Shown here: piece by piece, positions 1 through 64,000 of the stretch
Layout: each line of letters opens with the position of its first letter
Position numbering within the stretch: the stretch's first letter is position 1
Sequence record: MH791411.1
Length of the DNA stretch: 64,000 bases
Origin: Escherichia phage Ecwhy_1
Strand: one strand, 5' to 3'
Made by a program: the position numbers and the translations under genes
The notes under the pieces: generated by a model
What the model saw: the letters and a program-made list of their open reading frames with translations, nothing else
Databases searched by the model: none
What the model was told of the DNA's origin: nothing

Positions 1-2741
1 CTATTACTGGTGATCTGACCGTATCTGGAACTGTTACCCCTGGTGCAATTGACCTAAGTACTACCGATATTAGTTCTAAATCCCTAAGTACTACTGAAGG
101 TGCTACAATTGGTGGTGACCTAGTTGTTAATGGTTCAATTGATTTAAGTTCTTCCAATGTTTCAGCAATTACCCTTGCTAGTTCTGGTAATACTACCGTT
201 GGTGGTAACCTAGTACTAACAACTGGTGTTGTAACTGGCAGCCCATCTGTATCTGGCAACCTTTCAGTTGCAGGTACTGCGGCAGTAACTGGTGCAACTA
301 CCCTAACTGATATCGTAAATATCGGTAAGAAAGTAACTGTAAGCACTGGTGGTATTCAAGTAGTTGCAGGTGGTATTAATACCGACGCTATATTAGTATC
401 CGGTGATACAACTTTAAACAACACTACTGTAAACACTACCTTAAATGTAACTGGTCAAAGTACAGTAGCTGCACTAAGTGCTGCATCTTTGAATGTATCT
501 GGTGATAGTACTGTTCAAAAACTAACAGTTGAAGGTGAATTGGTTCCACAAGGTGGTATCGACCTAACTGGTGCAGATATTTCTGCTAATAGTCTTGCAA
601 CTGCTTCAACAATCACTGCAACTGGACTAAGCACACTAAGTGGTGGTGTAAGTACTACTAATGTTACTGCATCTGGTACAGTGAATGCTGGTAGTTTGGA
701 TGTTACTAACAACGCAACCGTTGGTGGTAATTTGGGTGTAACTGGTTCATTAACTTCTGGTCCATTGAGTGTAACAGGTATTGCGAATATTACTGGTGTA
801 ACAACTGTTGGTTCATTGGTTTCCGGTGCAGTATCTGGTAGTACTGGTACATTTAGTTCAACATTAGGTGTAACTGGTGCAGCTACATTTGACAATGACG
901 TAACTGTTGAAGGTGTATTCACCCCAGCAGGTGGTTTAGACCTAACAACTTCTGATATTACGGCTAAGAGTTTGTCAGTATCTGAAACTATTCACTCTGA
1001 TGGTGCAGCTTCCTTTGGTGGTAACACAACAGTAGGTGGTACATTGGGTGTAACTGGTGCAGTAACTGCTCCATCGGCAACCCTAAGTGGTACTGGTACT
1101 GCACTAGCAGTAACTAATAATGCAACTATTGGTGGTACATTAGGTGTAACTGGTCAAGCATCACTTGGTTCTATAGTAACTTCTGGCGTTTCTGCAACAA
1201 GTGGCTCTTTCAGTACTACTCTTGGCGTTACTGGTGCTGCGACATTTGGTAACGATGTAACTGTAGTTGGAACACTAACTCCTGGTAGCTTAGATCTAAC
1301 TGGTGCAGATATCTCTGCTAAAACACTAACTCTATCTGAAACATTAAATGCAACAGGTAATACTACCCTTGGTGGAACATTAGGTGTAACTGGTTTAGCA
1401 ACAATTGGTGGAACACTAACGTCTGGTGCAGTAACTGCTCCATCTGCAACCTTGAATGGTTCAGGTACTGGTCTAGCAGTAACTAACAACGCAACCGTTG
1501 GTGGAACATTAGGTGTAGTTGGTCAAACAACACTAGGTTCTGTTAAAACTGGTGCAACTCTAACAGTTGGTACACCATTAGGTGAGCAGCCTGAAACTGT
1601 ACAGATTATGCCAGACACTTATATTGCTGGTAAACTACGTGTTGAAGGTGGTATTAACGCAGATATCGATGTTGGTGGACAAACACTAGAACCGTTTGCA
1701 GTAATAGCATCTGATTCTTTATCTTCTGCTGGTAATATTACTGCTGGTGCAGCAATTATTTCAAGTTCTGCAACAATTGGTGAAGTCGGTTCACAAAACA
1801 ACAACCTAATCGTTAATGGTAACGTTGTAAACAACGGTAACTTCACTGTTACTGGTGTACTAAATGCACAATTGAACCAAGCAGATTCCGATGTAGCTGT
1901 TAAGTCTTTGACTGCAACTAACAACGTATCTGCTGGAACCACATTAAGTGCAGGTACTGCAATTACTGCTGGTACTTCCATCACTGCAACTGGATTACTT
2001 AAAGGTAATACTTTAGAAGTTACTACTACTGGTTCATTTGGTGGTTTAGTAACTATGTCAAGTGGTGCAAATATCACTGGTGCAATGACCACTGCGGGTA
2101 ACATAACAGTGGGTGGCAATATCACTGCAACTGGTACTGCTGGATTCGCTGCAACAACCGTTTCTACAATTACAACAACAGGTTTGGCTACAATTGCAAG
2201 TGCATCCATTACTGGTAACGCAACAGTAGGTGGAACACTAACTGCGAATGGTAACGTAACATTAGGTGACGCAGCGGCAGACGTTCTAACCGTTAATGCA
2301 ACTTCATCATTTAAAGAAAATGCTGTGTTTGATAAGGCAGTAACAGTAACTGGTGCACTAACCACTACTAATGCTAACTTAACTACTACAACAGTAACTA
2401 CCAAAAAGTATGATGTAATCCCAACTCAAGTTACATCATCAGTAATTGCTCCAACCGGAACATGGACTCCAGATGGTACAAGTAACGTATACTTCATCAC
2501 TCTAGACCAAGATACCACGTTGGCTCCAATTACTGGCCTAATTGGTGGTGGTAAAGCTGCATCAGTATACATCTATGTTAAACAAGATACAACTGGTAAC
2601 AGAAACTTTACAACTGATGGTACTTATGCTGTTGTTGATGGTGAACTAAACAAAACTGCTGGTAGTGTGACCATTTACCAAGTAATTTATGATGGTGTAA
2701 GTCCAGTTACTGATTTGTTCATTGCACAACGTACTGCTTAA
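1..2741 (+). CDS. repeat-rich fibrous virion protein (tail-fibre-like), 5' end outside window
   Basis: Frame 3 is open from the first bases of the window to TAA at 2739-2741, so the listed ATG at 489 is internal. Gly/Thr/Val/Ser-rich protein with reiterated modules (TPxxLDLTxxDIxAKSL, GGTLGVTG, AVTAPSATL, LAVTNNATVGG). Confidence 0.7.
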   Translation, partial: ITGDLTVSGTVTPGAIDLSTTDISSKSLSTTEGATIGGDLVVNGSIDLSSSNVSAITLASSGNTTVGGNLVLTTGVVTGSPSVSGNLSVAGTAAVTGATTLTDIVNIGKKVTVSTGGIQVVAGGINTDAILVSGDTTLNNTTVNTTLNVTGQSTVAALSAASLNVSGDSTVQKLTVEGELVPQGGIDLTGADISANSLATASTITATGLSTLSGGVSTTNVTASGTVNAGSLDVTNNATVGGNLGVTGSLTSGPLSVTGIANITGVTTVGSLVSGAVSGSTGTFSSTLGVTGAATFDNDVTVEGVFTPAGGLDLTTSDITAKSLSVSETIHSDGAASFGGNTTVGGTLGVTGAVTAPSATLSGTGTALAVTNNATIGGTLGVTGQASLGSIVTSGVSATSGSFSTTLGVTGAATFGNDVTVVGTLTPGSLDLTGADISAKTLTLSETLNATGNTTLGGTLGVTGLATIGGTLTSGAVTAPSATLNGSGTGLAVTNNATVGGTLGVVGQTTLGSVKTGATLTVGTPLGEQPETVQIMPDTYIAGKLRVEGGINADIDVGGQTLEPFAVIASDSLSSAGNITAGAAIISSSATIGEVGSQNNNLIVNGNVVNNGNFTVTGVLNAQLNQADSDVAVKSLTATNNVSAGTTLSAGTAITAGTSITATGLLKGNTLEVTTTGSFGGLVTMSSGANITGAMTTAGNITVGGNITATGTAGFAATTVSTITTTGLATIASASITGNATVGGTLTANGNVTLGDAAADVLTVNATSSFKENAVFDKAVTVTGALTTTNANLTTTTVTTKKYDVIPTQVTSSVIAPTGTWTPDGTSNVYFITLDQDTTLAPITGLIGGGKAASVYIYVKQDTTGNRNFTTDGTYAVVDGELNKTAGSVTIYQVIYDGVSPVTDLFIAQRTA
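36..1560 (+). repeat. in-frame tandem repeat array (units of roughly 110-120 codons) inside the fibre gene
   Basis: Successive protein units beginning near nt 36, 546, 921 and 1275 share the same motif order (TPxGxLDLTxxDIxAKSL, GGTLGVTG, AVTAPSATL, LAVTNNATxGGTLGV). Confidence 0.7.
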
Positions 2742-2752
2742 TAATTATAATA

Positions 2753-2784
2753 AAAAAAACGGTGTCATCAATTATGGTGACACC
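2753..2784. terminator. hairpin downstream of fibre gene (possible weak or bidirectional terminator)
   Basis: Inverted repeat ggtgtca/tgacacc (2761-2784) preceded by an A-run 2753-2759; no clean T-run on the plus side. Confidence 0.4.
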
Positions 2785-2807
2785 ATCTTAACAAGTGAGG
2801 TAGATAT

Positions 2808-3587
2808 ATGTTTACATATGTAAAAGGTAGTTCTAAAGAAAATTATGAATTGGGTAACATCATCTCCAACCCAGTTGGTGTTAAGGGTTTAAAAGAACGC
2901 CCTGGGGCAACTCCAGATGATGAACAAACATATCGTTATTTGTACAGTGATATCCGTGCACTTTATGGTATTTCAAGTAAAGATGGTTCTGAAATTGAAC
3001 CTAATAACGCTGTTCGCAAAGAAGAGGGTTTCTGGTGGTTGGAATATAAGAATGTTGGTAATGTGAACGCAATTAATGAGAATTTGGAATATATTAAACT
3101 ACAAGATAGTAATCAACCAGTCATCACATTCTTAGAAGAAGCAGAAGGTGAATATAAAGAGTTAACAGTACTGAAAACTTATAATTATGTTGATATGGAC
3201 ATTGCAGCAGTTAAATCTGATCTGAAAGCACGCACAGTATCATCTCGTAGTGATCGTATTAATGCTGGTTATATGTTTAACGGTCATCGTTATAGTACTG
3301 ATCTAGCTGGTCGTCAAATGCTTCTTAATTATTATACACAAGTAACTTCCGGTTCTGATAGCGTTTCGATTTTCCTTGATGACGCAATTGTAAAACTATC
3401 TGCTGCTGAAATGACTCAACTATACACTGAAGCATTTGCTATGGTTGAATCCCTATTTGCAGAGTGTAATAAGCAATGTGCTGACATTGATGCAGTTCCT
3501 GATGCTGATGAAGATGCAATTTATAAAGCACAACAGGCGGCTGTATGGGTATATGAAGGTATTGATATTCCTGAGCGTATTCGTTAA
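2808..3587 (+). CDS. hypothetical protein, possibly a fibre accessory/assembly protein
   Basis: 259-aa ORF with gaggt RBS upstream of the ATG, sitting between two fibre genes; no motif I can name with certainty. Confidence 0.5.
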   Translation: MFTYVKGSSKENYELGNIISNPVGVKGLKERPGATPDDEQTYRYLYSDIRALYGISSKDGSEIEPNNAVRKEEGFWWLEYKNVGNVNAINENLEYIKLQDSNQPVITFLEEAEGEYKELTVLKTYNYVDMDIAAVKSDLKARTVSSRSDRINAGYMFNGHRYSTDLAGRQMLLNYYTQVTSGSDSVSIFLDDAIVKLSAAEMTQLYTEAFAMVESLFAECNKQCADIDAVPDADEDAIYKAQQAAVWVYEGIDIPERIR

Positions 3588-3593
3588 TTTATA

Positions 3594-3632
3594 TTTTTTT
3601 AAAGGTCAACTATGGTTGGCCTTTTCTTTTAT
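3594..3632 (+). terminator. rho-independent terminator
   Basis: Stem aaaggtcaac/gttggccttt (one mismatch) at 3601-3624 followed by a T-rich tract tcttttatc. Confidence 0.55.
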
Positions 3633-3678
3633 CTAAAATAAATACTTAATATATAATCTATTCTGAGGAAATATTTAA

Positions 3679-5643
3679 ATGAGTATAAATCGAATTAGAG
3701 GTGATGGTGGTGTAATTATAGATAGTCAGGCATTTCTAGAATTACCTAAAGCACCGACTAAAGAAACCGCTGATGTGGTTAGATCAGGGATGATTAGATA
3801 CAATAAAGGATGGAAAGCATTTGAAGGTGTACTAGACTTTGAAGATGGTTCAATGGCATATCGACGTTTTGCAAACCTAGATGCAAACGGTAAACTTCTT
3901 ACTTCCCAATTACCAGATTCAGTAACTAGTGGTTTACAATTTGTTGGTACATATAATCCCATCCCAGATGATATCGATCCACCTTTAGCACAAACTCCAC
4001 TACCAGCACCATCACCATCGCTTAATGGTGATTATTATGTCGTTCGTGGTATAATGGATGCCGCACAAGCACATTATGAAGCAAATAATCCACAAACAAG
4101 TCCTGTTACATTTACACCTACAAATCCAACTGGACAAGGTAATTGGATTGAAATTTTATATTATGTTGACTCTAATCCAAATATATCTGGTGCTAAACTA
4201 GTAACATACGCTTTTGCTAGAATTATTACTGCATCTATTCCCAGTACTGGACATGATGGCCTTGAAAATTTAGCAACAGATACTGACTTGACCAAACCAT
4301 TTGCATCTGGTGTTCCAATGAACCAAACTGCACTTTCAGATGGTGATTGGATTATTATAACTGAAGATAAGAATATACGTCTTCGTCAGTCAAGAACAAG
4401 CATTTCCGCTGCTTCAGTATTATATGACAATACTGTAATGATTGCAAATCATCGCCAATTTAGAACAAACGCAGGGACCGTTCAAACATCCATAGATAAC
4501 GTTGTGATTGAGTGTTTACGTAGAACTGGCGATTCCATGTATAATGATGGAACAGACGGCTCTGGGCGTTTTGGGGTGGTGTATGGCAGTGCAGCAGCAC
4601 CAGCATTGACATTTAATAATAATCCGTTTGACCCAACGAACAACCCAGGTAATGACCCAACTAAGTGGTCCGATGCTAATACTGGTATATTCCATCCAGC
4701 AGATGATGCAATTGGTTTTACAACAGCCGGAACTGAGCGTGTTAGAATTAATAATGGAACATTAACATTATTCCAAACTACCGCTACACCAGCAGCTACG
4801 CCAGTAATACGTTTTGATAATGCATCAAACACAAACGTAGGGATAAGTGCAAGTAGTAATATTATTTCTTTAAGTTCAATGAATAAAGTTCAAGTTGAAT
4901 TTAAAAATGGTGAATCACATTTTCATGGAAATATTATTGTAGATGGATCAACATCACTAACTGGTGATTTAAACGCAGGTAACATCACTGCCAGCGGGAA
5001 TTTAGTTGTTAAAGGTAATACAACACTAGGCGACACTACTGGTGACACTATTACAGTTAATGGTGTTAGTACTTATAATGCAAATACTAATTTCAATGGA
5101 ACTAATAACAAATTCAAAAACATAAACTTACTAGAGAATGGTGTATTCACATTAGAAAGTACTACAAACCAAAGTGATATAAAACTACTTGGTGCAGACT
5201 TACGTTTCACTATGGGAAGTTATGCTGATGTAAGTATATATGATAACGGTGTTATTCGTACTCGTTTCAACCGATATGGTATTCAATTACCAGTACTGGC
5301 TACAATTGATAACTCAGTTGGTGTTGATGGTATGATTGCATACTCAAATACCGAACGTACATCGATGCAGAAGGTCCAAGGACAATGGGTTCCAATTGGT
5401 TCTGGTTCTGTACGTACTGACCCGTTTACTGCGTCAGCGTGGGTTTTAAACGGCTCATATTACACATTAACAGTAACTGCTAGTAACATAGTAACTGCTG
5501 AAATTCAAGAACTCGTAAGTACTGGTGTTTACACTCGTGTTGAAGTTGATAGTGTTACATTCAATGGAACAAGCGTAGTGTTCAGTATTCCTGCAACTCC
5601 TGATGTGAGATTTGCCGGACGTACACTGGTTACATTAAGATAA
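3679..5643 (+). CDS. tail fibre protein
   Basis: 654 aa; N-terminus (GMIRYNKGWKAFEG) is the type commonly seen at tail-fibre N-termini, followed by Asn/Thr/Gly-rich beta-type sequence; GAGGAAA RBS. Confidence 0.65.
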   Translation: MSINRIRGDGGVIIDSQAFLELPKAPTKETADVVRSGMIRYNKGWKAFEGVLDFEDGSMAYRRFANLDANGKLLTSQLPDSVTSGLQFVGTYNPIPDDIDPPLAQTPLPAPSPSLNGDYYVVRGIMDAAQAHYEANNPQTSPVTFTPTNPTGQGNWIEILYYVDSNPNISGAKLVTYAFARIITASIPSTGHDGLENLATDTDLTKPFASGVPMNQTALSDGDWIIITEDKNIRLRQSRTSISAASVLYDNTVMIANHRQFRTNAGTVQTSIDNVVIECLRRTGDSMYNDGTDGSGRFGVVYGSAAAPALTFNNNPFDPTNNPGNDPTKWSDANTGIFHPADDAIGFTTAGTERVRINNGTLTLFQTTATPAATPVIRFDNASNTNVGISASSNIISLSSMNKVQVEFKNGESHFHGNIIVDGSTSLTGDLNAGNITASGNLVVKGNTTLGDTTGDTITVNGVSTYNANTNFNGTNNKFKNINLLENGVFTLESTTNQSDIKLLGADLRFTMGSYADVSIYDNGVIRTRFNRYGIQLPVLATIDNSVGVDGMIAYSNTERTSMQKVQGQWVPIGSGSVRTDPFTASAWVLNGSYYTLTVTASNIVTAEIQELVSTGVYTRVEVDSVTFNGTSVVFSIPATPDVRFAGRTLVTLR

Positions 5644-5650
5644 TAAAAAA

Positions 5651-5678
5651 GGGAGACATAAGTCTCCCTTTTCTTTTA
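5651..5678. terminator. bidirectional rho-independent terminator between convergent genes
   Basis: Perfect hairpin gggagac-ataa-gtctccc (5651-5668) flanked by aaaaaa upstream and ttttctttt downstream; lies between the plus-strand fibre gene (ends 5643) and minus-strand thyA (ends 5676). Confidence 0.7.
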
Positions 5679-6605
5679 TACAGCCATTGGTGCTTTGATT
5701 GTTGGCATTGGATCGTAATTAACTAATTTGAAAGAATCCATAGTGAAATCTTCAATATCAGTAATAGTAGGATCTAGCCATAATTCTGGTAATGTACGTG
5801 GTTCACGTTGGAGTTGCTCTTTTACTTGTTCAATATGGTTTTGATAGATATGGCAGTCGCCACCATTCCAAATAAATTCACCAACATCTAACCCTGTAAT
5901 TTGTGCAATCATATGAGTTAGTAGTGAGTAACTACTAATATTAAATGGCACACCAAGGAATAGATCAGCACTACGTTGATGAAGAATACAACTTAGTTTA
6001 CCCTGTACAACACAAAACTGCACAAAGCTATGACAGGGTGGCAAAGTCATAGCATCAAGCTCACCAACGTTCCATGCACTTAGAATGTGACGACGACCGT
6101 ATGGATCAGTATTGATACCTTCAATAACTTGTTTTAGCTGGTCAGTTACACGACGCATAATAACACCATGTGAACCAGTATAATCAATAACTTTATACCC
6201 TTTATCTTTTAGTTCTTGAATTTCTTCAGTACTGGAACTGAATTTATAATCTTCCCATTCACGCCATTGTTTACCATAAACTGGGCCAAGCTCACCATCA
6301 GAATACCCAAGGCTTACACCTTGATTAAGGTAGTTGTCTGTCCAAATTGTTTTCTTTTCTACATCACGTGTCCCGTGTAAAATTTCACACAGACGACGCT
6401 CATCGTGAGAACCTTCAATAAACCATAACAATTCTGAAGTCATTGCTTTCCAAGCCAAACGTTTAGTAGTTACTGCTGGGAAACCTTCTTTTAGGTCAAA
6501 ACGCATTTGTTGTCCGATTAGCTTGATAGTGCCAACACCAGTACGATCAACGCTTTCGACACCTTGATCCAGAATTCTTTGATATAGTTCTTGTAGTTGT
6601 TTCAT
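5676..6605 (-). CDS. thyA: thymidylate synthase (ThyA/Td)
   Basis: Canonical ThyA motifs: RTGVGT, GFPAVTTKRLAWK, GPVYGKQWR, ILSAWN, LPPCH catalytic Cys, LGVPFNISSY. Uninterrupted ORF, no intron. Confidence 0.9.
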   Translation of the reverse strand: MKQLQELYQRILDQGVESVDRTGVGTIKLIGQQMRFDLKEGFPAVTTKRLAWKAMTSELLWFIEGSHDERRLCEILHGTRDVEKKTIWTDNYLNQGVSLGYSDGELGPVYGKQWREWEDYKFSSSTEEIQELKDKGYKVIDYTGSHGVIMRRVTDQLKQVIEGINTDPYGRRHILSAWNVGELDAMTLPPCHSFVQFCVVQGKLSCILHQRSADLFLGVPFNISSYSLLTHMIAQITGLDVGEFIWNGGDCHIYQNHIEQVKEQLQREPRTLPELWLDPTITDIEDFTMDSFKLVNYDPMPTIKAPMAV

Positions 6606-7198
6606 TTTACGTCCTTGAAAAATGTAATAAAGTGTTCCATGTGTTTTTGTGTAGCATTACGTGAACCAATCCCAGTCCAATTACCGTGTGGTGCTGGTAT
6701 TGAGAATGTTTCAGTAAACTCTTTCAGTACTGTATCATAATAAAATACAGAGCGAGTGTTCATATCATAACAATATATTTCTGGATTGTCAACTGAATCC
6801 ATATACATCTGTACGGCCCATGCAGTTCCACCTGAAACTTGCGTAGGTGATGTAATATTTGCAATACAATATACTCTTTTTGTATTAAGTATCTGGTAAC
6901 TATTCCTTGCAAGTAAGTTATATACATACGAACCAGGCTTAGGAACTTTACGGCGTAAAGAGTAACATGCAATGTTTAATTGTTTTAATATTGAACTATC
7001 ACAAAGGATATTGGGTGGAATTTCTAATATAGTATTTTCATCTACGCTGCTTTGGTGACCCTTGAATGAAAAATTTATTACTTCAAATCCATTGTCTTTT
7101 GCATAGATAGAAAAAAGGCGGTCAGCACCTGCTGCCCCGCCACTGAAACATACATTAGATAAACCATTGATTGCTTCATCTAATTCTATTTTATTCAT
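6602..7198 (-). CDS. hypothetical protein with Rossmann-like glycine motif (SLOG/DprA-like?)
   Basis: 198 aa; motif FSGGAAGADRLFSIYA resembles the Gly-rich loop of SLOG/DprA-type folds; stop overlaps the thyA start (ATGA). Family assignment tentative. Confidence 0.5.
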   Translation of the reverse strand: MNKIELDEAINGLSNVCFSGGAAGADRLFSIYAKDNGFEVINFSFKGHQSSVDENTILEIPPNILCDSSILKQLNIACYSLRRKVPKPGSYVYNLLARNSYQILNTKRVYCIANITSPTQVSGGTAWAVQMYMDSVDNPEIYCYDMNTRSVFYYDTVLKEFTETFSIPAPHGNWTGIGSRNATQKHMEHFITFFKDVK

Positions 7199-7203
7199 TT
7201 ATA

Positions 7204-7857
7204 TTATTTTGCTTTACGTTCAGCAAATGCCTGTTTAACTTTCTCAATTGCTTTGGTTTGTGAAATTCCTTCTGGGATTTCAATATAGAAAGTTTTGCTA
7301 TCAGGTGCTACAGGTGTTGCTTGAACTTGTGGACGTAGAGATGGTTCTAAGTTGTAAGCACGTTCAAAGTGCTCTTTAGCCAACTGCTCATAACGTTGTG
7401 CATCTTTAAGTAGTTGCTCAACAATGGTAGCTTCTTCAACAGAAGTATCGACTTCTTGTGGCTTGAATGGGTTGTATTCTTTAACTTTACCATCTTCATG
7501 TTTTTTAGCATCATTATCATTGATTGCGTTGTTTAGAACATCAAGAGAAATCTTACTGTTTCCACCAACATGCATATCAATATCACAAGTACGTGCACGA
7601 CGCAAATGTTGTAGATTATGAAGAACATCTAGCATTTTGCGACCGTCTAGATGACCAATCTTATGCATAACTTCCCACAAATCTACATTCGATTGACCTT
7701 GATTCATTACTAAATCTGCAACAGATTGAGCATATGCTTCAGGAAGTGAGTCGCGATAAACAATGAGACAATGTTCTGGATCATCAGGGAGTGAACGCCA
7801 TACCACAAATACTCGTGAACCCGTATTACGTACTACACCAACGTGACGAATAGCCAT
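7204..7857 (-). CDS. hypothetical protein
   Basis: 217-aa ORF with ATG start, in a tight minus-strand array. Confidence 0.5.
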   Translation of the reverse strand: MAIRHVGVVRNTGSRVFVVWRSLPDDPEHCLIVYRDSLPEAYAQSVADLVMNQGQSNVDLWEVMHKIGHLDGRKMLDVLHNLQHLRRARTCDIDMHVGGNSKISLDVLNNAINDNDAKKHEDGKVKEYNPFKPQEVDTSVEEATIVEQLLKDAQRYEQLAKEHFERAYNLEPSLRPQVQATPVAPDSKTFYIEIPEGISQTKAIEKVKQAFAERKAK

Positions 7858-7859
7858 TA

Positions 7860-8090
7860 TTATTCTCCTTTATTTTGTTCAGCAGCAGCTTGTGCAGCAT
7901 CAGCTTCTTCTTGTGCTTTGATATCTTCGAGTGCAGAGTTAGCAAACTCAACAAACTTAGATACGACTGGAGCAACATCAACAAGTTCTTCGACTTTAAA
8001 TGAATTACGAGCCACAGCAGCTTCCATGATTTTAGCAGCGTTGATTAGGTCGATTAGGGTTAGTTGAATTTTTTCTGGTTCTTGTTCCAT
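7860..8090 (-). CDS. hypothetical small acidic protein
   Basis: Track ORF 7860..8189; the ATG at 8090 (MEQEPEK) has a GGAGAG RBS, the upstream starts do not. Confidence 0.45.
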   Translation of the reverse strand: MEQEPEKIQLTLIDLINAAKIMEAAVARNSFKVEELVDVAPVVSKFVEFANSALEDIKAQEEADAAQAAAEQNKGE

Positions 8091-8199
8091 TTTAATACTC
8101 TCCATGTATGTTGTTACAAATATAATTATATCACCTTTTTCCAAGCTGTCCCGCTGAAAAAAGTAGAGAACGGAATTTTCCGTTCTCATTATTTAGTAC

Positions 8200-9609
8200 T
8201 TAGCTACGTTGACGCTTTTTGTCAGCTTCATATTCGTAGTGTACAGTTTCGCCAAATGGTGCTTGTTTGTTAGGATTACTGTGGATAACAAACAGTGTCT
8301 TACAGTAATCAGGATCACCCCATGACTGCCACGGCTCACCATCTGTAAACATAATAAGCTGTTTAGGCTTATAGTTGTCATGCTTCATATGAACCCATAC
8401 TGCTTCAAAGTCAGTACCACCACCACCTTTCACTGGATATTCGAGAATCTTACTCTCTTCACCAGTTTTGTAATCTTTCACAGTATAAACTTCAGTATCG
8501 AACGTCATGATACGGATTTTAAATTGTTTAAACTGCTTAGTGATACCCAGTACTTCACTGATGAAATCACGGAGCATATCTTCAGAGATAGAACCGGATG
8601 CATCTAGTGCAATTGCAATATCAATATCATCATCTGGTTTCATACCAGGGAAGATTGGATTCCCGTAGAATGAACCAGAACTACCAAAACCAGCACCCCA
8701 TGAACGACGATTAGGATTTTGATAAGTTGCATCAGACTTCAACCAGCTACGCAGTGTGCGGTGAAGTTTGGAACGCCAGTCAATCTTAGGTTCTTTGAAG
8801 TTGTTAATCATACGTGCGATTTCAGCAGGAGTACCACCTGCACGAGCAGCATTCATCATTGCTGTTTTGAAATCATCCATATAATCACGTTTTTGTTTAT
8901 CACTTGAACCACCTTCTTGACCTTCTTGTGGAACGTCATGCTGGTCGATTGTTGTACCTTTGCCTTTACCATCTTTGATATCACCAAAAGTACCGCGTGA
9001 TTTACCTTCACCCTCACCACTACCAGCCTGTGGATTTCCTTCACCTTCTCCGTCTTGATCCTGCTTATCTTCTTCTTCGAGAATGTTATAAATCTCTTCA
9101 GCAGTCATACCATCGTACTTTTTATCGTACAGCCATTGGCTTTGGATTTTACCAATTTTATCACGAACAAGAATCTGGTTAATTGCATAGTCAGCAGCAC
9201 GGTTATAACGCTGCGGGTCACGCATACCACGACGCAAGAAGTGGTCATATGCACAGTGAAGAATCTCATGACAGATAACTGCAATCAGGTTTTCATCGGT
9301 CAAACCTTCTGTCATTTCTTTAAGTTGTTCTTCAGTTACTTCAGGATGTTTCTCACGAATTGCTTCTTCGTATGCTGACTTTTTGGATTGGTCCTGAATA
9401 CCCATGATGAATTCTACGTTGTAGAATAAATGCTTACCATCTACAGCCAAAGTACGACACCATGTGTTGTTTGCAACTGGACGCAGACGAGAAGCCAGTA
9501 CACCAAAGAATGGGAATGTTAGCATTAAAGATGTGCGAGCTAAGATCAGACGATCTTGACATTCTTTCTGGAGAGCCGGAGTAACATCACTGAAACGTTT
9601 ATCTGACAT
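8200..9609 (-). CDS. VWA-domain protein with N-terminal HExxH metallopeptidase-like motif (CobT/DUF2201-like partner of MoxR ATPases)
   Basis: 469 aa; HEILHCAYDH in the N-terminal half; VWA MIDAS-like motif DIAIALDASGSIS in the C-terminal half; Gly/Glu-rich linker; GAGGA RBS. Confidence 0.7.
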   Translation of the reverse strand: MSDKRFSDVTPALQKECQDRLILARTSLMLTFPFFGVLASRLRPVANNTWCRTLAVDGKHLFYNVEFIMGIQDQSKKSAYEEAIREKHPEVTEEQLKEMTEGLTDENLIAVICHEILHCAYDHFLRRGMRDPQRYNRAADYAINQILVRDKIGKIQSQWLYDKKYDGMTAEEIYNILEEEDKQDQDGEGEGNPQAGSGEGEGKSRGTFGDIKDGKGKGTTIDQHDVPQEGQEGGSSDKQKRDYMDDFKTAMMNAARAGGTPAEIARMINNFKEPKIDWRSKLHRTLRSWLKSDATYQNPNRRSWGAGFGSSGSFYGNPIFPGMKPDDDIDIAIALDASGSISEDMLRDFISEVLGITKQFKQFKIRIMTFDTEVYTVKDYKTGEESKILEYPVKGGGGTDFEAVWVHMKHDNYKPKQLIMFTDGEPWQSWGDPDYCKTLFVIHSNPNKQAPFGETVHYEYEADKKRQRS

Positions 9610-9629
9610 TTGTATTTCCTCGTTTAGTT

Positions 9630-9660
9630 AAGATAAAAGAAGGATACCATGTGGTATCCT
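9630..9660 (-). terminator. intergenic hairpin with U-run (partial terminator/attenuator between ATPase and VWA genes)
   Basis: Palindrome aggatacc-atgt-ggtatcct (9641-9660); on the minus strand it is followed by tcttttatct. Confidence 0.45.
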
Positions 9661-9684
9661 CCTTGTCAACACTCTTTTTAATTA

Positions 9685-11013
9685 TTAACCAAGAGAGCGT
9701 GCTTTACGTACTAGGTCAGAGTACTTCATAACGAAGTCTTTAAACGCTGGTACATCTTTAATCGTAATCGCTACTTTATGAAGCGTGATGGTACGAATCG
9801 CCAGTACTGCCAGTTCTGCTTGAGTTGCAGAGAAGTTATGGTCTAGGAAGGTGATGAAGTTGTTGCACAGCTTACCCCAATCTTCCACTGGTAGACGTTG
9901 TTCTTGCTTCTCATTGTAGAGGTCGATAATTTTGTAAACCAGATTCAGAGTGATGAAGTAGTTCGCGGAAATATCAAGCGAAGCATCAATCTCTTTAATC
10001 TCACCCTGTAGGATGGACATGGTATCTGGTAGTTTAGCTACGTTATCAACATACTCGATGTATTCAGTTGCTACGCCTTCACCAACACGACCTGCAATCA
10101 TCGCACGGAACACTTCTTTATCAATGTTCTTAACTTTCTTCAGATCTTCGTAGCGTGCTACTGCTTCCCATGAACGTGGAGAAGTACCACCACAGTGAGA
10201 AGGATCTTGTGGGCTAAGGGTGTTGAAGTGTTTAGCACCAGTGTTGTTGATGAACGCTACAGTTGCTGGGTTCAAACGCTTACCAATCGCATAATCGTTA
10301 ATCCAATCTTGATGATAAGGAATCATTTCGATGTGGGTCATACGGTCACGCAGTGGTGTAGCTAGAGAGAACGTTACACCGCCATCAGTTTCACGGTTAC
10401 CTGCTGCGAGAATCAGTGCAGTCTTAGGTAGCTTCATCTCACCAACACAACGGTCGAGGATTAGCTGATAAGACGCTGCCTGTACAATCGGCATTGCAGA
10501 GTTGATTTCGTCAAACAGAATAACACCTTTCCAATCTGGAGACAGTTTCAGTACTTTAGGTGCTGCCCACACAACTGCTGTTTCAGCGATGTAATCTTGT
10601 GCACTAGCCAGTTCAGATTCAATCAGTTGCTTACCATCCATATCAAGGAACACTTTCTCTGGAACTGGGATACCGCGAAGGTCACTTGGTTCAATCTGAG
10701 ACAAACGGAAATCGATAAAGTTAGTGTCTTGGTCGATTAGTTTGGCTTCAAACGCTGCCAGTTCACGGCGAAGTTGATCAGCATTTTCAGTATCAGCTTC
10801 GATTTGTTGTTTCATGAACTCAATTTTTGCCACGTTATCTTTACGCAGTGGGTAGTTCTCATCAGCGTATTGACGTGCGATAGCAGATTTACCGATACCA
10901 GGGCTACCCCAAATCATCAGGCTATCTTGAATCATGTCAGCCAGTGCCATTGCTTCTTTAGCTTTCTTAGGAGTCAGTTTTACGTTCAGGATATCGTTGT
11001 TTTGAGTAGACAT
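9685..11013 (-). CDS. MoxR/CobS-like AAA+ ATPase
   Basis: 442 aa; Walker A GSPGIGKS, Walker B ILFDEIN, and overall MoxR/CobS-like arrangement; AAGGAAA RBS. Confidence 0.8.
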   Translation of the reverse strand: MSTQNNDILNVKLTPKKAKEAMALADMIQDSLMIWGSPGIGKSAIARQYADENYPLRKDNVAKIEFMKQQIEADTENADQLRRELAAFEAKLIDQDTNFIDFRLSQIEPSDLRGIPVPEKVFLDMDGKQLIESELASAQDYIAETAVVWAAPKVLKLSPDWKGVILFDEINSAMPIVQAASYQLILDRCVGEMKLPKTALILAAGNRETDGGVTFSLATPLRDRMTHIEMIPYHQDWINDYAIGKRLNPATVAFINNTGAKHFNTLSPQDPSHCGGTSPRSWEAVARYEDLKKVKNIDKEVFRAMIAGRVGEGVATEYIEYVDNVAKLPDTMSILQGEIKEIDASLDISANYFITLNLVYKIIDLYNEKQEQRLPVEDWGKLCNNFITFLDHNFSATQAELAVLAIRTITLHKVAITIKDVPAFKDFVMKYSDLVRKARSLG

Positions 11014-11079
11014 GTATATTTTCCTTTTGTTGGATAAAATCGTTTAGGTTTCTATTATAGCCAATCCGTGGGCAAAAGT

Positions 11080-11122
11080 AAAGGAACTGTGTTAAAAGAA
11101 TTTTTAACTTATCAGTTCCTTT
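11080..11122 (-). promoter_or_regulatory. 10-bp-stem hairpin in the 5' leader of the ATPase gene
   Basis: Inverted repeat aaaggaactg (11080-11089) / cagttccttt (11113-11122), 23-nt loop, between the promoters and the ATG at 11013. Confidence 0.5.
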
Positions 11123-11179
11123 GTTACTTCATGAATCATCCGTGTATTTAAAAAGGCATTTCTCTTTGCCGTCTTGATG

Positions 11180-11212
11180 TGGTCATTATATCACATCGTT
11201 CAGGCTTGTCAA
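11180..11212 (-). promoter_or_regulatory. sigma70-type promoter P1 (consensus -35/-10, extended -10, A-rich UP-like tract)
   Basis: Minus strand reads TTGACA (plus 11207-11212), 16-nt spacer, TGaTATAAT (plus 11185-11193); A-rich tract upstream of -35. Confidence 0.55.
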
Positions 11213-11271
11213 CAACTTTTTTATTTCTTTTTCAATCTCACATCTTGTGATTTTGAAAACTTGCTTCGTGG

Positions 11272-11304
11272 TGGTCATTATAACACATCATTCGGCGTTG
11301 TCAA
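11272..11304 (-). promoter_or_regulatory. sigma70-type promoter P2 (tandem copy of P1)
   Basis: Minus strand reads TTGACA (plus 11299-11304), 16-nt spacer, TGtTATAAT (plus 11277-11285); part of a ~60-bp direct repeat with P1. Confidence 0.55.
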
Positions 11305-11329
11305 CATCTTTTTTTCTTTATTTTCGAAG

Positions 11330-11707
11330 CTACATGTGCATCGAAAATAACATTCTAAAATCATCACCACACAATGTTAACTCTGTAACTATCATTGCGT
11401 CCGAGAGGTATATGTACTGCCCTTCTACATAGTAGGGTGAAGTACATATCCTATCAAGCGATGTAAAGATTATAGAACTTTTGAACTCTCTTTGCAAGGG
11501 GATTTTTGTAAATTCGTAAAGAATGTTTTCTTTACAAATTGTATATCCAAACTTGCTAAGTCTTAAACCACCGCCAGTTCTGAAATTTTCAAAAATTGAC
11601 ATCAGAAGCATACGGTCTGTTAATTCAGCGTCTGATCCATGTACTTCTCTAACTTTTAAAAGTACATCGTTTTGAAATTCAGTACTGTTGTGTGGTTCAG
11701 GAATCAT
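11330..11707 (-). CDS. hypothetical protein
   Basis: 125-aa ORF ending just upstream of the tandem promoters. Confidence 0.45.
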   Translation of the reverse strand: MIPEPHNSTEFQNDVLLKVREVHGSDAELTDRMLLMSIFENFRTGGGLRLSKFGYTICKENILYEFTKIPLQREFKSSIIFTSLDRICTSPYYVEGQYIYLSDAMIVTELTLCGDDFRMLFSMHM

Positions 11708-11710
11708 AAA

Positions 11711-12103
11711 TTACATCCCCACGAAACCCTGTCTTGCTGCATATGAAGGAGCATCTTTAACTTTATAGTCTTGGACACCATCTTTACCAATTTTCGGACC
11801 CATATCTTTGGTTCCGAAGCAGCAATCAGTGGATTCATCAACTTCTTCAGTACTTTCATCATTATATCGAACATCCGATAAAATGTCACACGCTTTTTGA
11901 AGCTTTTCTACGATTTCTTTTTGATCTTCACCTGATTTAACCTTATCCACAATGTGGATAAGGCATTCGGTGATATCTTTAAGTAAATCGGTGGCAACAG
12001 CATCAGAAGGAGTCTCAACTGCAAAACTTTCTTCTTCAGTAGATTCTTCACTAGAAGTGATTTCATCTAATGCTTCAACCAATTCACGATAATTATATCC
12101 CAT
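11711..12103 (-). CDS. hypothetical acidic protein
   Basis: 130 aa, Glu/Asp-rich; ATG at 12103 abuts the stop of the upstream gene. Confidence 0.5.
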   Translation of the reverse strand: MGYNYRELVEALDEITSSEESTEEESFAVETPSDAVATDLLKDITECLIHIVDKVKSGEDQKEIVEKLQKACDILSDVRYNDESTEEVDESTDCCFGTKDMGPKIGKDGVQDYKVKDAPSYAARQGFVGM

Positions 12104-12104
12104 C

Positions 12105-13097
12105 TTATTTGTCCCCTAGAAATTGTTGATATTTCTTCTGGAGACTTTCGAAAATGTCTTCGACTTCTTCATCGCTTTCATCTTCTAGTTCTTCGTTACC
12201 TTCCACTGACTCATCACTCTCATTAACATTGAGTGGGTTGTCACCTAGAGCAGTACCTGGAAACTTAGGTTCAAATTTGTGAACACGGTTCTCGTTACCG
12301 TCATTGTCATAGTACTCTGGTTCAGGACGATTGTCAACATCTTCATCAACGACACGTCTCCAGTAGAACTTGTTACCCTTGGTAATAACAACAAAGTGGT
12401 CACCTTCTACACCATTAGTTTTAGCTTGACCGTCACGAACAGCATCAGCTTCAGTGTTGTAAGGACCAAAATCAGTACTGTCACCTTGTTCTTCATCTTC
12501 AGAGATGGTTAGGTCTGGTAGGAAAGTGTTTTCTTCAACTTTAACTTCAGTATCTGGGTTACCTTCTACTGAATATTCATCTTCTGGTTCGTCTTGAAGA
12601 CCAGCTAGAGATAGCATACGACTGAAATCGAATTCTTCTTCGATGATTTCTTCTTCTTCTTCCTCTTCTTCAACTGATTCTAGTTGAGGTTGACCGGAAA
12701 GATCTAAAGAAAACTCTTCTTCATCTGCAACACCAGGCTCTTCGAACTCTGCATCCATACTTACTTCTTCAGAATCACCACCAAAATCACCAGCTTCAGC
12801 AGATAGTGAGTCAGCAGCTACTTCCAATGGGTCTTCAACTGGTGCATCAATCGCACCATCCATTGTACCACCAACTTCTTCTTCAGCACCCGCACCAATG
12901 GAATCCATGTCGAGTGGAGCGATTGGTGGTAGAGAAGGGGTCATAGACCCCATAGAAGGAACTGGAGCAGCAACAGGAGAAGCTTGACGCTCTGCTTGAC
13001 CAGCTAATGCAAGCATACGAGATAGTGTTTCTAGATCTTCAGATTCTAGACCTGCGATATCGATTTTAACTTGTGCTTCATTAATTTTTTTAGCCAT
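12105..13097 (-). CDS. highly acidic low-complexity protein (poly-Glu tract; repeated SRML[AS]LAG motif)
   Basis: 330 aa; run EEEEEEEEIIEEE; motif LSRMLALAGQ and FSRMLSLAGLQ occur twice; AAGGA RBS and ATG. Confidence 0.6.
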   Translation of the reverse strand: MAKKINEAQVKIDIAGLESEDLETLSRMLALAGQAERQASPVAAPVPSMGSMTPSLPPIAPLDMDSIGAGAEEEVGGTMDGAIDAPVEDPLEVAADSLSAEAGDFGGDSEEVSMDAEFEEPGVADEEEFSLDLSGQPQLESVEEEEEEEEIIEEEFDFSRMLSLAGLQDEPEDEYSVEGNPDTEVKVEENTFLPDLTISEDEEQGDSTDFGPYNTEADAVRDGQAKTNGVEGDHFVVITKGNKFYWRRVVDEDVDNRPEPEYYDNDGNENRVHKFEPKFPGTALGDNPLNVNESDESVEGNEELEDESDEEVEDIFESLQKKYQQFLGDK

Positions 13098-13119
13098 TTT
13101 AAATAAATCCTTTTAGTTA

Positions 13120-14631
13120 TCAATCATTCTTATTTAATGATTTTAAAATTTGCACTGTTTCATCCTTTTTACCAGATAGTAAAATGTCAGCAGCAATTAG
13201 AGAAACCTCATCACCACGCGTTAAGAGTACTGTAATTTTCTTAGCGTAAGGTGATTCTTTAATTCGTGAAGCCAATGATTGAACTTCATCACCAGGAGCA
13301 GGAACTTCAGGTTCTGGCTCTGATACAGGTTCTGGTTCTTTAGTAGGTTCAGCTTTTGGTTCAACTACATCAGTACTTGATACTTCAGCATCTACTTTCT
13401 CTTCAGGTTCTTCTTCTTTCTTATCAGCATGTTCTGCATCATAACGAGCAAGAATGTCATCAGCAGTTGATTTTGGAATCAATTTACCTTCTGCACTGAT
13501 AAAGCGGTTACCACCGATATAAGAATACTCTGTGCCTTTCTTAGATTTTACTTTAGTTCCGATTTTCATTGCACCAGAACTGTTATGGCGAATTATATCA
13601 CGTTGAGCAGCACGTTCAACACTTTTTGCAGCACTAGAATTTAGTTGTTTTTTAGTTTCTACATCAAACCATGCATTTTTTTGTTTAATGTATGTTTTAC
13701 CTTTATTTGAAGTAATGCGGTAACCATGTGGAACCACAACAGATTCAGTTTCTTCAATCTCTTCATCTGCTTCATTAATGGATTCTTTTGTTGCGAATAC
13801 TGGCTGTTTTACTGGTTGTTTAGGTTGTTCTGGCTTTTCACCTGAACCAAAACGTTGTTCACCTGATTCATGATCACCAGTTAGTGAAGGAAAATCACCA
13901 GGGTTAGCCTTAACAAATTGCTGATATGCATTAAAGATTACATGTGCATTTTGTTCTGGAATTACAACATTACCATCATTATCACAAAATTCTTTACCAT
14001 TCCATTCTGAACGAGTATTACCTTGTACTAATGTAGATTTAATTGGAATTAGTTTGTTTTTTGGTGCTAATTGGCGAGCAATACGCATACCTTCATCGGA
14101 AAGTTTACGTGTCATTGCTGGGTCAACTGGACGTCCAGATTTTGCATCAACAAAACGGTGATTTTTAGGGATGAATTTAAATCCACTAACTTCCATACCT
14201 GCTGGAATAGAAATATCATCAGCATATGGTGGAAGGATATAGAATTTTAGGGAGTTCCATTCTTTTTGTAGAGTTTCTTTTGAAACATTATATACACGGT
14301 GGTCATCTGCCATTAGTTCAGTGATAATTTCACTTTCAGTTAGTAGAATTCCATCTTTAGAATTGAAACGATTTTCACCAAGAAATGTACACTCTTTACC
14401 TTCAAGAATATATTTTTTACCAATTTTATATTCACTAGAAGATAGATTGTGCTCAACAATCTGTTGTCGAGCACTTGCGTACATGGATGGGTATTTTTTA
14501 GGGTCTACCATTAACATATTATTGTCGTTAAACCAGAAACCTTCTAGAAATACATATTTGCCACCAGTGTGAGAAGTATATACATATCCATTAGGTACTG
14601 TGGTAGTTTCAGTACTGAAAAAATTATCCAT
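13120..14631 (-). CDS. hypothetical protein with four internal small-domain repeats
   Basis: Track ORF 13120..14673; the ATG at 14631 (MDNFFSTE) has an AAGGAG RBS. Four related segments (GGKYVFLEGFWF, KIGKKYILEGKECTFLGENRF, GKTYIKQKNAWF, KKGTEYSYIGGNRF). Confidence 0.55.
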   Translation of the reverse strand: MDNFFSTETTTVPNGYVYTSHTGGKYVFLEGFWFNDNNMLMVDPKKYPSMYASARQQIVEHNLSSSEYKIGKKYILEGKECTFLGENRFNSKDGILLTESEIITELMADDHRVYNVSKETLQKEWNSLKFYILPPYADDISIPAGMEVSGFKFIPKNHRFVDAKSGRPVDPAMTRKLSDEGMRIARQLAPKNKLIPIKSTLVQGNTRSEWNGKEFCDNDGNVVIPEQNAHVIFNAYQQFVKANPGDFPSLTGDHESGEQRFGSGEKPEQPKQPVKQPVFATKESINEADEEIEETESVVVPHGYRITSNKGKTYIKQKNAWFDVETKKQLNSSAAKSVERAAQRDIIRHNSSGAMKIGTKVKSKKGTEYSYIGGNRFISAEGKLIPKSTADDILARYDAEHADKKEEEPEEKVDAEVSSTDVVEPKAEPTKEPEPVSEPEPEVPAPGDEVQSLASRIKESPYAKKITVLLTRGDEVSLIAADILLSGKKDETVQILKSLNKND

Positions 14632-14644
14632 GTGTTGATTCTCC

Positions 14645-15190
14645 TTAAGAAAGCATACGCAAAAGTTGTTCACGCTGCTCTGGACTTAATTTTTGTAGAG
14701 CATCAGGGATACTAGAACCTTGTGCTTTTGGCTGTTCCTGTGGTGCTGGTTGTGGAGCATTGTCAGGTTGAGCTTGTGGTGCAGGACGTTGTTGTTCTTC
14801 ACCTTTATCATCATCACGATAATCATTCATCAAGTCACGTGCTGCTGCCAATAGAGCAGAACCAACATCTTTAGGAGTAAAAGTACGACGACTGTTATTT
14901 CCCAGGTGTTTTATATCAAGGTTATTTCCTTTGAAGAATTGTGCAACATCAGCATATGGTACTGATGGCTGTGCTTTACCGTATTTGCGACCAACATAGC
15001 GTTTAAATTCAGCCCAAAGACGGTTTGCTTCTGCACCAACTTCTTGTGCACCTTGTTCTACTTGACCACTACCGAAAAAGCCTTTTACTTTTCCTTTTGC
15101 ACTATCTACTGCACTTTGTGAACGACTATATGGACGAGCTTCATTTAGCTCTTCATCATTATAGTCTAACATTTCATTAAGTATACTCAT
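14645..15190 (-). CDS. hypothetical protein (Gln/Pro-rich, C-terminal LLRMLS motif)
   Basis: 181-aa ORF; C-terminus EQREQLLRMLS resembles the SRMLxLAG motif of the neighbouring acidic protein. Confidence 0.5.
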   Translation of the reverse strand: MSILNEMLDYNDEELNEARPYSRSQSAVDSAKGKVKGFFGSGQVEQGAQEVGAEANRLWAEFKRYVGRKYGKAQPSVPYADVAQFFKGNNLDIKHLGNNSRRTFTPKDVGSALLAAARDLMNDYRDDDKGEEQQRPAPQAQPDNAPQPAPQEQPKAQGSSIPDALQKLSPEQREQLLRMLS

Positions 15191-15193
15191 GTC

Positions 15194-15727
15194 TCAATCC
15201 TTTTTACCAAAACCAGCACTCATATATTGAGAGTATTTATTGTCACTTTTAACTGCTTCAATCGCATCTTTAACTGCGGTTACAGCACGTTCTTCACCAG
15301 CTAAATCATGGCTGTCTTCTGGTTTGCCAAAATCAACACCAATTACTGGTTCGTAATCGTCAAAGTCAATATCATCTTCGAGTTCGGTCATTTCTTGTTG
15401 ACGTGGTTCATCTTTACTACGTACACGGATTAGAGCTTCAGTCATACTTAGTAGGTTGCCAATTTCATACATTAGTACGTTTGATTGAACACCACGGTGG
15501 CATTTGAAATCAAACATCCAAATTTCACCACAATCTAATTCATAAAAATCTAGTGGTCTTTCCATGAAAATAGTTTTCTTTAGTGCACCAATATCAAATG
15601 CATCATAACGATCCATTAGGCGTTGTGATACTTTACTTAGTTGCTCATTGGTAGGTTCAACTGCAAACTTGACTCGGTATTCAAAAACTGGTTTTTTATC
15701 CGTTAGGATTTGTTGTAATCTATTCAT
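15194..15727 (-). CDS. hypothetical protein
   Basis: 177-aa ORF, acidic C-terminal half. Confidence 0.5.
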   Translation of the reverse strand: MNRLQQILTDKKPVFEYRVKFAVEPTNEQLSKVSQRLMDRYDAFDIGALKKTIFMERPLDFYELDCGEIWMFDFKCHRGVQSNVLMYEIGNLLSMTEALIRVRSKDEPRQQEMTELEDDIDFDDYEPVIGVDFGKPEDSHDLAGEERAVTAVKDAIEAVKSDNKYSQYMSAGFGKKD

Positions 15728-15754
15728 TTTAATAACTCCATAAGGTCGTTTAAG

Positions 15755-16771
<1,017 letters not shown>

Positions 16772-17866
16772 TTAAAAATCTCCTAATATGTTACCTAATC
16801 CGAATTTTGAGCTTGCAGAAGAAACGATGCTTCCTAAACCAATAGCATTTGCACCTCTTGTCACTGCGGAACCTATGTTTCGGATGGTATCAGGAGTAAT
16901 GTCACCACGAAGGATATCACCAGCACTACTGATTATATCACTAACTGATGTTCCTGCTCGGATAATTTTACCAACTGTCGAAATTCCTTTAGTTTTGTCA
17001 TCAAGTTCACCAAAGTACTTAAAGAATCCACTCACACCAAGACCTTCAGTATCGGTGATGAGTTGTGCAATTTCCATTGTAGGGACACCAATACTCAAGT
17101 ACCCTTCAGGACCAAAGTTGTTACACGCTTCATAACGCATAGTCAAAGATAATAGTGCTGGGTCACCTTCACTTTCCATAGATTTAGTTTCTAATTGTAT
17201 ATCTTCGATGAATACATTTATCATGTTATGAACTGTATAGGTTTCATTATCAATTTCATAGATATTAATTGATTTGAAAAAGTACTGGTTGTCGTAGTTA
17301 CCATTGTTCATTACAGAACGACCCCAGTTTCCACCTAAACCATTGAAATTTTCGGGTGTACTGAGTACGTCATTTCGGTAAGATTGTGGGTTCTTGTCAA
17401 AGAAGTCACCATAGTAGAACTTACGATATGCGTCCATTAGGAGATATCCAGCACCATCAACAGTATCGTAGAAGACAACATTACTTGGTTTATAAACAAT
17501 ATCACCAGTAACTAAACGTTTTTTGTTGTATTGGTTTACGGTTTCAACACTAAAAGAAAAACTAGGAAGTGTTACATCTTTTACAAAGCACGATACATTA
17601 TTAACATCAAAATCAGTATGTGTATCTGGGAGTTGGGTTTTAATAAAGTTCTTTGCGAACGGGGTTAGTACAAATTCGATAATAAAACTGTTCTTAAATT
17701 TTGGTAAATTATAGAATGAAAAACCCATTTCACCTGCTGTACCAAACACACGTTGTGCAGCGTTATAATTCTCAAAAGCTGGTTCTCTAATGATGTTGAT
17801 ATTGTCAATAACACCATTAACTATACTAGTTCCAGTACTGACAAATGAATCAAAAAAATCACTCAT
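16772..17866 (-). CDS. tail-tube-fold protein with C-terminal extension (possible tube initiator/baseplate-proximal)
   Basis: 364 aa; segments PKFKNSFIIEFVL and VKDVTLPSFSFSVETVNQYNKKRLVTGDIVYKPSNVVFYD parallel the PKAKYKFRV and RDSVGNASAKAL regions of the two upstream tube genes. Confidence 0.5.
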   Translation of the reverse strand: MSDFFDSFVSTGTSIVNGVIDNINIIREPAFENYNAAQRVFGTAGEMGFSFYNLPKFKNSFIIEFVLTPFAKNFIKTQLPDTHTDFDVNNVSCFVKDVTLPSFSFSVETVNQYNKKRLVTGDIVYKPSNVVFYDTVDGAGYLLMDAYRKFYYGDFFDKNPQSYRNDVLSTPENFNGLGGNWGRSVMNNGNYDNQYFFKSINIYEIDNETYTVHNMINVFIEDIQLETKSMESEGDPALLSLTMRYEACNNFGPEGYLSIGVPTMEIAQLITDTEGLGVSGFFKYFGELDDKTKGISTVGKIIRAGTSVSDIISSAGDILRGDITPDTIRNIGSAVTRGANAIGLGSIVSSASSKFGLGNILGDF

Positions 17867-17877
17867 GGGTTATCTCC

Positions 17878-18654
17878 TTATAATCCAATGCTACCGAAAA
17901 CACGGTCAATGATATCTAATCCTTGGTTTACGTTTTCAGGTAAAAGTGAATTTATTCTAGTACTGTACATTTCTTCGATATTATCGAATTGGATACAATT
18001 ATCAGGTTTTATTGTAATAACCATTTCAACAGGAGAACTTGAACTATAGTCAAGTGAATCATATGATATATTTTGTATAACACATCCTGTTAGTACAAAG
18101 TACTCCATAACGCCAGCACTATTGTATGATGAACCACCAATGAACTGATCAACAGCGTTGACTAATCCAGTATTGTTGGTAGCGGCAGTTGTTGCATTAA
18201 CTAATGTGTTTCTTCCCAAGTCTTCTAGTGTATCATCAGAGTTGCGACCATTCAACATCTGAATGACAATTCCGAACTTATATGAACCATAATCATGGTC
18301 AGTTCTGGAAGTAATTCTTCGTTGAAAATCTAATTGTTTCTGTAATTGTCTTGACAAGGCTTTTGCTGATGCATTACCAACTGAATCACGGATAGTTAAA
18401 GTAATTGGGTCCCAATCGTGACTACCAATGTAAGATGTATTTGTTGTAAATTGATATAGTTTATGAGTACTGAAAGTAACAGTAGGTCTATCAACTTTAT
18501 CAACATCTAATGCAATGTGATCACGCTCATCTATATCAGTACCGAAATTATATACAATAACACGAAATTTGTATTTTGCTTTCGGTTGTAACATTGAACG
18601 GTTACGTCCTGATGGTAGAGGAACGCCATATTTATTAATCATGTTATTTGCCAT
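17878..18654 (-). CDS. tail tube protein, paralogue B
   Basis: 258 aa; shares YGVPL, QPKAKYKFRV and RDSVGNASAKAL with the adjacent tube gene; AAGAGG RBS. Confidence 0.7.
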   Translation of the reverse strand: MANNMINKYGVPLPSGRNRSMLQPKAKYKFRVIVYNFGTDIDERDHIALDVDKVDRPTVTFSTHKLYQFTTNTSYIGSHDWDPITLTIRDSVGNASAKALSRQLQKQLDFQRRITSRTDHDYGSYKFGIVIQMLNGRNSDDTLEDLGRNTLVNATTAATNNTGLVNAVDQFIGGSSYNSAGVMEYFVLTGCVIQNISYDSLDYSSSSPVEMVITIKPDNCIQFDNIEEMYSTRINSLLPENVNQGLDIIDRVFGSIGL

Positions 18655-18697
18655 AGCAACCTCTTTTATTTTATAAGGTATTATACTTTATTTAGCA

Positions 18698-18725
18698 TAA
18701 AAAAAGCCCCGAACTAGTTCGAGGC
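18698..18725 (-). terminator. rho-independent terminator between the two tube genes
   Basis: Stem gccccgaact/agttcgaggc (18706-18725, one mismatch); on the minus strand followed by a run of 7-8 U. Confidence 0.7.
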
Positions 18726-18743
18726 TTACGTTTAAAAGAAAAA

Positions 18744-19430
18744 TTAATTTTCGTAGAAGTTACTATCTGGTAGAGTAGTACTACTAATGTTGGTTTGTGC
18801 ACCACTAATAGAGGTAGCAGTGGATGGGTTACCGAAACCAGTAATTTCATCACCGAACGCTTCACCATTAGGACCGAGTTTTGCACAGCCGTCTGGTTGA
18901 ATTGTCATAGAAATAACTTGTGCTTCACTTGAGGAATAATCCCAGTCACCAAAGTTACTAGATTCGATAAAGCAGCCTTGACATACCCAAGTACTCAAAG
19001 TACCTTCAAAAAGGTTAGAAGTGTTTTCACTATTGGAGCCATCTAGCTCTTGAATCCACATTTCAAATTTGAACTGGGAATCAGTCATACGAGATTCTTG
19101 ACTGTAATAGTTAAATTCTTTACGCATTTGGTTATAAAGAGCTTTAGCAGAAGCATTACCAACTGAATCACGGAAAGCCACATCAATAGTATCCCAAGTA
19201 TACTTACCTTTATAGTGAGCAGAACTGTTATAACTATGCACAGTGACGTTTTCATGTGATACAGATACAGCACCAACGGTGTTGGTATCTAGGGTAATCA
19301 TATTGCCATCGTCGTTAGCACCGAAGCCAAAGAAAACAACACGGAATTTATATTTTGCTTTAGGTTGTTTCATAGAGATACGACCACCGCCAGCGAGCGG
19401 AACGCCATATCGATCAAGCATTGTAGCCAT
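18744..19430 (-). CDS. tail tube protein, paralogue A (probable major tube protein)
   Basis: 228 aa; AGGAG RBS; first gene after the sheath and followed by a strong terminator, as expected for an abundant structural protein. Confidence 0.75.
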   Translation of the reverse strand: MATMLDRYGVPLAGGGRISMKQPKAKYKFRVVFFGFGANDDGNMITLDTNTVGAVSVSHENVTVHSYNSSAHYKGKYTWDTIDVAFRDSVGNASAKALYNQMRKEFNYYSQESRMTDSQFKFEMWIQELDGSNSENTSNLFEGTLSTWVCQGCFIESSNFGDWDYSSSEAQVISMTIQPDGCAKLGPNGEAFGDEITGFGNPSTATSISGAQTNISSTTLPDSNFYEN

Positions 19431-19486
19431 TTATATTCTCCTGTTATGGAATGACATCTTTATATTATTTATCTATTACTTACACT

Positions 19487-19733
19487 TTTATTGAAGTATC
19501 TCATCAACAGGAAACCAATCTATATTCACACAATACAAGTACTTTTTTTCTTGTTTATGATCTGTATAGTTTACACCAACCGACCATTTACCATTTGTGT
19601 AAACATTGTATTCTCGAATTATACCGACAATGTTCCAAATTTTGTATAAAAGCTTTAAGGATTTTTACGGCATCGTCCTGTGTTGCTACAGTTTTACTTA
19701 CATCTTGTAATGTTTTTTTAAGTATTTCTTCCA
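19487..19733 (-). pseudogene. small ORF with apparent frame break between sheath and tube genes
   Basis: ATG at 19733 with AGGA RBS; this frame stops at 19587-19589, and a second frame stays open to 19487 with protein-like sequence (YNVYTNGKWSVGVNYTDHK). Could be a frameshifted gene, a programmed shift or a sequence error. Confidence 0.3.
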
Positions 19734-19781
19734 TATTATTCCTGATCGTTGAATTAATAACATAACGTATTTAATTTTAAA

Positions 19782-19810
19782 CAATAAAAAAGGGAACCAA
19801 AAGGTTCCCT
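19782..19810 (-). terminator. rho-independent terminator after the sheath gene
   Basis: Hairpin agggaacc-aaaa-ggttccct (19791-19810); on the minus strand followed by ttttttatt. Confidence 0.7.
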
Positions 19811-19817
19811 TAGTGTT

Positions 19818-22481
19818 TTATTGAGTCTTTTCAATACGAATAGGTACGTAAATGAAGTTGATAGACTTAGTAGGTTGGATTGCAATATCCATCCAAAGTT
19901 CGTTACGGTCAATACGTTCAGAAGTGTTGTTACTTTCGTCACAAACTACTGCGAAGTTATATAGACCTTGTTGTTGAACGATTTCAGCTAGGAAGCTATT
20001 CACTACACCACTGAATTCCTGACGAGTACTTGGAGTATTCAAACGGAATAGGAATGGTTCAGAGATGATTTCTAGTTGACGACGAATGTAAACAACCAAA
20101 CGAGCAACGTTAACACGGCTTAGTGCAGAGGTTTGGTTAGCAGATAGTGTTTTATCACCATATACTAGCAAGCCACGGTTAGGACGCATTGCAATTGGGT
20201 TAATGTTGTTGGTATACATCACGTCACGTTGACCTTGGTTGTATACTACTGGTTGATATTCACCTTCACTGTTAATGAAACCAGTACTTGCAGCGTTGGT
20301 TACAACACCACGAGTAGTACCAGCAGGTGGATACCACACATAACTAACACTATCACTGTACGCATAGGTACGCATTGCAACAGTACTGCCTGGAACTGCA
20401 ACTTCTTCACCATCAACGTTAGTACTTAAACACCAGCCCATGTACTGAGCAGCATAATCATATGCAGAAGTACGGCCTACTGAACCATTACTTGGTGCGT
20501 TGTTTGCGTTGGTAGCCCATTCTTGAACTGCACTACCGTTTCCGGTTGGGTTCAAACGAGCAGGTACATCAGTTACGATAAACGCTGTTTCTTTACGATC
20601 AGTGTTTAGGGTAATACATTCATCTAGAGTTTCTACATAACCAGGAACACAGATTAGGTTAAAGTTGATGAATTCAGAACGGATATCATCATTACCGATG
20701 ATTACAGCAGCTAGTGCTTCAACGATTAGTTTGCGTTGTGCTGCACGACCGAATAGACCTGCACCATCAAGACTAACACCACTAACAACTTGCCATTGAC
20801 CATTAACCATTTTCTTAACAACACCTTCGGTATTACCGAGGTCAATTGCAAGCATACCATTCTGATAAAGAGCAGCAGAAGCAACTTGTTCAGGGAAGTT
20901 AAAGTCAGCGAAAATCATACCGTTTAGAGTACTTTGGTCAGTATTGTCTAGTTTAACCCACTCACCATCAACGTTACGATAGAAATCATAACCATCAATT
21001 CCTTGAGATAGAGGGCGTACCCAAATTAGACGGTCTGCCGAAGGTTCATCAACTTGAACATATTTGTTATCTTCTTGTACTAGATCCCATTCGTCATTTG
21101 CAACATCTGCAATGTACATGGTAACAGTTAGGTTATCGGAATTACCGAAATCATACCAAATAGTACCGTCTTTAGCAATACTACGTGGAACAGAAGAGCT
21201 AACACGTAAGTTATTAACGTTAACTAGAGAATAGTTGTTACTATCTACAGTTAGTTTAGCTAGTTCATTCGCTGCAAAAATATCATCACCGCTTTGGGTA
21301 ACTTTAAAGCTATAACCTTTGGTGTTTGTAACTACCAAACCGCCATTAGATTCACGTTTGAATTTGAATCCATCATTGATAAGATCAGCACTAACATTTA
21401 GATTATCGATGATAGTTTGAGTATTAATTACGCCACCTTGTGGTACTGCAAGTACTTTAACAGATTTGTTTAGGTAAGCGAAAGTCAAATAACTATTTTC
21501 ACCAGCTTGCTCAATAACAGTTTCACCTAGTGGTACTGCTGGAGCACTAATTGCTGATAGTTTTGCACTTTGAATATAGAAAGAGAAACTCTTACTATCG
21601 TCATCAAAACGGCAAGCAATATAACTGTTGTTTAGTACACCACTCTTAGCTTCAACTTCTTGGAAAGAATTACCAGTATATGCTGGAACGATATTCCAAA
21701 CTTGAGTTAGAGATGCATAACGTTTTAGAACAAAGCGAGTGCCAAAATAGTTTGAACCATTTTGAGTATAACCATCACGAATCCATACGTTACCTTGTTC
21801 AACAGTTGAACCAACTGGAACTTTGTTGATTGGTGATAGATAAGTTTCAACCTGTACTAGACCAGATGCTGCACGTTTGTACATAAGCATTTGACCATTA
21901 CTTGGCTTATAACGTAGAACTAGATCATCAACGTTTAGACCAACTAGGCTAACATCGTCAACTTCTTCAGAACTTACGATGGTAACAGGCTTCAATTGCC
22001 AGTCATAGAAGCTGCTTGGGCTGTCTTTCTTAGCAACATAAGCTTCAATTTGTGATTGAGCAGCATCAAACCATAGAGTACCATTTGGTACTGGACCAGT
22101 TGGTGCAGTTGCACTTGGTGATAGTTGAGCTAAATCGATATCAGCACGAATAACATATGCACGGTTGGTGATGCCTAGATAAGAATACACAGCATGTAGA
22201 CCATATTCGTTTAGTTCGTCACCTTGAACAACTGAACCATTGTTCATTTGGAAAATTGGTGAGCCAAATGTATCTAGTGAGCTTTTCTGTGATGTTAGTA
22301 GCTGTAGTTTACCAGCGTTTGCTTTAGTGGTTCCCGCAGCGATTGCACTGCTACCAGGAACAAGTTTGTCTTCAGCAGTAGCGATTACAAATAGTGGTAC
22401 TGTGCCAGGAGCAGCAGCAGTACTCATACTTTCATCAGTTACTGAAATGGAAACGCCAGGTGAGAGTAGATCTCCTGCCAT
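19818..22481 (-). CDS. contractile tail sheath protein
   Basis: 887 aa; N-terminus MAGDLLSPGVSISV; C-terminal region (RVNVARLVVYIRRQ, VVCDESNNTSERIDRNEL, IQPTKSINFIYV) matches the conserved sheath C-terminal domain as I recall it from T4 gp18; GGAGGA RBS. Confidence 0.85.
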   Translation of the reverse strand: MAGDLLSPGVSISVTDESMSTAAAPGTVPLFVIATAEDKLVPGSSAIAAGTTKANAGKLQLLTSQKSSLDTFGSPIFQMNNGSVVQGDELNEYGLHAVYSYLGITNRAYVIRADIDLAQLSPSATAPTGPVPNGTLWFDAAQSQIEAYVAKKDSPSSFYDWQLKPVTIVSSEEVDDVSLVGLNVDDLVLRYKPSNGQMLMYKRAASGLVQVETYLSPINKVPVGSTVEQGNVWIRDGYTQNGSNYFGTRFVLKRYASLTQVWNIVPAYTGNSFQEVEAKSGVLNNSYIACRFDDDSKSFSFYIQSAKLSAISAPAVPLGETVIEQAGENSYLTFAYLNKSVKVLAVPQGGVINTQTIIDNLNVSADLINDGFKFKRESNGGLVVTNTKGYSFKVTQSGDDIFAANELAKLTVDSNNYSLVNVNNLRVSSSVPRSIAKDGTIWYDFGNSDNLTVTMYIADVANDEWDLVQEDNKYVQVDEPSADRLIWVRPLSQGIDGYDFYRNVDGEWVKLDNTDQSTLNGMIFADFNFPEQVASAALYQNGMLAIDLGNTEGVVKKMVNGQWQVVSGVSLDGAGLFGRAAQRKLIVEALAAVIIGNDDIRSEFINFNLICVPGYVETLDECITLNTDRKETAFIVTDVPARLNPTGNGSAVQEWATNANNAPSNGSVGRTSAYDYAAQYMGWCLSTNVDGEEVAVPGSTVAMRTYAYSDSVSYVWYPPAGTTRGVVTNAASTGFINSEGEYQPVVYNQGQRDVMYTNNINPIAMRPNRGLLVYGDKTLSANQTSALSRVNVARLVVYIRRQLEIISEPFLFRLNTPSTRQEFSGVVNSFLAEIVQQQGLYNFAVVCDESNNTSERIDRNELWMDIAIQPTKSINFIYVPIRIEKTQ

Positions 22482-22575
22482 ATTAAATCCTCCAAAAATA
22501 ATTGGTTATTCGAATTATATTCGTATAGTCTTATTTATTGAAGGATTTGAATGTCAAGTCCTAATTGTTTTAATT

Positions 22576-23202
22576 TCACTTATTGGCATAAATAACGCTC
22601 AATGCTTGTTGGTGCAACGCTTCAATTGTGCTATTATTTTGTACAATGATATCAGGATTATTGATACCAATCCACGCCCATTCAGATTCATGAACTGATT
22701 CTAACTCAATTGGTTTCATGCTAATATCACCTTTATTAAAAGATGCTGCTAAACCATACCAGTGTGGGAGGGTACGCTGAACTTCAATCACAATACCATT
22801 TAATGAACGAATCATTTTTAGTTCATTTGGAAATCGGCAGTCAGTAATGATAATATTCCCTTCAACAGATTGCATTGACTTCTCTAAGCTATGGACCCAA
22901 ATATCATTATGAAAGTACTTACGCAAAATATTAGTACCGTAATTCTGTAATACCCAACGAGGGGAAACATCATCACGCCCCAACTTCTCACACCAGTACT
23001 GGTCTGGCTCTTCACGGAGTTTACGACTTTCCTTAGTCGAACCCTCAAGCATTTCACGATCCCATCCAAAGATAGCAGCAACTGAATCTTTAAGATTAGT
23101 TGCAAATGACATTCTTGTGTAACCATTATTGATAAAAGTTTCACCAAAAGTATCTTTGCCACTACCGATAGTACCGTTAATTGCAATTATTTGTCTTTCC
23201 AT
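22576..23202 (-). CDS. deoxynucleoside monophosphate kinase (T4 gene 1-like)
   Basis: 208 aa; P-loop GTIGSGKDT, plus WVLQNYGTNILRKYF and IITDCRFPNE segments paralleling T4 dNMP kinase. Confidence 0.65.
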   Translation of the reverse strand: MERQIIAINGTIGSGKDTFGETFINNGYTRMSFATNLKDSVAAIFGWDREMLEGSTKESRKLREEPDQYWCEKLGRDDVSPRWVLQNYGTNILRKYFHNDIWVHSLEKSMQSVEGNIIITDCRFPNELKMIRSLNGIVIEVQRTLPHWYGLAASFNKGDISMKPIELESVHESEWAWIGINNPDIIVQNNSTIEALHQQALSVIYANK

Positions 23203-23220
23203 AATACTTCTCCATGTATA

Positions 23221-23499
23221 TTATATAAGTACTACTAAATCCTTTCCTACTAAACATTCAAGTAATCCAACTATAAACTCACTCCCATAATATATAGTAA
23301 CATAAGTGATGTAGAATGTTTCTCCATTATCATCACGACATATACTCGCCCACGCGTTTATTCGATCTCTACCGAAAACATCTACGATTGATTCTTTTAT
23401 AAATTTCCAGTTCTTTTCGGTTGATTCATAATCCAATGTAGGTGCTCCACAAGTATATTTGTTATACATTGCATACACTGCATCTATGTTGTTATTCAT
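23221..23499 (-). CDS. hypothetical protein
   Basis: 92-aa ORF with ATG start. Confidence 0.45.
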   Translation of the reverse strand: MNNNIDAVYAMYNKYTCGAPTLDYESTEKNWKFIKESIVDVFGRDRINAWASICRDDNGETFYITYVTIYYGSEFIVGLLECLVGKDLVVLI

Positions 23500-23543
23500 G
23501 TCAGGTTCCTTTAGATTAATATTATCATTATATCACAACATAT

Positions 23544-23576
23544 AAAAAAAGACCCCATATAGGAGTCTTTTTTTTG
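23544..23576. terminator. imperfect hairpin flanked by A-run and T-run (bidirectional terminator-like)
   Basis: aagac-ccc-atat-agga-gtctt (23549-23569) with aaaaaaa upstream and tttttttt downstream. Confidence 0.45.
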
Positions 23577-23578
23577 TT

Positions 23579-24370
23579 TTATCCGATAATCATTCCAAGT
23601 GGGTCACCACCATCTTTGTATCTCTTCAACTGTTCTTTAAGCTGTTCTTGAAGTTGTGCACCTTCATTACGTAATGTATCACCATCCATAGAGAATGTAC
23701 CCTGTGGTCCAGGCAATGTAGCAAATTTAGCACGGTTGCGACCCAACATAATCATAGCTTCAGACAATGCCCAGTCACGTAGCCAAGGATAGCTTTGTTG
23801 ACGTTGGAATAGCAATGGTTCAGGTATATTATGATATACATGTAATAGCACTTCTTCAGTACCGCGAATATCACGATCAATTATTAGTTTTTTGGTCATT
23901 GGGTTGAACTGGAAGATGATTTCTCTACCAAACATACGCCCAACTAATTCTTGGAATTGAAAACTAAAATCATAAGTAGTTAAGTCATAACCACCAGCGT
24001 TACGTGCAGACGTTAAAAGGTAAGTGTTGGTAAATGCGAGTGAAAAAGGGTCTACTGAGTTACCACTACCAGAACTTAGATAACCGTTACCATAACGATA
24101 AATCTGTTTGACAATTTCAACTTCAGTAGGAAGCATGTATACAGATTGTGAATCATAGAATTTCATGTTCAAGAATGCTTCTTCTTTTGAAGCAGAACTC
24201 CATGCTCGGTAGTTTGATACCGCATTATCAATTGCAATTTCCAATTGACCATCAGTAATTTCAACTTCAACTGCACCAGCACCTAACATTTGAGTGATAA
24301 CATCTTTCAGTTTTTCACGATGATCAAAGTTTGGAGCATCTGGGTTTCCACCCATATAATCGTAAGACAT
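23579..24370 (-). CDS. hypothetical protein (possibly virion/tail-associated by position)
   Basis: Track ORF 23579..24385; the ATG at 24370 has a GAGGTG RBS. No confident motif. Confidence 0.5.
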   Translation of the reverse strand: MSYDYMGGNPDAPNFDHREKLKDVITQMLGAGAVEVEITDGQLEIAIDNAVSNYRAWSSASKEEAFLNMKFYDSQSVYMLPTEVEIVKQIYRYGNGYLSSGSGNSVDPFSLAFTNTYLLTSARNAGGYDLTTYDFSFQFQELVGRMFGREIIFQFNPMTKKLIIDRDIRGTEEVLLHVYHNIPEPLLFQRQQSYPWLRDWALSEAMIMLGRNRAKFATLPGPQGTFSMDGDTLRNEGAQLQEQLKEQLKRYKDGGDPLGMIIG

Positions 24371-24420
24371 AAAAAAGCACCTCATTAATGTTTATATACA
24401 TTATTTAGAGGTGCTAATAG

Positions 24421-24639
24421 TTATTTGGAATTATACAAGCAATACAAGTATACCATAGGAGCAAAATGTTCGGTATCAACTAAGTATATTAACTGGGTGT
24501 CATATATACCGTACAAATCTCGAAATTTATCTCTGTACAGCAACAATGACTTATTGTTGTGTGGGTCAACCCAGTACTTTAAGTCATTGTAGTGCAACGT
24601 GTTATTACGGTAACCTGATAATATTTGTTTTTTAGCCAA
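24421..24639 (-). CDS. hypothetical small protein (non-ATG start?)
   Basis: 72-aa ORF whose first codon appears to be TTG with no clear RBS. Confidence 0.3.
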   Translation of the reverse strand: MAKKQILSGYRNNTLHYNDLKYWVDPHNNKSLLLYRDKFRDLYGIYDTQLIYLVDTEHFAPMVYLYCLYNSK

Positions 24640-25009
24640 CTTTTTTACAATTACTTAGTAAATGCATGATGGCATCAGCGGTAAATGGTCCCAGTACTAA
24701 AACTTCTTCTCCATTACCGAAGATACTCAATGGTACAGATTGTTGTCCTGCTAGATATTCGATTTGTTCTAATTCGAAAATGTCATCAGCAGCATAAACA
24801 ACCTGTTCCATTTCATTATCTTTAATCCATGACTGCCAATGTTCTTTAAACTGCTTCGCTTCGTATTCCAGTACATAGTTAGGTGATTCTGGATTGTACT
24901 GATGTAGCATTGTCATACCAGCCATAACCAGTTCTTTTGGTGATGGAGTAGAATCTTTCAGTACTACGATAGCTTGGATAGTTTTAACTTTAACGTTTTG
25001 AGCAGCCAT
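24632..25009 (-). CDS. hypothetical protein
   Basis: 125-aa ORF. Confidence 0.45.
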   Translation of the reverse strand: MAAQNVKVKTIQAIVVLKDSTPSPKELVMAGMTMLHQYNPESPNYVLEYEAKQFKEHWQSWIKDNEMEQVVYAADDIFELEQIEYLAGQQSVPLSIFGNGEEVLVLGPFTADAIMHLLSNCKKVG

Positions 25010-25021
25010 TAGATACCTCTA

Positions 25022-25330
25022 TTATAGAATGATTTTGTTATCAGGAACAATCAGTGCTGGTTTTTCTTCGATAGCCTTGATTGCTTCAACATAAGCTTCA
25101 ACTAGTGCAGGGTTTGCATCGCTGATGCTAATGATGTTGGATTTATAAAAAATAACGCCTTTTTCAGAACTAATGAATTCTAGATAATCACGTAGAATGA
25201 TTTCACCTTGTTCGTCAGTACCTAGCTGTGCTGGGTAGTTAACTACTACTGCTTCTGGTGCATCATTTTGTAGAATTGCTAGTACTGGGCCAACGCTGTT
25301 GATGTTTAGTAGTTTAACGGTCATAGTCAT
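25022..25330 (-). CDS. hypothetical protein
   Basis: Track start 25339 is TTG; the ATG at 25330 has an AAGGA RBS. Confidence 0.45.
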   Translation of the reverse strand: MTMTVKLLNINSVGPVLAILQNDAPEAVVVNYPAQLGTDEQGEIILRDYLEFISSEKGVIFYKSNIISISDANPALVEAYVEAIKAIEEKPALIVPDNKIIL

Positions 25331-25349
25331 TTTTGTCAAGTCCTTTTGT

Positions 25350-25829
25350 TTATTTTAGAATGTATAAGTGTTTTTCTGCATTAACCAGTCTGTGGTCAAT
25401 GATTTCTTTGATAACGTTCCAGTTACCACCGCCTAAATCGGCTCCAATTTTCGGGAAGTGTACATGGATCTCTTGTGGTTCATTTTTAATGAATTCATTC
25501 ATCGAGTTAAATGCAAGGTCAATCGCATCATAACTTACATACTTCTTACCATCATTACCATAATACTCTTGTGTAATGCAGTTTGCAATAATTAAGTTAT
25601 TATTTGGTGCTGCATAGACAACTTCACCCAATTTCAAACCATTCTGATTGGTATAACGTGTATGATACACATCATATGCCAATTGGTGACGCTTTCTTAA
25701 TTCTTTTGCAAAACCAGAACCCATCTTACCCTGAGCGTTACAACCATGAGCGATAATATGTAATGCAGTTTGATCAGTAGTAACAGTACTGAATAAATCA
25801 AACAGATTACCACAATGTTCATGTATCAT
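25350..25829 (-). CDS. macro-domain protein (ADP-ribose binding/processing)
   Basis: 159 aa; IIAHGCNAQGKMGSGFAKEL and HVHFPKIGADLGGGNW match the macro-domain Gly-rich ADP-ribose-binding loops; GGAGAA RBS. Confidence 0.7.
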   Translation of the reverse strand: MIHEHCGNLFDLFSTVTTDQTALHIIAHGCNAQGKMGSGFAKELRKRHQLAYDVYHTRYTNQNGLKLGEVVYAAPNNNLIIANCITQEYYGNDGKKYVSYDAIDLAFNSMNEFIKNEPQEIHVHFPKIGADLGGGNWNVIKEIIDHRLVNAEKHLYILK

Positions 25830-25839
25830 TATATTCTCC

Positions 25840-25869
25840 GAAAAGAAAGGACTCTGTAATCAGAGTCCT
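25840..25869 (-). terminator. rho-independent terminator
   Basis: Hairpin aggactctg-taat-cagagtcct (25848-25869); on the minus strand followed by a U-rich tract. Confidence 0.65.
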
Positions 25870-25880
25870 TAATTTATATT

Positions 25881-26138
25881 TTATTCTTCTTCACCGAATC
25901 GAATTTTTTTCAATTCTTTTCGTTGTTTGCGAGCAATGGTACTTTTGTGAAGTCTATTACCACGTTTTGTGTCTTTCGTAATGTACCATGAATCTTCTGG
26001 TGCATTATAATCACAATAACCATCTTCTGTAATCGTCCCTAAGAAAGCAGACTTTTTAGGAATGGATGTTTGAGCTTTAGCAGCGAATTGGCCTTTTGCT
26101 AATTGTTCACGAAAACTGAGCATAATAGTATCTCCCAA
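25881..26138 (-). CDS. hypothetical small basic protein
   Basis: 85-aa ORF, Lys/Arg-rich C-terminus. Confidence 0.45.
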   Translation of the reverse strand: MGDTIMLSFREQLAKGQFAAKAQTSIPKKSAFLGTITEDGYCDYNAPEDSWYITKDTKRGNRLHKSTIARKQRKELKKIRFGEEE

Positions 26139-26168
26139 ATTGTTACGAAGAACTTGTGTTCTTCATTA

Positions 26169-26411
26169 TTATTTAGGGTTGCTCGAAACCTCTACTGAAG
26201 CGATGAATGCCAAAATATCATCTTTACTGAAAGCTTCAATAATATAAGCAACCGCTTTATCGTACTGTTCTTTCTTAGTAGTGTATTCTTTCATTTTGTG
26301 AATTTTACGTTGTGCTTTAACTTTTGCAGCTTCCATATCAGGCATTTTAAATTCAACACCCAATGTGTCAGCTAAATGTTTTGCACGAGATGATACTTTA
26401 TCAATATTCAT
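26169..26411 (-). CDS. hypothetical small protein
   Basis: 80-aa ORF. Confidence 0.45.
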   Translation of the reverse strand: MNIDKVSSRAKHLADTLGVEFKMPDMEAAKVKAQRKIHKMKEYTTKKEQYDKAVAYIIEAFSKDDILAFIASVEVSSNPK

Positions 26412-26659
26412 TAATTCCAGCGACCTTCTTTAAGACCTTCAACGAAACCAGTACAGCCACCTGGAACGTAAACATCGTTTACGAAAATTTGTGGAACCTG
26501 TCGTACTGGCTCACCACATAGTTCAGATAGTTTAGCACCATCAATACCAGCGGTAACAATATCGATAAACTCCATATCAAATTTGTTATTTTCACATACT
26601 GCTTTAGCAGTGTCGCAGAATTTACAACCAGTAGTGCGACCATAAATTTTAACTTTCAT
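26411..26659 (-). CDS. glutaredoxin/thioredoxin-like protein (NrdC-like)
   Basis: 82 aa; CxxC active site (GCKFC) near the N-terminus and a C-terminal GG motif, typical small glutaredoxin layout. Confidence 0.7.
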   Translation of the reverse strand: MKVKIYGRTTGCKFCDTAKAVCENNKFDMEFIDIVTAGIDGAKLSELCGEPVRQVPQIFVNDVYVPGGCTGFVEGLKEGRWN

Positions 26660-27059
26660 TTCTTTTCCCTTTATTTCGTTGAAACATTGTAACAGCCTTT
26701 ATTATACTGTTACACATTCGTTCAGTCAAATACTTTTGACAATCTAGTACATCAATGTACATGAACTTATCCAATTCTGGGTGACTTCTACCATATCTGT
26801 TTGTGTAAGTACTTTTACACTCCAACTCTTCTGGTATAGGCTTATCTTTGGCTGTATAGAAAAATAAAACTAAACGTTTCCCCTTTCTATACGATACATC
26901 ACCAAGAAACAGAAGATCATCTTCATCGATTTCATATCCTGTCTCTTCGTAGCATTCACGTACAGCAGCCTCTTTAAATGTTTCTGTACCTTCAGTTTTA
27001 CCTTTAGGTAAGTCCCAGTGATTCTGTCCGTGTTGTATGCCCGATAAGTATCTGACCAT
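26649..27059 (-). CDS. Nudix hydrolase
   Basis: Complete Nudix box GKTEGTETFKEAAVRECYEETGY (Gx5Ex7REUxEExGU); track start 27062 is GTG, ATG at 27059. Confidence 0.75.
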   Translation of the reverse strand: MVRYLSGIQHGQNHWDLPKGKTEGTETFKEAAVRECYEETGYEIDEDDLLFLGDVSYRKGKRLVLFFYTAKDKPIPEELECKSTYTNRYGRSHPELDKFMYIDVLDCQKYLTERMCNSIIKAVTMFQRNKGKRNES

Positions 27060-27168
27060 CACGATAAAATATTATACCACAGCTATAACGCATAATCTTA
27101 TCTCTTTATCATCAAGTGATGTTCAGATACTAGTAATTATATCAGAAGATGTTAACTTGTCCCAGCTT

Positions 27169-28284
27169 TTAGAACATTTGCTTGATTGCTTCAATACGCA
27201 ATTCAGCAACAAAATCACGAATCTCCGATGTTTGGAGTTCACCATCTTTCACTAACTGCTGAATATCAGGTAATTCAACATCAGTATAACGATCATAAAC
27301 TTTAATAATCAAATCTTCAAGTTCAGAATCAATTTCTTTGTTCAAAATGAAGTTTTCCAGTACTTTGTAAAGGAAATCTTCACCACCATTGTTTTTGATA
27401 TTCATATCCAGTAAGATTTGTCCCATTTCAACTGGGGTCTTCTTACGGAAGGTTTTAATATCTTCACGGAAACGCTTGATGTAATTACTAAACTTAACGT
27501 ACTTAACTGGAACCTTAATGGAACCGTTAAGTACTGAATCATTATTTACTTCTTCATTTTCAAGAAGTACTGTCCATAAGAAATATGGTTTATATTCTTC
27601 TGTACAATTTGCAGCGATAGAATCAATTAATTCCAGACGTTTCTTGGTAACTGGAACTGTAGTAAATGCCTTTTCGTAATAACCAAATTGTACCAGAGTT
27701 TTGATAAACTTGGAAGGGTTTTCTTCAGAAAGTGCTTTTTCGAATTCAACAAAAACACGATCTGGAACTAGATGGTCTAGTTCACCAGTACTAACCATAT
27801 CTTTACACATTGTCATAGTATCATCATGGATTGTAAAGTCGGAGTAACGCGTAGCGAAACGGGCCAAACGTAGAACACGCAATGGATCTTCTTTAAAGTG
27901 TTCTGATACATGACGAAGTACTTTGTTCTTGATATCAGCTTTCCCGCCATAAGGGTCGATGTGAATCTGGAGTACTGGATCATATGCAATACTATTGATT
28001 GTGAGATCACGACGATATAGATCTTGTTCTAGTGTCACACCTTTTGTATTCACTTCGAAGCCACCATATCCAGTACCAGTTTTACGCTCAGTACGGGCTA
28101 ATGCGTGTTCATTACCTTCTGGACTTAGATATACAGGGAAATCCTTACCTACTTGCTTGTATCCAATACTTTGCAAGTATTTAATATCGGATTCGGTAGC
28201 ACCGACAATAACATAATCTTTGTCTTTTGCACGGATACCCATTAAACGGTCACGAACGTAGCCACCAACCAAATACTTTTTCAT
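27169..28284 (-). CDS. tRNA nucleotidyltransferase (CCA-adding enzyme / poly(A) polymerase family)
   Basis: 371 aa; N-terminal GGYVRDRLMG and DKDYVIVGAT match the class II CCA-adding/PAP head domain. Confidence 0.7.
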   Translation of the reverse strand: MKKYLVGGYVRDRLMGIRAKDKDYVIVGATESDIKYLQSIGYKQVGKDFPVYLSPEGNEHALARTERKTGTGYGGFEVNTKGVTLEQDLYRRDLTINSIAYDPVLQIHIDPYGGKADIKNKVLRHVSEHFKEDPLRVLRLARFATRYSDFTIHDDTMTMCKDMVSTGELDHLVPDRVFVEFEKALSEENPSKFIKTLVQFGYYEKAFTTVPVTKKRLELIDSIAANCTEEYKPYFLWTVLLENEEVNNDSVLNGSIKVPVKYVKFSNYIKRFREDIKTFRKKTPVEMGQILLDMNIKNNGGEDFLYKVLENFILNKEIDSELEDLIIKVYDRYTDVELPDIQQLVKDGELQTSEIRDFVAELRIEAIKQMF

Positions 28285-28285
28285 A

Positions 28286-28408
28286 TCATTCCCCCATCAA
28301 CCAATCACGTAGACGTTCCCAGAAGCCTTTTGGCTGATATTCTGGATATTCATATTCATCTGTTCCTTGCTCGGAAACACCCCAATCTTCTTCTAATACT
28401 GTAATCAC
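28286..28408 (-). CDS. conserved micro-ORF, copy A (about 40 aa, ends DWLMGE)
   Basis: GTG start with GGAGG RBS; stop TGA one nt before the CCA-enzyme ATG; paralogue of copy B at both nucleotide and protein level. Confidence 0.4.
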   Translation of the reverse strand: MITVLEEDWGVSEQGTDEYEYPEYQPKGFWERLRDWLMGE

Positions 28409-28419
28409 AATGCCTCCAA

Positions 28420-28857
28420 TTAAATTAATCTATCACGTAGACGGTCGTAATATTTTGCATGTATATCTAGTATACACTGAAATGATGGATAGTCAATACT
28501 AAATGTATCATCAATGAACATGTACTGAAGAAGTGTTTCTGGTCCATTATCAACAACTGGTAATGTCCCTTCTTTTTTTGATAGGGTGTGCCACATCAAC
28601 TCACTTTCAATATGGTGAGTTGCGTATGTCAATTCAATCTTACTTTTTCGTAGTAAAATTAACAATTCATCATTGTCATCGAGTGCATTACGAAATTTAA
28701 TACGAACTGTACCCTGGAAATTATTAGTGTACATAACACGATGATGATTGTATGAAATTAAACCACGTCTTTCAGTACTGATTTCATGTTCAGCAAAGTA
28801 CTTTAACGTTTCATTAAATTTTGGAATTTTACTTGCGTCCACCAATGTAATCCTCAT
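28420..28857 (-). CDS. hypothetical protein, member of a tandem paralogue pair
   Basis: C-terminal LLQYMFIDDTFSIDY parallels YLQYQFIDDTFGFDF in the neighbouring gene; start 28857 or 28863 uncertain. Confidence 0.5.
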   Translation of the reverse strand: MRITLVDASKIPKFNETLKYFAEHEISTERRGLISYNHHRVMYTNNFQGTVRIKFRNALDDNDELLILLRKSKIELTYATHHIESELMWHTLSKKEGTLPVVDNGPETLLQYMFIDDTFSIDYPSFQCILDIHAKYYDRLRDRLI

Positions 28858-29236
28858 ATACATGATATACGTTCATTATACTATTATATAGTTCAAAGTC
28901 AAATCCAAATGTGTCATCAATGAACTGGTATTGCAGATATTCTTCATATGAAGCATCAATTGGTAATGATCCAGCACGAATATCATCTGATTTAAAATCG
29001 TCAATGTATCTTAATGTTATGTCTTCATCAACAGTAATATCTATCATCAACGTATCGTCACTGTACCAAAGGTTATGTATACGGATGTAAAGTTTCTTAG
29101 CACGATTAAAACTAGATACATTGGTATTGCGATGGAGTTTATCTAAGTTGAAGTAAAAACCAGGCTCGTTTTTACTTATGTTTTTCATATGTTCTGCAAT
29201 CGAATCAATTATATAATCAATGTTGAATGTTCTCAT
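28829..29236 (-). CDS. hypothetical protein, member of a tandem paralogue pair
   Basis: Paralogue of 28420..28857; the ATG at 29236 overlaps the upstream stop (ATGA); track start 29242 is TTG. Confidence 0.5.
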   Translation of the reverse strand: MRTFNIDYIIDSIAEHMKNISKNEPGFYFNLDKLHRNTNVSSFNRAKKLYIRIHNLWYSDDTLMIDITVDEDITLRYIDDFKSDDIRAGSLPIDASYEEYLQYQFIDDTFGFDFELYNSIMNVYHVYEDYIGGRK

Positions 29237-29418
29237 AAACAAATCTCATAGCGGTTTGTGTTTGGATTGTAGCAATAGGTATCATTAATTTTAACACCAG
29301 GTTTAAGTGTTATTGTTGTTCCTACTTCAGTACTGGGTTCTGCATCACAATAAATCATCACACCAACGCCACAGATTAAAGCTAAGATACAAATAATAGC
29401 ACATATTGTATATTCCAT
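29233..29418 (-). CDS. small membrane protein
   Basis: 61 aa from the ATG at 29418; N-terminal hydrophobic helix ICAIICILALICGVGVMIY; start overlaps the stop of micro-ORF B (TGATG). Confidence 0.45.
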   Translation of the reverse strand: MEYTICAIICILALICGVGVMIYCDAEPSTEVGTTITLKPGVKINDTYCYNPNTNRYEICL

Positions 29419-29543
29419 CACTCCCCCATCAGCCAATCAAAGAGACGTTCCAAGAAGCCATTAGGCTTGTATTCTGGTTCTTTGTTCACGTCGGTTTCTT
29501 GTTCATAAACACCCAAATCTTCTTCAAGTATAATTGTATTCAT
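29418..29543 (-). CDS. conserved micro-ORF, copy B (41 aa, ends DWLMGE)
   Basis: ATG start; protein MNTIILEEDLGVYEQETDVNKEPEYKPNGFLERLFDWLMGE parallels copy A; stop overlaps the next start. Confidence 0.45.
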   Translation of the reverse strand: MNTIILEEDLGVYEQETDVNKEPEYKPNGFLERLFDWLMGE

Positions 29544-29926
29544 TATATATTATACTCTATTATACCATCATCACTTTCACCAGACAACCACTTAATGTAA
29601 TTTACTTTGTAGAAATTAATCAATGCATAAGTGCTGTACTCAATCAACAAGTGATCTCTCAAGAATTCGTCTTGAGCATATCCATCTTCATCCAAATCTG
29701 TTGGAATATCAGTTTCTTTGTCTTGAATGTGTAAAGTTATTGTGTCTTTTGTTATACAAATTGTTATATGATTACAAATAGTAATGATGATTATGCTATA
29801 TGTTCTATTGAAATATATTGTGAAATCTTCATTAATATTATATCTTCGACTTTCTTCATATTTCTGATATGGGTCGAAATGTGATAAATTAACTTTAATT
29901 AATGTATTTCTCAACTTACACCTCAA
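29543..29926 (-). CDS. hypothetical protein
   Basis: 127-aa ORF; start codon uncertain. Confidence 0.35.
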   Translation of the reverse strand: MRCKLRNTLIKVNLSHFDPYQKYEESRRYNINEDFTIYFNRTYSIIIITICNHITICITKDTITLHIQDKETDIPTDLDEDGYAQDEFLRDHLLIEYSTYALINFYKVNYIKWLSGESDDGIIEYNI

Positions 29927-30307
29927 TCATATAAAGTAATTATACATTTTATTGTACAATATAAAAAGGTCTTTAACATTATCATAAGTAATATCAGATA
30001 CATCATGAATTAATGATAACTGGAAAAATGATGCTTCGTCTATCTCTACTGGGATTATAACATCATAGTCTTCGTCAATTTTATGGGTGTAGTATTTTAT
30101 GTGATCAGCATTCAACACAAGGTTGTATTTTGTATCATCTTCAATTAATCCGACAAATTGAGATTTTTGATTAATAAAAAATCCAATCCCAACACAACGG
30201 TTATCTGGATATGGATAGTACCATCTATTAATAACTAGGTGTTCAGGTAAGTCCATATCATGTGTTGATATTAAAGATTTTACAATTCCCATCCAGGAAT
30301 AATTCAT
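29927..30307 (-). CDS. hypothetical protein
   Basis: 126-aa ORF with ATG start. Confidence 0.45.
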   Translation of the reverse strand: MNYSWMGIVKSLISTHDMDLPEHLVINRWYYPYPDNRCVGIGFFINQKSQFVGLIEDDTKYNLVLNADHIKYYTHKIDEDYDVIIPVEIDEASFFQLSLIHDVSDITYDNVKDLFILYNKMYNYFI

Positions 30308-30321
30308 AATTAAAACTCCAT

Positions 30322-30350
30322 AAGAAAAGGGACAGAATAATCTCTGTCCC
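30322..30350 (-). terminator. rho-independent terminator downstream of the hpf-like gene
   Basis: Hairpin gggacag-aataatct-ctgtccc (30329-30350); on the minus strand followed by ttttctt. Confidence 0.65.
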
Positions 30351-30361
30351 TTTATTATATC

Positions 30362-30694
30362 TTACTCTTCGTCTTCAGTCAAGTCTTCTTGAACTGGATG
30401 TTCGGGGTGGTTACGGCGATGCAATTTGATGCTTTTGTCTTTACCTAAGACAGTTTCCATTTTTTCAAATGAATCACCAATTGCTTTGTATAAATCTGCA
30501 TCATCGGCGGTGACAATCTTACCACCTGATGTTAAAGTTACGGAATATTGATTCTTATGCTCTTTCTTCACATGAACACCGATATAAAGTACTGAAGAAT
30601 CACTAAACTTCGTTAGTGCATTTGCTTCTGCATGAATCGCGTCATTGATTGCTGGAGTAATATCAACATTACCTTGGATAACTAAATCTAGCAT
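30362..30694 (-). CDS. hpf: ribosome hibernation promoting factor / RaiA-family protein
   Basis: 110 aa; aligns along its length with E. coli HPF as I recall it (ITG-N-V-ITxA near the N-terminus, a G-x-I-xA-x-DxYxAIDxxxxKL core, Lys-rich tail). Confidence 0.7.
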   Translation of the reverse strand: MLDLVIQGNVDITPAINDAIHAEANALTKFSDSSVLYIGVHVKKEHKNQYSVTLTSGGKIVTADDADLYKAIGDSFEKMETVLGKDKSIKLHRRNHPEHPVQEDLTEDEE

Positions 30695-30719
30695 AATTTA
30701 CCTACCTTTTTTTTTAGTT

Positions 30720-31646
30720 TTAAAGATTACTAACTAACAATTCTGCACGGTTTCCTACTTGACGATACCATAGAGAATTCTTAATTTCTTTTTTGAACTT
30801 GTTATTATTTTGATTATCAACGCTTTTCCATAATTTATTGAAAGTATTTAACTTATCAACTCCTAATGTAAATGCCATCTCAAATAAAATTCGTTGTTGT
30901 TCAGCCGTAAGGTTTGTTGCATTTCTTTTCTTCAATAATAAAACTAAATCATTATTAGTTCGTTCCATGTCAGACAATAAAAGTTTATGTGCTTGTGACT
31001 TCGTAATACCATTACGATACTTACTTGCATCTGATTCTTTCTTTCCAAGATAATGTCCGTACCCAATAGTGAAGTTACCTTTTATATCACGATACGGATA
31101 AAATTTAGAATTTCGATATGGAACTCCAACTTTCCCACCAAGTAAACGTCGTTTGTTCTTGGACTGAAATTCAATAGAACCTTCAGCTTCTTTGATGTGA
31201 TTGACAATTTCTGGATCTTTATAATCAAACAGTACAGTCACATCTGGTAACAATACGTGCTTCAAATCCTCTTTTGTTGGGATAAAGATACCCTGAGAAG
31301 TATGAAGAGTTGCATTTAAGTTGATGTTCTTCAACAAAATGACATAATCTTCAATCTGTACATTTTTAGGTTTAAATTTCTGTGCAATAGAATAATAACT
31401 ATCACCAGGTTGAACCGTATAATGTTTCTCGCTGCTTGGAACTGCTTTTGGTACTGACACCTGTGGTAGTTCCTGCTTTTGAATTTGCGTAACTTGTGGT
31501 TTTAAATTATGCACCTGACTTTCGTCTAATGATGATGCACGATCACTTTGAGAAAAACCATAAAATCCAATCGCAGCGAATAGGGCTGATGAAACTAATA
31601 CGCCTACGGCAATTTTAGTTTTCAGTTCTTTTTTCGCTTTTTTCAA
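30720..31646 (-). CDS. endolysin: N-terminal TM/signal-anchor + LysM + T4-lysozyme-like (GH24) domain
   Basis: Hydrophobic segment KIAVGVLVSSALFAAIGFYGF; LysM (YTVQPGDSYYSIAQKF); lysozyme motifs GNFTIGYGH, RILFEMAFTLG, SLWYRQVGNRAELL. No in-frame ATG near the 5' end; probable TTG start at 31646 preceded by AAAGGAGG. Confidence 0.8.
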   Translation of the reverse strand: MKKAKKELKTKIAVGVLVSSALFAAIGFYGFSQSDRASSLDESQVHNLKPQVTQIQKQELPQVSVPKAVPSSEKHYTVQPGDSYYSIAQKFKPKNVQIEDYVILLKNINLNATLHTSQGIFIPTKEDLKHVLLPDVTVLFDYKDPEIVNHIKEAEGSIEFQSKNKRRLLGGKVGVPYRNSKFYPYRDIKGNFTIGYGHYLGKKESDASKYRNGITKSQAHKLLLSDMERTNNDLVLLLKKRNATNLTAEQQRILFEMAFTLGVDKLNTFNKLWKSVDNQNNNKFKKEIKNSLWYRQVGNRAELLVSNL

Positions 31647-31813
31647 AACGCCTCCTTTGTTGGTTGTTAACAATGAGCAATCACAAAGAGGGCAAAGAGG
31701 CCATTTGCAAAAGCCTCATTGGACTTTCTACAGTACTCAGTTGTTCTTTGGAACATTTAAGTAGTATAGCATACTTTTTAGTTATATCAAGACCTATTTA
31801 CCAAATAACCACA

Positions 31814-32224
31814 TTAATCGTAGTATGTTCTACCAATGGTGATGTGATATTTGAAATATTTAGATGCCAAACCCAGTTCATTACGAATATGTGCAATGAA
31901 ATCATCTTCAAACTCTATGATAAAGAATGACCCAGGTTTCTTATTGTCTTTTACTTCTTCGATGAAAGGATCGAACTTAATCTTAACTTTCATACCATCG
32001 TACTTTTTCCAGTACTCTGGATTTGGTGGCACTTCACCACGAACGATACTGACATGTGCTCCCCATTGTGGGTCTTTAATATCAATATGTAAGTCAGTTC
32101 TGATGAAGTACTGGTAGTATCGAACCAACTGTAATGGAAGTTGCAGTACTAACCAGAAGTCCTTCTTCTTTTTCATAGTGCCACGATCTGGATCATACAC
32201 CAGAGTTCCTTCCATTTCAATCAT
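31814..32224 (-). CDS. 2H-phosphoesterase-like protein (LigT/cyclic-phosphodiesterase fold)
   Basis: 136 aa with two H-x-[ST]-x motifs (AHVSIVRG and YHITIGRT) at the spacing expected for the 2H superfamily. Confidence 0.5.
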   Translation of the reverse strand: MIEMEGTLVYDPDRGTMKKKKDFWLVLQLPLQLVRYYQYFIRTDLHIDIKDPQWGAHVSIVRGEVPPNPEYWKKYDGMKVKIKFDPFIEEVKDNKKPGSFFIIEFEDDFIAHIRNELGLASKYFKYHITIGRTYYD

Positions 32225-32231
32225 ATTTTAC

Positions 32232-32435
32232 CTATAAATTTACATATATATTTTTATTTTCAATACGAACATAAGTTTCTAAAACATCTTTCGGAATTTT
32301 ATTACTTGTTTTGTACCATGTAGTATTATCTACTAAAACAAAAGTTTCACCTTCAGTTTCACCAAATGTACTTAGTGCATAAATGAAGTAGTTTGGTGAT
32401 GCACTACAATAAACATCAGCATTAATTTCAATCAT
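32232..32435 (-). CDS. hypothetical small protein
   Basis: 67-aa ORF. Confidence 0.4.
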   Translation of the reverse strand: MIEINADVYCSASPNYFIYALSTFGETEGETFVLVDNTTWYKTSNKIPKDVLETYVRIENKNIYVNL

Positions 32436-32581
32436 ATTTTACACCACAATAAAGCTTAATACAACGAGTGTAATAAACACACCCACAATGGCGGTCATTT
32501 CAGGGTTAGCATCGTATGTATAACGGATGCACTTTAGAAAATCTTTACCAAACTTTTTTAGTCCATTCATATATTTTCCTT

Positions 32582-32938
32582 TCATTTCTTGTGTAAAGGG
32601 TCGGCACTTTCATAATAGATTGTATCATTGTTTCGCTCAATAGTAAAACTCTTTTGACACAACTCTTCAGCTAAACCCTTAGCATAGTTTAATACATCTC
32701 GGTTGAGATATACTTCTTCTTTTGGGAAGCGTGGGTACTGAATAATACGAGCACACATTCCACTTTCAAGACCACCCGTGTAGATGTATTCACACGGAAT
32801 CAATTGTACACAAAATCCAAGCTTGAATGCAAACTTTCGTGTGTACTCTCTTGCTGTTTGGATATCACCAGCAATATGAATATTCCAGTACTGTGTTTCA
32901 ACTGTACCTTTGTCGATGTATTTCATACTCATCTCCAA
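32582..32938 (-). CDS. hypothetical protein
   Basis: 118-aa ORF. Confidence 0.45.
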   Translation of the reverse strand: MEMSMKYIDKGTVETQYWNIHIAGDIQTAREYTRKFAFKLGFCVQLIPCEYIYTGGLESGMCARIIQYPRFPKEEVYLNRDVLNYAKGLAEELCQKSFTIERNNDTIYYESADPLHKK

Positions 32939-32955
32939 TTATAGCATAAAAAATC

Positions 32956-33351
32956 CTACTTGCCCAAATCTTCTATAATTCTTTTTATGATATCATTGTT
33001 TTCCAGACATAAAGTACTGAAATTTCTACCTGTTTTTTCATTGAGTTCATTAATCTCAAGCATAAGATAACCATAAGTGATATCTTGGACCCTACTTCGT
33101 TTTACCCTTGAGTACAGTCTGATGGGTACAGATACACGAGTATTCAAAAAGAATTCTGATAAATCATAACGATATACCAGGTATTCATTCTTGTAACGTT
33201 TACGACTGTACGATTCTAAACACTGTGGGAAACGTCTATCAAACATACTACTTCTTAGTTGAAGTGTGATTGGATCTAACTTATGCGAGAAATACTTTTT
33301 GATTATTTTATTAAATCTTGTTACATGTCGTTTACGCCATCTCATAATCAA
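32956..33351 (-). CDS. hypothetical basic protein
   Basis: 131-aa ORF, Arg/Lys-rich. Confidence 0.45.
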   Translation of the reverse strand: MIMRWRKRHVTRFNKIIKKYFSHKLDPITLQLRSSMFDRRFPQCLESYSRKRYKNEYLVYRYDLSEFFLNTRVSVPIRLYSRVKRSRVQDITYGYLMLEINELNEKTGRNFSTLCLENNDIIKRIIEDLGK

Positions 33352-33791
33352 ACCTTAAAAAATATAATAGGAAAGTATTTTGTTTCCGAATCTGAAATAC
33401 TGTTACAGTAATCTTTCAATTCATCATGGATAACATTCAAATGAATAGTAGGATAGTTCATAGGTTTCTGTACTGGGCCAGTGGCATATACGCAATCTGT
33501 TCTATCCCAACTTACATATTGGGTTGGGTAATTATCTTTAGTACGTTCTTCAATAATAATATTATATTCTGGTGTATTGAATATATACATATCACATTGT
33601 GAAATGTACTGAACATTAAAATCACCGTCAGTGAGATGGATCATGTTCCCATCGCAATATAAGCATGATGGTTCAGTGTATCCTAAAATTGAAGATAAAG
33701 TTCTGAAGTTTGCTCCTGGACCCAAATATACCAAATTCGTGTGTAAACAAATATCAATGAAACGTTTGAAGACTTCAGTTTCGTTATGCAT
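33348..33791 (-). CDS. hypothetical protein
   Basis: 147-aa ORF; start overlaps the downstream stop. Confidence 0.45.
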   Translation of the reverse strand: MHNETEVFKRFIDICLHTNLVYLGPGANFRTLSSILGYTEPSCLYCDGNMIHLTDGDFNVQYISQCDMYIFNTPEYNIIIEERTKDNYPTQYVSWDRTDCVYATGPVQKPMNYPTIHLNVIHDELKDYCNSISDSETKYFPIIFFKV

Positions 33792-33834
33792 ATAGATACC
33801 TTAAAAAGACCCCACATAGTGAGGTCAAACACTT

Positions 33835-34059
33835 TTAAACGTTATCATCATCCAAAGCTTCACGGTAAACATAATAAACATGCGTACCTAGAAGAACAAT
33901 GAGTACAATGAATACTAACCAGAATGGTACAAAATGCAGTACAAGTGCAAATGCCATTACGGTAATAACCATCACTACTGAACTAAAAATAAGACTAGTC
34001 GCTTTTTTAAATCCAGATAGTACATCATTCAAAACGCGTTTCATAAATGAATCAACCAT
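33835..34059 (-). CDS. small membrane protein
   Basis: 74 aa; hydrophobic segment VVMVITVMAFALVLHFVPFWLVFIVLIVLLG. Confidence 0.45.
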   Translation of the reverse strand: MVDSFMKRVLNDVLSGFKKATSLIFSSVVMVITVMAFALVLHFVPFWLVFIVLIVLLGTHVYYVYREALDDDNV

Positions 34060-34636
34060 TTTTATTCCTCATATAATCCATATAGCAAGTTCTGCATAGA
34101 CTCTTGTATGATTCATCACCACCAATAAAGACTTTATCAGTACTTTCAACTATACGGGCATTCATAGTGGCTTCTTTGCCACACTTCTGATTCTCACACA
34201 CGTTCTTAAGTTCATGTATGTCATCAGCTATTTCGAACAGTCTTTGTGAACCTTCAAAAAGATTGGATTCAAAATCTGTTCGTATTCCATAACAGGAAAC
34301 ATCAACACCATAATTATCTGCTATATCAGCTAAATGGTCAATTTGTTCTCTGTTTAAAAATTGACATTCATCAACATAGATACTGTTAATGTCAACGTCA
34401 TTTTTGAGTGTTTCTTTAACTTTAAGAAGAACACTAATGTCATTTTTTGGAATTACTTCAGCCACAGCTTCGATGCCAATTCTTGAAGTAATCTTTCCTG
34501 TTCCATAACGATCATCAAGTGCACTGGTTAAGTAAATTACCTTCATTCCATTTTTCTTATGGTTATATGCTTTTTGTAAAAGATGAGTACTTTTACCACT
34601 AGACATACTACCATAGTAATATACTAATTTACCCAT
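34052..34636 (-). CDS. tdk: thymidine kinase
   Basis: 194 aa; P-loop GSMSSGKST, VDECQFL, and a C-terminal zinc-ribbon-like cysteine cluster (CxxxxC ... CxxC), the type II thymidine kinase layout. Confidence 0.85.
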   Translation of the reverse strand: MGKLVYYYGSMSSGKSTHLLQKAYNHKKNGMKVIYLTSALDDRYGTGKITSRIGIEAVAEVIPKNDISVLLKVKETLKNDVDINSIYVDECQFLNREQIDHLADIADNYGVDVSCYGIRTDFESNLFEGSQRLFEIADDIHELKNVCENQKCGKEATMNARIVESTDKVFIGGDESYKSLCRTCYMDYMRNKNG

Positions 34637-34967
34637 TTTTAATCCTTAAGTACGTGTGCTTACATTTTAATCTATTACCATAGGATGAAATTGGGATATT
34701 GAACATTTCTATTTTACCCTCTTTTAAAAGACGTAAAATATCTGGATCGTTTTTGGTTTGTACACAATGAAGACCATTGACTTGAATTTCTAAACCATTC
34801 TTCAGAAATTCATAAATCTTCTGTCTACGCTTCCCACCGAAACTTTCATTTCGGATAACATCTCTTAGGTCTTTATATTCTTGTTTTAATTTCCTGTCAA
34901 AAAGTGTTCCATCTTTCTTTCTGATTTCTTCAATACACTTATATTGAGTTTGTCCTCTAAGAGCCAT
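34629..34967 (-). CDS. hypothetical basic protein
   Basis: 112-aa ORF. Confidence 0.45.
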   Translation of the reverse strand: MALRGQTQYKCIEEIRKKDGTLFDRKLKQEYKDLRDVIRNESFGGKRRQKIYEFLKNGLEIQVNGLHCVQTKNDPDILRLLKEGKIEMFNIPISSYGNRLKCKHTYLRIKNG

Positions 34968-35436
34968 ATTTGACCTCGTTGGGATATTTCTTCATTAACT
35001 CATGTAAACGTTGAATTTCCTGATTTTTCTTATGTTCTTCATCATACTTCTTAGAAAGATTCTTTCTTGTATTTGTTTCTAATAATCTAAAATTAGTACA
35101 GAATCTATCATTTTTAGCAACGTTCTTACGTAACGCATCAAAAACAGTACTGAAATAGTTATCCAATGGAAAAGAAGTATCAGTGTAATTATAAAAATCC
35201 ATTACATTTGTCATGTTCACATGTTCAATTACCGCACCATTGTGCGTTACAATAAACATTATATCACCATAATTACAATTTGCATCAGTACGGTACAGAT
35301 ATAAATGATCACGTAAATAATCTTTTAATTTATGTTCAATACCACTTTGTTCAGTACTTTGAAATACCAAAACTTCACCATAGATTGTATTACCTTCATA
35401 ATCATTTGGTTCGCGGATAATTGTAAGGTTATACAT
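34957..35436 (-). CDS. hypothetical protein
   Basis: 159-aa ORF. Confidence 0.45.
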   Translation of the reverse strand: MYNLTIIREPNDYEGNTIYGEVLVFQSTEQSGIEHKLKDYLRDHLYLYRTDANCNYGDIMFIVTHNGAVIEHVNMTNVMDFYNYTDTSFPLDNYFSTVFDALRKNVAKNDRFCTNFRLLETNTRKNLSKKYDEEHKKNQEIQRLHELMKKYPNEVKYGS

Positions 35437-35444
35437 ATAACTCC

Positions 35445-35735
35445 TTATACCGGAGATACGGTACTCAGCATTAGTAGAGCAGTGTTTTCATCAATTTCAT
35501 GTTGATTGTCGCACACTAGTGTTTCCAATAGGTCTGGATTGTAATAATAATGTTCATAATCTGTATCATTTGGAATATGGTGATAGGTGAATACAATGTC
35601 AAATACATCATCATCATTTTCACTTTTGAAACGCTTTAATTCTTCTACACTTTCAACAAAACCATACTCTTCAAAAGCAGTAGTACCATCAGTAAGTTTC
35701 ATCCATGCACTTGCGACAATTTTCATAAATTTCAA
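35445..35735 (-). CDS. hypothetical acidic protein
   Basis: 96-aa ORF. Confidence 0.45.
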   Translation of the reverse strand: MKFMKIVASAWMKLTDGTTAFEEYGFVESVEELKRFKSENDDDVFDIVFTYHHIPNDTDYEHYYYNPDLLETLVCDNQHEIDENTALLMLSTVSPV

Positions 35736-35739
35736 ATCC

Positions 35740-36327
35740 TTATTCTTTTGTAATGTTTAGTTTAGAAACGAAATGGTTTTTTGCTTCTTCAAATGTCATT
35801 GAAGTATATACTGGGTTCCAATTATCGTCAAGATCTGTAAGTACTTTAACTTCCATTACATCTTCAGGTGTGTAGAATTGCCATGTGTTATGATCTGGTT
35901 CATAATTAGGGTCTAGTGTGAAAACTGTTCCATTCTGACCATAAACTTGTCCATCCTCTAATAGCTCACGAAATAAGTCTTCCCCAGTTGTTGGGTCTTC
36001 GTATGCATTATAAAAAGGAAAAACAACATTCTCAACATCAGTTCGGGTAGTACCATCGTCTTCATCATATTCAACCAAACGGTCCTGATGAAATACTAGG
36101 TCAATAGCACCAATGCGAGGTTTATTATGTGGAGTTTTGATTTCTTGCTGGGAATTGTAATCCATACGTTCAGTACTGATGAATACACCACTTGGTGTGA
36201 TTTCAATACCAGATACATTTTCTGGTGAATAATAAGAGTCACACATATCATCAATATGCATGTGCTCATGATACACTTCCATTTCAGGGTTCTGCATCAA
36301 CAGTGCTGCTAGGTCTTTTGCTTTCAA
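35740..36327 (-). CDS. hypothetical acidic protein
   Basis: 195-aa ORF. Confidence 0.45.
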   Translation of the reverse strand: MKAKDLAALLMQNPEMEVYHEHMHIDDMCDSYYSPENVSGIEITPSGVFISTERMDYNSQQEIKTPHNKPRIGAIDLVFHQDRLVEYDEDDGTTRTDVENVVFPFYNAYEDPTTGEDLFRELLEDGQVYGQNGTVFTLDPNYEPDHNTWQFYTPEDVMEVKVLTDLDDNWNPVYTSMTFEEAKNHFVSKLNITKE

Positions 36328-36716
36328 TCTTCAATCTCCATAGAGTCATCACTTTCGTAATCATCACTAGTGTACTTAGTTTTTACCTCAATACCATTCT
36401 CATGAAGGTATGTGATAAAGCCATTACCATGAACGAATTGATTATAATATGTATTTTCTTCTACATGTGAGTCATAATCATCTTCGTAATATGTGGGCAT
36501 TGTAACATCATGACCAGCACTTTGCAAGTACTGGAACAATTCTTTCAGAACTACTTCGATATCACCTTCTTCTGTGCCATAACAATATGCAGGTTCACCG
36601 TGAGTGAATTTGAATCCTTTACAGGAAACTGTATAAATGTCACTCATGTTCATACCACAATCATCACATTCATGTATAGAACAATGCTGGTGGAATTTAA
36701 TCTTTTTGATTTGCAT
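36324..36716 (-). CDS. hypothetical Cys-containing acidic protein
   Basis: 130 aa; N-terminal HxHCxxHxCxxC cluster, acidic C-terminus. Confidence 0.45.
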   Translation of the reverse strand: MQIKKIKFHQHCSIHECDDCGMNMSDIYTVSCKGFKFTHGEPAYCYGTEEGDIEVVLKELFQYLQSAGHDVTMPTYYEDDYDSHVEENTYYNQFVHGNGFITYLHENGIEVKTKYTSDDYESDDSMEIED

Positions 36717-37050
36717 TTAGAAAATCCTGTAAAGATGTAGTAGACATTGGACTATCAGCACCATCATACCACAGTGATGTATATGGCTGAACTGAACTAA
36801 TATCAATACAGAATCCTTCACGCTCACATTTTCGAGCGAATTCTTCAGTAGTTAGTTTGTTACCAAAAGAAATCTCAAATTCATAACTAGACATATCAAT
36901 ATCAGTACTGTAAATCAATGTACCATCATATGTAATATGGAGTTTAGAATCTGCGTCAAAAAGACGATCTGAAATAGCTTCATAATCATCTTCAGGAACT
37001 GCTTCAATAAGACGGGCCATTAGTCCAGATGTTACGCGGTAATCACTCAT
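36697..37050 (-). CDS. hypothetical protein
   Basis: 117-aa ORF. Confidence 0.45.
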   Translation of the reverse strand: MSDYRVTSGLMARLIEAVPEDDYEAISDRLFDADSKLHITYDGTLIYSTDIDMSSYEFEISFGNKLTTEEFARKCEREGFCIDISSVQPYTSLWYDGADSPMSTTSLQDFLNANQKD

Positions 37051-37066
37051 TTTTTAATCCTTTTTT

Positions 37067-37684
37067 TTATTTTTCAAGTTTATCAATAATAGAAGGTGAT
37101 ACTTTTACATTGAATTCAGAATCAGGAAAATCTTTAGAAAATGAATCAATTTGTTCTTGTGAAAGTTCTTCTTTTTGTGGAAATAACATTTTAACTAAAT
37201 TTTTACCACATTCAATTGCTTCATCATACGACATAGTTTCCCATGTTCCATGCCAAGTACTAGGTTCATATTCTGTCAGTACAGAAATGAAATCAATATC
37301 ATCGGGTGTATACCAAACAGCATTTTGATTCCCTGATGGTGCTGATTGATTTTTACCTAATAAAACAATTGGCTTTTCATAAGGAATGTTAAATATCAAC
37401 CCAGATTCTAAGTTAAGAACAGTTTGAATAGATGAACCCTCCAATTTTGGAGTAATAGTACCATCCTTAAAGAAAATTTGTACATGACCCAAGAGTGGGG
37501 TTTCATATGGTGTAAGTACATTTTCAGAAACTGATGTGGGTTTTGCCGTTGTGAAAATACCAGATGGGGTGACCATTAATTTATTATCAAAATTCTGATA
37601 ATGCAATTCACTATCCACATCATAATGATAAATGTCTAGATTTGGTTGAGATAGTAGTAATTTTGCTAAATCATGAGATTTCAT
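37067..37684 (-). CDS. hypothetical protein
   Basis: Track ORF starts with GTG at 37714 inside the terminator hairpin; the ATG at 37684 (MKSHDLAKLL) has a GGAGAAA RBS. Confidence 0.5.
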   Translation of the reverse strand: MKSHDLAKLLLSQPNLDIYHYDVDSELHYQNFDNKLMVTPSGIFTTAKPTSVSENVLTPYETPLLGHVQIFFKDGTITPKLEGSSIQTVLNLESGLIFNIPYEKPIVLLGKNQSAPSGNQNAVWYTPDDIDFISVLTEYEPSTWHGTWETMSYDEAIECGKNLVKMLFPQKEELSQEQIDSFSKDFPDSEFNVKVSPSIIDKLEK

Positions 37685-37695
37685 TTTATTTCTCC

Positions 37696-37725
37696 AAAAG
37701 AAAAGGAGAGTCACAATGACTCTCC
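37696..37725 (-). terminator. rho-independent terminator
   Basis: Hairpin ggagagtca-caa-tgactctcc (37705-37725); on the minus strand followed by ttttctttt. Confidence 0.65.
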
Positions 37726-37732
37726 ATATATT

Positions 37733-38173
37733 TTATTGTAAAACTTTGAGTTTGTAAAGCATTCCTTCACAAAAACTCATAATGTCTTCTAGCGTGTTAG
37801 TACTACCATAGTCTTCAGCCTCTTCTAGCATAGCATGAATGGCTTTACATTGACTAACATATTCTTCAAGAATTGGTACACAATCCTCGATAGGGGTAAA
37901 ACGATAACTGTTACCAGTACCTACCTGCAATGCCCCGCGAGTGTTCATAATACCCTCTACAAATGCATCAACGTACTCAGGTAACTCTTTGTATAGTTCA
38001 TCCAATTGTAGGTGCTTCGTGTAGAAATGGCTCTGTAAATGCCAGTTGTGAGCAGCAGCACTTAAAAATAAACTATTCTCAATAAATGTAAGTAGTACTT
38101 CATCATAAGAACTATCTTCTTCAGTATCTCCGATAAAGTCCATTACATGTCGTAAATCATTAATATTTTCCAT
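37733..38173 (-). CDS. hypothetical protein, possibly ferritin/Dps-like four-helix bundle
   Basis: 146 aa; AAAHNWHLQSHFYTKHLQLDELYKELPEYVDAF loosely resembles the Dps/ferritin-like His/Glu/Asp motif region. Weak assignment. Confidence 0.45.
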   Translation of the reverse strand: MENINDLRHVMDFIGDTEEDSSYDEVLLTFIENSLFLSAAAHNWHLQSHFYTKHLQLDELYKELPEYVDAFVEGIMNTRGALQVGTGNSYRFTPIEDCVPILEEYVSQCKAIHAMLEEAEDYGSTNTLEDIMSFCEGMLYKLKVLQ

Positions 38174-38203
38174 AAATCTCTCCTTAGAGTTATTCTATGG
38201 TAT

Positions 38204-38632
38204 TTAGTTAATAATAAAGGTAACTTCAGGATTCATTTCTGAAACTGCATTTCTCTTACTTCTATTCCATAGTACTCTATTGTTATATAATGAAGAATCA
38301 CAAATTATAAGTAAGCAATTCCTTAATCTACTTACAGTACTTTGATTACTTAAATCAGTTTCTGTAACAAAAAATACATTATCAGGAACTTCTACAGGAA
38401 TTGATTTATCAAAGAAGAAAACTACAATAGGTCTGTTTGTATGAACTAAATTAATAAAGTCTAAAATACTGTTATAAAATTCAGTTCCTTTGTTTAAACT
38501 TAATGGATCTTTGATTCTCTTCAAATAGGTCTGAACCAAATTATGATCGCTTTTGATTTGATACTCAAAATATTCTTTGAATAACATTTGTGTTAATTCA
38601 GATGTATTGGATATTTTCGTTGTGTTACTCAT
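38204..38632 (-). CDS. hypothetical protein
   Basis: 142-aa ORF with ATG start. Confidence 0.45.
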   Translation of the reverse strand: MSNTTKISNTSELTQMLFKEYFEYQIKSDHNLVQTYLKRIKDPLSLNKGTEFYNSILDFINLVHTNRPIVVFFFDKSIPVEVPDNVFFVTETDLSNQSTVSRLRNCLLIICDSSLYNNRVLWNRSKRNAVSEMNPEVTFIIN

Positions 38633-38769
38633 TCACTTCGTTCTCTCGTAACTCAAGAAGTCACTACGTTTACTTCGTAAACTAGTTCCTTCTGAAAATG
38701 ATAATGTACTTTAAAAGCTTGACGGGATTTGTTGAGGACTATTTCATCCCCCCGCAGGGGAATGAAGGT

Positions 38770-38796
38770 AATAAAAAAGAGACAATTAAGTCTCTC
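38770..38796 (-). terminator. rho-independent terminator ending the long non-coding region
   Basis: Hairpin agagac-aattaa-gtctct (38779-38796); on the minus strand followed by tttttta. Confidence 0.6.
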
Positions 38797-39322
38797 TTGA
38801 CGATGATGGCATCGGATATTATCGAATTGCGAATTTCTCAAATTTTGGACGGATCTTTCCTGTACCAAAATTTAGAGAGCGAAAGCGGGTTGCTCGGTTT
38901 CTCTCTATCGCAGTCATATGCAACGGTCGCTGGTCTTTTCATCAACAGCACTCAGTACTAAACTCTATTCGATCAAAGTAGTACCTGTTCTCAAATTTTG
39001 GACGCAACTTTCTTGTAAAATCGCGTCCACAATCCTTGAACTCCCTTAGCAAATTCGTAAGGTGCGAACCTTATACATCTATCTAGGAACTCTCTGTGTG
39101 CTTATTGGAGTTCTTTATACAGCCGTGTCGCCGTGATTCGTGGTCTTATCTCGTGTTTGTTTGATTGCCAGTACTCTAACAGGTTTCTTTTGCTGTTCGC
39201 TACAACGGTAAAGCTCATCTATCCTTTACATTTTCAAGAGAAGTAGGTTCTCATTATCCATTTTTCAATGTCCGTTGTCATTTTACAATATACATTATAT
39301 CACTAGGATGTATTATGTCCCG
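38797..39322 (-). other. structured non-coding region (candidate ncRNA or regulatory region)
   Basis: About 0.5 kb with no convincing ORF on either strand, visibly more G+C-rich than its flanks, with two related stem-loops (aaattttgg..ccaaaattt at 38840-38873; ttttggacgc..gcgtccacaa near 38993-39032), a long hairpin at 38873-38907, and a possible extended -10 (TGATATAAT on minus, plus 39294-39302). Confidence 0.3.
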
Positions 39323-39736
39323 TTACATGTATACCTTTTTCAAATCCTTGGAACAACGGTCAAAAATTGTGTTGATGAATTCGACATCCTCTTTGATATT
39401 GGAGTCTATAGCATCATTCTCGTTTCTTGTTGTGTTCCTGTATTTGTGTTCAGGGTGATTGTATACCACCTTGACTACATTATTTAGGTCTACAAAAAAT
39501 GACGATTTTTGCGTATAGGAAGCCTGAAGCTTGATGAGTTTACCATCGTTTTGTAGATTAGTCTTGTGAATTAGTTCTTCAATACCATCTAAATGGCTAT
39601 AGCTATCCTGTTCTTTGACGAATGTAACAGTTACCAGTACTGACTTCTCATCTCCAAAGTCAGAGATATTTTTAACAGCACTGATGATTTCTAAGTTTGA
39701 AAAATCTAATTCTTTTAGCATTACAAATATTTCCAC
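39323..39736 (-). CDS. hypothetical protein
   Basis: 137-aa ORF. Confidence 0.45.
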   Translation of the reverse strand: MEIFVMLKELDFSNLEIISAVKNISDFGDEKSVLVTVTFVKEQDSYSHLDGIEELIHKTNLQNDGKLIKLQASYTQKSSFFVDLNNVVKVVYNHPEHKYRNTTRNENDAIDSNIKEDVEFINTIFDRCSKDLKKVYM

Positions 39737-40077
39737 AAAGTTCGATAAGTGATAATTTCTTCTCTGGTAACAGAAACTTCATAGCACTTAACACCATCAG
39801 TTTCATTTCTGAATGGTTCTGCTGGTCTATCTTCTGTTAAACCTCGTTCATACGTACAATGATAATATTTGTTCGTGTTCATGTCAAGAAAAACTAGATC
39901 AAATTCTTCTGTCCATCGTCTATGCCCTTTACTTTCATTACTAATGATTTTGTACTTAACATCGGGATTGAATGATTCAGTACTGTCATCCCATGTACCA
40001 TAGTCAGTATATTCATCATCTTCATCTAACTCTGCCAGATGCCACATTAACTGCGGTAAAAAGATTTTAGATTTCAT
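39721..40077 (-). CDS. hypothetical protein
   Basis: 118-aa ORF; ATG at 40077 with GGAGAA RBS. Confidence 0.5.
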   Translation of the reverse strand: MKSKIFLPQLMWHLAELDEDDEYTDYGTWDDSTESFNPDVKYKIISNESKGHRRWTEEFDLVFLDMNTNKYYHCTYERGLTEDRPAEPFRNETDGVKCYEVSVTREEIITYRTLWKYL

Positions 40078-40088
40078 TTATTTTCTCC

Positions 40089-40120
40089 AAAAAAATAGGG
40101 ACTCGATTTCTCAAGTCCCT
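40089..40120 (-). terminator. rho-independent terminator after the HNH gene
   Basis: Hairpin agggact-(10 nt)-agtccct (40097-40120); on the minus strand followed by attttttt. Confidence 0.55.
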
Positions 40121-40131
40121 ATCATAACATA

Positions 40132-40743
40132 TTAATTGTGATTATTCAATTTCTTTTGTTCTTTTTTTAGAGCTTTCATATGTCGTCCAAAATCACGAAC
40201 ATGCCATATATGGTCGGTTTCCCATAGTTCTGTACGTAAACGGCGTTCTTCCAATTCTTCTGGCGTAGGAATTTTAGATTTCTTCTTATCTTTATTGAAA
40301 AAATCATTCATATGTTCTTCCAGTAGATTTCTACCCTTAACTTTTTCCAGGAATTCATCTACTGATTCAGTTTTATTAGAACGAAGACTGTTACAACGTG
40401 AACACATGGTGTTGTAATTTGACTCTAAATCAGGTCCACCCTTAGATGCTAGTTGGTTATGATCTACTGTCATCAGTACTTCATATAGACCACAAACTGC
40501 ATAGACATTTAAGTGAGGTTTACCATATACCGGATCAGTGCTATGTGAACGCTCAATGCGAACTTCAGTGGCTTCAATACCACACGCAACGCATTTACGA
40601 TTCTTAACGAATGTAAGTACTTTTTGTGGGAAGTATCGGAAAGTAACACCGTTATATGTATAGCGTTTCATCTGTGTACTTCTTTGATTTAACTCATCAA
40701 GAAGTGATAGTTTGGCAACATAGTAGACCTGATATTTTGACAT
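40132..40743 (-). CDS. HNH-family endonuclease (free-standing, possible homing endonuclease)
   Basis: 203 aa; CVACG ... VDHNQLASKGG ... NYNTMCSRCN gives the HNH motif with zinc-binding cysteines. Confidence 0.65.
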   Translation of the reverse strand: MSKYQVYYVAKLSLLDELNQRSTQMKRYTYNGVTFRYFPQKVLTFVKNRKCVACGIEATEVRIERSHSTDPVYGKPHLNVYAVCGLYEVLMTVDHNQLASKGGPDLESNYNTMCSRCNSLRSNKTESVDEFLEKVKGRNLLEEHMNDFFNKDKKKSKIPTPEELEERRLRTELWETDHIWHVRDFGRHMKALKKEQKKLNNHN

Positions 40744-40745
40744 TT

Positions 40746-41060
40746 TTAATCCTCGGATTTAATTTTAACCTTAACATCTTGATTTTGTAAATCACGAATA
40801 GTTTTAATTAATGCATCATGTTTTAGTGCACAGTCATTGTACATTGCATCCCATTTTACGAGTACTGCAAGAATTTCAGCACCATCATATCCTCTGAACC
40901 CGTTTTTATCGACCATGATTTTACTTGGTAGTGGTGTATTTTCGTCACAACGTTCAAGTAAGATTTCTTGTTCTACAATTGGCTTAGGTTGATACTTAAT
41001 TTCTTCAGCACAACCACTAATTAATAGAAAAGAAATTGCAAATACTAAAGCGTATTTCAT
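40746..41060 (-). CDS. outer-membrane spanin (o-spanin lipoprotein)
   Basis: 104 aa; signal peptide with lipobox LLISGC; directly downstream of and overlapping a TM plus coiled-coil protein. Confidence 0.55.
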   Translation of the reverse strand: MKYALVFAISFLLISGCAEEIKYQPKPIVEQEILLERCDENTPLPSKIMVDKNGFRGYDGAEILAVLVKWDAMYNDCALKHDALIKTIRDLQNQDVKVKIKSED

Positions 41061-41431
41061 TTGAATTTATTCCTCGCTGCAAGGGAATTCTGTTTAAGTT
41101 CATTCAGAAGTTTAACGCCATCTTCATCTAGACATACGTTTTTGTAAACTTCTCTTTCTACTATAATAGGCACTTGTGTCTCAATAACTTTAGCATTATC
41201 TTGCATTATCTTTTTGGTTTCTATATAGTTTTTTGCATTTTCTTGCTGCATCTTAGCGAGTGCAGAATCAACTTTCTTTTCTATTTTTTGGTCAATACTT
41301 TCTTTATAACCAGTATAATAAGTATTTGCTGACCATCCACCGTAAACACAACCTGCCATTACTCCTACTACCAAAATTGGTTTCCAATATGGTATTAAAA
41401 CTTTTGAAACAATAATTTCTAGTACACTCAT
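41057..41431 (-). CDS. inner-membrane spanin (i-spanin)
   Basis: 124 aa; N-terminal TM helix (ILVVGVMAGCVYGGW) followed by a charged coiled-coil-like periplasmic domain; stop overlaps the o-spanin start. Confidence 0.5.
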   Translation of the reverse strand: MSVLEIIVSKVLIPYWKPILVVGVMAGCVYGGWSANTYYTGYKESIDQKIEKKVDSALAKMQQENAKNYIETKKIMQDNAKVIETQVPIIVEREVYKNVCLDEDGVKLLNELKQNSLAARNKFK

Positions 41432-41484
41432 AATAACATCTCCTATAGTTGGTAATATTATTTAGAGTGTACTATATTATATGT

Positions 41485-41901
41485 TTACAACATTTTTTGA
41501 ATATGATCTACGAGTTTATACAGTTTAGTGTTTTCATTCTCGTATTCCAAATCAACTTCAACTTTGAATTCTTCTTCAAGTTCCATGATCATTTCAATCC
41601 AGTCAAGCCAATCGAATTTAAATTTTTCCACGACTTCACATTTAGTAAGATGGAAGTTCATTGATACATCTTTTTCGGATGCATTTTTGTCGCGACTTGT
41701 AATGAATTTGACAATTGCTTTTTCAACGTCAGTTAATTCACGAGTGCGATATTCTGGTTCAAGATACCATTCGCCATTATTGATAGCTTCCAACGAAAGT
41801 CTAAGTTCATGCATTAGTTTATAACGATCAGTACTTTTATGGATGCGGTTAACTTCGCGATTCAGTACACGTAGTGCGTCTTTGATTTGTTCGTTTAGCA
41901 T
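41485..41901 (-). CDS. hypothetical protein
   Basis: Track start 41940 overlaps the upstream gene; the ATG at 41901 has an AAGAGGA RBS. Confidence 0.45.
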   Translation of the reverse strand: MLNEQIKDALRVLNREVNRIHKSTDRYKLMHELRLSLEAINNGEWYLEPEYRTRELTDVEKAIVKFITSRDKNASEKDVSMNFHLTKCEVVEKFKFDWLDWIEMIMELEEEFKVEVDLEYENENTKLYKLVDHIQKML

Positions 41902-41911
41902 AACAATCCTC

Positions 41912-43150
41912 TTATTTTTTACTGTACCATTGCATTTCACGGATATCTAATAGTACCTTCGTAGCCAACTTTATGTTTGGTCGCTTCGGTAGATGGGTCT
42001 TATGATACGCCACATTTCGGATGTAGTCAACCTTTTCGTTGAAATAATCCATAACTTCTTGATACAACCACTTCCCGTTACGAATGTCCATCAACATAGC
42101 AGCATCCGGTCGGTGAACTTGGATGATACCAGTTTCAAGTGCTTCCTGTGCTGTATTCAGCAGCCTGACTGTATGCATTGCGTGTTTACAATCATAACCG
42201 TGGTGTGATTCAAGAATAGCACGTTTGGCATTACGATTCTGCTTCCATTTGTGATAACTCTTACGGTTCTCACTATTTTCTTTGTATTCTTTTTCATTGA
42301 ATTTTACAATGAGTTCAGGACGAACTTTCAATTCTTCTGTAGTACGTTCTTTGTTGAAGTAACGTAGTGAACCATCAGCATTCACTGTACTTTCATTCGG
42401 GTTGATAATTACCCCAAAGATGTTTTCACCGTAATGGATTAGTTCATATCCAGAATTGTAATTCAATAAATTGAAATCACGATCTAATACTTTATCAGTA
42501 CTATAATTATGTACTAAACGTACAAAATGATATTGTTTCAATGCTTGTGTTGAAACTAATTGTAATGAAGTATCACGCATGTATTTTTCAAAATCAATTT
42601 TTGTAGCATTGAATGGGTGAAGATTGGATTTATTCAAACGGTCAACCAAATACTGCGGAAATGTATCATACATCCATGAAAGTACTTCGTCAACTGGATG
42701 TTCTTCTAAAATTTCATTTAGTTTACGTTCAGCAATTCGTTCCTTATCGAGCCAGCCGTGGTGATTAGACATACGCTTAACCTGATTGTATGCATATCCA
42801 CTGTATGAGTGTGCAATCTTTGAACTCAATAATTGCTGATTGAATGAGCGTAGATAGTCATAGATTTCAGTACTTTCTACGATGTGTTCCGGTTTAACCC
42901 ATAGTGATTCAAGAATGTTTGGGTTAGCTTCAGTATACAGACTTAAGTACTGATTGATTTCATAAAATTTAGTATCTTCTTCAGAAGTATCTGAAACTTC
43001 CTTAACATTAAAAAAAGGAGTTAGGATATATTCTTTGTTTGCAAGGAAGATACCACGATAATCTGTATCACTTTCTGGTGTGCTTGTGCCATACGCCTGT
43101 GAACCAGCTAAGTGTTTCACAATAGTTTGTTCTAGAAAATTGTTTTTCAT
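41912..43150 (-). CDS. Pol-beta-superfamily nucleotidyltransferase
   Basis: 412 aa; N-terminal GSQAYGTSTPESDTDYRGIF fits the GS-x(9-13)-DxD nucleotidyltransferase signature. Substrate unknown. Confidence 0.6.
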   Translation of the reverse strand: MKNNFLEQTIVKHLAGSQAYGTSTPESDTDYRGIFLANKEYILTPFFNVKEVSDTSEEDTKFYEINQYLSLYTEANPNILESLWVKPEHIVESTEIYDYLRSFNQQLLSSKIAHSYSGYAYNQVKRMSNHHGWLDKERIAERKLNEILEEHPVDEVLSWMYDTFPQYLVDRLNKSNLHPFNATKIDFEKYMRDTSLQLVSTQALKQYHFVRLVHNYSTDKVLDRDFNLLNYNSGYELIHYGENIFGVIINPNESTVNADGSLRYFNKERTTEELKVRPELIVKFNEKEYKENSENRKSYHKWKQNRNAKRAILESHHGYDCKHAMHTVRLLNTAQEALETGIIQVHRPDAAMLMDIRNGKWLYQEVMDYFNEKVDYIRNVAYHKTHLPKRPNIKLATKVLLDIREMQWYSKK

Positions 43151-43548
43151 AAGTAAATCGTTAACTCCTTTAGAAAACCATTATAGTATCGTTTAAAATC
43201 ATGATCCAGTACTTGATAGTCATTGTAACTAAATCCAAGATTGATGATGGTATCTTCTTGGAAGAATTTCTCTTCATTCATTACTTCGATGGGTTCGTAT
43301 TCTTTCCCACCTTTACATACTTTAGTAAAGAACATACCATCATTGTTAATTTCAACGTACATGAAATTATTTTCTGGATCTCGTGGACACACAATGTTTA
43401 GTGAACTTGTCCCATTGTTATTATATTCGTATGAAATAATATCAAAAGAATCGATGCCATAACATTTGGACTTTTCTTTGTCACCAAAGACTTTTCTATC
43501 TGTACTCATATTGCGTATAGTACTGTAGATATCATCGATTGTAGTCAT
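43147..43548 (-). CDS. hypothetical protein
   Basis: 133-aa ORF. Confidence 0.45.
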   Translation of the reverse strand: MTTIDDIYSTIRNMSTDRKVFGDKEKSKCYGIDSFDIISYEYNNNGTSSLNIVCPRDPENNFMYVEINNDGMFFTKVCKGGKEYEPIEVMNEEKFFQEDTIINLGFSYNDYQVLDHDFKRYYNGFLKELTIYL

Positions 43549-43550
43549 AA

Positions 43551-44060
43551 TTAACCACCGTACTTTGACTTATATGTTTCTAAAGATAAAGAAATGCGAT
43601 TTTGCTTTTTAATTCTTTCATCAATATCCTTTGAATTCTTAACACTTCTGTATACATCAGCTAATAAATTATAATCTTCTTTATTTGAGCTATGTAATGC
43701 CCAACCTATATCTGTTTTGATTCGAACATATGCTTTATTTGATGTGAAATAAAAATTGAATCCGTTAGACCCATCAAAAATATCATAAGTATTTACCCAA
43801 TCTCCATAAGGAAAACTCATTGGTACTGACTCATAATCAATGGTGATATCCGATAAATTTTTAGAACAGTACTTTACAAAGTGGTAAACAATCGGATCAC
43901 ATTTTGATAATTCGTATTTGTATTCAATGATAGTTTTTCTATTAGTATCATTGATGGCATATTCTTTTATCAATGGACTTTTTTTGATGATAAGAGTCCA
44001 TAGAAACGATTCTAATCCAGTTTCATCAACTTTTTCTTTCTTTTTGAAAAATGAAATCAT
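43551..44060 (-). CDS. hypothetical protein, tandem paralogue 3 of 3
   Basis: 169 aa; shares the N-terminal pattern T-x2-(D)R-x3-I/L-E-x-KY-x-LSK with the two upstream genes. Confidence 0.5.
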   Translation of the reverse strand: MISFFKKKEKVDETGLESFLWTLIIKKSPLIKEYAINDTNRKTIIEYKYELSKCDPIVYHFVKYCSKNLSDITIDYESVPMSFPYGDWVNTYDIFDGSNGFNFYFTSNKAYVRIKTDIGWALHSSNKEDYNLLADVYRSVKNSKDIDERIKKQNRISLSLETYKSKYGG

Positions 44061-44578
44061 TTATATAAACCCTTAATTTTCTGTCTATTATGTATATCAT
44101 TTTGCTGAATTTTCAAATTAGTAAGATTGTGTCTTACACCTTCAACGCCACGCATTATTTGTAACATAATTAGTGATTCGTCATATGTTAGAACATTGCT
44201 ATTATTATCGATATATACTTTCACTCCACTTTCAAGATAATCATTTTCTTTGGAGTTAAAGTTTCTAATAGCAAACTTAACGCCATTTGTTGCATCACTG
44301 AATACATATCGTTCCGCACCGTAGAATGTTTTTCCACGAAATAAACCGCCTTCTTCAAACTTCCAACGACTGGATTCATAATCATTAACGTAATCAATGA
44401 TTAATGGTAGCAAAGGGTGTTTGCTCAATTTATATTTTGCTTCTAACAGAACACGACGATCTTGATCTGTATTGATGATATCTTTAAGTGTGAAACTTTT
44501 TGATATAATTTTAAAGATAATTTCATGCCAAATTAAAGTACTGTTTTGTTTTCCAACTGGGCCAAAAAACATATTCAT
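44057..44578 (-). CDS. hypothetical protein, tandem paralogue 2 of 3
   Basis: 173 aa; TDQDRRVLLEAKYKLSK motif. Confidence 0.5.
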   Translation of the reverse strand: MNMFFGPVGKQNSTLIWHEIIFKIISKSFTLKDIINTDQDRRVLLEAKYKLSKHPLLPLIIDYVNDYESSRWKFEEGGLFRGKTFYGAERYVFSDATNGVKFAIRNFNSKENDYLESGVKVYIDNNSNVLTYDESLIMLQIMRGVEGVRHNLTNLKIQQNDIHNRQKIKGLYK

Positions 44579-44584
44579 TCCTCA

Positions 44585-45151
44585 TTAGTATAAATCAGTA
44601 ATGTCTTTGTATGCATTAATCTGTTTTTGTTGTAATGAAAGTTCATTGAGTTTAGTTACCATTTTATCTACACCAACACGTATATAGAAAATAATAAATG
44701 AATCTAACTTGCCTAGAGTAATTCTTGAACTGTAAGTTGAAAGTTTTCTTGCATAAACATAAATTTCTTCTTCACTTGGTAAACGTTTCTCAATCAGCAA
44801 GTTTTCCACACCATTCGGCTCATAATCAATCTCGAACTCTACGCCTATCACAGTATCTTGAATGATATCAGTATATGAACCACCGAAAAAAAACTCTCTT
44901 GGTTTGGTTCTCCAACGAGGACTAAATGGGTCAGATGCGTATTCTTTTACAAATTTGTAAAAGGACATTTTACTGAGCATATACTTCATCTCAATTAGTG
45001 CTTTGCGGTCATCATCAGTTTTAAACTCTGCTTTGAGCGATGGACTTTTACACAGTAACTTAACTAAATTGTTGTACATCTTTAATGTACGTTGGTCTTT
45101 CATTTCTTGGATTTTGTGACGCTTTGGTGGTGGTAGTAAAGATTTGACCAT
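44585..45151 (-). CDS. hypothetical protein, tandem paralogue 1 of 3
   Basis: 188 aa; TDDDRKALIEMKYMLSK motif. Confidence 0.5.
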   Translation of the reverse strand: MVKSLLPPPKRHKIQEMKDQRTLKMYNNLVKLLCKSPSLKAEFKTDDDRKALIEMKYMLSKMSFYKFVKEYASDPFSPRWRTKPREFFFGGSYTDIIQDTVIGVEFEIDYEPNGVENLLIEKRLPSEEEIYVYARKLSTYSSRITLGKLDSFIIFYIRVGVDKMVTKLNELSLQQKQINAYKDITDLY

Positions 45152-45184
45152 AATTTCCTCCTGTATTTTCTAGCATTATACACA

Positions 45185-45214
45185 TAAAAGAAAAGCCCGT
45201 CAATAGACGAGCTT
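45185..45214 (-). terminator. rho-independent terminator after a fibre gene
   Basis: Hairpin aagcccgtc-aata-gacgagctt (45193-45214, one mismatch); on the minus strand followed by ttttctttt. Confidence 0.6.
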
Positions 45215-45221
45215 AAAATTT

Positions 45222-47951
45222 TTAATGCCAACGTGTACCAGAGCTTGAAGGAACACCAGTACTTGCGGGGATAGCAGAACCACGCTTGGTCGTACTAGGT
45301 CTGTATGTCAAGAATCGGGTTACCTTTTCAGTATCAATTGACGTAATACTCGTACTTCCAGTAACAATATCACCAACATATACGTTTGTCAATGTCTCAT
45401 CAAGAAGAGTTGTACTGATAACGTATGCCGCTTTTCTTGTGTTACGGTTCATTTGAATGTAAAGATAAAAAGTACTGTTAGCTGGGTTAGTTTTAATAGT
45501 ACTTAATTCTATGGTTTGAATCGCCAATCTATCAAACATACCACCAAGGAATACCGGAACTTCACGGGTGAAGTACACAGTGAAACCTTCAGCAACATCT
45601 TGTGAAACTACTACGATTTTATCTTGTACAGTTCCTGAACCATCAATCAACCCATCCATCTGTGCTGATGTTGTCCCAAAGAGACTAAACACTGCTTTAG
45701 TTTGATAATCTGAATCTTGAAGATGATAGTATCCAAATCCAACACCTGGTATAACTCCGTGCTGGAATGCATTGCCATTATCTATGTAGCTGGATGACAT
45801 AAATCGGTTAGATGTAATCAAACCATTCACTGTTTTAGCAATCATCAATTTGAATTGAGCATTACCAGGTTGTGAAAACTGATGAACTGCATCAACACCA
45901 ATATAACCAAAACCAGAATACTTAGCAACAGTTAGACCAGTACAGCGTTTCATATAGGCTTCGGTTACAATACCTGTTACAGAATTAAGTGTTTCGTATC
46001 TAGAACTCACCATAGACGCAGAACTAATATTGGTTCCTGAAACCGTGACATCAACTTCAGAATATATTGCATAACCTTGGTTATTTCCTAAGTTATATGC
46101 AGAAACCACCGCAATAGATTTTGAGAAAGAACTATCTGGTACATAATATAAAGCAATTTTACCAGAAAATGCTCCTACTATTCCAATATTAGCAAGTATT
46201 TCTTGTTTTAATGTTTCCAGAACATTATCACCAATTGTATAAGAACCATCAAATTCTAAAGTATCTGGGTTAAACAAACCACCACTTGTTTTGTATACAC
46301 CTTCAATGAATGATGTCCCATAACATTTAACTGAACCGTCAGTATCAATTAGTGAAATCATACCTGTATATTTGAAATCATCACCAAGACGAGTTCGGTT
46401 AGCTTGTGGTGCAAAACCATTAAGTGTTGTATTGTTTTGTACTGAATTGAACTGGAAGGTTGGATCAGTACCAATTTCAGAAAATACTGTATTGTTATAA
46501 CCATATGACTCATCTTCATATGTTCCAGAACATGCTAACAGTACTTTACGTTTATCAATAAAACGTGTTCCTAAAAGGTTTTCACCTACTGCACTACCAT
46601 ATGTTGGGGCAACGTTTACAAATTTAGAATTGTTCGCTTTGCGAGTACTGGCAACCCAACTATCATATGGTGTTCCTGTTACGTTATAAACCTGAATACC
46701 ATAGGTTTCAGAAGAACTCCAACGAGCACGTGTGCTGAATACTAAACCGTCATAGGTTTGGCATATAGAACCAACGTTACCTAATTGTGGAACACCTAAC
46801 TGTGTACCCATGAAGTTATTCATCTCAATGGCAAATGGGTTTGTTAGTGTGAATCCATCAACATCATTATATTCCGCTGCTATTGGTGCTCTACTACTTC
46901 CATCAATTGATAATGATTTAGAGTTGATAGTATAAACAAAACTAAAACCACTAGCATAAACAGTACTAATATATAGATTTGATACTAAACGGTTAGTTGG
47001 GAATAATGTAATTCTAATCTTTGATAAATCTGGACTTACGTTTGCTTGTATATTATAATCTGTATAATCTGAATATTCAACTCGTGTAACTGGTGAAGTG
47101 CATTCAAATAATGAATCACTACTAGTTCCAACTGAATATAATCTTTCATAAATTTTCAAATTATTAGCACTTGTGTAGTTAACACTTCTTAAGGTTTGAC
47201 CAGAAAAACCAGTAACCTTAGCAAAAGTACTCATAGTACCATCTTTAATACTACTTGTATTAACAGTATATAATGTTAAAGCCAAACCATAGTTTGCTAT
47301 AGTAGTGTCTTTGCACCACACAAATACTTTATCATTAACGATATGTGCATACAATGGTTTATCTGTACCAAATGATGTAGCAGCGATAGAAGCGTGAATA
47401 TGTGCAACTTCGTTAAATGTACCATTTGTTAAAGTGAAAATATAATTACTTGCACTAGATAGGCTAACTAGTAATTCATAACCATTCGTTCCGATGAACT
47501 GTTTAACATTTTCAGTACTTGGAAGAATTCTAGGATGATATTTTGATGTAGTACTGATAACACTACTTTGTGTTAGTGCATCAATATTACGCAAATCACG
47601 AATGAATGCATAGTAATATCCTTCAGTACTACCATTTGTACCAGCACGTAATACCACACCAGTACCATCATCTTCGACTATTGTTGGTTGCATACGGTAT
47701 ACATCTGAAAGCGACGTTGCCCCTTCGTATGAACCATTAACGTTTAATGGTAGATAATCCATTTCCCCTATACGGGAGATTGGTAACATATCAAGTATTT
47801 TTTGAACTTCTGATCTTTTATAAATTGGATAGTCAACAATACCTGTATTTGCGTCTGGTGCTGTACCATTAAAAGTACGCATAGCGTACTTTCCACCAAT
47901 TGCCAAATTTCCAAGTATAGCAGCACTACCAATGATGCGTTTGGATGACAT
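45222..47951 (-). CDS. tail fibre / receptor-binding protein, paralogue 1
   Basis: 909 aa; conserved N-terminal (LPISRIGEMDYLP) and C-terminal (TYRPSTTKRGSAIPASTG ... GTRWH) modules shared with 47968..48555 and 48568..51264; Asn/Ser/Thr/Gly-rich centre. Confidence 0.7.
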   Translation of the reverse strand: MSSKRIIGSAAILGNLAIGGKYAMRTFNGTAPDANTGIVDYPIYKRSEVQKILDMLPISRIGEMDYLPLNVNGSYEGATSLSDVYRMQPTIVEDDGTGVVLRAGTNGSTEGYYYAFIRDLRNIDALTQSSVISTTSKYHPRILPSTENVKQFIGTNGYELLVSLSSASNYIFTLTNGTFNEVAHIHASIAATSFGTDKPLYAHIVNDKVFVWCKDTTIANYGLALTLYTVNTSSIKDGTMSTFAKVTGFSGQTLRSVNYTSANNLKIYERLYSVGTSSDSLFECTSPVTRVEYSDYTDYNIQANVSPDLSKIRITLFPTNRLVSNLYISTVYASGFSFVYTINSKSLSIDGSSRAPIAAEYNDVDGFTLTNPFAIEMNNFMGTQLGVPQLGNVGSICQTYDGLVFSTRARWSSSETYGIQVYNVTGTPYDSWVASTRKANNSKFVNVAPTYGSAVGENLLGTRFIDKRKVLLACSGTYEDESYGYNNTVFSEIGTDPTFQFNSVQNNTTLNGFAPQANRTRLGDDFKYTGMISLIDTDGSVKCYGTSFIEGVYKTSGGLFNPDTLEFDGSYTIGDNVLETLKQEILANIGIVGAFSGKIALYYVPDSSFSKSIAVVSAYNLGNNQGYAIYSEVDVTVSGTNISSASMVSSRYETLNSVTGIVTEAYMKRCTGLTVAKYSGFGYIGVDAVHQFSQPGNAQFKLMIAKTVNGLITSNRFMSSSYIDNGNAFQHGVIPGVGFGYYHLQDSDYQTKAVFSLFGTTSAQMDGLIDGSGTVQDKIVVVSQDVAEGFTVYFTREVPVFLGGMFDRLAIQTIELSTIKTNPANSTFYLYIQMNRNTRKAAYVISTTLLDETLTNVYVGDIVTGSTSITSIDTEKVTRFLTYRPSTTKRGSAIPASTGVPSSSGTRWH

Positions 47952-47967
47952 ATTCTTTTTCCTTTAA

Positions 47968-48555
47968 TTACCAGCCTAATGTACCAGTTTGTGTTGGATT
48001 TCCAGTACTGACTGGGAAAGATGAACCTTTTTGTGTTGTACTTGGTCTGTATGTATTGAATCGTGATACGCGTTCAATGTTGATAGCAGTAATACCAGAA
48101 GTTCCAACGGTAATAGTCCCGATGAACATTATAATCTGTGATTCTTGTAATTGTGAAGTTGAGATTCTATAAATTGGCTCTCCCAGTACTAAAGTAGCGT
48201 ATACATATTGTGTTTGTGTGCCTGATGCCACTGTTGGTGCTGTCACTGCAACAACAGGGTAATTATAAAGATAGCCACCGATGAATGCAGGTATCTCTCG
48301 GTTAAAACGTAATGAATAACCGCTTGATGTAATTGACAAACTAGATACATCATAAAGTTCACCATATTGTGATAATGGTAAACCGTTAACAATAGAATCA
48401 ACTTCATCTTTTGTTAAGAGGGGGAATGTACATTCCCCATTTGCGTCTGTTCGATACGATACGTCATTAATATCACTAATAGATAGTCCAGTGTTTTTAT
48501 TCTGGACTACGATTTGTGACATAGCTTCGATATCGGATCTTATAATATATGCCAT
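47968..48555 (-). CDS. short fibre-family protein (N- and C-terminal modules only)
   Basis: 195 aa; LPLSQYGELY at the N-terminus and FNTYRPSTTQKGSSFPVSTGNPTQTGTLGW at the C-terminus match the two long fibre genes; no central domain. Confidence 0.6.
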   Translation of the reverse strand: MAYIIRSDIEAMSQIVVQNKNTGLSISDINDVSYRTDANGECTFPLLTKDEVDSIVNGLPLSQYGELYDVSSLSITSSGYSLRFNREIPAFIGGYLYNYPVVAVTAPTVASGTQTQYVYATLVLGEPIYRISTSQLQESQIIMFIGTITVGTSGITAINIERVSRFNTYRPSTTQKGSSFPVSTGNPTQTGTLGW

Positions 48556-48567
48556 AAGATTAATCCT

Positions 48568-51264
48568 TTACCAATTGATTGTTCCTGTTTGTGACGGTAG
48601 ACCATAACTAACTGGGAATGAAGAACCAGCAGCTTCAAGAGACGCACCGAAAATATCCAATCTTGAACGTTTTTGTATGTTAACATTTGATATTTGTAGT
48701 GAGTTTGTTTGTATAGTACCTATCCAGAAAATATTATATGCTGTAGAACCAGTTTCTGAAATAACATCAGTTGTTATTACATATTTTGCATTACCTTGTT
48801 CCATTTTAACATATACATGAAATAATGTGTTTGCTGGATTAGCCTTAACTGTAGTTAAGTTTATACTAGTAATCGGTAATGTAAATGCTTTACCAGAAAG
48901 AATTACTGGAGTTTCTTCTGTGAAGTACACAATAAAACCTTGAGCAACGTCTTGTGAAACTACGTTAATCGGTGCACCTTGAGCAGTCCAGTTATTATAA
49001 TCAGCAATTGTAGTACCACATTTTTGGAAAGTCATTTTGTTTACATAGTCTATTGCTTGGAAATAACCAAAACCAATACCAGGTAAAGCTGCTGGTTGAA
49101 TACCTTGCTCATAACTTGCATGTGAACCACTGATAATAAAACTATCAAATTGTGCAGTTGCTTTTGTTACATATGCTCTGAATTGGTGTGTGTTTGTATT
49201 ACCAATAGTTGGGTGAGATAATGGGTCAGAACCACCTATGAAGTAGAAAGAACCACCATCATATATTGTTAAACCAACAGAAGACGAAGCAAAACTACCA
49301 TTACCATTTGGTGTAAAGTTACTTCCGTAAACGTTTTCTAGTACTAAACGCTTGAAGGTAATTGTAGTGATATTACCTGAACGTGTATTCACATTCACTT
49401 CAGCAATTCTAATATAGTTCTGATATGTATTTGTAACTGTACTTAGCATTACGAATGCAGGTATATCAGTTTGTTGTGGAACAAACAATGTCATATCTTT
49501 ATAAGCAGCGGAAGATAAGTTCCAGTCGCTTAGTACTTTGGCGTATTCAGCATTTCTGAAATTATCAAGTACAGATTGAGTAACACTAATGATACCAGTT
49601 CCGTTCATATTTTTATCATATGATAGTGATTGGGAATATCTCTGACCTACCATGAATATCCCACCATTTGTAGTAACATTATTACCACTAATGGAACTAA
49701 TAAAAACTCTGTTGTTCGTGTTATCTGTCACATTAGCACGTTCTGTTGTTGGCTCATAACCTTGTATGGTTCCACGTGATAAAGAATTAAACGTAAAGTT
49801 AGGAGTACTTTTATGAACTGCATAAGATGGACGGAATGCACCAGAACCAGTTGAACGAGAATACTGTTTAGTACTGTTCCCTGGAAGCAATTCTACGCCG
49901 TTAATAAAAGAACCAACTGCTGAACCAAATGAAGGACGAACTATGCCATTTCTGAAATCAGTTGAAATGTTCGCACGTACATTAATCATGCTATATATTG
50001 ATTGTGCAGTAAATTTAGCTTTCTGCATAAGCAATGGTTCTGCTAAGTTTGGACATGCAGTACAGAATACTTCACCTGTATTCAGATAATAATATGAACT
50101 GTAAATGTTTCTTGCACCGCTATGGTCATATAAAGGATCTTTGTTGAGAACGTTACCAGTAGCAACCAATGCCGAACCTGTGTTTGTAACAACAAATGGT
50201 GCAGCAAATGTACCAATATCGTTCCCATTATCCAAGTTACATTGTTTAGTACTCATGTTAAAATTGAAACTATAACTATGCTGTGGTCGGGTATTGTAGT
50301 TTGCCATAGTGAACCATGCGTCACCATTCATTCTGAATCGGAAGTTCTGCGTTCCTGGCTCCTGAGCAACATATAAATCGATAGATGTCATATAAATCCC
50401 CATACCAGCCAAATTTTGTGGTACATAGACATATGGCTTATCAGCAATATTAGTTGAGTTAACATGGTCAGTAATGATTATATTATTCTGAGCAGTATAT
50501 GTAGTATTGTAAAAAGTTTTTGTTGTCCATCCCGTGATTCGGGTAGCAGTATAAGTACCGTTTGCAATATTCAATACAACACGAACAACAACAATCTGTA
50601 GTTTGTTATTTTCATTAAGGACGTTGAATACATAAACTGAACCGTCTTCTGCCATCATAGCATACTCAATCCCACCTTCAGGTGAAATATCAGCTTGGTT
50701 CACAAAAAGACCACTATGTTGTGTATCATCCAATGTACCATTCGTTACTGATATAAACAACCCATTAGTATTGGTAGATGTGTCATTGTAACGACCTAAT
50801 AGTATTTTTGAATCAGTATTGTATAAACCAATAGCAACACGGTTTGCCCCAAAATAGCCAGGCTTATACTGACGGCTTGTATTAACAGTACGGCTCATAT
50901 CGGTAACGGATAATGCGTTCGCTAGGTAAGAATAAAATAAACCTTCAACACTACCGTTTGTACCACTACGTAATAGTACTAATGTGCCATCGTTTTCTAA
51001 AAGTATTTTGTTTCTACGTTGGGATTGGTTTTCTGATGCACCATTAAAATCACCAGATACCCCAGCAGGTAGATAGTTATGTGTACCATAATGCGAGATT
51101 GGAAGTAAACTAATTACATCAAGTAATTCTTCTTTGGAATATGTATCAATTTCCATATTACCATTAGCATCAAATACTTGATCATTGATGCCCTGTACTG
51201 TTCTTTTCCCTTTAACTGTCACATTATGAGTGACGTCTAAGCCACCATATATTTTCTTTGACAT
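48568..51264 (-). CDS. tail fibre / receptor-binding protein, paralogue 2
   Basis: 898 aa; N-terminal LLPISHYGTHNYLP, C-terminal module ending GTINW; AAGGA RBS. Confidence 0.7.
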   Translation of the reverse strand: MSKKIYGGLDVTHNVTVKGKRTVQGINDQVFDANGNMEIDTYSKEELLDVISLLPISHYGTHNYLPAGVSGDFNGASENQSQRRNKILLENDGTLVLLRSGTNGSVEGLFYSYLANALSVTDMSRTVNTSRQYKPGYFGANRVAIGLYNTDSKILLGRYNDTSTNTNGLFISVTNGTLDDTQHSGLFVNQADISPEGGIEYAMMAEDGSVYVFNVLNENNKLQIVVVRVVLNIANGTYTATRITGWTTKTFYNTTYTAQNNIIITDHVNSTNIADKPYVYVPQNLAGMGIYMTSIDLYVAQEPGTQNFRFRMNGDAWFTMANYNTRPQHSYSFNFNMSTKQCNLDNGNDIGTFAAPFVVTNTGSALVATGNVLNKDPLYDHSGARNIYSSYYYLNTGEVFCTACPNLAEPLLMQKAKFTAQSIYSMINVRANISTDFRNGIVRPSFGSAVGSFINGVELLPGNSTKQYSRSTGSGAFRPSYAVHKSTPNFTFNSLSRGTIQGYEPTTERANVTDNTNNRVFISSISGNNVTTNGGIFMVGQRYSQSLSYDKNMNGTGIISVTQSVLDNFRNAEYAKVLSDWNLSSAAYKDMTLFVPQQTDIPAFVMLSTVTNTYQNYIRIAEVNVNTRSGNITTITFKRLVLENVYGSNFTPNGNGSFASSSVGLTIYDGGSFYFIGGSDPLSHPTIGNTNTHQFRAYVTKATAQFDSFIISGSHASYEQGIQPAALPGIGFGYFQAIDYVNKMTFQKCGTTIADYNNWTAQGAPINVVSQDVAQGFIVYFTEETPVILSGKAFTLPITSINLTTVKANPANTLFHVYVKMEQGNAKYVITTDVISETGSTAYNIFWIGTIQTNSLQISNVNIQKRSRLDIFGASLEAAGSSFPVSYGLPSQTGTINW

Positions 51265-51309
51265 ACATATCCTTGTAATTTAGATATTAGTTACTGTATT
51301 TATGAATGT

Positions 51310-51334
51310 AATAAAAAAGCACCCATTGGGTGCT
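51310..51334 (-). terminator. rho-independent terminator after nrdG
   Basis: Hairpin agcaccc-att-gggtgct (51318-51334); on the minus strand followed by ttttttatt. Confidence 0.65.
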
Positions 51335-51339
51335 TGTGT

Positions 51340-51810
51340 TTAAAAGTCTTTATTTTTATATAAAATTCGTTGGTTATTTGAACCACGAAATGGTAATGTT
51401 AAATTCTTTTCTTCTGAAACAAATTTACCATCAACTAATACATCTAAGTACTGAAGAATGTCTTTAGCATGATTATTCATAATCTCTTCTAAAGTATATC
51501 CACTCCAGCACCAAATAGTTTTATTGGGATAAGTCTCTTTTACAATCTTACATAGTTCTAAAATTGTTTCTATGTTCTTTTTCATTAGAGGATCTCCACC
51601 AAGGAGGGATAATCCACTAACGTAAGGCTTACTGAGTTCAGCTAAAATTATATCAATTGTATCAGTACTGAACTCTTGTCCACTTCTATAATCCCATGCT
51701 TCTTCATTGAAGCATCCGTCACACCCATGACTGCACCCACTAACAAAAAGGGAGCATCTTACTCCCTCCCCATTAATAAGGTCGTCTTTAATTATCGTCT
51801 GGTAATTCAT
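51340..51810 (-). CDS. nrdG: anaerobic ribonucleotide reductase activating protein (radical SAM)
   Basis: 156 aa; Cx3Cx2C radical-SAM motif in SGCSHGCDGC near the N-terminus; downstream of nrdD. Confidence 0.85.
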   Translation of the reverse strand: MNYQTIIKDDLINGEGVRCSLFVSGCSHGCDGCFNEEAWDYRSGQEFSTDTIDIILAELSKPYVSGLSLLGGDPLMKKNIETILELCKIVKETYPNKTIWCWSGYTLEEIMNNHAKDILQYLDVLVDGKFVSEEKNLTLPFRGSNNQRILYKNKDF

Positions 51811-52114
51811 CTAATATTGCACTCACTATCTCAACGAGAACATCACCATGACATGATTTCGGTTTACAGAAACAGCCAAGACGTTTCCCTGCTAACTCAA
51901 GTAAATCATCAATCTGAACTTCACCGTTAGAAATACGCTCAATAATGTATTCTCTGAACTTTTCGATTGATTCTTCCCTTGTAGCAACAATGAACTCGGC
52001 TTTGGTCTGTTTATCACTGATATGGGTAAATGGGTTGCCCCATTTAGACCCACGACCGATATACACATCATACGGTTCTTTATATTTGTTAACCACAATT
52101 GGCTTTAAATCCAT
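51788..52114 (-). CDS. small conserved protein (DUF4326-like?) between nrdD and nrdG
   Basis: 108 aa; GRGSKWGNPF and a C-terminal CFCKPKSCHGD cluster; my recollection is that this matches the DUF4326 family. Confidence 0.45.
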   Translation of the reverse strand: MDLKPIVVNKYKEPYDVYIGRGSKWGNPFTHISDKQTKAEFIVATREESIEKFREYIIERISNGEVQIDDLLELAGKRLGCFCKPKSCHGDVLVEIVSAILDELPDDN

Positions 52115-52122
52115 AATGTACC

Positions 52123-53928
52123 TTATTTGTGTTGTATACGCTCACAACATTCTTGTTGTTTGCCTTTGTTGAATCCACGAGACGATGGGTTCCCCAAATA
52201 TCCAGAAACACGACGAATCACTGAGATTGTCTTCTCATTGCGATTATCACATACTGGACAATGAAAACCGTGTTTATCTACACTGAACTCACCTTTATAC
52301 CCACACTCGTAACACTGGTCAATTGGCTGGTTGATGCCAAAATATGGAATCTTTGTGTAAGCGTAATTGACTAAAGTCTCAAGTGCTTGAATATTGTTAC
52401 TTAGGTTGGGTGATTCCACATAACTGATGTTTCCTCCATTACTGAGGTAAGCAAAGCCCTCTTCGTAGCTCCACTTATCAAATGCAGAACTTTCTACCCA
52501 TACTGGTTGATGGAAGGAATTTGTGATGTAATCACGTTTTAGTACTGAAGGGTATTTAGATTCGATGCAACGTGCAAATTTGTAGCAAAGTGACTCTGCT
52601 GGGGTTCCATATAGACTAAAAGCTATATTACTCTCTTTTTTGAACTCATCGCATTTTACTTTCATATAATTCAGTACTGACATACAGAACTCCTTACTGA
52701 TAGAACCAGTCAGAATTTCTGAACATTCAACTAAACCAACGTAACCAATACTAATACTAGCATATCCGTTATAAAATAGCTTGTCAATCGTTTCTTCTGC
52801 CCCTAAACGTGAAAGTGCACCTTCCATGAACAAAATCGGATTCTGCTTCGCTTTTGTGCCTTTTAAACGCTCTACGCGGTTCATCTGAGCACGATATGCA
52901 ATATTCATATGCTCGTCTATTTTATCAAAAAACTCTCCATCTGAGGCACTTTCAAGAGCAATTAGAGGTAAATTGATAGAAACCACGCCTAAGTTGAAAC
53001 GACCGTTATATTGCTCATTTCCATTGGAATCTTCCCATTTTCCTAAAAATGAACGACAACCCATAGGAGTTACTGCTGTACTGCTACTTCCTGTAACTTT
53101 GTGATTTAACGGCACAGAAACGAAGTCTGGGTAGATTCTCTTCGATGCACAACGCATTGCCAACTGTTTCATGTCATAGTTGCAATCATCGCTATTCATG
53201 TTGATTCCGTCCTGTAAAAAGAAAATTACTTTAGGAAACACAGGAGTGATCTTATCTTTACCTAAACCATTCTCATGTACTTTTAAGTACTGTTCAGTGA
53301 TTAATTTACCAAATTTTGAAGTATTCAGTCCTAAACTAAGAGAAATGAATGCTGCTTGACCATTTGTACTAATCATTGAATTTGTCTGGTAAAGTAAGGT
53401 TTGACACCCATCATAGACTTCTTTTCGTAATTCTTCCTCAATGTATTCAGTACTGAGATTATATGCCTTTTGCTTCGCTAATAGCTTATCCCACGACTTT
53501 TGGACGTAAGGTTCAAGACCAACGTCGATATGAGCCAACGATTGACCACCGTACTGGGAACTAGCAACAGCTTGTACAATTTGTGTCAGTACTGTACATG
53601 CTACACTAAAACTCTTTGGTTCTTCAATTTTGGCACAACCAATGGTAAATCCATTTTTTAGCATATCTGGGTAGTTAACTAAGCAACAGTTAGTTAATGG
53701 GCTGATATAGTAGTCTAAATCATGAATATGACCATAACCATCATTATGCCACTGCATTAGCTCCTTTGGAATAACATCTTGTGAATAATGCTTAGATAGG
53801 ATACCAGCAAGTAAATCCCTGTGTGTATTGACGCATTTCGCATCTTTGTTTGCATTTTCATTTGTAAGATCAGTATTGCTCTGATTTAGGAAATTTGTTA
53901 CGTCAGTATATAATTTATCTAATTGCAT
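52123..53928 (-). CDS. nrdD: anaerobic ribonucleoside-triphosphate reductase (class III RNR)
   Basis: NENANKD ... RDLLAGILSKH near the N-terminus; C-terminal zinc ribbon (CYECG ... CPVCDN) and glycyl-radical loop RRVSGYLGNP. Track start 53955 has no RBS; the ATG at 53928 has AAGGAAAG and gives a T4-like N-terminal length. No intron. Confidence 0.9.
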   Translation of the reverse strand: MQLDKLYTDVTNFLNQSNTDLTNENANKDAKCVNTHRDLLAGILSKHYSQDVIPKELMQWHNDGYGHIHDLDYYISPLTNCCLVNYPDMLKNGFTIGCAKIEEPKSFSVACTVLTQIVQAVASSQYGGQSLAHIDVGLEPYVQKSWDKLLAKQKAYNLSTEYIEEELRKEVYDGCQTLLYQTNSMISTNGQAAFISLSLGLNTSKFGKLITEQYLKVHENGLGKDKITPVFPKVIFFLQDGINMNSDDCNYDMKQLAMRCASKRIYPDFVSVPLNHKVTGSSSTAVTPMGCRSFLGKWEDSNGNEQYNGRFNLGVVSINLPLIALESASDGEFFDKIDEHMNIAYRAQMNRVERLKGTKAKQNPILFMEGALSRLGAEETIDKLFYNGYASISIGYVGLVECSEILTGSISKEFCMSVLNYMKVKCDEFKKESNIAFSLYGTPAESLCYKFARCIESKYPSVLKRDYITNSFHQPVWVESSAFDKWSYEEGFAYLSNGGNISYVESPNLSNNIQALETLVNYAYTKIPYFGINQPIDQCYECGYKGEFSVDKHGFHCPVCDNRNEKTISVIRRVSGYLGNPSSRGFNKGKQQECCERIQHK

Positions 53929-54063
53929 TTTACTTTCCTTGTATTTTGAAATCATCTGGGGGTGAAGTTATTTAACATCACCAGACACCATTATAGCGTC
54001 AGAACAGGGTATTTCTCTTGACCTATATCAAGGAAAGGTCACATTGCTTTATATTTGTACAAA

Positions 54064-54087
54064 TAGAAAAAGCACCACTAGGGTGCT
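54064..54087 (-). terminator. hairpin with short U-run (weak terminator) upstream of nrdD
   Basis: Hairpin agcacc-actag-ggtgct (54071-54087); on the minus strand followed by tttttct. Confidence 0.45.
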
Positions 54088-54204
54088 TTAAAGTACTGCT
54101 AATATAAAAACTGCCCAAATTAGCAGTACTACATTGGTTGGAGCGGCAAAAAACATATATGCAGCAATTGCACTGCATCCGATTACAAGTTTAGCTAGTC
54201 TCAT
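54088..54204 (-). CDS. 38-aa hydrophobic micro-protein (single TM helix)
   Basis: Not in the ORF track (under 60 aa). ATG at 54204 with GGAG RBS; translation MRLAKLVIGCSAIAAYMFFAAPTNVVLLIWAVFILAVL; stop abuts the hairpin. Confidence 0.35.
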   Translation of the reverse strand: MRLAKLVIGCSAIAAYMFFAAPTNVVLLIWAVFILAVL

Positions 54205-54376
54205 CTGGACTCCATGTAATAGTCACAGTAAATGTGCCTTCTTGGAAACCAAACTCATCTTGTGGGATTTGTCCAGCTAATGGGTTAAATCTTGAATCGA
54301 ATGCTTCATGTACGTCTCGCTGAATATCATAGAGACTTTCACCATCGTATTCTTTTTTAAAGATTTCATTCTGCAT
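54191..54376 (-). CDS. hypothetical small protein
   Basis: 61-aa ORF. Confidence 0.4.
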   Translation of the reverse strand: MQNEIFKKEYDGESLYDIQRDVHEAFDSRFNPLAGQIPQDEFGFQEGTFTVTITWSPDETS

Positions 54377-54776
54377 TTATACGTAACGACCCTCGTATTC
54401 TGTCTGGATATCCATCAAATAGATCAATGAATTGGTTTAACGCATAAGTACTGATGAATGGATTATTCTTTGCAAGTTCTATGCGTTTTTCAAAATCCAT
54501 TAATATAATCTCTGGTCTACTGAAATTTCCTTTACGTCTATATGTTAGTAAACGCTCGGTATGACCACTGAACTGAAATTCAAAATATGTTGATGCTGCA
54601 TAATCACTTCCATCAGGAACCGGAATTGAAAAATCAACATTGAACTTATTACCAAATGCGAAAAAATATCCACCATCTTCGTGTGGTATAGTTTTATCAT
54701 TTAGATGGAAATCTATTTCATCACCTAATATATCAAATATCTTGATACTTAGAGACATAAAATCATCGGCTAACAT
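54366..54776 (-). CDS. hypothetical protein
   Basis: 136-aa ORF. Confidence 0.45.
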   Translation of the reverse strand: MLADDFMSLSIKIFDILGDEIDFHLNDKTIPHEDGGYFFAFGNKFNVDFSIPVPDGSDYAASTYFEFQFSGHTERLLTYRRKGNFSRPEIILMDFEKRIELAKNNPFISTYALNQFIDLFDGYPDRIRGSLRINAE

Positions 54777-54787
54777 TTCTTTTTACC

Positions 54788-55006
54788 TTATTTTATAACT
54801 CTACAATAGAAATGAATAATATACGGAAATATAGGATTATCTACGTATGTTGCAAAATTAGCTATGGTAATTTTTTTATAGTACGAGTTATGTATGGATA
54901 TAATGGTTTGTGGGTCGATTGCTTCTCTATTTGATAGTTCAACAAAACGACCACACTTCATATAAGCCTTACCATAATAATCGTAAGTTATCTCATATTG
55001 TTCCAT
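54788..55006 (-). CDS. hypothetical small protein
   Basis: 72-aa ORF. Confidence 0.4.
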   Translation of the reverse strand: MEQYEITYDYYGKAYMKCGRFVELSNREAIDPQTIISIHNSYYKKITIANFATYVDNPIFPYIIHFYCRVIK

Positions 55007-55408
55007 TTATTCTGGATCTTTGTTTTTATCCACTGTATTGTTTTTGTTTAGATCAATACCGAGTGCCACTGCTGCTGCCAGGTTTTCAATACCATCACCA
55101 TTCAAACGAAAACCTTGCTTGAGTAGGTTTTGTGTGTAGTATTTGTTGTAGAAAAATGCCCATACAAACATGGCGATGAAACCTAATGTACCAAAACTAA
55201 TAACGTTCAGGATTACAAAGATGACAAACGCACCGATGAATGTTAGAAAATCAGAACGGAATAGTGCAGGGATTGGACCAAAAAAGAATGTAGTCCATGA
55301 AAAACCATAGAAACCGTCTTTCTTGATTCCAGTACTTTCATTTTTTAAAGAAATAGTTTTAGCCATTGTTGACTCCTTACATGTTATGATTTGGTATACA
55401 GTACACAA
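55007..55408 (-). CDS. membrane protein (two predicted TM helices)
   Basis: 133 aa; hydrophobic stretches TTFFFGPIPALF and FIGAFVIFVILNVISFGTLGFIAMFVWAFF. Confidence 0.45.
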   Translation of the reverse strand: MCTVYQIITCKESTMAKTISLKNESTGIKKDGFYGFSWTTFFFGPIPALFRSDFLTFIGAFVIFVILNVISFGTLGFIAMFVWAFFYNKYYTQNLLKQGFRLNGDGIENLAAAVALGIDLNKNNTVDKNKDPE

Positions 55409-55646
55409 ATACTAAATTGGAAAAGTGTTCAGTACTGGAATATTTTGCTAAATCTGTTATATGGAAGTAGACATCTTTGAAATTATCATTCTCAAATGTC
55501 GTTATTTGTAAACAGTGTGTGGGTCTGAAAATATAATAATAAAATATATCATCTTCAGCCACAACTGTATGGTTTTTGTAGCGTTCAATTTTTTTCATGT
55601 GTGAATAATTTCTTTTACCCCATATTCCATAATTGCCAACGTACAA
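55377..55646 (-). CDS. hypothetical small protein
   Basis: 89-aa ORF overlapping both neighbours; uncertain. Confidence 0.3.
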   Translation of the reverse strand: MYVGNYGIWGKRNYSHMKKIERYKNHTVVAEDDIFYYYIFRPTHCLQITTFENDNFKDVYFHITDLAKYSSTEHFSNLVFVYCIPNHNM

Positions 55647-55963
55647 ATCTCACAAGGCTTGGCAGGGACTGGAATACCATCTTTACTTACCCGTGCAATC
55701 AACAAAGTATGAACTTCAGCACGAGAAGCCAGCAAACATGAGATTTCAGCATGAAGAAATTCACCTTGTGGACGACCAGCACGGATTGCAAAACCTTTCT
55801 GTACTGGGTGAGTATGTGTGTAAGAATTAGTACGTGTTGCCAATACACGACCTTTCTTATCAAGTGCACGAGCAATCACACGATAACGTTTGTAGCTCCC
55901 CACTTGCTCGATTGGTGGCATCCGTCGCAATTCTTCAATTAGTTTCTCAAGTTTACGATTCAT
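55595..55963 (-). CDS. zinc-dependent cytidine/deoxycytidylate-type deaminase domain protein
   Basis: 122 aa; the deaminase zinc-ligand pair HAE (FLHAEISCLL) and PCxxC (AKPCEICTL) at typical spacing; shorter than classical dCMP deaminases. Confidence 0.5.
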   Translation of the reverse strand: MNRKLEKLIEELRRMPPIEQVGSYKRYRVIARALDKKGRVLATRTNSYTHTHPVQKGFAIRAGRPQGEFLHAEISCLLASRAEVHTLLIARVSKDGIPVPAKPCEICTLAIMEYGVKEIIHT

Positions 55964-56586
55964 AAGTCTAAGTCTATACCCTTTTCAAATGATTTCTCTA
56001 GAACCCAAAGTTTACATTCTTCACTCTCCAAATGCATCTTTGCCTCTTTCTGTTGTTCTATTGTACAAGACTTTATAAATTCACGCAAGGCTTCTATTGT
56101 ACTTTTTATATTTTTTATGTCTTCCAGAATTGTTTCTTTGGCTTCAGCATCAATTACAGATGAACTCCACCCGTGACGTTCTTCCCAAATTGTTTTTGTT
56201 GAATTGTAAATTGATGATGTAGAAATGACTGCATGGACCTTATTAAACGTATCGTCTGCTTCTTGTTGGGTGTAATCACCATAAGTGTTTAGCACATTTT
56301 TGTATAGTTCATCAATTGCCTCATCATAAGTATCACCACCGCAATCTAACTCATAATCATGTGCTTGTACCCATTCATCATCTTGCTCAACGTACATAGG
56401 TGAGATGAATTCTACCCAAAATTGTGTCTTTGTATTCAGAGCTTTAAATGATTCAATGCGGTTTGTGATTGGACACACATCATGTGGTTCGATATCAATC
56501 CTTGGGGGAACCATATCTCCGTTGATGAATTTAGGATGGCCCATAATCCACCAGTACTTTTCAGATGTAGTCATTGTAATCTCCAA
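55960..56586 (-). CDS. hypothetical acidic protein
   Basis: 208-aa ORF. Confidence 0.45.
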   Translation of the reverse strand: MEITMTTSEKYWWIMGHPKFINGDMVPPRIDIEPHDVCPITNRIESFKALNTKTQFWVEFISPMYVEQDDEWVQAHDYELDCGGDTYDEAIDELYKNVLNTYGDYTQQEADDTFNKVHAVISTSSIYNSTKTIWEERHGWSSSVIDAEAKETILEDIKNIKSTIEALREFIKSCTIEQQKEAKMHLESEECKLWVLEKSFEKGIDLDL

Positions 56587-56619
56587 ATAAAAAGTACTGC
56601 CACTATAACAGTACTGATA

Positions 56620-56979
56620 TTAAATGTAACGTTTCTTTTTATAATCATACCCTACTTCTTTGTAAAAGTCAAACAAAGAAGCATGGGTAAACGTAGGTAA
56701 CAGATCATATGGGTGCTGATAGTTCGCAATACCAACAACTGCCAGCATTGATTCAGCCGTTCTGGAATTTTCACTATCCCATTCATCTAAACGCCACAGT
56801 GAACAAAGAACTTCACGTTCGTGTTGCTTACCAAGAAAGAATTCAGCTTCACGGTCACGAAATGCACCTACGCTGATAGTACTTTTGTACCAGTCTTTCT
56901 CACCATAAGCTGGCATACGGATAATGTGTTTTTCTTGAGCTTCACCAAAGCGATGAAGAAATGCCACATAATCACTCAT
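56620..56979 (-). CDS. hypothetical protein
   Basis: 119-aa ORF; ATG overlaps the stop of the upstream micro-ORF. Confidence 0.45.
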   Translation of the reverse strand: MSDYVAFLHRFGEAQEKHIIRMPAYGEKDWYKSTISVGAFRDREAEFFLGKQHEREVLCSLWRLDEWDSENSRTAESMLAVVGIANYQHPYDLLPTFTHASLFDFYKEVGYDYKKKRYI

Positions 56980-57146
56980 AACTTATAACCCATTACTGGT
57001 TTTGAATAATCAGGTTCATAAAACTTTTCAGTACTGAACCCTCTGAAATTACCACGACCTGGCTTCGGACAAGCCATCCCTTCTACACCGTGCTTACCCT
57101 GAACCTTTCCGCAGTTTTTGCATTTGTATCCAATAACTTCTTTCAT
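56976..57146 (-). CDS. 56-aa zinc-ribbon-like micro-protein
   Basis: Not in the ORF track. ATG at 57146 overlaps the upstream stop (ATGA), and its TGA overlaps the downstream ATG; translation MKEVIGYKCKNCGKVQGKHGVEGMACPKPGRG... contains CxxC plus a further Cys. Confidence 0.45.
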   Translation of the reverse strand: MKEVIGYKCKNCGKVQGKHGVEGMACPKPGRGNFRGFSTEKFYEPDYSKPVMGYKL

Positions 57147-57391
57147 TGTGCATCCTTTGGAATAGTGTTAAGGCGTGTACGGTTTACAATCTTCCTGCAC
57201 ATGAGATTAAGATCTTGCCCATGACGCATCTCATGGCAAGCATACAATGTACCATCATAGTTAAGTTTAGTCAAATTCTGGCGAATGAACTCTGCATCAG
57301 CCTCCTGAACTTTAGGTGCACAGCCACAGAGAGTAATGGACACAAATATTGTTAATGTAATGAATATATTTTTCATGATATTTTTTCTCAT
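57143..57391 (-). CDS. putative small lipoprotein
   Basis: 82 aa; N-terminal hydrophobic signal ending ITLCGC (lipobox-like). Confidence 0.4.
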   Translation of the reverse strand: MRKNIMKNIFITLTIFVSITLCGCAPKVQEADAEFIRQNLTKLNYDGTLYACHEMRHGQDLNLMCRKIVNRTRLNTIPKDAQ

Positions 57392-58359
57392 TTTGGGCTA
57401 TAACCACTTTTAATTTTAGAAATTACTTTCTTCTCGAAGAACTTACGTGCTTCTTCAATAGTTTTGAATTCTTCACCATCTGTAGTACTGGTTTTACCAA
57501 TAGCACCATACTCAATAATTACTTCACACACTGGAGCATTCAATTCAATATTATAGAATTTGTTCGAAGAACCGTGAACATATTCCAAATGTACATTATC
57601 AGGAATGTTCTGCACATAATCATAGTTCTTGAAGATAATATCAATCATATTTTCTTCACCGCGATCAGGAAATAGTTCAGTATTATTCAGTACTAAACGC
57701 TGTGCAGCACGGAACATATCAAAATATTGTTCACCTTTTTTCAGTTCTTTTGTATCAGAACAGAAATGACCATAGTATTCTACATAATCATTCCAAGGAT
57801 AAATTCCTTCATCAGCAGTTTCAAAAGCGTAAGTTTCATCTTGTGGAACTTTAAAACCACGAGTTTTTGGATGAGAAATTAAGCACAGTGAAATATTATG
57901 ACCGATATCTGAATCATCAGTAATACTACCACCAACCATATGAACAACATTTTTAATACGTTCAAAATCTACATCTTCAATTTCATGATACATTAAATGT
58001 TCTTCAATATTACTTACTAGTAATGAATTACCATTTCCTGCATCGAATTCAAAAATGAAAAGTTCTACACAATCTTCTTCTTTCATTTCAATAGTATCAC
58101 TGAGTTTAATATACTCATTTTTTACTTGTTCAATATTTTCATGAGAACCAAAACTATAACGAGAACTGATATAACTACTACCATCCAACCATCCCATATC
58201 CCAAGGTTCTTCTGACATGTATTCGGTGCTATAGAAATCAGTCAAATCATCTCTCTGAGTACAAACCGTAAGAGAACGAACATTATTAAGACCTTGAACT
58301 TCAAGATTCAGTACTGTAGTGTTGCCGATTTTTTGTTCAGAAATAATTTTAGTTTTCAT
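57388..58359 (-). CDS. hypothetical protein with C-terminal WGR-like domain
   Basis: 323 aa; C-terminal ~80 aa (SSNKFYNIELNAPVCEVIIEYGAIGKTSTTDGEEFKTIEEARKFFEKKVISKIKSGY) follows the WGR pattern, with YGAIG in place of WGRIG. Confidence 0.45.
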   Translation of the reverse strand: MKTKIISEQKIGNTTVLNLEVQGLNNVRSLTVCTQRDDLTDFYSTEYMSEEPWDMGWLDGSSYISSRYSFGSHENIEQVKNEYIKLSDTIEMKEEDCVELFIFEFDAGNGNSLLVSNIEEHLMYHEIEDVDFERIKNVVHMVGGSITDDSDIGHNISLCLISHPKTRGFKVPQDETYAFETADEGIYPWNDYVEYYGHFCSDTKELKKGEQYFDMFRAAQRLVLNNTELFPDRGEENMIDIIFKNYDYVQNIPDNVHLEYVHGSSNKFYNIELNAPVCEVIIEYGAIGKTSTTDGEEFKTIEEARKFFEKKVISKIKSGYSPK

Positions 58360-58368
58360 TTAAAATAC

Positions 58369-58473
58369 CTATTGAAATGATTTACGCCATTTGACTAGTT
58401 TAACATTCATGTAAGTAAGGAACTCACGTTCCATCTCTTCTGGACTCATATTATCGCATTGCAAAGCGAACAT
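58369..58473 (-). pseudogene. truncated duplicate of the 3' end of gene 58491..59138
   Basis: Nucleotides 58381-58480 are recognisably similar to 58505-58600; the 34-codon ORF (MFALQCDNMSPEEMEREFLTYMNVKLVKWRKSFQ) parallels the C-terminus of the upstream gene (...NSDEVEREFITRVQIALHKSKK). Confidence 0.4.
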
Positions 58474-58490
58474 GTCAAGTGCACATCATC

Positions 58491-59138
58491 CTACTTTTTT
58501 GATTTATGTAATGCAATTTGTACTCGCGTAATGAACTCACGCTCTACTTCATCTGAATTAACACCATCATATTGTGTTTTGAATAGTTCCATAGCTTTGA
58601 TAGCCATCTGAACTGAAAGATCAGCAATACTTTCAGTACTGGTACTTTCAAATACATTTTTGAGGCTTAGTTCACCATCATCAATACATTCTTTTGGTTT
58701 GTTGATTTCTGGTACTTGGATGTATCGCAATGCTTTGTATTCTGCTTTGGTCAGATTCCCAGTCCATCTTGGTTCATTGAACAAGTCATGCATTGTAATG
58801 CCAGCTTCACCCATTAGGTGTACTAACTCTTCATTTCGGCGAATATGCTTTTCTTCATCTTTGAAATTTTTGTAAGTGTAAGCACAACGCATGATAGCCA
58901 AACGTACTTCACCACTTTTAGTAATTGTATACGTATGAATTGCATTATCGTAGTCACTTTCCCATTGTTGACCCGCATATTCGTACCAAAGGTCATTTGT
59001 CTCCCAACGGAGCATTTTACCTTCTAGTAGCTCGTCAATCATTTTAGCCATGTTACCATGATATTCACAACTGGTAATATTAAATCCACCATTGTACTTT
59101 GCAAGGTACAGAATCTTTTCTTGTGATACATTTTTCAT
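58491..59138 (-). CDS. hypothetical protein
   Basis: 215-aa ORF with ATG start. Confidence 0.5.
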   Translation of the reverse strand: MKNVSQEKILYLAKYNGGFNITSCEYHGNMAKMIDELLEGKMLRWETNDLWYEYAGQQWESDYDNAIHTYTITKSGEVRLAIMRCAYTYKNFKDEEKHIRRNEELVHLMGEAGITMHDLFNEPRWTGNLTKAEYKALRYIQVPEINKPKECIDDGELSLKNVFESTSTESIADLSVQMAIKAMELFKTQYDGVNSDEVEREFITRVQIALHKSKK

Positions 59139-59476
59139 TACATGTAATCCTTGATGTATTTTAGCAGTTTAGATTTCTCTTCGGTACTTAATGATTTCTT
59201 GTTCATCAAGTGTTTCATTTCTTGACGTTCAATTTCTTCACATCTTTTAGATTCAGCTTCAATTCGTGTATGGTATTCTTCGTCAGTTTCTTCTCTGGTC
59301 CAAATTACATTGTATCCATCGAAACCACCGTAACCACCGTCTGGTGAAAGACTAATGTATCCCTTGTACTCTGAACGGTACTTATTAAGAGTGTCAATAA
59401 AGGTATCAATGCCACACTGTTCAATTTCAATATAACCAATCACGACAGCAACTTCAATTTTGTTCATAAAGTTCAC
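59138..59476 (-). CDS. hypothetical protein
   Basis: 112-aa ORF. Confidence 0.45.
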   Translation of the reverse strand: MNFMNKIEVAVVIGYIEIEQCGIDTFIDTLNKYRSEYKGYISLSPDGGYGGFDGYNVIWTREETDEEYHTRIEAESKRCEEIERQEMKHLMNKKSLSTEEKSKLLKYIKDYM

Positions 59477-59494
59477 CTATAAAAATAGGGAGCA

Positions 59495-60052
59495 TTAGCT
59501 CCCTTTGTATTGATGTTTACGTTTAGTACTGTATTTCCAGCCAGTACTGTGTCTTGTTCTGATATCATCCCAATACGATGGTAGTGAACGCATCTTACGT
59601 CTTCCACGTATATCCGGTTCCCCCTCATCCTTCAGTACTGCACAAGCCATACGACGCTCTTGTTGGGTCTTAGGACGTTTGTATCTGGAGTGGTTATGTT
59701 TGTACATATACGAACGCTTGTGTCGCCATTCAGTGTCACGAGCATTTCGTTTATGATCCCAGTACTCATTATAGAGTATCATGTATTCACCCATAAGTAA
59801 ATCAGGAGATACAAGTAATCCTTTTTCAGTACAAAGATAATAACCTACGAACTTTTCTGGATACATTTCGTAATAGAAACGGTTCTTCCAAAATGTTTCA
59901 CGATTCTTTTTGTTGAATTCAGCTAAATCGAATTTCATCTTACTGTGGAAACGGTCTATACCGTCATGTTCCGCAATGTACTCTAACAGATTATCAATAA
60001 TCTCAACTTTACCTGAATCATGGTACAACGTAAATGTTTGGTCAAAAAACAT
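59495..60052 (-). CDS. hypothetical protein with basic C-terminal tail
   Basis: 185-aa ORF; Arg/Lys/His-rich C-terminal third. Confidence 0.45.
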   Translation of the reverse strand: MFFDQTFTLYHDSGKVEIIDNLLEYIAEHDGIDRFHSKMKFDLAEFNKKNRETFWKNRFYYEMYPEKFVGYYLCTEKGLLVSPDLLMGEYMILYNEYWDHKRNARDTEWRHKRSYMYKHNHSRYKRPKTQQERRMACAVLKDEGEPDIRGRRKMRSLPSYWDDIRTRHSTGWKYSTKRKHQYKGS

Positions 60053-60140
60053 ATATTTCTCCTTTAAGTTAAACTAACCTAATGGAATGTCATTCTTCCT
60101 TTACTACATGTTCTCATGGTTTAATCCTTTTGTCAATATC

Positions 60141-60173
60141 TAGAAAGAAAAAATCCCTGCCAAAAGACAGGGA
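60141..60173 (-). terminator. rho-independent terminator
   Basis: Hairpin atccctg-ccaaaaga-cagggat (60152-60173); on the minus strand followed by ttttttctttct. Confidence 0.6.
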
Positions 60174-60268
60174 TGAAAAACTGAAATAACACATGGAGTT
60201 CTTTTTAAATTAATAAAAAGTATTATTATTCTTATGAAAGTATTTATCATGAACTCCAGTTTATTGCT

Positions 60269-60466
60269 TCAAATGCCCCAATAACCTTTTTGTGCTACTA
60301 TCTCACGGTATTGAGCACGAGTTAGAACACCTTGTTTACGTAGAGCTTGAAGACCTGATAGGGTTTCTGCTTTACGTAGTTCGTAATTGCGTTGTTCTTT
60401 AGATTGAATAACTTTAACTTTCTTAACTTTTGCTACTGGTTCTTTTTTCTTAGGTTGCTTTGCCAT
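60269..60466 (-). CDS. small basic protein (possible nucleic-acid-binding)
   Basis: 65 aa; Lys-rich N-terminus; AAGGAG RBS. Confidence 0.5.
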   Translation of the reverse strand: MAKQPKKKEPVAKVKKVKVIQSKEQRNYELRKAETLSGLQALRKQGVLTRAQYREIVAQKGYWGI

Positions 60467-60532
60467 GAGTATTTCTCCTTTGTTGTTAACAATATTATTA
60501 TATCATGTATGGGACGAATGTCCCATACATTA

Positions 60533-61972
60533 TTACATATTTTCTTCAGCAAATTCTGCCAGTGGTGAACGAACGACACCTTCTAGTTCGATTACACGAC
60601 AACCGTCCCAGTTCTTGAACTTCTCGGTAACATAAGTTAGACCGCTGTTAACTGGACTAATGAATTTAGAGTCAATCTGGCTCAAGTTGCCCATAATAAC
60701 CACTTTACAGTTCATTCCTGCACGAGTCAGGATTGTTTTAGCCTGAGCAGGAGTAATGTTCTGGAATTCATCCACTACTAGGATAGTGTTTGTGAAAGAA
60801 CGCCCACGAACGAAGTTTAGTGCTTTGAACTGGATAACATTACGTTTCATGATTTCTTCGATACTGCCTTGTGGGTTAGCATCATCTTTGTGTAGGAATT
60901 CCAACGCATCAATGGCAGCTCCACAGAATGGAATCACCTTCTCTGCCTCAGAACCTGGCAAGAAACCAATGTCTTCGAATTGGGAATCTTGTGTTTTGGA
61001 GAAGATGATACGGTCGTATTTTTTCTTCTCTAGTACTAGCTCCAGTGCAGTAGCAATGGTGATCAATGTTTTACCAGTACCTGCGGAACCCAACAGTACT
61101 GTTAGATGAACATCAGGATCTAGGATACTGTTGATTGCTAGTGCTTGTTGAATATTCTTAGCCTTAATATCCCACACTTTAGCACGTAGAGCAACAGATT
61201 GTCCAATATCTTGGAATACAAGAATATCTTCTGGTGTTAAAGTACCATCATCTTCTTCAATTGCAGATTGGCCTTCGTACACAAATAGAACATCAGCATT
61301 ATCATATAGGTAATCACCGATGCAAATATTTTGTGGCATGATATGTTCAATCAAGCTTTTTGGAATGTAGTGATACAAACGGCGACCAACTTGTTCAGAT
61401 TGGATAGACACATCAGTTAGATTGCTATACACATCCCAAAAATCTAGGTCGAGGTGATGTTGACCAATGTGAATCAAATCACTATCACCAATCACGATAT
61501 CATGACGATAATCTTGAACTTCCACCCCGTAGCTTAGAGCCTTGATACGCATATTGATATCACGGGTAACCAGTACTGAATCAGTTGCTAATGCTACTAA
61601 AATGATTTTATCATCTGGTACTGTGCTTTTTAGAAGAGTTTGAACTTTCTCTTCGTTACCAGAAGTACGAATTAGTGCTTCAGCTTCTTCGCTTGTAATA
61701 ACAAACAATTTGCTTTCAGGACTCATATTAGTATGAACATCAGCAATATTAACACCAGTACTACTAATTTCTTCATGTGATGCATCAGAAAGGATAGCTT
61801 CAATGTTACGGATTGCAACACGAGCATCACGGGAAACATCCACATTACGACTTTTGATTGAATCCAATTCTTCAAGTACTGTGAACGGTAGAATGATAGC
61901 TGCTCCATCAAAAGCAATGGTAGCATTTGGATCAGATAGTAGTACGTTTGTGTCAATTGTATATTTTTTCAT
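60533..61972 (-). CDS. phoH: PhoH-like ATPase with N-terminal PIN-like domain
   Basis: 479 aa; N-terminal DTNVLL PIN-like start; C-terminal Walker A GSAGTGKT and Walker B VVDEFQN. Confidence 0.85.
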   Translation of the reverse strand: MKKYTIDTNVLLSDPNATIAFDGAAIILPFTVLEELDSIKSRNVDVSRDARVAIRNIEAILSDASHEEISSTGVNIADVHTNMSPESKLFVITSEEAEALIRTSGNEEKVQTLLKSTVPDDKIILVALATDSVLVTRDINMRIKALSYGVEVQDYRHDIVIGDSDLIHIGQHHLDLDFWDVYSNLTDVSIQSEQVGRRLYHYIPKSLIEHIMPQNICIGDYLYDNADVLFVYEGQSAIEEDDGTLTPEDILVFQDIGQSVALRAKVWDIKAKNIQQALAINSILDPDVHLTVLLGSAGTGKTLITIATALELVLEKKKYDRIIFSKTQDSQFEDIGFLPGSEAEKVIPFCGAAIDALEFLHKDDANPQGSIEEIMKRNVIQFKALNFVRGRSFTNTILVVDEFQNITPAQAKTILTRAGMNCKVVIMGNLSQIDSKFISPVNSGLTYVTEKFKNWDGCRVIELEGVVRSPLAEFAEENM

Positions 61973-62033
61973 AAAACATCCTTGAGTTATGAGTACATCC
62001 TTGTACTCGACTAATGGTTAGTGACTCGGAATA

Positions 62034-62336
62034 TTACATGCTCGGTTCGTATTCAACATAACATCTTGAACCACGAGCCTTTTCCTCCCAGCATTCCTGG
62101 TAAACTAGTTGACCAATTGATACTGGATCTCTTGATAACCCATTACGAACTTCACCAGTACTGGTTTTATAAGTAAATGAGCATTTATTTTCATTACATT
62201 GACCTAATCCTGTTACAGTCGCTGTATTGTAATGAATATTATAACGTTTAGTGTTCTCATGATATGAACTGAACCACAGAACACCTATACCTAATAGCGT
62301 TGTGCAAATAAGACTCTTGATATGTGTTGAAATCAT
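62034..62336 (-). CDS. hypothetical secreted/membrane-anchored small protein
   Basis: 100 aa; N-terminal hydrophobic segment LICTTLLGIGVLWF; several Cys. Confidence 0.45.
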   Translation of the reverse strand: MISTHIKSLICTTLLGIGVLWFSSYHENTKRYNIHYNTATVTGLGQCNENKCSFTYKTSTGEVRNGLSRDPVSIGQLVYQECWEEKARGSRCYVEYEPSM

Positions 62337-62653
62337 AGTGCATTAAATCCATTAGTTAAGTAAGTTTCAATATTAACTTTCCCTACTGGATTACTACTAT
62401 GTACATAGTATTTAAATGGTTCTTTAATATTATGCTCAAACATATAATCAATTAGAAATTTGGCAAAAGTGTATCCAGTTTTCTCATCTGTACTCAAGTC
62501 ACCCAAGTCATGGTCAAATGAGACAAATGCTGGAATTCCATTTTTGATTACGTATTCACATGCACTTTCGTAGTCACGACACAATACCATCTCTTGGTCA
62601 GGATAATATTTTTGATAATCACGAATATCATCCAAGAACATTGAGTACGACAT
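62333..62653 (-). CDS. hypothetical protein (receiver-like fold?)
   Basis: 106 aa; conserved-looking FLDDIR, FDHDLG and HSSNPVG motifs; family not confidently recognised. Confidence 0.45.
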   Translation of the reverse strand: MSYSMFLDDIRDYQKYYPDQEMVLCRDYESACEYVIKNGIPAFVSFDHDLGDLSTDEKTGYTFAKFLIDYMFEHNIKEPFKYYVHSSNPVGKVNIETYLTNGFNAL

Positions 62654-62662
62654 TTTAAACTC

Positions 62663-63214
62663 CTATAGATAGCTGATTAGTAAGTTTTCTTTTTGTACAA
62701 GATACTCTAATTCTTGTTTCGCAGTTCCGATGAAGTTCTGTGTCATAAGATTATTATATCCTGCTTCTCGATTTTGTCCCTTCGAATAACGAGAGATGTG
62801 ACATAAATTTACACCAGCCACCTCTGCACTAGCATGTTTGCCATATGCATAATTATCACGAAGTTTTTTAAGTTCAGCATAAGTCATTTCATAACTATAG
62901 CTATGTGAGTGACCCTCTGGAAACAATTCAAGTGATTTTAATGGAGACAGGCGACTTTTGTCAATGATATAGTTCATTTCTTCTTGTACTTCACGTTGTA
63001 ACGCATCTTCTAATGACTTATCAGTACTTTCAACTGTTCCACCACATGCACCCAACAATCCATCCCAACGCACTTGTAGGAGTACTAAGTTAACCACTGG
63101 AATATCATTTAGTTCATAACCAGAGTATGGGGTACATTCTTTTGCATAAAAGAAACAGAATACAAAATTTGCACGTTTCCCCAGTTGTCCCAGTGGTACT
63201 TCAGCTTTACTCAT
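62663..63214 (-). CDS. Nudix-like hydrolase (divergent Nudix box)
   Basis: 183 aa; GGTVESTDKSLEDALQREVQEEMNY approximates the Nudix box (REVQEE core) with altered spacing; ATG overlaps the Sir2-like stop (ATGA). Confidence 0.5.
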   Translation of the reverse strand: MSKAEVPLGQLGKRANFVFCFFYAKECTPYSGYELNDIPVVNLVLLQVRWDGLLGACGGTVESTDKSLEDALQREVQEEMNYIIDKSRLSPLKSLELFPEGHSHSYSYEMTYAELKKLRDNYAYGKHASAEVAGVNLCHISRYSKGQNREAGYNNLMTQNFIGTAKQELEYLVQKENLLISYL

Positions 63215-63963
63215 CGCATTCGTTCCTTAATTATAGTTTCAACCTGTGGAATTGCTTTCGTCGCAGGTTTGATGACCTTCTCATTAAAAAGAAAATCATT
63301 ATCATTTTTTCGGATGTTAACATTTACACTATAGCATGGAAGTGCACCAGCTAGTCTGGACCATACCAGTACTGTATCACTACTTCCAATAACTACAACT
63401 GTATCATTTTCTGTGAGACTTTTCAACACTTCATTTCGTTCTTCATAAATGGGGAGACGTACCCCATCAACGTAGCGATGATACTCACCAATCATCACTA
63501 CATTTGGTTTTGCAAAAACATCAGCTTTAGGGATATATGGTTCATAACCACAATTAATGACATTGTAATCATCAGTATTAATAGAAAAGTTCTCAATTAC
63601 TTCACATAAATTGCCGTGTAGTTTGAGTTCGGTTCCACCAATTCTAGTATATAGATCATCCATATTAGAAGTCATGTGTAAAAAACAATCACCATACAAA
63701 TCTTCTAATGATTTAATAAAGTAATGCATTTCATTAGGATGACATTCACCTAATTTTACACGCAATGTATTATAAAATGAATGAACTATATGATACTTAG
63801 AACTAAGTCGTGCAATGTTACAAACATCATTAATTTTGAAATTGTCCCACAACCCATCATCAAAGCGGAATGGTTCCATCCCGCTCTCAACTGAAAGACC
63901 TGCCCCTGAAATTATAAGTAATCTTTTGTTCCCAGCATTTTGTATAAATTTATCTGATATCAC
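63211..63963 (-). CDS. Sir2-family (sirtuin-like) NAD+-dependent protein
   Basis: 250 aa; ISGAGLSVESGMEPFR, TSNMDDLY, LHG and VVVIGSSDTV match sirtuin NAD-binding motifs; no CxxC zinc ribbon seen; GTG start at 63963 preceded by AAGGAG. Confidence 0.65.
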   Translation of the reverse strand: MISDKFIQNAGNKRLLIISGAGLSVESGMEPFRFDDGLWDNFKINDVCNIARLSSKYHIVHSFYNTLRVKLGECHPNEMHYFIKSLEDLYGDCFLHMTSNMDDLYTRIGGTELKLHGNLCEVIENFSINTDDYNVINCGYEPYIPKADVFAKPNVVMIGEYHRYVDGVRLPIYEERNEVLKSLTENDTVVVIGSSDTVLVWSRLAGALPCYSVNVNIRKNDNDFLFNEKVIKPATKAIPQVETIIKERMR

Positions 63964-64000
63964 ATTTACTCCTTATATAAAAAGTATCAAGTTTAATACT

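Follow-up and report, generated by a model that had tools for sequence, protein, structure and literature searches.

The window, a stretch of 64,000 nucleotides of Escherichia phage Ecwhy_1 (sequence record MH791411.1), encodes on its minus strand a lysozyme that an initial annotation described as a membrane-anchored, LysM-containing endolysin apparently initiated at TTG. This raises the questions of where translation starts, whether the protein is a signal-arrest-release (SAR) endolysin and whether it is the enzyme responsible for lysis. Ecwhy_1 is an Asteriusvirus (PBECO4/121Q-like) jumbo coliphage and the lysozyme is the Asteriusvirus orthologue of the Rak2-like TM-LysM-GH24 muramidase (CBB_187, 121Q gp532 and GAP32 gp180).

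The ORF listing shows the frame to be open over 30720..31673 on the minus strand, as claimed. The earliest in-frame ATG is codon 227 (M227), confirming that there is none near the 5' end, and because of this no ATG-started protein could include the catalytic glutamate. There is an in-frame TTG at 31644..31646 (minus strand), preceded at a spacing of 4 nt by the Shine-Dalgarno (SD) sequence AAAGGAGG, which can be read directly at 31651..31658 on the same strand. The AAGGAG core is kept in all relatives compared. The codon aligned with TTG 31646 is TTG in Asteriusvirus and Mimasvirus, GTG in the Munch-like phages and L025, and ATG in Muenster, so that the proposed start behind a strong ribosome-binding site holds at the same aligned codon across four phage groups. 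In Mimasvirus an in-frame stop codon, TAA, falls within the ribosome-binding site. The upstream TTG at 31673 was rejected as a start; UE-S1 and phAPEC6 have GTC or ATC there, and in Mimasvirus such a start is ruled out. The CBB supplement also gives TTG as the start of CBB_187 (Buttimer et al., 2017, PMC5259590). Judged from these sequences, translation of the lysozyme begins at TTG 31646. This defines a CDS of 308 codons at 30720..31646 (minus strand; stop codon 30720..30722), to which PHROG 15410 gives a full-length match (7e-158), and the database records of UE-S1, phAPEC6 and fEgEco12 annotate a CDS of identical length (927 nt). Only 5 of 68 annotated genes in the vicinity begin at a codon other than ATG. 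The conservation of this non-ATG start across genera appears to be undescribed.

From its N-terminus the protein has a basic tail leading into a single hydrophobic helix, then a disordered linker followed by LysM and GH24 domains. The N-terminal hydrophobic segment noted initially comprises residues 12-31 and follows the tail MKKAKKELKTK (net charge +5). Hydrophobicity scores identify this segment (IAVGVLVSSALFAAIGFYGF, 31554..31613, minus strand) as a signal-anchor or SAR-like helix, with a Kyte-Doolittle mean of 1.99 (19 aa) and a Gly/Ala/Ser/Thr content of 47%. On the summed Hessa scale it scores +1.15, compared with +0.46 for P1 Lyz, +0.78 for R21 and -2.46 for lambda Rz (the three reference sequences were verified). 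Codons 32-74 (31425..31553, minus strand) encode a 43 aa tether rich in Q, S, P and V. It differs in length and sequence between relatives in the family alignment, and pLDDT is <50 over residues 1-72 of the AlphaFold2 model and >90 over residues 73-308. The 308 aa protein contains no cysteine.

The LysM peptidoglycan-binding domain (codons 75-122; 31281..31424, minus strand) is genuine. Pfam LysM (PF01476) matches the Ecwhy_1 protein with E = 2.4e-4 (21.4 bits against a cutoff of 20.9) and 18 of the 30 family members, the best at 1.3e-6. The solved LysM domain of PDB 4s3j covers the entire module (E = 4.7e-6), the LysM start motif Y-x-V-x-x-G-D-[ST] is present as HYTVQPGDSYYSIA, and the model shows a beta-alpha-alpha-beta fold at residues 75-121 with pLDDT >90. 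Codons 145-308 (30723..31214, minus strand) encode a GH24 catalytic domain of the T4 lysozyme (T4L) fold. It matches Pfam Phage_lysozyme (PF00959) at 1.4e-9, above the cutoff, and aligns with T4L residues 17-151 in a PDB phmmer search; Foldseek with the model places T4 lysozyme entries on top (probability 1.00; best native TM-target approximately 0.6-0.65). These results agree with the GenBank annotations of relatives, and bear out the placing of LysM ahead of a T4-lysozyme-like domain. E155, D187 and T193 align with the E11/D20/T26 triad of T4L and are invariant in 30 relatives. The protein thus shares the fold and Glu/Asp/Thr triad of T4 lysozyme (gpe) and the T4 gp5 lysozyme domain, but at 26% identity, without the C-terminal tail of T4L and with a membrane anchor and LysM added. 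The Glu-Asp spacing is widened by a family-specific insertion of 23 residues relative to T4L, 13 residues being common to the phage's two other lysozyme domains. The TM segment, LysM and triad are all retained in relatives down to 40% identity, and the lysozyme would be expected to be enzymatically active.

This architecture and the TTG start are an already published annotation. CBB_187, 121Q gp532, GAP32 gp180 and RaK2 gp506 (PHROG 15410) have the same TM, LysM and GH24 layout and TTG start, and the CBB_187 family shows the same synteny with genes for a hibernation-promoting factor (HPF) homologue and a CCA-adding enzyme. The Ecwhy_1 protein is 81% identical to that of 121Q and 56% to those of CBB and GAP32, and does not differ substantively from the family, except that its helix is less hydrophobic than in most members. 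For CBB_187 the layout, the TTG start and a prediction as a 'SAR-like endolysin' were reported by Buttimer et al. (2017, PMC5259590), who also stated (data not shown) that its induction inhibits growth of E. coli. The finding was therefore already known from the features published for CBB_187 and 121Q gp532 in 2017.

Whether the lysozyme is a SAR endolysin is less clear, the evidence supporting that label only in part. The SAR endolysins P1 Lyz, phage 21 R21 and phiKMV gp45 are likewise GH24 muramidases of the T4L fold with a weakly hydrophobic, Gly/Ala/Ser-rich N-terminal transmembrane domain (TMD), and their Sec-dependent, holin-independent export is also predicted for the Ecwhy_1 lysozyme. 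In favour of the SAR reading, the helix is as weakly hydrophobic as those of P1 Lyz and R21, and far from the stable anchor of Rz; against it, the features of SAR activation are missing. The helix lies approximately 115 residues from the catalytic domain, with the 43 aa disordered linker and LysM in between, and there is no adjacent pinholin and no late-type promoter, in contrast with known SAR endolysins. P1 Lyz uses a disulfide switch, which is impossible in a protein without cysteine. R21 is activated by refolding, which would be unneeded here because the helix bearing the catalytic glutamate (residues 145-156) is modelled confidently as complete in the absence of the TMD. Both known mechanisms of SAR activation are therefore excluded. 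Additionally, TM hydrophobicity spans -2.5 to +3.5 (summed Hessa) among family members, so SAR behaviour is not predicted for the family as a whole.

Other membrane-associated enzymes offer parallels. E. coli MltG works from the inner membrane and combines a single TM helix at the N-terminus with a LysM-like domain and a domain that cleaves glycan strands; its catalytic domain (YceG lytic transglycosylase) is unrelated to that of the Ecwhy_1 lysozyme, and its role is one of cellular housekeeping. Phage Mu gp22, with its releasin gp25, and the signal-peptide endolysin Lys44 are exported by Sec, and their release from the membrane or activation is regulated apart from a canonical holin. No releasin homologue or evidence of cleavage was found for the Ecwhy_1 lysozyme. 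Small syntenic TM proteins near it are only candidates for a releasin-like partner.

There is a structured 5' leader upstream of the gene, at 31693..31753 (minus strand), comprising hairpin 1, an invariant GUAGAAAGUCC and hairpin 2. A covariance model matches it with 54.6 bits, as a single copy at each locus. In the alignment 85% of cells are paired, as against 35-51% in slid controls, and seven pairs show changes on both sides; an alternative pairing, AAAGUC:GGCUUU, is also possible. The leader is kept in four groups (Asteriusvirus, Mimasvirus, Alcyoneusvirus and the unclassified Munch-like phages), with one copy of the motif per genome in IMG/VR. Five additional IMG/VR matches are attributable to chance. 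This conserved, once-per-genome two-hairpin leader appears to be undescribed, and Rfam gave no match at E <= 1. A reading of the motif as a phage sigma-factor promoter or repeated regulatory site was rejected on account of the single copy per locus and complete genome and the varying spacing of the blocks. A conserved upstream ORF in the leader was likewise rejected, as it is present in Asteriusvirus only and its frame is not kept. We also rejected, as a general mechanism, sequestration of the ribosome-binding site by CCUCUUUG repeats on the model of T4 gene e. The probability that the SD sequence is unpaired is 0.15 in the Ecwhy_1 leader and 0.27 +/- 0.16 in shuffled sequences, which is not significant; sequestration reaches significance in the Mimasvirus group alone (CCUUAUU:AAUAAGG, p 0.005-0.035) and is absent from the Munch-like and Muenster leaders. 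The MFE of the entire leader is unremarkable (z-score -1.37).

Upstream of the leader there is a sigma-70-type promoter-like site, TTGATA-16-TGcTATACT (31763..31790, minus strand), which is a consensus match only (10/12, with a TG-extended -10). UE-S1 (TTGACT-17-TATAAT), Muenster (TTGACA-17-TAAAAT) and Munch (TTACAG-17-TATAAT) have similar sites in the equivalent position. The lysozyme gene is not preceded by ATAAATA, the late motif found ahead of the sheath and tube genes of the window.

Downstream, a gap of 25 nt separates the lysozyme stop codon from the gene for the HPF/RaiA ribosome-hibernation-factor homologue (30362..30694, minus strand; Pfam Ribosomal_S30AE, 7.4e-11), which is probably co-transcribed. 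It is followed by a terminator-like hairpin at 30326..30353, annotated as a terminator in UE-S1. The spanin pair reported 10 kb away at 40746..41431 was recovered as an i-spanin (41057..41431, minus strand) with an N-terminal TMD and a match to PHROG Rz-like spanin (1.2e-27), and an o-spanin lipoprotein (40746..41060, minus strand) with the lipobox LISGC and a weak Rz1-like LysC match. The spanin genes share an overlap of 4 nt, and the spanins of PBECO4/121Q have been catalogued (PMC6139136).

The statement that no holin is obvious nearby is correct in that no ORF within approximately 20 kb on each side of the lysozyme matches a holin family, but there are three small membrane proteins within 2.5 kb. 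The first is a 74 aa protein with two adjacent TMDs and an acidic C-tail (33835..34059, minus strand), which is a holin or pinholin candidate by topology only. Its gene, 2.2 kb upstream of the lysozyme, overlaps the end of the thymidine kinase gene and appears to be undescribed. The second, a 43-48 aa protein with a C-terminal TMD (32439..32585, minus strand; PHROG 37784, function unknown), is syntenic with the lysozyme gene in every genus examined. The third has a single TMD (29233..29436). Assignment of these proteins to a holin family was rejected, there being no family match.

Taken together, we judge it slightly better than an even chance that this Rak2-like TM-LysM-GH24 muramidase is a holin-independent endolysin or co-endolysin under dosage control. 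The comparative evidence indicates translation from TTG 31646 behind a strong SD sequence. The basic N-tail and 20-residue helix would then direct Sec-dependent, holin-independent insertion in the N-in/C-out orientation, so that the flexible tether of approximately 43 residues, LysM and the T4-type muramidase face the periplasm; the fold and triad of the last are established and its activity is predicted. Peptidoglycan might be cut while the enzyme is tethered or, as in SAR endolysins, after the helix exits the membrane upon collapse of the proton-motive force. In either case the lysozyme would act as an endolysin or co-endolysin independently of a holin, to be followed by the distant spanin pair, which would breach the outer membrane. 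The known protein-level locks of SAR endolysins are impossible in this lysozyme, and the safeguard instead appears to be dosage control by the conserved non-ATG start, the short 4 nt SD spacer and the gene-specific structured leader.

The LysM lysozyme may be the main lysis enzyme, but for that role it has a strong competitor in a soluble 162 aa lysozyme preceded by a late promoter. No second lysozyme was found within the 64 kb window; this paralogue is encoded elsewhere in the genome, and in Asteriusvirus and Mimasvirus its gene is immediately preceded by TATAAATA/ATAAATA. In the UE-S1 study (PMC12805682) the purified protein showed enzymatic activity in vitro, and the paralogue was undetected in CBB virions (Buttimer et al., 2017, PMC5259590). 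A T4-T-like 220 aa protein with a single TMD is also encoded elsewhere in the genome. As both are present, a complete T4-style lysis set may exist without the LysM lysozyme. It is possible, and we hold this tentatively, that the LysM lysozyme is an accessory enzyme expressed at a low level from a host-type promoter, with lysis carried out in T4 style by the 162 aa lysozyme, the T-like holin and the spanins. It might then remodel or weaken peptidoglycan while tethered, like MltG, during the long cycle of a jumbo phage, or serve as a timing or back-up factor. Consistent with this, the promoter-like site is conserved in position and lacks a late motif, in contrast with that of the 162 aa paralogue in two genera, and the gene lies among nucleotide, tRNA and translation genes next to that for the HPF homologue. 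Cells infected with Sharanji also filament and bulge ahead of bursting (PMC11895373). However, the promoter is a consensus match only, the region has no excess of such sites (16 vs 12.6 +/- 3.4) and no clear promoter was found before the Mimasvirus leader. Additionally, the 162 aa protein may be a low-copy baseplate component, and the T-like protein matches holins only weakly (PHROG 6e-4; HHpred E 2.6). A stronger version, which we consider doubtful, is that the lysozyme is an early or continuous, translationally throttled tethered muramidase that remodels peptidoglycan under the control of its leader RNA, while the T4-style set causes lysis. No Asteriusvirus transcriptome was found in the literature, PA5oct has no homologue of the lysozyme, and the Muenster and Munch genome notes do not mention lysis.

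It is improbable that the helix is a cleaved Sec signal peptide, leaving a soluble periplasmic LysM-lysozyme like Lys44 of oenophage fOg44 with no membrane release. The 11-residue basic n-region, a possible 12-residue h-region and the AAIG that follows would allow cleavage, and A-I-G|F satisfies the -3/-1 rule, with A-[IF]-G-[FL] kept across the family. However, the run of uncharged residues extends over 20 positions and closes with an aromatic GF-x-GF belt typical of TM ends, and both the CBB authors (PMC5259590) and the GAP32 annotation report a transmembrane domain. The reading as a tail or internal virion lysozyme, taken from the Muenster, Munch and G17 annotations, can hardly be right: the best matches of the catalytic domain outside the family are the PHROG 13211 hub lysozyme (3.4e-20) and a phiKMV-type internal virion protein (PDB), and the protein is paralogous to the phage's own hub lysozyme (32% identity), but it carries a membrane anchor, its gene lies outside the structural modules without a late motif, and it was undetected in two independent virion proteomes (phAPEC6 and CBB) in which the hub lysozyme was detected, making it a non-virion muralytic enzyme by that literature.

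Alone, the lysozyme finding alters little, being a re-discovery of a published annotation. Rak2-like jumbo phages have two candidate endolysins that differ in promoter type. Should the LysM lysozyme prove responsible for lysis, it would represent a SAR-like endolysin barred from both known activation mechanisms, and would seem to depend on dosage control through a conserved weak start codon and a dedicated leader RNA. If it is not, it would be a phage-encoded, MltG-like cell-wall remodeller. Either outcome would add to lysis biology, and would bear on the engineering of these therapeutic-candidate phages and their lysins.

Over the 3 kb around the lysozyme gene, identity is 97% to Escherichia virus TH47, 95% to fEgEco12 and 86-88% to PBECO4, phAPEC6 and slurp01, and these values place the source of the window in Asteriusvirus, as a Rak2-like jumbo myovirus with a genome of ~350 kb. 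The gene product is a known member of a small jumbo-phage protein family (about 78 clusters at 90% identity, every member 300-330 aa), and the members with a traced genome or a source-given name are all Rak2-like. One of them, CBB_187, was described by Buttimer et al. (2017; PMC5259590), who named GAP32 gp180, 121Q gp532 and RaK2 gp506 as homologues. In CBB_187 a transmembrane domain at the N-terminus and a lysozyme at the C-terminus were reported together with a LysM-like domain; the protein was predicted to be the endolysin, likened to signal-arrest-release (SAR) endolysins, and its induction inhibited growth of E. coli (data not shown in that paper; PMC5259590). The membrane-anchored LysM endolysin of the initial annotation is in substance this 2017 annotation and is already described.

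The hydrophobic segment, LysM domain and T4-lysozyme-like catalytic domain proposed for the protein are all present according to Pfam, alignment and AlphaFold2. A basic tail (residues 1-11, MKKAKKELKTK, net charge +5) is followed by an uncharged hydrophobic helix (residues 12-31, Kyte-Doolittle mean 1.99), a Q/S/P/V-rich linker that is disordered in the AlphaFold2 model (residues 32-74), a LysM domain with a beta-alpha-alpha-beta unit (residues 75-121) and a GH24 domain (residues 145-308; Pfam Phage_lysozyme, 1.4e-9). The pLDDT is above 90 across residues 73-308. The Pfam LysM match is barely above the cutoff for the window protein and is found in 18 of 30 family members, and the LysM segment taken alone can be aligned end to end with the solved LysM of 4s3j (E = 4.7e-6). 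The GH24 domain aligns to T4 lysozyme residues 17-151 in phmmer, and the best Foldseek matches for the model are T4 lysozyme entries. E155, D187 and T193 align to E11, D20 and T26 of T4 lysozyme and are invariant in 30 relatives. A 23-residue insertion sets the Glu and Asp apart, and 13 of its residues are common to the phage's two other lysozyme domains, a free 162 aa protein (34% identity over the GH24 domain) and the C-terminus of the 887 aa baseplate hub (32%).

The open reading frame covers 30720..31673 on the minus strand and, as had been claimed, there is no ATG near its 5' end, the first in-frame ATG being codon 227 of the 308 aa protein. The proposed TTG start (31646..31644) is in frame, follows a strong ribosome-binding site (AAAGGAGG at 31658..31651, 4 nt spacer) and is well supported, as the same aligned codon is the start in relatives. 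The identical 927 nt coding sequence is annotated in UE-S1, phAPEC6 and fEgEco12, and the CBB supplement also gives TTG as the start of the orthologue. The aligned codon (window 31644..31646; orthologous starts in loci L004-L025) is TTG in Asteriusvirus and Mimasvirus, GTG in the Salmonella Munch-like phages and a more distant clade (L025), and ATG solely in Klebsiella phage Muenster. There is an AAGGAG core Shine-Dalgarno (SD) sequence 5' of the start in all compared relatives, and in Mimasvirus an in-frame TAA lies inside it, making an upstream start impossible there. In the family alignment, members with as little as 40% overall identity still have the hydrophobic helix and the conserved peptide x-KA-x-QELKT at the N-terminus, so both are translated. 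Taken together, the comparison with relatives is decisive for TTG 31646 as the predicted start. An upstream TTG at 31673 was rejected as a start because the codon is not conserved. In the neighbourhood of the fEgEco12 gene only 5 of 68 annotated genes have a non-ATG start (63 have ATG), so the weak start codon, kept in three of the four phage groups, seems to be under selection and not there by chance.

On a biological hydrophobicity scale (values summed over the best 19 residues) the window helix scores +1.15 with 47% Gly/Ala/Ser/Thr, in comparison with +0.46 and 53% for the SAR endolysin P1 Lyz and +0.78 and 63% for R21, whereas the stable anchor of lambda Rz scores -2.46 with 32%. The three reference sequences were confirmed at 100% identity in phage records. 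The composition of the window helix is SAR-like. The property is not conserved in the family, however, where helix scores range from -2.5 to +3.5. The protein also lacks the mechanistic feature that defines SAR endolysins: about 115 residues separate its transmembrane domain (TMD) from the catalytic domain, it contains no cysteine, and the catalytic N-terminal helix appears from the model to be complete without the TMD. Any SAR behaviour is a prediction, with a weaker footing than the literature and the initial annotation give it. Additionally, a conserved A-[IF]-G|F at the helix could be a signal-peptidase site. Sec-dependent export of the LysM and muramidase domains, with no need of a holin, is predicted with good confidence.

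A homologue of HPF/RaiA (ribosome hibernation, S30AE; 30362..30694, minus strand) lies 25 nt past the lysozyme gene, is followed by a terminator-like hairpin and is probably co-transcribed with it. The upstream gene (31814..32224, minus strand) encodes a 136 aa protein that weakly resembles 2H-phosphoesterases (2H-SAK), with a score under the Pfam cutoff. The claim that there is no holin nearby stands as far as holin-family matches go, but three small membrane proteins without such a match are encoded near the gene and are candidates only. A 74 aa protein (33835..34059, minus strand), whose gene shares 8 nt with the 3' end of the thymidine kinase gene, has two TMDs placed back to back and an acidic C-tail and resembles a class II holin in size and topology. 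The others are a 43-48 aa protein with a C-terminal TMD, syntenic in all genera (32439..32585), and a 61-67 aa protein (29233..29436). The distant spanin pair is present at 40746..41431. The ORF directly 3' of it (40132..40743, minus strand) carries an HNH endonuclease annotation in fEgEco12 (g253).

The predicted role we somewhat favour is that of a holin-independent endolysin or co-endolysin. There is a sigma-70-type promoter-like site (TTGATA-16-TGcTATACT) upstream of the gene, with counterparts in UE-S1, Muenster and Munch. ATAAATA, a motif resembling the T4 late promoter, has been proposed as the late promoter in CBB and GAP32. The gene strand of the window has far fewer copies than expected, 7 against about 26 (minus strand: 22538, 19472, 51303, 15762 and 15240, also 60247 and 18635), and for TATAAATA it has 0 against about 8. 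Five of the seven ATAAATA copies sit 30-60 nt 5' of start codons, and the tail sheath gene and a tail tube gene are among the genes concerned. Such a distribution would fit a functional late promoter that is kept out of other positions. None of the seven copies precedes the lysozyme gene. The 162 aa soluble paralogue, encoded between a gp25-like gene and the hub gene, has ATAAATA and a perfect TATAAATA within 45 nt of its ATG in fEgEco12 (L040 1916..1960, upstream of g331) and ATAAATA in the same position in CBB (L059 16786..16830, upstream of CBB_239). Having its own motif directly upstream in two genera makes it a strong alternative candidate for the endolysin. The purified UE-S1 paralogue lyses EDTA-treated cells (PMC12805682), and the paralogue was not detected in CBB virions (PMC5259590). 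Weak similarity to T4 holin T is seen in a 220 aa protein with one TMD at its N-terminus; together with the soluble lysozyme and the spanins it may therefore make up a full T4-style lysis set that does not depend on the gene. The literature and the initial annotation are too confident in the predicted role of the window protein as "the endolysin", and an accessory tethered muramidase is a tentative, less likely reading. The "tail lysozyme" label of some GenBank records is unlikely to be correct, because the virion proteomes of phAPEC6 and CBB both include the hub lysozyme but lack this protein.

Finally, there is a conserved structured leader (31693..31753, minus strand) between the promoter-like site and the SD, with counterparts in a Mimasvirus-group locus (L004 2329-2395) and two other loci (L007 2360-2425; L006 2343-2410). 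It consists of a hairpin of variable sequence, an invariant GUAGAAAGUCC and a second hairpin. Hairpin 1 is AGUAGUA/UACUAUU with a UUCG loop in Mimasvirus, UAGUC/GACUA in the Munch-like phages, UUAACUC/GAGUUAA in locus L020 and UCAGUAU/AUACUGA in Muenster; it is weak and short in the window. Hairpin 2 has a conserved 5' strand (CUUUGUGCAAA) and a covarying base (GAGGC/GCCUC, GCGRC/GUCGC, GUGGC/GCCAC). In an alignment fitted to the structure model, and hence leaning towards it, 85% of cells are paired (35-51% with slid partners), 7 pairs are changed on both sides (1-4 in controls) and the covariation score is 0.212 (at most 0.097 in controls). RNAalifold gives a rival helix, AAAGUC:GGCUUU, which is mutually exclusive with hairpin 2. 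Frequent sense-strand G-U pairs argue for an RNA rather than a DNA structure. The covariance model finds exactly one leader per locus, always 5' of the lysozyme gene, and no further copy in the rest of the 64 kb window or 43 kb of fEgEco12; a pattern scan of IMG/VR gives one copy per complete genome. No Rfam family matches. In Mimasvirus only (leaders of loci L004, L005 and L021-L023), CCUUAUU can pair with the SD flank AAUAAGG or with the same AAUAAGG sequence repeated in the 3' arm of hairpin 2, and L016 has matching changes (AAUAAAG/CUUUAUU), which suggests a three-element switch in Mimasvirus. The simplest reading of the leader and the weak start codon is a putative post-transcriptional limit on a toxic exported enzyme.

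Follow-up and report, generated by a model that had tools for sequence, protein, structure and literature searches.

A stand-alone 2H-SAK phosphoesterase in an Asteriusvirus jumbo phage and its possible role in RNA repair

The window, by which we mean the whole 64-kb stretch of DNA that was analysed, comes from the roughly 350-kb genome of an Asteriusvirus, a jumbo phage that infects Escherichia coli and is of the PBECO4/121Q/phAPEC6 type. It contains a gene that encodes a genuine 2H phosphoesterase (Table 1; the 2H gene and the 2H protein in what follows), with a pair of catalytic motifs that is beyond chance. The gene is a previously unlabelled member of a known but biochemically uncharacterised family, Pfam PF22547 (2H-SAK). 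The function that we favour, at a probability of roughly one half, is that of an RNA or nucleotide 2′,3′-cyclic phosphodiesterase belonging to a phage RNA-repair module.

The 2H gene, its active site and its family

A 2-kb stretch around the 2H gene is 98.7% identical to phage TH47 and 89–98% identical to about 30 other records. These are records of Asteriusvirus, which stands among the Rak2-like giant myoviruses, and a nucleus-forming (Goslar-like) phage was dropped as the source. In TH47 the 2H gene occupies 338553–338960 and the last 1 kb of the window occupies 21597–22596; the window spans the ends of the TH47 record, hence one sequence is circularly permuted with respect to the other. Local blastn found no match in TH47 for the first 1 kb of the window.

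The sequence-only reading had described a 136-residue protein in which the motifs AHVSIV and YHITIG stand at the right spacing for a 2H enzyme, and this description holds. The open reading frame is present, with an AGG Shine-Dalgarno-like triplet 6 nt 5′ of its ATG; the two motifs, both read from the reverse-complemented bases, occupy residues 56–61 and 126–131; and the two histidines are 70 residues apart, compared with 69 in T4 Acb1. The C-terminus follows 9 residues after H127, which is also the median length of the tail after the second histidine in the family. A search of the 352-kb TH47 genome for paired H-hydrophobic-[ST]-hydrophobic motifs 50–115 residues apart, covering ORFs of at least 80 residues, found such a pair in one ORF of 594, namely the 2H gene.

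The catalytic tetrad is almost invariant in an alignment of 176 relatives that extends down to about 25% identity to the 2H protein: H57 and S/T59 are kept in all 176, and H127 and T/S129 in 173. The paired histidine motifs thus survive careful alignment, and their loss, against which the earlier reading had warned, did not occur. Five residues after the first histidine, 134 of 172 relatives have arginine, and at the same distance after the second histidine 133 of 172 have arginine or lysine; R62 and R114 of the 2H protein are also conserved. The structure predicted for the 2H protein is a 2H fold of high confidence, in which each histidine motif lies in a β-strand that follows a strand-helix unit. 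This is the layout of the duplicated half-domains of the 2H fold, and it bears out the fold that had been proposed. A near-invariant tetrad is the signature of an active enzyme, and the 2H protein is predicted most likely to be catalytically active and metal-independent.

The sequence-only reading had placed the gene in an early-type block; a promoter scan returned 19 candidates against 18.6 expected, which is chance level and therefore uninformative as to early or late expression. An ORF of 88 residues runs antisense to the 2H gene (31851–32117, plus strand), and similar antisense ORFs cluster in 19 loci from 8 lineages; it is probably a by-product of the conserved codons and no gene.

Table 1. 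Coordinates of the features discussed in the text, in the window unless another record is named.
Feature	Coordinates	Strand	Evidence and position
Stand-alone 2H phosphoesterase gene (Pfam 2H-SAK, PHROG 12204)	31814..32224	minus	ATG-to-stop ORF, 136 aa
First catalytic motif, H57-V-S59-I-V-R62 (HxSxxR)	32039..32056	minus	predicted strand E56-62
Second catalytic motif, H127-I-T129-I-G-R132 (HxTxxR)	31829..31846	minus	predicted strand E126-132
LysM-lysozyme	30720-31673	minus	downstream of 2H gene
Ribosome hibernation factor homologue (sigma-54 modulation; Ribosomal_S30AE)	30362..30694	minus	Pfam 43.1 bits
CCA-adding tRNA nucleotidyltransferase	27169..28284	minus	PolyA_pol 69 bits, PolyA_pol_RNAbd; 3.5 kb downstream; presumed association
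Nudix hydrolase	26649..27062	minus	Pfam NUDIX 45.8 bits
Glutaredoxin	26411-26659	minus	downstream of 2H gene
Macro-like domain protein (weak call)	25350..25829	minus	Pfam Macro E 0.0031, 17.9 bits, below cut-off 22
PTH2-like, peptidyl-tRNA hydrolase 2-like (weak call)	24632..25009	minus	tblastn 33% identity, E 9e-17, to PF01981-annotated gene of locus L005
RlaP nucleotidyltransferase	41912..43150	minus	PF10127 E 4.5e-17; 9.7 kb upstream, same strand
Anaerobic ribonucleotide reductase NrdD and radical-SAM activase	51340-53955	minus	NrdD 557 bits
T4 polynucleotide kinase-phosphatase (PseT) and RNA ligase 1 (RnlA) homologues	TH47 MT446416.1 37057-39939		side by side

Taken alone, the 2H protein matches PF22547 with 23.4 bits (E 7.5e-5), over residues 90–136 only and below the gathering cut-off of 27. 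All 26 close relatives (49–90% identical) match the family at E ≤ 0.01, with a best E of 3.9e-10, as do 125 of 134 distant relatives, and most of the relatives found carry a precomputed PF22547 annotation. The only other 2H families of Pfam that are matched by these 134 relatives are LigT_PEase (14, best E 1.3e-4) and 2_5_RNA_ligase2 (8), and the 2H protein itself gave no match to LigT_PEase (PF02834). PHROG 12204, annotated as ‘unknown function’, aligns with the 2H protein from end to end (E 3e-65), and the UniRef name of the orthologue in Yersinia phage fHe-Yen9-04 is Swiss Army Knife 2H phosphoesterase domain-containing protein. By these profile matches the 2H protein belongs to 2H-SAK. The family name, which reportedly means ‘Swiss Army Knife’, is said to go back to Burroughs and Aravind in 2016. 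Set against that name, the 2H protein is a minimal stand-alone protein and not part of a multidomain repair protein.

A profile of the family retrieved 902 clusters at E ≤ 1e-3 from 1.8 billion representative proteins (clusters at 50% identity). Most are stand-alone proteins of 130–170 residues, and the members are concentrated in jumbo and T4-sized phages. No biochemistry on any 2H-SAK member was found in the literature searched, which did not take in the paper that defines the name; in so large a family, one enzyme assay would settle the function of many genes. Sequence searches of the PDB with the single protein, a close-family profile and a broad profile gave no 2H structure and only noise at E of at least 0.5, and NCBIfam has no model for the 2H protein nor for T4 Acb1.

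In the GenBank records the 2H gene is hypothetical or mislabelled. At 4797–5909 of phage fEgEco12 (PP777464.1; locus L001) the labels read ‘viral L protein’, which is the 2H orthologue, ‘nucleocapsid protein’ and ‘SAM hydrolase’. Pfam scans give ‘viral L protein’ no support, the gene being a 2H-SAK, and found no match for the ORF that corresponds to the ‘SAM hydrolase’ in the window; these names seem to be artefacts of annotation. In practical terms, about 35 jumbo-phage genomes gain an annotation: the gene that they list as ‘hypothetical’ or ‘viral L protein’ can be named a 2H-SAK phosphoesterase whose active site is intact.

Gene neighbourhoods in the window and in relatives

The 2H gene lies inside a long minus-strand block, with a thymidine kinase gene upstream of it. 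The Ribosomal_S30AE gene adjoins the lysozyme gene, an arrangement that is syntenic in Rak2-like jumbo phages. Further downstream, 24632–28284 holds a minus-strand run of tRNA and nucleotide genes, namely those for the CCA-adding enzyme, Nudix, glutaredoxin, Macro-like and PTH2-like proteins. The last two are weak calls; a representative of the BLAST family to which the Macro-like ORF belongs scores 23.8 bits, above the cut-off, and the PTH2-like ORF has no Pfam match by itself. On the upstream side, RlaP is an enzyme that adds 1–2 NMP to the 3′-OH of damaged RNA (2025 preprint, PMC12776372). Pfam matches were found neither for the four ORFs upstream of RlaP (43147–45151) nor, at E ≤ 0.001, for two minus-strand ORFs of about 900 residues each (45222–47951 and 48568–51264). 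Five small minus-strand ORFs (48–147 residues) fill 32232–33791, where two relatives (L009:6527–9748 and L005:2944–7814) carry a DraRnl-type ligase and DUF2828; the four of these five ORFs that were scanned gave no Pfam match. ARAGORN found no tRNA or tmRNA gene in the window, despite its tRNA-processing genes.

Roughly 15 kb beyond the right end of the window, TH47 carries homologues of PseT (32% identity, E 9e-39) and RnlA (37% identity, E 7e-58). Since the two adjoin, they amount to a tRNA repair pair of the T4 type, and the idea of a phage without any RNA ligase was rejected.

Relatives of 53–62% identity come from Xanthomonas phage XbC2 and from metagenomic contigs. There the next gene on the upstream side, 93–241 bp from the 2H gene, encodes a DUF2828/DUF7788 (TROVE-like) protein; YqeY follows downstream, and a PF09414 RNA ligase is encoded about 2–4 kb away. 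The same-strand block around the 2H gene comprises HPF, CCA-adding enzyme, Nudix, Grx, Macro-like, YqeY and PTH2. The PF09414 ligase is present across phages of the Rak2, GAP32, CBB and fHe-Yen9-04 types and absent from the Asteriusvirus records, and TH47 is without neighbouring ligase, DUF2828, YqeY, HAD and NADAR genes. The lineage of the window has lost the neighbouring ligase yet kept the 2H gene. The compact arrangement of ligase, TROVE-like protein and 2H enzyme in close relatives, beside genes for CCA-adding, Nudix, Macro, YqeY and PTH2 proteins, should be useful for work on phage RNA repair, and the natural gene-loss series, of which the window's lineage has lost part, could show which steps need which partners.

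We surveyed 80 viral loci, many of them on contigs of 200–600 kb, that were gathered with a narrower alignment, the broad one being too diverse. All ORFs were clustered and the loci were grouped by the identity of their 2H proteins (60%), which gave 30 lineages; single-linkage clustering of lineages was discarded, having merged 71 of 85 loci. The recurrent neighbours of 2H-SAK, leaving out a homing endonuclease and an antisense artefact, are Nudix (11 of the 30 lineages, within 10 kb), the CCA-adding enzyme (9, at a median distance of 2.5 kb), PTH2-like (8), Macro (7), YqeY (6), RNA ligase (5) and NADAR (5). Two unrelated lineages have RlaP no more than 2.5 kb from 2H-SAK. Five of the 30 lineages form one syntenic Rak2-like group. 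Outside this group, a partner from RNA repair or translation is found within 3 kb in 8 of 25 lineages and within 10 kb in 14 of 25. Chance would account for about 16% at 3 kb, a rough, inferred upper bound for eight single-copy genes randomly placed in 300 kb. Compared with this bound, 8 of 25 lineages amounts to a neighbourhood signal that is real but modest. The signal speaks for a role in RNA repair, yet its modest size outside the Rak2-like group, gauged by this bound in place of a proper genome-wide control, counts against that role.

One family member (P0041) is a fusion of 2H-SAK with YqeY (YqeY domain E 4e-17), and in four lineages that do not belong to the Rak2-like group a stand-alone YqeY gene is found 0.4–4 kb from 2H-SAK. 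Near 2H-SAK on a T4-like contig are YqeY and a gene for HD plus P-loop kinase. On the 3.3-kb contig that carries the fusion, the next gene (L002:2035–2244) matches Phage_T7_Gp5_9. T7 gp5.9 is an inhibitor of RecBCD, and this match is the only known anti-defence-type neighbour that was seen.

A proposed role in RNA repair and its alternatives

What is shown is a 2H fold with a conserved tetrad, the family to which it belongs and its gene contexts; from these we infer the following substrate, product and order of steps for an RNA-repair enzyme. Metal-independent host defence RNases, such as anticodon nucleases and HEPN toxins, leave 2′,3′-cyclic phosphate ends on tRNA or rRNA. In the 2H enzyme both histidines would serve as general acid and base, with the Ser/Thr residues and flanking arginines holding the phosphate, and the cyclic phosphate would be opened and the end then dephosphorylated. 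An RNA ligase could then seal the dephosphorylated end, or RlaP and the CCA-adding enzyme could extend it again. The partners in phages of the XbC2, GAP32 and fHe-Yen9-04 types would be the adjoining DraRnl-type ligase and the TROVE-like protein, whereas in the lineage of the window, where the ligase is gone, the 2H enzyme would have to work with other enzymes of the phage or the host.

In favour of this RNA-repair reading are the near-invariant tetrad, the predicted 2H fold, the ThpR-like second motif, the ligase and TROVE-like genes close to the 2H gene in relatives, the same-strand block, the YqeY fusion and the cross-matches to LigT_PEase and 2_5_RNA_ligase2. Its main weakness is that the adjacent ligase has been lost in this lineage and a Pnkp is already there. 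As TH47 has a T4-type Pnkp, which resolves cyclic phosphates, together with Rnl1, the 2H enzyme is not obviously needed for heal-and-seal, and given the PseT homologue it would be an additional activity and not the sole healing one. If the product carried a 2′-phosphate, host RtcB could not seal it directly, which also counts against RNA repair. Aravind-lab surveys predict that the 2H enzymes of ‘group 2.2’ jumbo phages are 2′,3′-cyclic phosphate specialists for RNA repair (PMC7824862, PMC9503650). Iyer et al. 2017 describe solo phage 2H domains as generally without RNA ligase association and favour RNase or anti-signal roles (PMC5512222).

The recurrence of Macro and Nudix genes bears on a second possibility, namely a cyclic phosphodiesterase of small molecules whose products would pass to the Macro and Nudix proteins. 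Its substrate would be Appr>p (ADP-ribose 1″,2″-cyclic phosphate), a by-product of the removal of 2′-phosphates by KptA/Tpt1, or free 2′,3′-cNMPs from RNA cleavage. We regard this as improbable. The Macro call in the window is below the Pfam cut-off, and most such co-occurrences fall within one syntenic phage group. Moreover, RNA itself is indicated by the genes that lie close by in relatives, which encode an RNA ligase and a TROVE-like protein that binds RNA, and by YqeY, the fusion partner, which is tRNA-related.

RNA is also the substrate in trimming of the Usb1 kind, in which 3′ ends are shortened and a cyclic phosphate is left, and 2′,5′-oligonucleotides are degraded by viral ns2/VP3. A role of either kind appears very unlikely: the matches are weak and at the level of the superfamily only, with no sequence-profile link to either family, and no specific contextual support was found.

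The gene losses in the window's lineage can be read in another way. Acb1 was not found in TH47, for which the whole genome was examined, and 2H-SAK could have arisen independently as a second family of phosphodiesterases with which phages evade immunity. The PBECO4/TH47 lineage, being without Acb1, would have shed the ligase, TROVE-like and YqeY genes and kept the 2H enzyme to destroy a defence or stress signal; candidates for this signal would be a cyclic oligonucleotide, a 2′,3′-cNMP alarm or an ADP-ribose-derived messenger. We think it doubtful that this is so; if it were, about 900 clusters in large phages would be unrecognised anti-defence genes.

Comparison with Acb1 and with enzymes that heal RNA ends

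Acb1-type anti-defence nucleases had been the other suggestion of the sequence-only reading, and as far as family is concerned this suggestion fails. Acb1 (T4 gp57B and Erwinia phage FBB1; PF23474) and the 2H protein are in separate Pfam families with no cross-match in either direction. The 2H protein has no match to the Acb1 profile at E ≤ 10, whereas T4 Acb1 itself scores 202.7 bits; the 25 families that the 134 relatives match most often do not include PF23474; and an Acb1 HMM built in this analysis did not retrieve the 2H protein at E ≤ 1. Acb1 has an HxT/HxT tetrad (H44, T46, H113 and T115), which is common to the whole superfamily (PMC9117128), and the HxS/HxT tetrad of the 2H protein is a likeness of this superfamily-wide kind. 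A C-terminal lid (residues 145–152) closes over cGAMP in Acb1, and the bases stack on conserved aromatics that include Y12, W74 and F107 (PMC9117128). The lid is absent from the 2H protein, which has a tail of 9 residues against 39 in T4 Acb1, and five residues after each histidine T4 Acb1 has tyrosine where the 2H protein has arginine. The conserved aromatics of 2H-SAK are Y10, W24, Y36, Y37, W54 and W72, with no reliable residue-level alignment to those of Acb1. The gene neighbourhood also differs, T4 Acb1 adjoining 57A and gene 1, and fHe-Yen9-04 is annotated, on database labels, with a separate Acb1 of 148 residues in addition to its 2H-SAK orthologue of 140 residues. Judged by sequence, the 2H protein is not a member of the Acb1 family.

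Structure and profile comparisons nevertheless make Acb1 nominally the closest, which counts against the RNA-repair reading. With hhalign, a profile against single sequences gave 1.1% for ThpR and 0.6% for T4 Acb1, values that are uninformative. Profile–profile alignment gave 17–47% for Acb1, 1–2% for ThpR and 1.9% for the Acb1-versus-ThpR control, the Acb1 matches being short (29–38 columns) and pairing the wrong halves, the C-lobe of the 2H protein with the N-lobe of Acb1. No sequence in the ThpR alignment was less than 73% identical, which makes the comparison uneven, and it was not used to assign a nearest family. The alternative to be weighed here is an Acb1-like anti-defence nuclease that would do the work of Acb1 while belonging to a different 2H family. 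Such an enzyme would bind cyclic di- or trinucleotides or other nucleotide signals (of CBASS, type III CRISPR or similar systems) and cut their 3′–5′ bond via a 2′,3′-cyclic intermediate, with the result that abortive infection is silenced. We consider this rather unlikely; should the 2H enzyme degrade immune signals, it would represent a new anti-defence family.

For the RNA-repair reading, the systems to compare are those that act on 2′,3′-cyclic phosphate ends. The CPD domain of Trl1 (fungi and plants), yeast Cpd1 and the Arabidopsis CPDase are larger, eukaryotic proteins, and a sequence-level relationship between them and the 2H protein was not detected. PseT together with RNA ligase 1 of T4 is the classical phage answer to tRNA anticodon nucleases, and by database annotation PseT also opens 2′,3′-cyclic phosphates. 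Its fold and chemistry are unrelated to those of 2H enzymes, being those of a HAD-type phosphatase with a covalent Asp intermediate (PMC3592404).

E. coli ThpR (LigT) is an RNA 2′,3′-cyclic phosphodiesterase that heals ends and is no ligase (PMC4201822). This bears on the term ‘RNA-repair ligase’ used in the sequence-only reading: the RNA-repair setting is supported by the gene neighbourhoods and the YqeY fusion, but ‘ligase’ has to be given up, LigT-type proteins being end-healing cyclic phosphodiesterases, and the interpretation as a whole is thus partly supported. The 2H protein is 40 residues shorter than ThpR and has a tighter spacing of the two histidines (70 compared with 82 residues). 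Motif 1 of ThpR is HxTxxF with a base-stacking Phe48, whereas the 2H protein has R62 at that place. The likeness between the two lies in motif 2, where the 2H protein also has HxTxxR (H127…R132); in ThpR the arginine at the +5 position of this motif, Arg130, binds the phosphate and is essential (PMC4201822).

Follow-up and report, generated by a model that had tools for sequence, protein, structure and literature searches.

A gap between two minus-strand ORFs (38204..38632 and 39323..39736) of Escherichia phage Ecwhy_1 raises the question of what, if anything, this DNA encodes. A preliminary description of the 64,000-nucleotide stretch analyzed here (from record MH791411.1; hereafter the window) placed a structured non-coding region at 38770..39322. 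The absence of a conserved ORF confirms its non-coding character, but the gap extends farther, from 38633 to 39322 (690 bp). Its G+C content is 0.40–0.435 compared to 0.25–0.36 in the flanks, as the description had noted. As detailed below, the gap very probably contains a functional gene for a structured ncRNA.

Coding capacity was examined in 30 homologues of the element. No ORF of at least 20 codons on either strand is common to more than 13 of the 30, and frame-breaking indels (lengths not divisible by three) are scattered throughout their alignment. The element contains an invariant Shine–Dalgarno-like AAGGGAG, and no start codon 3′ of this motif is conserved across the alignment. The preliminary description had raised the prospect of an intact protein gene at this place in relatives; we looked for one and found none. 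ARAGORN identifies no tRNA or tmRNA genes in the whole 64-kb window, in agreement with the earlier failure to find tRNA signatures. In the deposited genomes examined, the corresponding loci are blank or carry spurious tiny “hypothetical proteins” and inconsistent CDSs, an annotation that reading them as RNA genes would correct.

The window belongs to an Asteriusvirus (a 121Q/PBECO4-like E. coli jumbo phage) and is 100% identical to Escherichia phage EC.P1 and 97% identical to 121Q. Within it, nhmmer finds a single copy of the element (39299..38718, minus strand); neither blastn (word size 7) nor nhmmer detects a second, apart from short terminator-like matches at 5634–5670 and 51302–51319. Among RaK2-like jumbo phages the element is 66–100% identical, with 66–71% identity over ∼480 nt in other genera. 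Carriers include Asteriusvirus, Mimasvirus, Eneladusvirus, the 7t3/Munch group and RaK2. BLAST places the element at four to five sites per genome in most records, and we located four full copies in Eneladusvirus and three in Asteriusvirus, dispersed and on the same strand (at 169.3, 254.3–255.1 and 306.7 kb in EC.P1, the second being the window copy, and at about 30, 175, 259 and 336 kb in BF/pEa49). Only one copy was found in RaK2. Even the most divergent paralogues are recovered by nhmmer. Chance matches in G+C-rich contigs from an IMG/VR motif scan (L135, L136, L155 and L156) were dropped after inspection or nhmmer, and a search of a plasmid collection gave no match.

The genes surrounding these copies are unrelated. 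There are at least four jumbo-phage locus types and two temperate contexts, and examination of flanking ORFs with Pfam, PHROGs and PADLOC reveals no neighbor protein common to the loci. Paralogous loci are syntenic across genera. Copy B lies between convergently oriented genes for endonuclease VII and a baseplate hub. A prophage of Citrobacter amalonaticus P55 carries one whole cassette between a serine integrase and a CI repressor, in the gene order integrase, RNA, orf165, CI repressor that also appears in a similar metagenomic contig. The chromosomes of E. coli LR-29-1 and EEC_W5 each have one copy in an integrative island, which in LR-29-1 lies between ffs and ybaA and also carries PDC-M45 candidate defense genes. 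Prophage and E. coli copies alike keep the promoter, core, terminator and post-terminator hairpin. The RaK2 copy immediately follows a putative sigma-factor gene. A sigma-factor link was rejected, since the ORF preceding copy C of 121Q shows no homology to that gene. Only in L066 is there a tRNA in the vicinity of a copy, at a distance of ∼4 kb.

Comparison of the homologues reveals 17 helices, of which four are pseudoknots. The features of the core RNA are as follows.

38773..39287, minus strand: core ncRNA, ∼515 nt from predicted start to end of U-tract (nhmmer, covariation, hold-out, MFE)
39202..39278, minus strand: 5′ pseudoknot (covariation, by-eye complementarity)
39278..39272 / 39208..39202, minus strand: S1, ACAACGG/CCGUUGU, changes on both sides at 6 of 7 pairs
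39270..39259, minus strand: P1 hairpin, enclosed by S1
39246..39219, minus strand: P2 hairpin, enclosed by S1, conserved loop GAAAAUGUA, changes on both sides at 7 of 8 pairs
39214..39212 / 39201..39199, minus strand: P3, interlocked with S1, changes on both sides at 2 of 3 pairs
39075..39196, minus strand: central domain (covariation)
39196..39192 / 39123..39119, minus strand: P4, 3 of 5 pairs compensatory
39182..39179 / 39134..39131, minus strand: P5, flanked by near-invariant GCAGAAGAAACCCGUUAG
39128..39126 / 39077..39075, minus strand: PK1 pseudoknot, 2 of 3 pairs compensatory (UA/CG, GC/AU)
39113..39087, minus strand: P6 hairpin, 6 of 6 pairs compensatory
38987..39073, minus strand: P7 hairpin, invariant GCUAAGGGAG and P8 region
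39073..39058, minus strand: P7 hairpin
39041..38987, minus strand: P8, carrying insertion module 1, a hairpin in every homologue
38821..38984, minus strand: 3′ domain (covariation)
38984..38955, minus strand: P9 hairpin, whose loop joins PK2
38973..38967 / 38827..38821, minus strand: PK2, P9 loop AUCGAAU with AUUCGAU, 4 of 7 pairs compensatory, 99.5% paired
38949..38929, minus strand: P10
38924..38920 / 38893..38889, minus strand: PK3, GUUGC with GCAAC, pair changes
38912..38908 / 38832..38828, minus strand: P11, 3 of 5 pairs compensatory
38878..38836, minus strand: P12, carrying insertion module 2, 4 of 4 pairs compensatory
38773..38813, minus strand: P13 hairpin and terminator
38813..38799, minus strand: P13 hairpin, U·G to C-G variation

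The complementarity of S1 can also be seen by eye in the alignment, sequence by sequence. In PK3, a G-C pair becomes A-U in GAP32/CBB copy B and a C-G pair becomes U-A in the 336-kb copy of pEa49. P8 varies in length between homologues (e.g., GCCA-GAAA-UGGC in GAP32 copy A), and the alignment there is too gapped for pair counts. Many unpaired purine-rich stretches of the RNA are invariant, and some blocks are identical in all 30 sequences.

Covariation was evaluated with the 30 homologues and a curated structure that includes pseudoknots (89 pairs). Pairs occupy 94.8% of cells, compared to 80.9% in shuffled and 35–43% in slid controls, although most of these counts come from the very alignment on which the structure was built, a dependence that the hold-out test mitigates in part. 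In that test, 15 of 15 sequences retain 91–100% of pairs. Eight divergent held-out sequences, with 71–83% identity to the nearest training sequence, retain from 80 of 82 to 87 of 89 pairs, new pair types included. The covariation score is 0.393 (0.150 shuffled, 0.03–0.07 slid) and was reached by none of 500 shuffles. RNAalifold lists 34 of 68 pairs as compensatory, and the core has an MFE z-score of −3.84. The compensatory base changes that the preliminary description proposed to seek in related phages are thus present: 51 of 89 pairs have two-sided changes (36 shuffled, 15–17 slid), with the proviso that independent compensatory events are fewer than cell counts suggest, since much of the set consists of paralogues or closely related sequences, and the copies show signs of gene conversion. 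Even so, four pseudoknots and a fold kept by held-out sequences give this family unusually good comparative support.

Cells with G·U outnumber those with A·C by 123 to 30. This asymmetry, together with the orientation of the promoter and terminator, fixes the minus strand as the RNA strand. The signals that are predicted to define the transcript are these.

39294..39321, minus strand: promoter (promoter scan and conservation in 30 homologues)
39321..39316, minus strand: −35-like GGGACA, 16-nt spacer to the extended −10
39302..39294, minus strand: extended −10 TGATATAAT (promoter scan)
∼39287 ± 3, minus strand: predicted transcription start, from the promoter
38795..38790 / 38783..38778 with U-tract 38778..38773, minus strand: intrinsic terminator (compensatory changes)

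The extended −10 suspected earlier at this site is well founded, as TGATATAAT has GGGACA 16 nt upstream, TATAAT is invariant in 30 of 30 homologues and the TG is nearly so. All copies, including those of the prophage and E. coli, have TGnTATAAT together with a TGRAAC-like box; this upstream box (TGAAAC/TGGAAC/GGGACA) is exact TGAAACG in GAP32/CBB copy A, close to it in BF (TGGAACG) and TGAAAC in the Citrobacter prophage and metagenomic L150 copies. The same −35 position reads GGGACA in the window copy and TGGGAT in the E. coli copy. In phage CBB, a promoter class of “TGAAACG + classic −10” (“divergent RpoD-like,” CBB/GAP32) is found upstream of DNA-synthesis genes (PMC5259590). The terminator that had been placed at 38779..38796 is also borne out. 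Its stem AGAGAC/GUCUCU, loop UUAAUU and U6 occupy 38795..38773 on the minus strand, with compensatory changes at 4 of 6 pairs among homologues. A simple terminator scan does not list it, and the stem is missing in a minority of paralogues (L120 and L158). Conserved promoter and terminator, covariation and the G·U asymmetry together support the earlier suggestion of a stable minus-strand ncRNA ending at the terminator.

Conservation continues ∼165 nt 3′ of the terminator, which the preliminary description had overlooked, as it had the multi-copy nature of the family. This region has the following parts.

38633..38772, minus strand: conserved 3′ extension, reaching as far as the next ORF's start codon
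38766..38743, minus strand: post-terminator hairpin UUCAUUCCCC-UGCG-GGGGGAUGAA
38724..38718, minus strand: CGUCAAG, within CCUCAACAAAUCCCGUCAAG, a repeat of the P13 3′ strand
38682..38668, minus strand: further hairpin GUUUAC-GAAG-UAAAC

The 3′ extension motif occurs once in the window, and every homologue keeps it, those of the prophage and of E. coli among them. Its downstream hairpins are conserved in position and not in sequence. The two CGUCA(A)G copies, which flank the terminator and hairpin, change in step with each other in 30 of 30 sequences. Because conservation and hairpins run on past the terminator, the discrete 515-nt RNA may be one isoform among others, or part of the terminator's role may be structural.

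Two related stem-loops built on a repeated core ∼150 bp apart, as reported previously, are indeed present.

38835-38864 and 38988-39017, plus-strand coordinates: two copies of the repeated ttctcaaattttggacg core, 30 nt each

The copies are 90% identical and 153 bp apart. On the RNA strand each supplies the 3′ half of an optional insertion hairpin, one in helix P12 and one in P8: insertion module 1, in P8, corresponds to plus-strand copy 38988..39017 and is missing from many homologues, and module 2, in P12, corresponds to the downstream copy 38835..38864 (plus strand). Such optional modules might be peripheral arms for docking or binding. By contrast, the long hairpin formerly proposed at 38873..38907 does not belong to the conserved fold. 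Its AGAGAG and CUCUCU can pair, but covariation favors other partners: CUCUC pairs with GAGAA (P12), and the enclosed GCAAC pairs with upstream GUUGC (PK3).

Known RNA families do not account for the element. The Rfam covariance-model scan suggested earlier as a route to identification matched no family: Rfam 15 gives no match in the whole window at the gathering threshold, only three chance-level matches (E of 3–8) in 38500..39500 with E up to 10, and none on the element in seven homologous loci. Families covered include GOLLD, ROOL, OLE, HEARO, RNase P, group I and II introns, tmRNA, 6S and antitoxin sRNAs. The RNA is nowhere described in the literature on jumbo-phage ncRNA, RaK2, 121Q, PBECO4, phAPEC6, Sharanji and GOLLD/ROOL that we searched, and the family is apparently undescribed. 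Among its closest likenesses in character are GOLLD and ROOL, the large “ornate” ncRNAs that phages and prophages carry, mostly those of Firmicutes and relatives. Like them, it is several hundred nucleotides long (at least ∼500), has many helices and pseudoknots with covariation and long invariant unpaired stretches, and is a free-standing RNA gene in phages and prophages whose function is unreadable from its neighbors. It differs in that neither their covariance models nor any other in Rfam 15 match it, in residing in phages that infect Enterobacteria and in having at least three to four paralogues per genome. GOLLD and ROOL, which form homo-oligomeric cages, often adjoin tRNA genes, whereas the 64-kb window has no tRNA gene.

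Large ribozymes such as bacterial RNase P RNA and group I introns share its size, several pseudoknots and invariant purine-rich junctions. By eye, CAGAAGAAACCCGUUA and ACAGAGCAACCCGC resemble what we take to be conserved regions of RNase P. However, RNase P identity was rejected, as there is no model match with E up to 10, the motif order is reversed and the helix topology does not map. A hammerhead-like CAGAUGAG-stem-GAA was also considered and discarded by eye: at position 4 it has A in place of U, and the GAA that follows P3 varies (GAA/GAU/GCA/GUU). Pseudomonas jumbo phage PA5oct likewise produces non-coding RNAs: ncRNA001 and ncRNA002 (235–450 nt) were detected by RNA-seq and are highly expressed throughout infection, and its authors relate PA5oct to 121Q, RaK2 and GAP32 (PMC7318152). 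Homology to these RNAs was rejected, since the best nhmmer --max match has E = 0.88 and all of the invariant motifs of the family are absent there; nor is a fold reported for them.

Several other explanations for the locus deserve consideration. The lack of an ORF, with the blanks or tiny hypothetical CDSs left by annotators, is all that fits the proposal of a decayed gene or lost-intron remnant, a neutral leftover with chance hairpins. Comparative data refute both forms of it. Across genera, 66–71% identity is retained and some blocks do not vary in any of the 30 sequences; compensatory changes affect 51 of 89 pairs, no locus in relatives holds an intact gene and no group I or group II model matches. 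The element lies between genes, is equipped with a promoter and terminator of its own and is not bordered by exons, and so is not an intron. Related genomes have this non-coding element too, with purifying selection on its RNA structure, and the probability of the remnant entertained earlier is close to nil. Exceedingly improbable, too, is a type I toxin–antitoxin-like or small-protein cassette, which would make a structured mRNA (such as hok, multi-copy on mobile elements). Multi-copy units of 0.5–0.7 kb with promoter and terminator on phages, a prophage and an island, strong mRNA-like long-range pairing and the invariant AAGGGAG all recall such cassettes. Yet ORFs of at least 20 codons, besides being shared by no more than 13 of 30 homologues, vary in length and frame, non-triplet indels are found throughout, no start codon is conserved 3′ of AAGGGAG and no antitoxin RNA of Rfam matches. 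The element could instead be a riboswitch-like leader or attenuator whose terminator is read through in cis into ORF 38204..38632 and genes beyond. In the window it is co-oriented with the downstream genes and conserved sequence reaches the start codon, the duplicated CGUCAAG could offer P13 alternative partners, and some paralogues lack the terminator stem. This reading was rejected because no gene consistently follows the element in the same orientation: each locus has its own downstream gene, none homologous to another, and at locus B the neighbor on that side is transcribed toward the element, with a bidirectional terminator marking the end of the unit and leaving no gene to be regulated. 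Size and four pseudoknots are also far above those of known leaders, making the proposal highly improbable.

The remaining two alternatives take the copy number into account. In one, the element is an origin where the structured transcript forms a persistent RNA–DNA hybrid and primes DNA synthesis, as with ColE1 RNA II and the middle-promoter transcripts of T4 oriF/oriG; several copies in a 350-kb genome would then imply several origins. ColE1 RNA II is promoter-driven, similar in length and needs a defined fold. Several dispersed copies on the same strand, and a G6/C4 hairpin and A+T-rich stretch 3′ of the terminator, suit this idea, and the promoter resembles the CBB “TGAAACG + −10” class upstream of DNA-synthesis genes (PMC5259590). 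However, an efficient-looking terminator precedes the candidate hybrid region, the site has no skew inflection, and four pseudoknots with long invariant single-stranded blocks make a far more elaborate fold than known primer transcripts need. A lytic origin would likewise not be expected beside a prophage integrase or in a small island of the E. coli chromosome, where copies are found, and we consider the origin-primer reading unlikely, with very little probability. These unrelated contexts, including convergent genes and a non-phage chromosomal island, weigh generally against the regulatory or replication/packaging region mentioned in the preliminary description. In the other alternative, the cassette is a selfish non-autonomous mobile element whose RNA structure is selected for its own spread rather than for service to the phage. 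In favor of this are the full copies, three to four or more per genome, at unrelated intergenic sites, the identical layout of the cassette in jumbo phages, the temperate prophage and the E. coli island, parallel variation of the CGUCA(A)G copies flanking terminator and hairpin, optional repeated modules and gene conversion between copies. On the other hand, the cassette ends lack terminal inverted repeats and target duplications, a transposase, reverse transcriptase or homing endonuclease is never consistently adjacent, and Rfam models of group I, group II, HEARO or other mobile-element RNAs do not match. Synteny of the paralogous loci across genera indicates that the copies are old and stable and are not recently transposing. 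A selfish element is very improbable.

The best overall explanation, in which we have considerable confidence, is an autonomous minus-strand cassette for a structured ncRNA. Comparative sequence analysis establishes the conservation, fold, strand, promoter and terminator signals, non-coding nature and independence of gene context of this cassette. Its anatomy comprises a host-type promoter (extended −10 and TGRAAC-like box), the predicted ∼515-nt RNA, the terminator and the ∼165-nt 3′ extension, and the RNA is predicted to fold into at least 13 helices and four pseudoknots. It is probably made as a discrete, abundant and stable transcript, and would act in trans rather than on its neighbors. 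The cassette presumably moves between virulent and temperate elements in the manner of phage “morons,” with which it shares its own promoter and terminator, a location between unrelated genes, presence in both kinds of element and, in temperate ones, an accessory region near the integrase. It departs from “morons” in carrying a large structured RNA where they carry a protein gene, and in being multi-copy and anciently syntenic in jumbo phages.

Size and complexity of this kind are typical of ribozymes, RNP scaffolds and self-assembling RNAs. We tentatively propose, as one possibility, a part in phage–host or phage–phage conflict, in which the RNA would bind or process some conserved component of the phage or of enterobacteria; the grounds for a trans role of this type are portability, copy number, complexity and, in the two temperate contexts only, neighborhood. 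More doubtful is the idea that it represents a new type of large RNA, catalytic or self-assembling, with the complexity of RNase P, GOLLD or ROOL but residing in phages of E. coli and its relatives. Such an RNA-only “moron” would pass among virulent jumbo phages, temperate phages and chromosomal islands and would directly target a component of the host or of a rival phage, whether as a ribozyme, decoy or RNA cage. New large, intricately folded classes of bacterial and phage RNA are rare, and RNase P, OLE, GOLLD, ROOL and HEARO/omega RNAs each opened new biochemistry. The family spans virulent and temperate elements, and because its phages infect tractable hosts (E. coli, Salmonella, Klebsiella and Erwinia), knock-outs, pull-downs, chemical probing and cryo-EM should be straightforward. 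Multi-copy jumbo phages each devote roughly 2–3 kb of genome to this RNA, as estimated from copy number multiplied by cassette size.

The 690-bp gap at 38633..39322 separates two minus-strand ORFs, 38204..38632 and 39323..39736, and the ORFs inside it are short and overlapping only, on both strands. Its G+C content is 0.40-0.435 versus 0.25-0.36 in the flanks, as the preliminary description of 38770-39322 had noted. The extended -10 and the terminator proposed in that description are likewise present on the minus strand, and the lack of a tRNA holds for the window. The RNA predicted from these signals (the element; core 38773..39287) folds better than 100 of 100 dinucleotide shuffles (z = -3.84).

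39321..39294, minus strand: promoter, GGGACA-16-TATAAT with TG ahead of the -10
38795..38773, minus strand: terminator, hairpin followed by a U-run
38835-38864 and 38988-39017: 30-nt direct repeat, 90% identical, 153 bp apart

Alignment A1 comprises all 30 non-identical homologues, each oriented like the window minus strand. TATAAT is invariant at the start of every copy and almost always has TG ahead of it, and a TGAAAC/TGGAAC/GGGACA box is located ~17 nt upstream. Judged by sequence, box and -10 resemble a second promoter class of phages CBB and GAP32, which combines a -35 TGAAACG with a classic -10 and is found mostly upstream of DNA-synthesis genes (PMC5259590). The promoter is followed by ~480-520 nt containing blocks that are identical in all or nearly all sequences. 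These blocks are GAAAAYGUA, GAUGAG, GCAGAAGAAACCCGUUAG, CACGGCAAUGCGGC, CUAGAUAGA, GCUAAGGGAG, CGACCGUUGCA, GAUAGAGAGAAAC and GAGCAACCCGC. After them comes a hairpin with U6-7, whose stem letters vary by lineage while pairing is kept.

No ORF of at least 20 codons is common to more than 13 of the 30 homologues on either strand, and indels are not multiples of three. Paired columns contain 123 G·U/U·G cells versus 30 A·C/C·A cells. This excess is the expectation for an RNA with the sense of the window minus strand, and it agrees with the orientation of the promoter and the terminator.

RNAalifold predicts 68 pairs on A1, with compensatory changes in 34 of them; a search for such changes among related phages was a check that the preliminary description had proposed. 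Long-range helices beyond RNAalifold's representation were added by a column-pair scan and inspection. The resulting helices (S1, P1-P13), pseudoknots (PK1-PK3) and terminator are indexed by p, the position in the window sequence of the alignment (win_A), where window coordinate = 39315 - p.

S1: p 37-43 / 107-113, interlocks with P3
P1: p 45-48 / 53-56
P2: p 69-79 / 89-96
P3: p 101-103 / 114-116
P4: p 119-123 / 192-196
P5: p 133-136 / 181-184
PK1: p 187-189 / 238-240
P6: p 202-207 / 223-228
P7: p 242-247 / 252-257
P8: p 274-279 / 321-328
P9: p 331-336 / 355-360
PK2: p 342-348 / 488-494, P9 loop paired with a strand that lies 140 nt farther 3' and abuts P11 directly
P10: p 366-369 / 383-386
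PK3: p 391-395 / 422-426
P11: p 403-407 / 483-487
P12: p 437-440 / 476-479
P13: p 502-505 / 513-516
Terminator: p 520-525 / 532-537

Pairs were counted on A1 in well-aligned helices only (89 pairs in 17 helices), with shuffling and with partners slid by 1-3 columns as controls. For P1, P7, P8 and the insertion hairpins, where the alignment is gapped, the evidence is inspection of each sequence and not counts. The observed values were reached by none of 500 shuffles, except for further pair types (105 observed versus 101.5 shuffled; 99 of 500 shuffles were as high).

Table. Pairing on A1. Independent compensatory events are fewer than the cell counts because common descent or gene conversion links many of the sequences.
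Measure: observed; shuffled; slid
Cells paired: 94.8%; 80.9%; 35-43%
Pairs changed on both sides: 51; 36; 15-17
Cells with two-sided changes: 374; 112; 27-53
Covariation score: 0.393; 0.150; 0.03-0.07

The clearest helices are P6, P12, S1 and P2, in which 6/6, 4/4, 6/7 and 7/8 pairs are compensatory. Among the long-range contacts, PK2 includes pairs with CG 16/UA 14 and AU 16/UA 14 and an end pair that is AU, GC, UA or CG. P11 exhibits UA/CG/AU, and PK1 exhibits UA/CG and GC/AU. Support for PK3 consists of two events, G-C to A-U in copy B of GAP32/CBB and C-G to U-A in the pEa49 336-kb copy. A short stem extension of P9 (three pairs, two covarying) closes a loop used almost wholly by PK2, and by this modeling the extension and PK2 may be alternative states.

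Because the structure was derived from A1 itself, it was examined on 15 sequences from later motif scans, which were added with mafft --add --keeplength. The divergent sequences were those of a Citrobacter prophage, its metagenomic relative, an E. coli island, extra Eneladusvirus paralogues and three further metagenomic copies. Hold-outs only 71-83% identical to any training sequence keep between 80/82 and 87/89 pairs and include new pair types.

One feature of the preliminary description does not belong to the conserved fold. The 3' arm of the "long hairpin" at 38873..38907 (AGAGAG/CUCUCU) covaries instead with GAGAA as P12, and its loop contains a PK3 strand. A simple scan also reported a plus-strand "terminator" at 38877..38895; it is antisense of the PK3/P12 region and most likely a false positive.

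The two related stem-loops reported earlier turn out to be copies of one optional module, in which ...GAUCCGUCCAAAAUUUGAGAA comes after a hairpin; P8 and P12 each have one inserted at the tip. Both are present in the window, the first only in BF copy B, the second only in GAP32 copy A, and neither in copy B of EC.P1. This distribution suggests a modular arm that has been gained and lost, and the module, being repeated and peripheral, resembles an arm for docking or binding.

38987..39041, minus strand: module-bearing hairpin of P8
38836..38878, minus strand: module-bearing hairpin of P12
38799..38805, minus strand: heptamer CGUCAAG, A1 columns ~609-616
38718..38724, minus strand: heptamer CGUCAAG, A1 columns ~699-707

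Conservation continues past the U-tract with a 10-bp hairpin, UUCAUUCCCC-UGCG-GGGGGAUGAA, and then CCUCAACAAAUCYCGUCA(A)G. Every homologue has both, and they occur once in the window; two more hairpins farther 3' are conserved in position and not in sequence. Copy C of 121Q and the 336-kb copy of BF/pEa49 are without the terminator stem. Since P13 leads straight to the 10-bp hairpin there, this hairpin presumably belongs to the RNA, at least in such copies. The heptamer CGUCA(A)G, which forms the 3' strand of P13, recurs ~90 nt farther 3', beyond both the terminator and the hairpin. In 30 of 30 sequences the two heptamers are the same variant (CAAG, CAG, or CUUCAAG in RaK2), even where paralogues of one genome differ. 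They may be alternative P13 partners, two sites for one factor, or DNA-level repeats.

The region is 100% identical in EC.P1 and three other records, 97% in 121Q and ~95% in PBECO4-like phages, which identifies the source of the window as a jumbo phage of the genus Asteriusvirus. Sensitive blastn found the non-coding stretch 66-71% identical over ~480 nt in Mimasvirus (GAP32, CBB, XbC2), Eneladusvirus (BF, pEa_SNUABM, fHe-Yen9-04), the 7t3/Munch/Kae01 group, and Erwinia phages Kaldavass and Hallingskeid, and it matched a 49-nt core in RaK2 and K64-1. Related records mostly leave the stretch without annotation or assign it small CDSs that vary between records. Hypothetical proteins of 23-86 aa are deposited on either strand inside the RNA genes of 121Q, 7t3, fHe-Yen9-04, Kaldavass, Hallingskeid and others (L001, L003, L004, L006, L012); as they are not kept between records, these CDSs are probably spurious.

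BLAST indicated four to five places per genome, and several of these were located. The window contains copy A only. In EC.P1, three copies were located (169.3, 254.3-255.1 and 306.7 kb), all on one strand. Flanking proteins at different loci exhibited no relatedness.

Locus A, the window's locus: in GAP32, CBB and BF, preceded by a large conserved ORF and followed by ADP-ribosylglycohydrolase or small genes
Locus B: between endonuclease VII and baseplate hub genes, with the element opposing both neighbors and a bidirectional terminator at its end
Locus C: 121Q 192.8 kb, EC.P1 306.7 kb
Eneladusvirus full copies: ~30, 175 and 259 kb, and a fourth at ~336 kb

Copy A of the window and copy B of EC.P1 (L017) carry the same rare PK1 variant (GGCGACACGGC / GAUGUAU; window 39075..39128) and an identical terminator stem (38775..38796), and copy B of 121Q has the common PK1 variant. 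The sharing by copies A and B points to gene conversion between these paralogues. The most divergent member (260 bits), without the standard terminator stem, is that of RaK2. This copy (L014:521-1973), the only one found there, is directly 3' of a putative RNA polymerase sigma-factor gene, RaK2_00244.

Copies also exist outside jumbo phages. A scan by motif through a single genome of each prokaryotic species matched only Citrobacter amalonaticus P55, with the full cassette at L138:1845-5730 (NZ_JBALIF010000001.1) and similarity to jumbo phages confined to the RNA. A 520-aa serine integrase is immediately upstream, with host type IV pilus genes beyond it, and the downstream side has an ORF of 165 aa and a divergent repressor of CI/LexA type, a setting that places this copy in a temperate prophage. 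A metagenomic contig (L150) has the same gene order adjoining ABC-transporter genes. Among 5,426 complete E. coli genomes, two have a chromosomal copy. In strain LR-29-1, the one of the two that was examined, the RNA (L154:8999-9583) lies in 1.4 kb left without annotation, within an island of ~10 kb located between ffs (SRP RNA) and ybaA (L154:4791-15341; NZ_AP027515.1 ~3.473-3.484 Mb). On the same island are a tyrosine integrase gene interrupted by IS3, a serine recombinase and candidate defence genes of PDC-M45 (dual-OB, DUF488, DUF4326). Prophage and E. coli copies keep the promoter box, extended -10, core, terminator, post-terminator hairpin and CGUCAG repeat, and their terminators have different, compensated stem sequences. 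The motif was not found in plasmids. A metagenome scan gave 15 loci, all true homologues and most on jumbo-phage-sized contigs.

The element is a pseudoknot-rich RNA fold that is conserved, non-coding and strand-specific and that comes with promoter and terminator signals of its own. It is present as several old paralogues per jumbo-phage genome, and its whole cassette is portable into temperate elements. We are highly confident that it is a functional structured ncRNA gene. The preliminary description had offered the remnant of a lost intron or gene, which is excluded, as none of the loci holds an intact gene and the structure is under purifying selection. A type I toxin-like cassette is excluded by the absence of a conserved ORF, and locus B, with nothing downstream of the element, rules out a cis-leader role there. 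An origin-primer role, resembling ColE1 RNA II or a T4 ori, would suit the promoter class and copy number. However, the elaborate fold, the place of the terminator, and the copies in a prophage and an island are hard to reconcile with it, and we regard it as highly improbable. Dispersal, parallel repeats and optional modules are also compatible with a selfish mobile RNA element, but the loci are syntenic across genera and have no associated terminal repeats, target duplications or mobility enzymes, making this very unlikely.

For a functional ncRNA gene, host RNA polymerase would make a discrete ~515-nt RNA (from its predicted ends), possibly along with a longer read-through form, that acts in trans. 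It could be a ribozyme, RNP scaffold, decoy or self-assembling RNA aimed at a conserved host or phage component. Such a role is put forward tentatively as the most plausible mechanism because of the size and complexity of the RNA, its invariant unpaired purine-rich junctions, and its moron-like spread over virulent and temperate elements, once beside candidate defence genes.

A covariance-model scan, also suggested in the preliminary description, gave no Rfam family at curated or permissive thresholds. The nearest RNAs in kind are GOLLD and ROOL, which are large and phage-borne, but neither their models nor any other Rfam 15 model is matched. Jumbo phage PA5oct expresses abundant 235-450-nt ncRNAs (PMC7318152), which are not homologous to the element. 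By eye, some motifs resemble conserved regions of RNase P, but they occur in reversed order and without a model match, and the element is therefore not assigned there. The literature searched, including the CBB, phAPEC6 and Sharanji genome papers and a 2026 jumbo-phage review, gave no account of this RNA, although one could still be published elsewhere. The window copy belongs to a family of large pseudoknotted RNAs, apparently undescribed, that enterobacterial jumbo phages carry and that is also present in temperate elements. The finding is real and of more interest than first supposed.

Several neighboring features were observed. ORF 39323..39736 is DUF7325 ("structural protein" in the 121Q annotation), and ORF 37733..38173 is DUF5856 (Dps-like/starvation-inducible DNA-binding protein in 121Q and Turkey5); neither is associated with other copies of the RNA. 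A strong terminator hairpin of 13 bp (40123..40094) follows a 203-aa minus-strand ORF (40132..40743), which is two genes upstream of the RNA promoter and bears an HNH endonuclease annotation in 121Q and A4. Elsewhere in the window, 5634..5670 and 51302..51319 are 81-94% identical to the terminator region of the RNA over 18-37 nt and probably represent further terminators of this sequence type.
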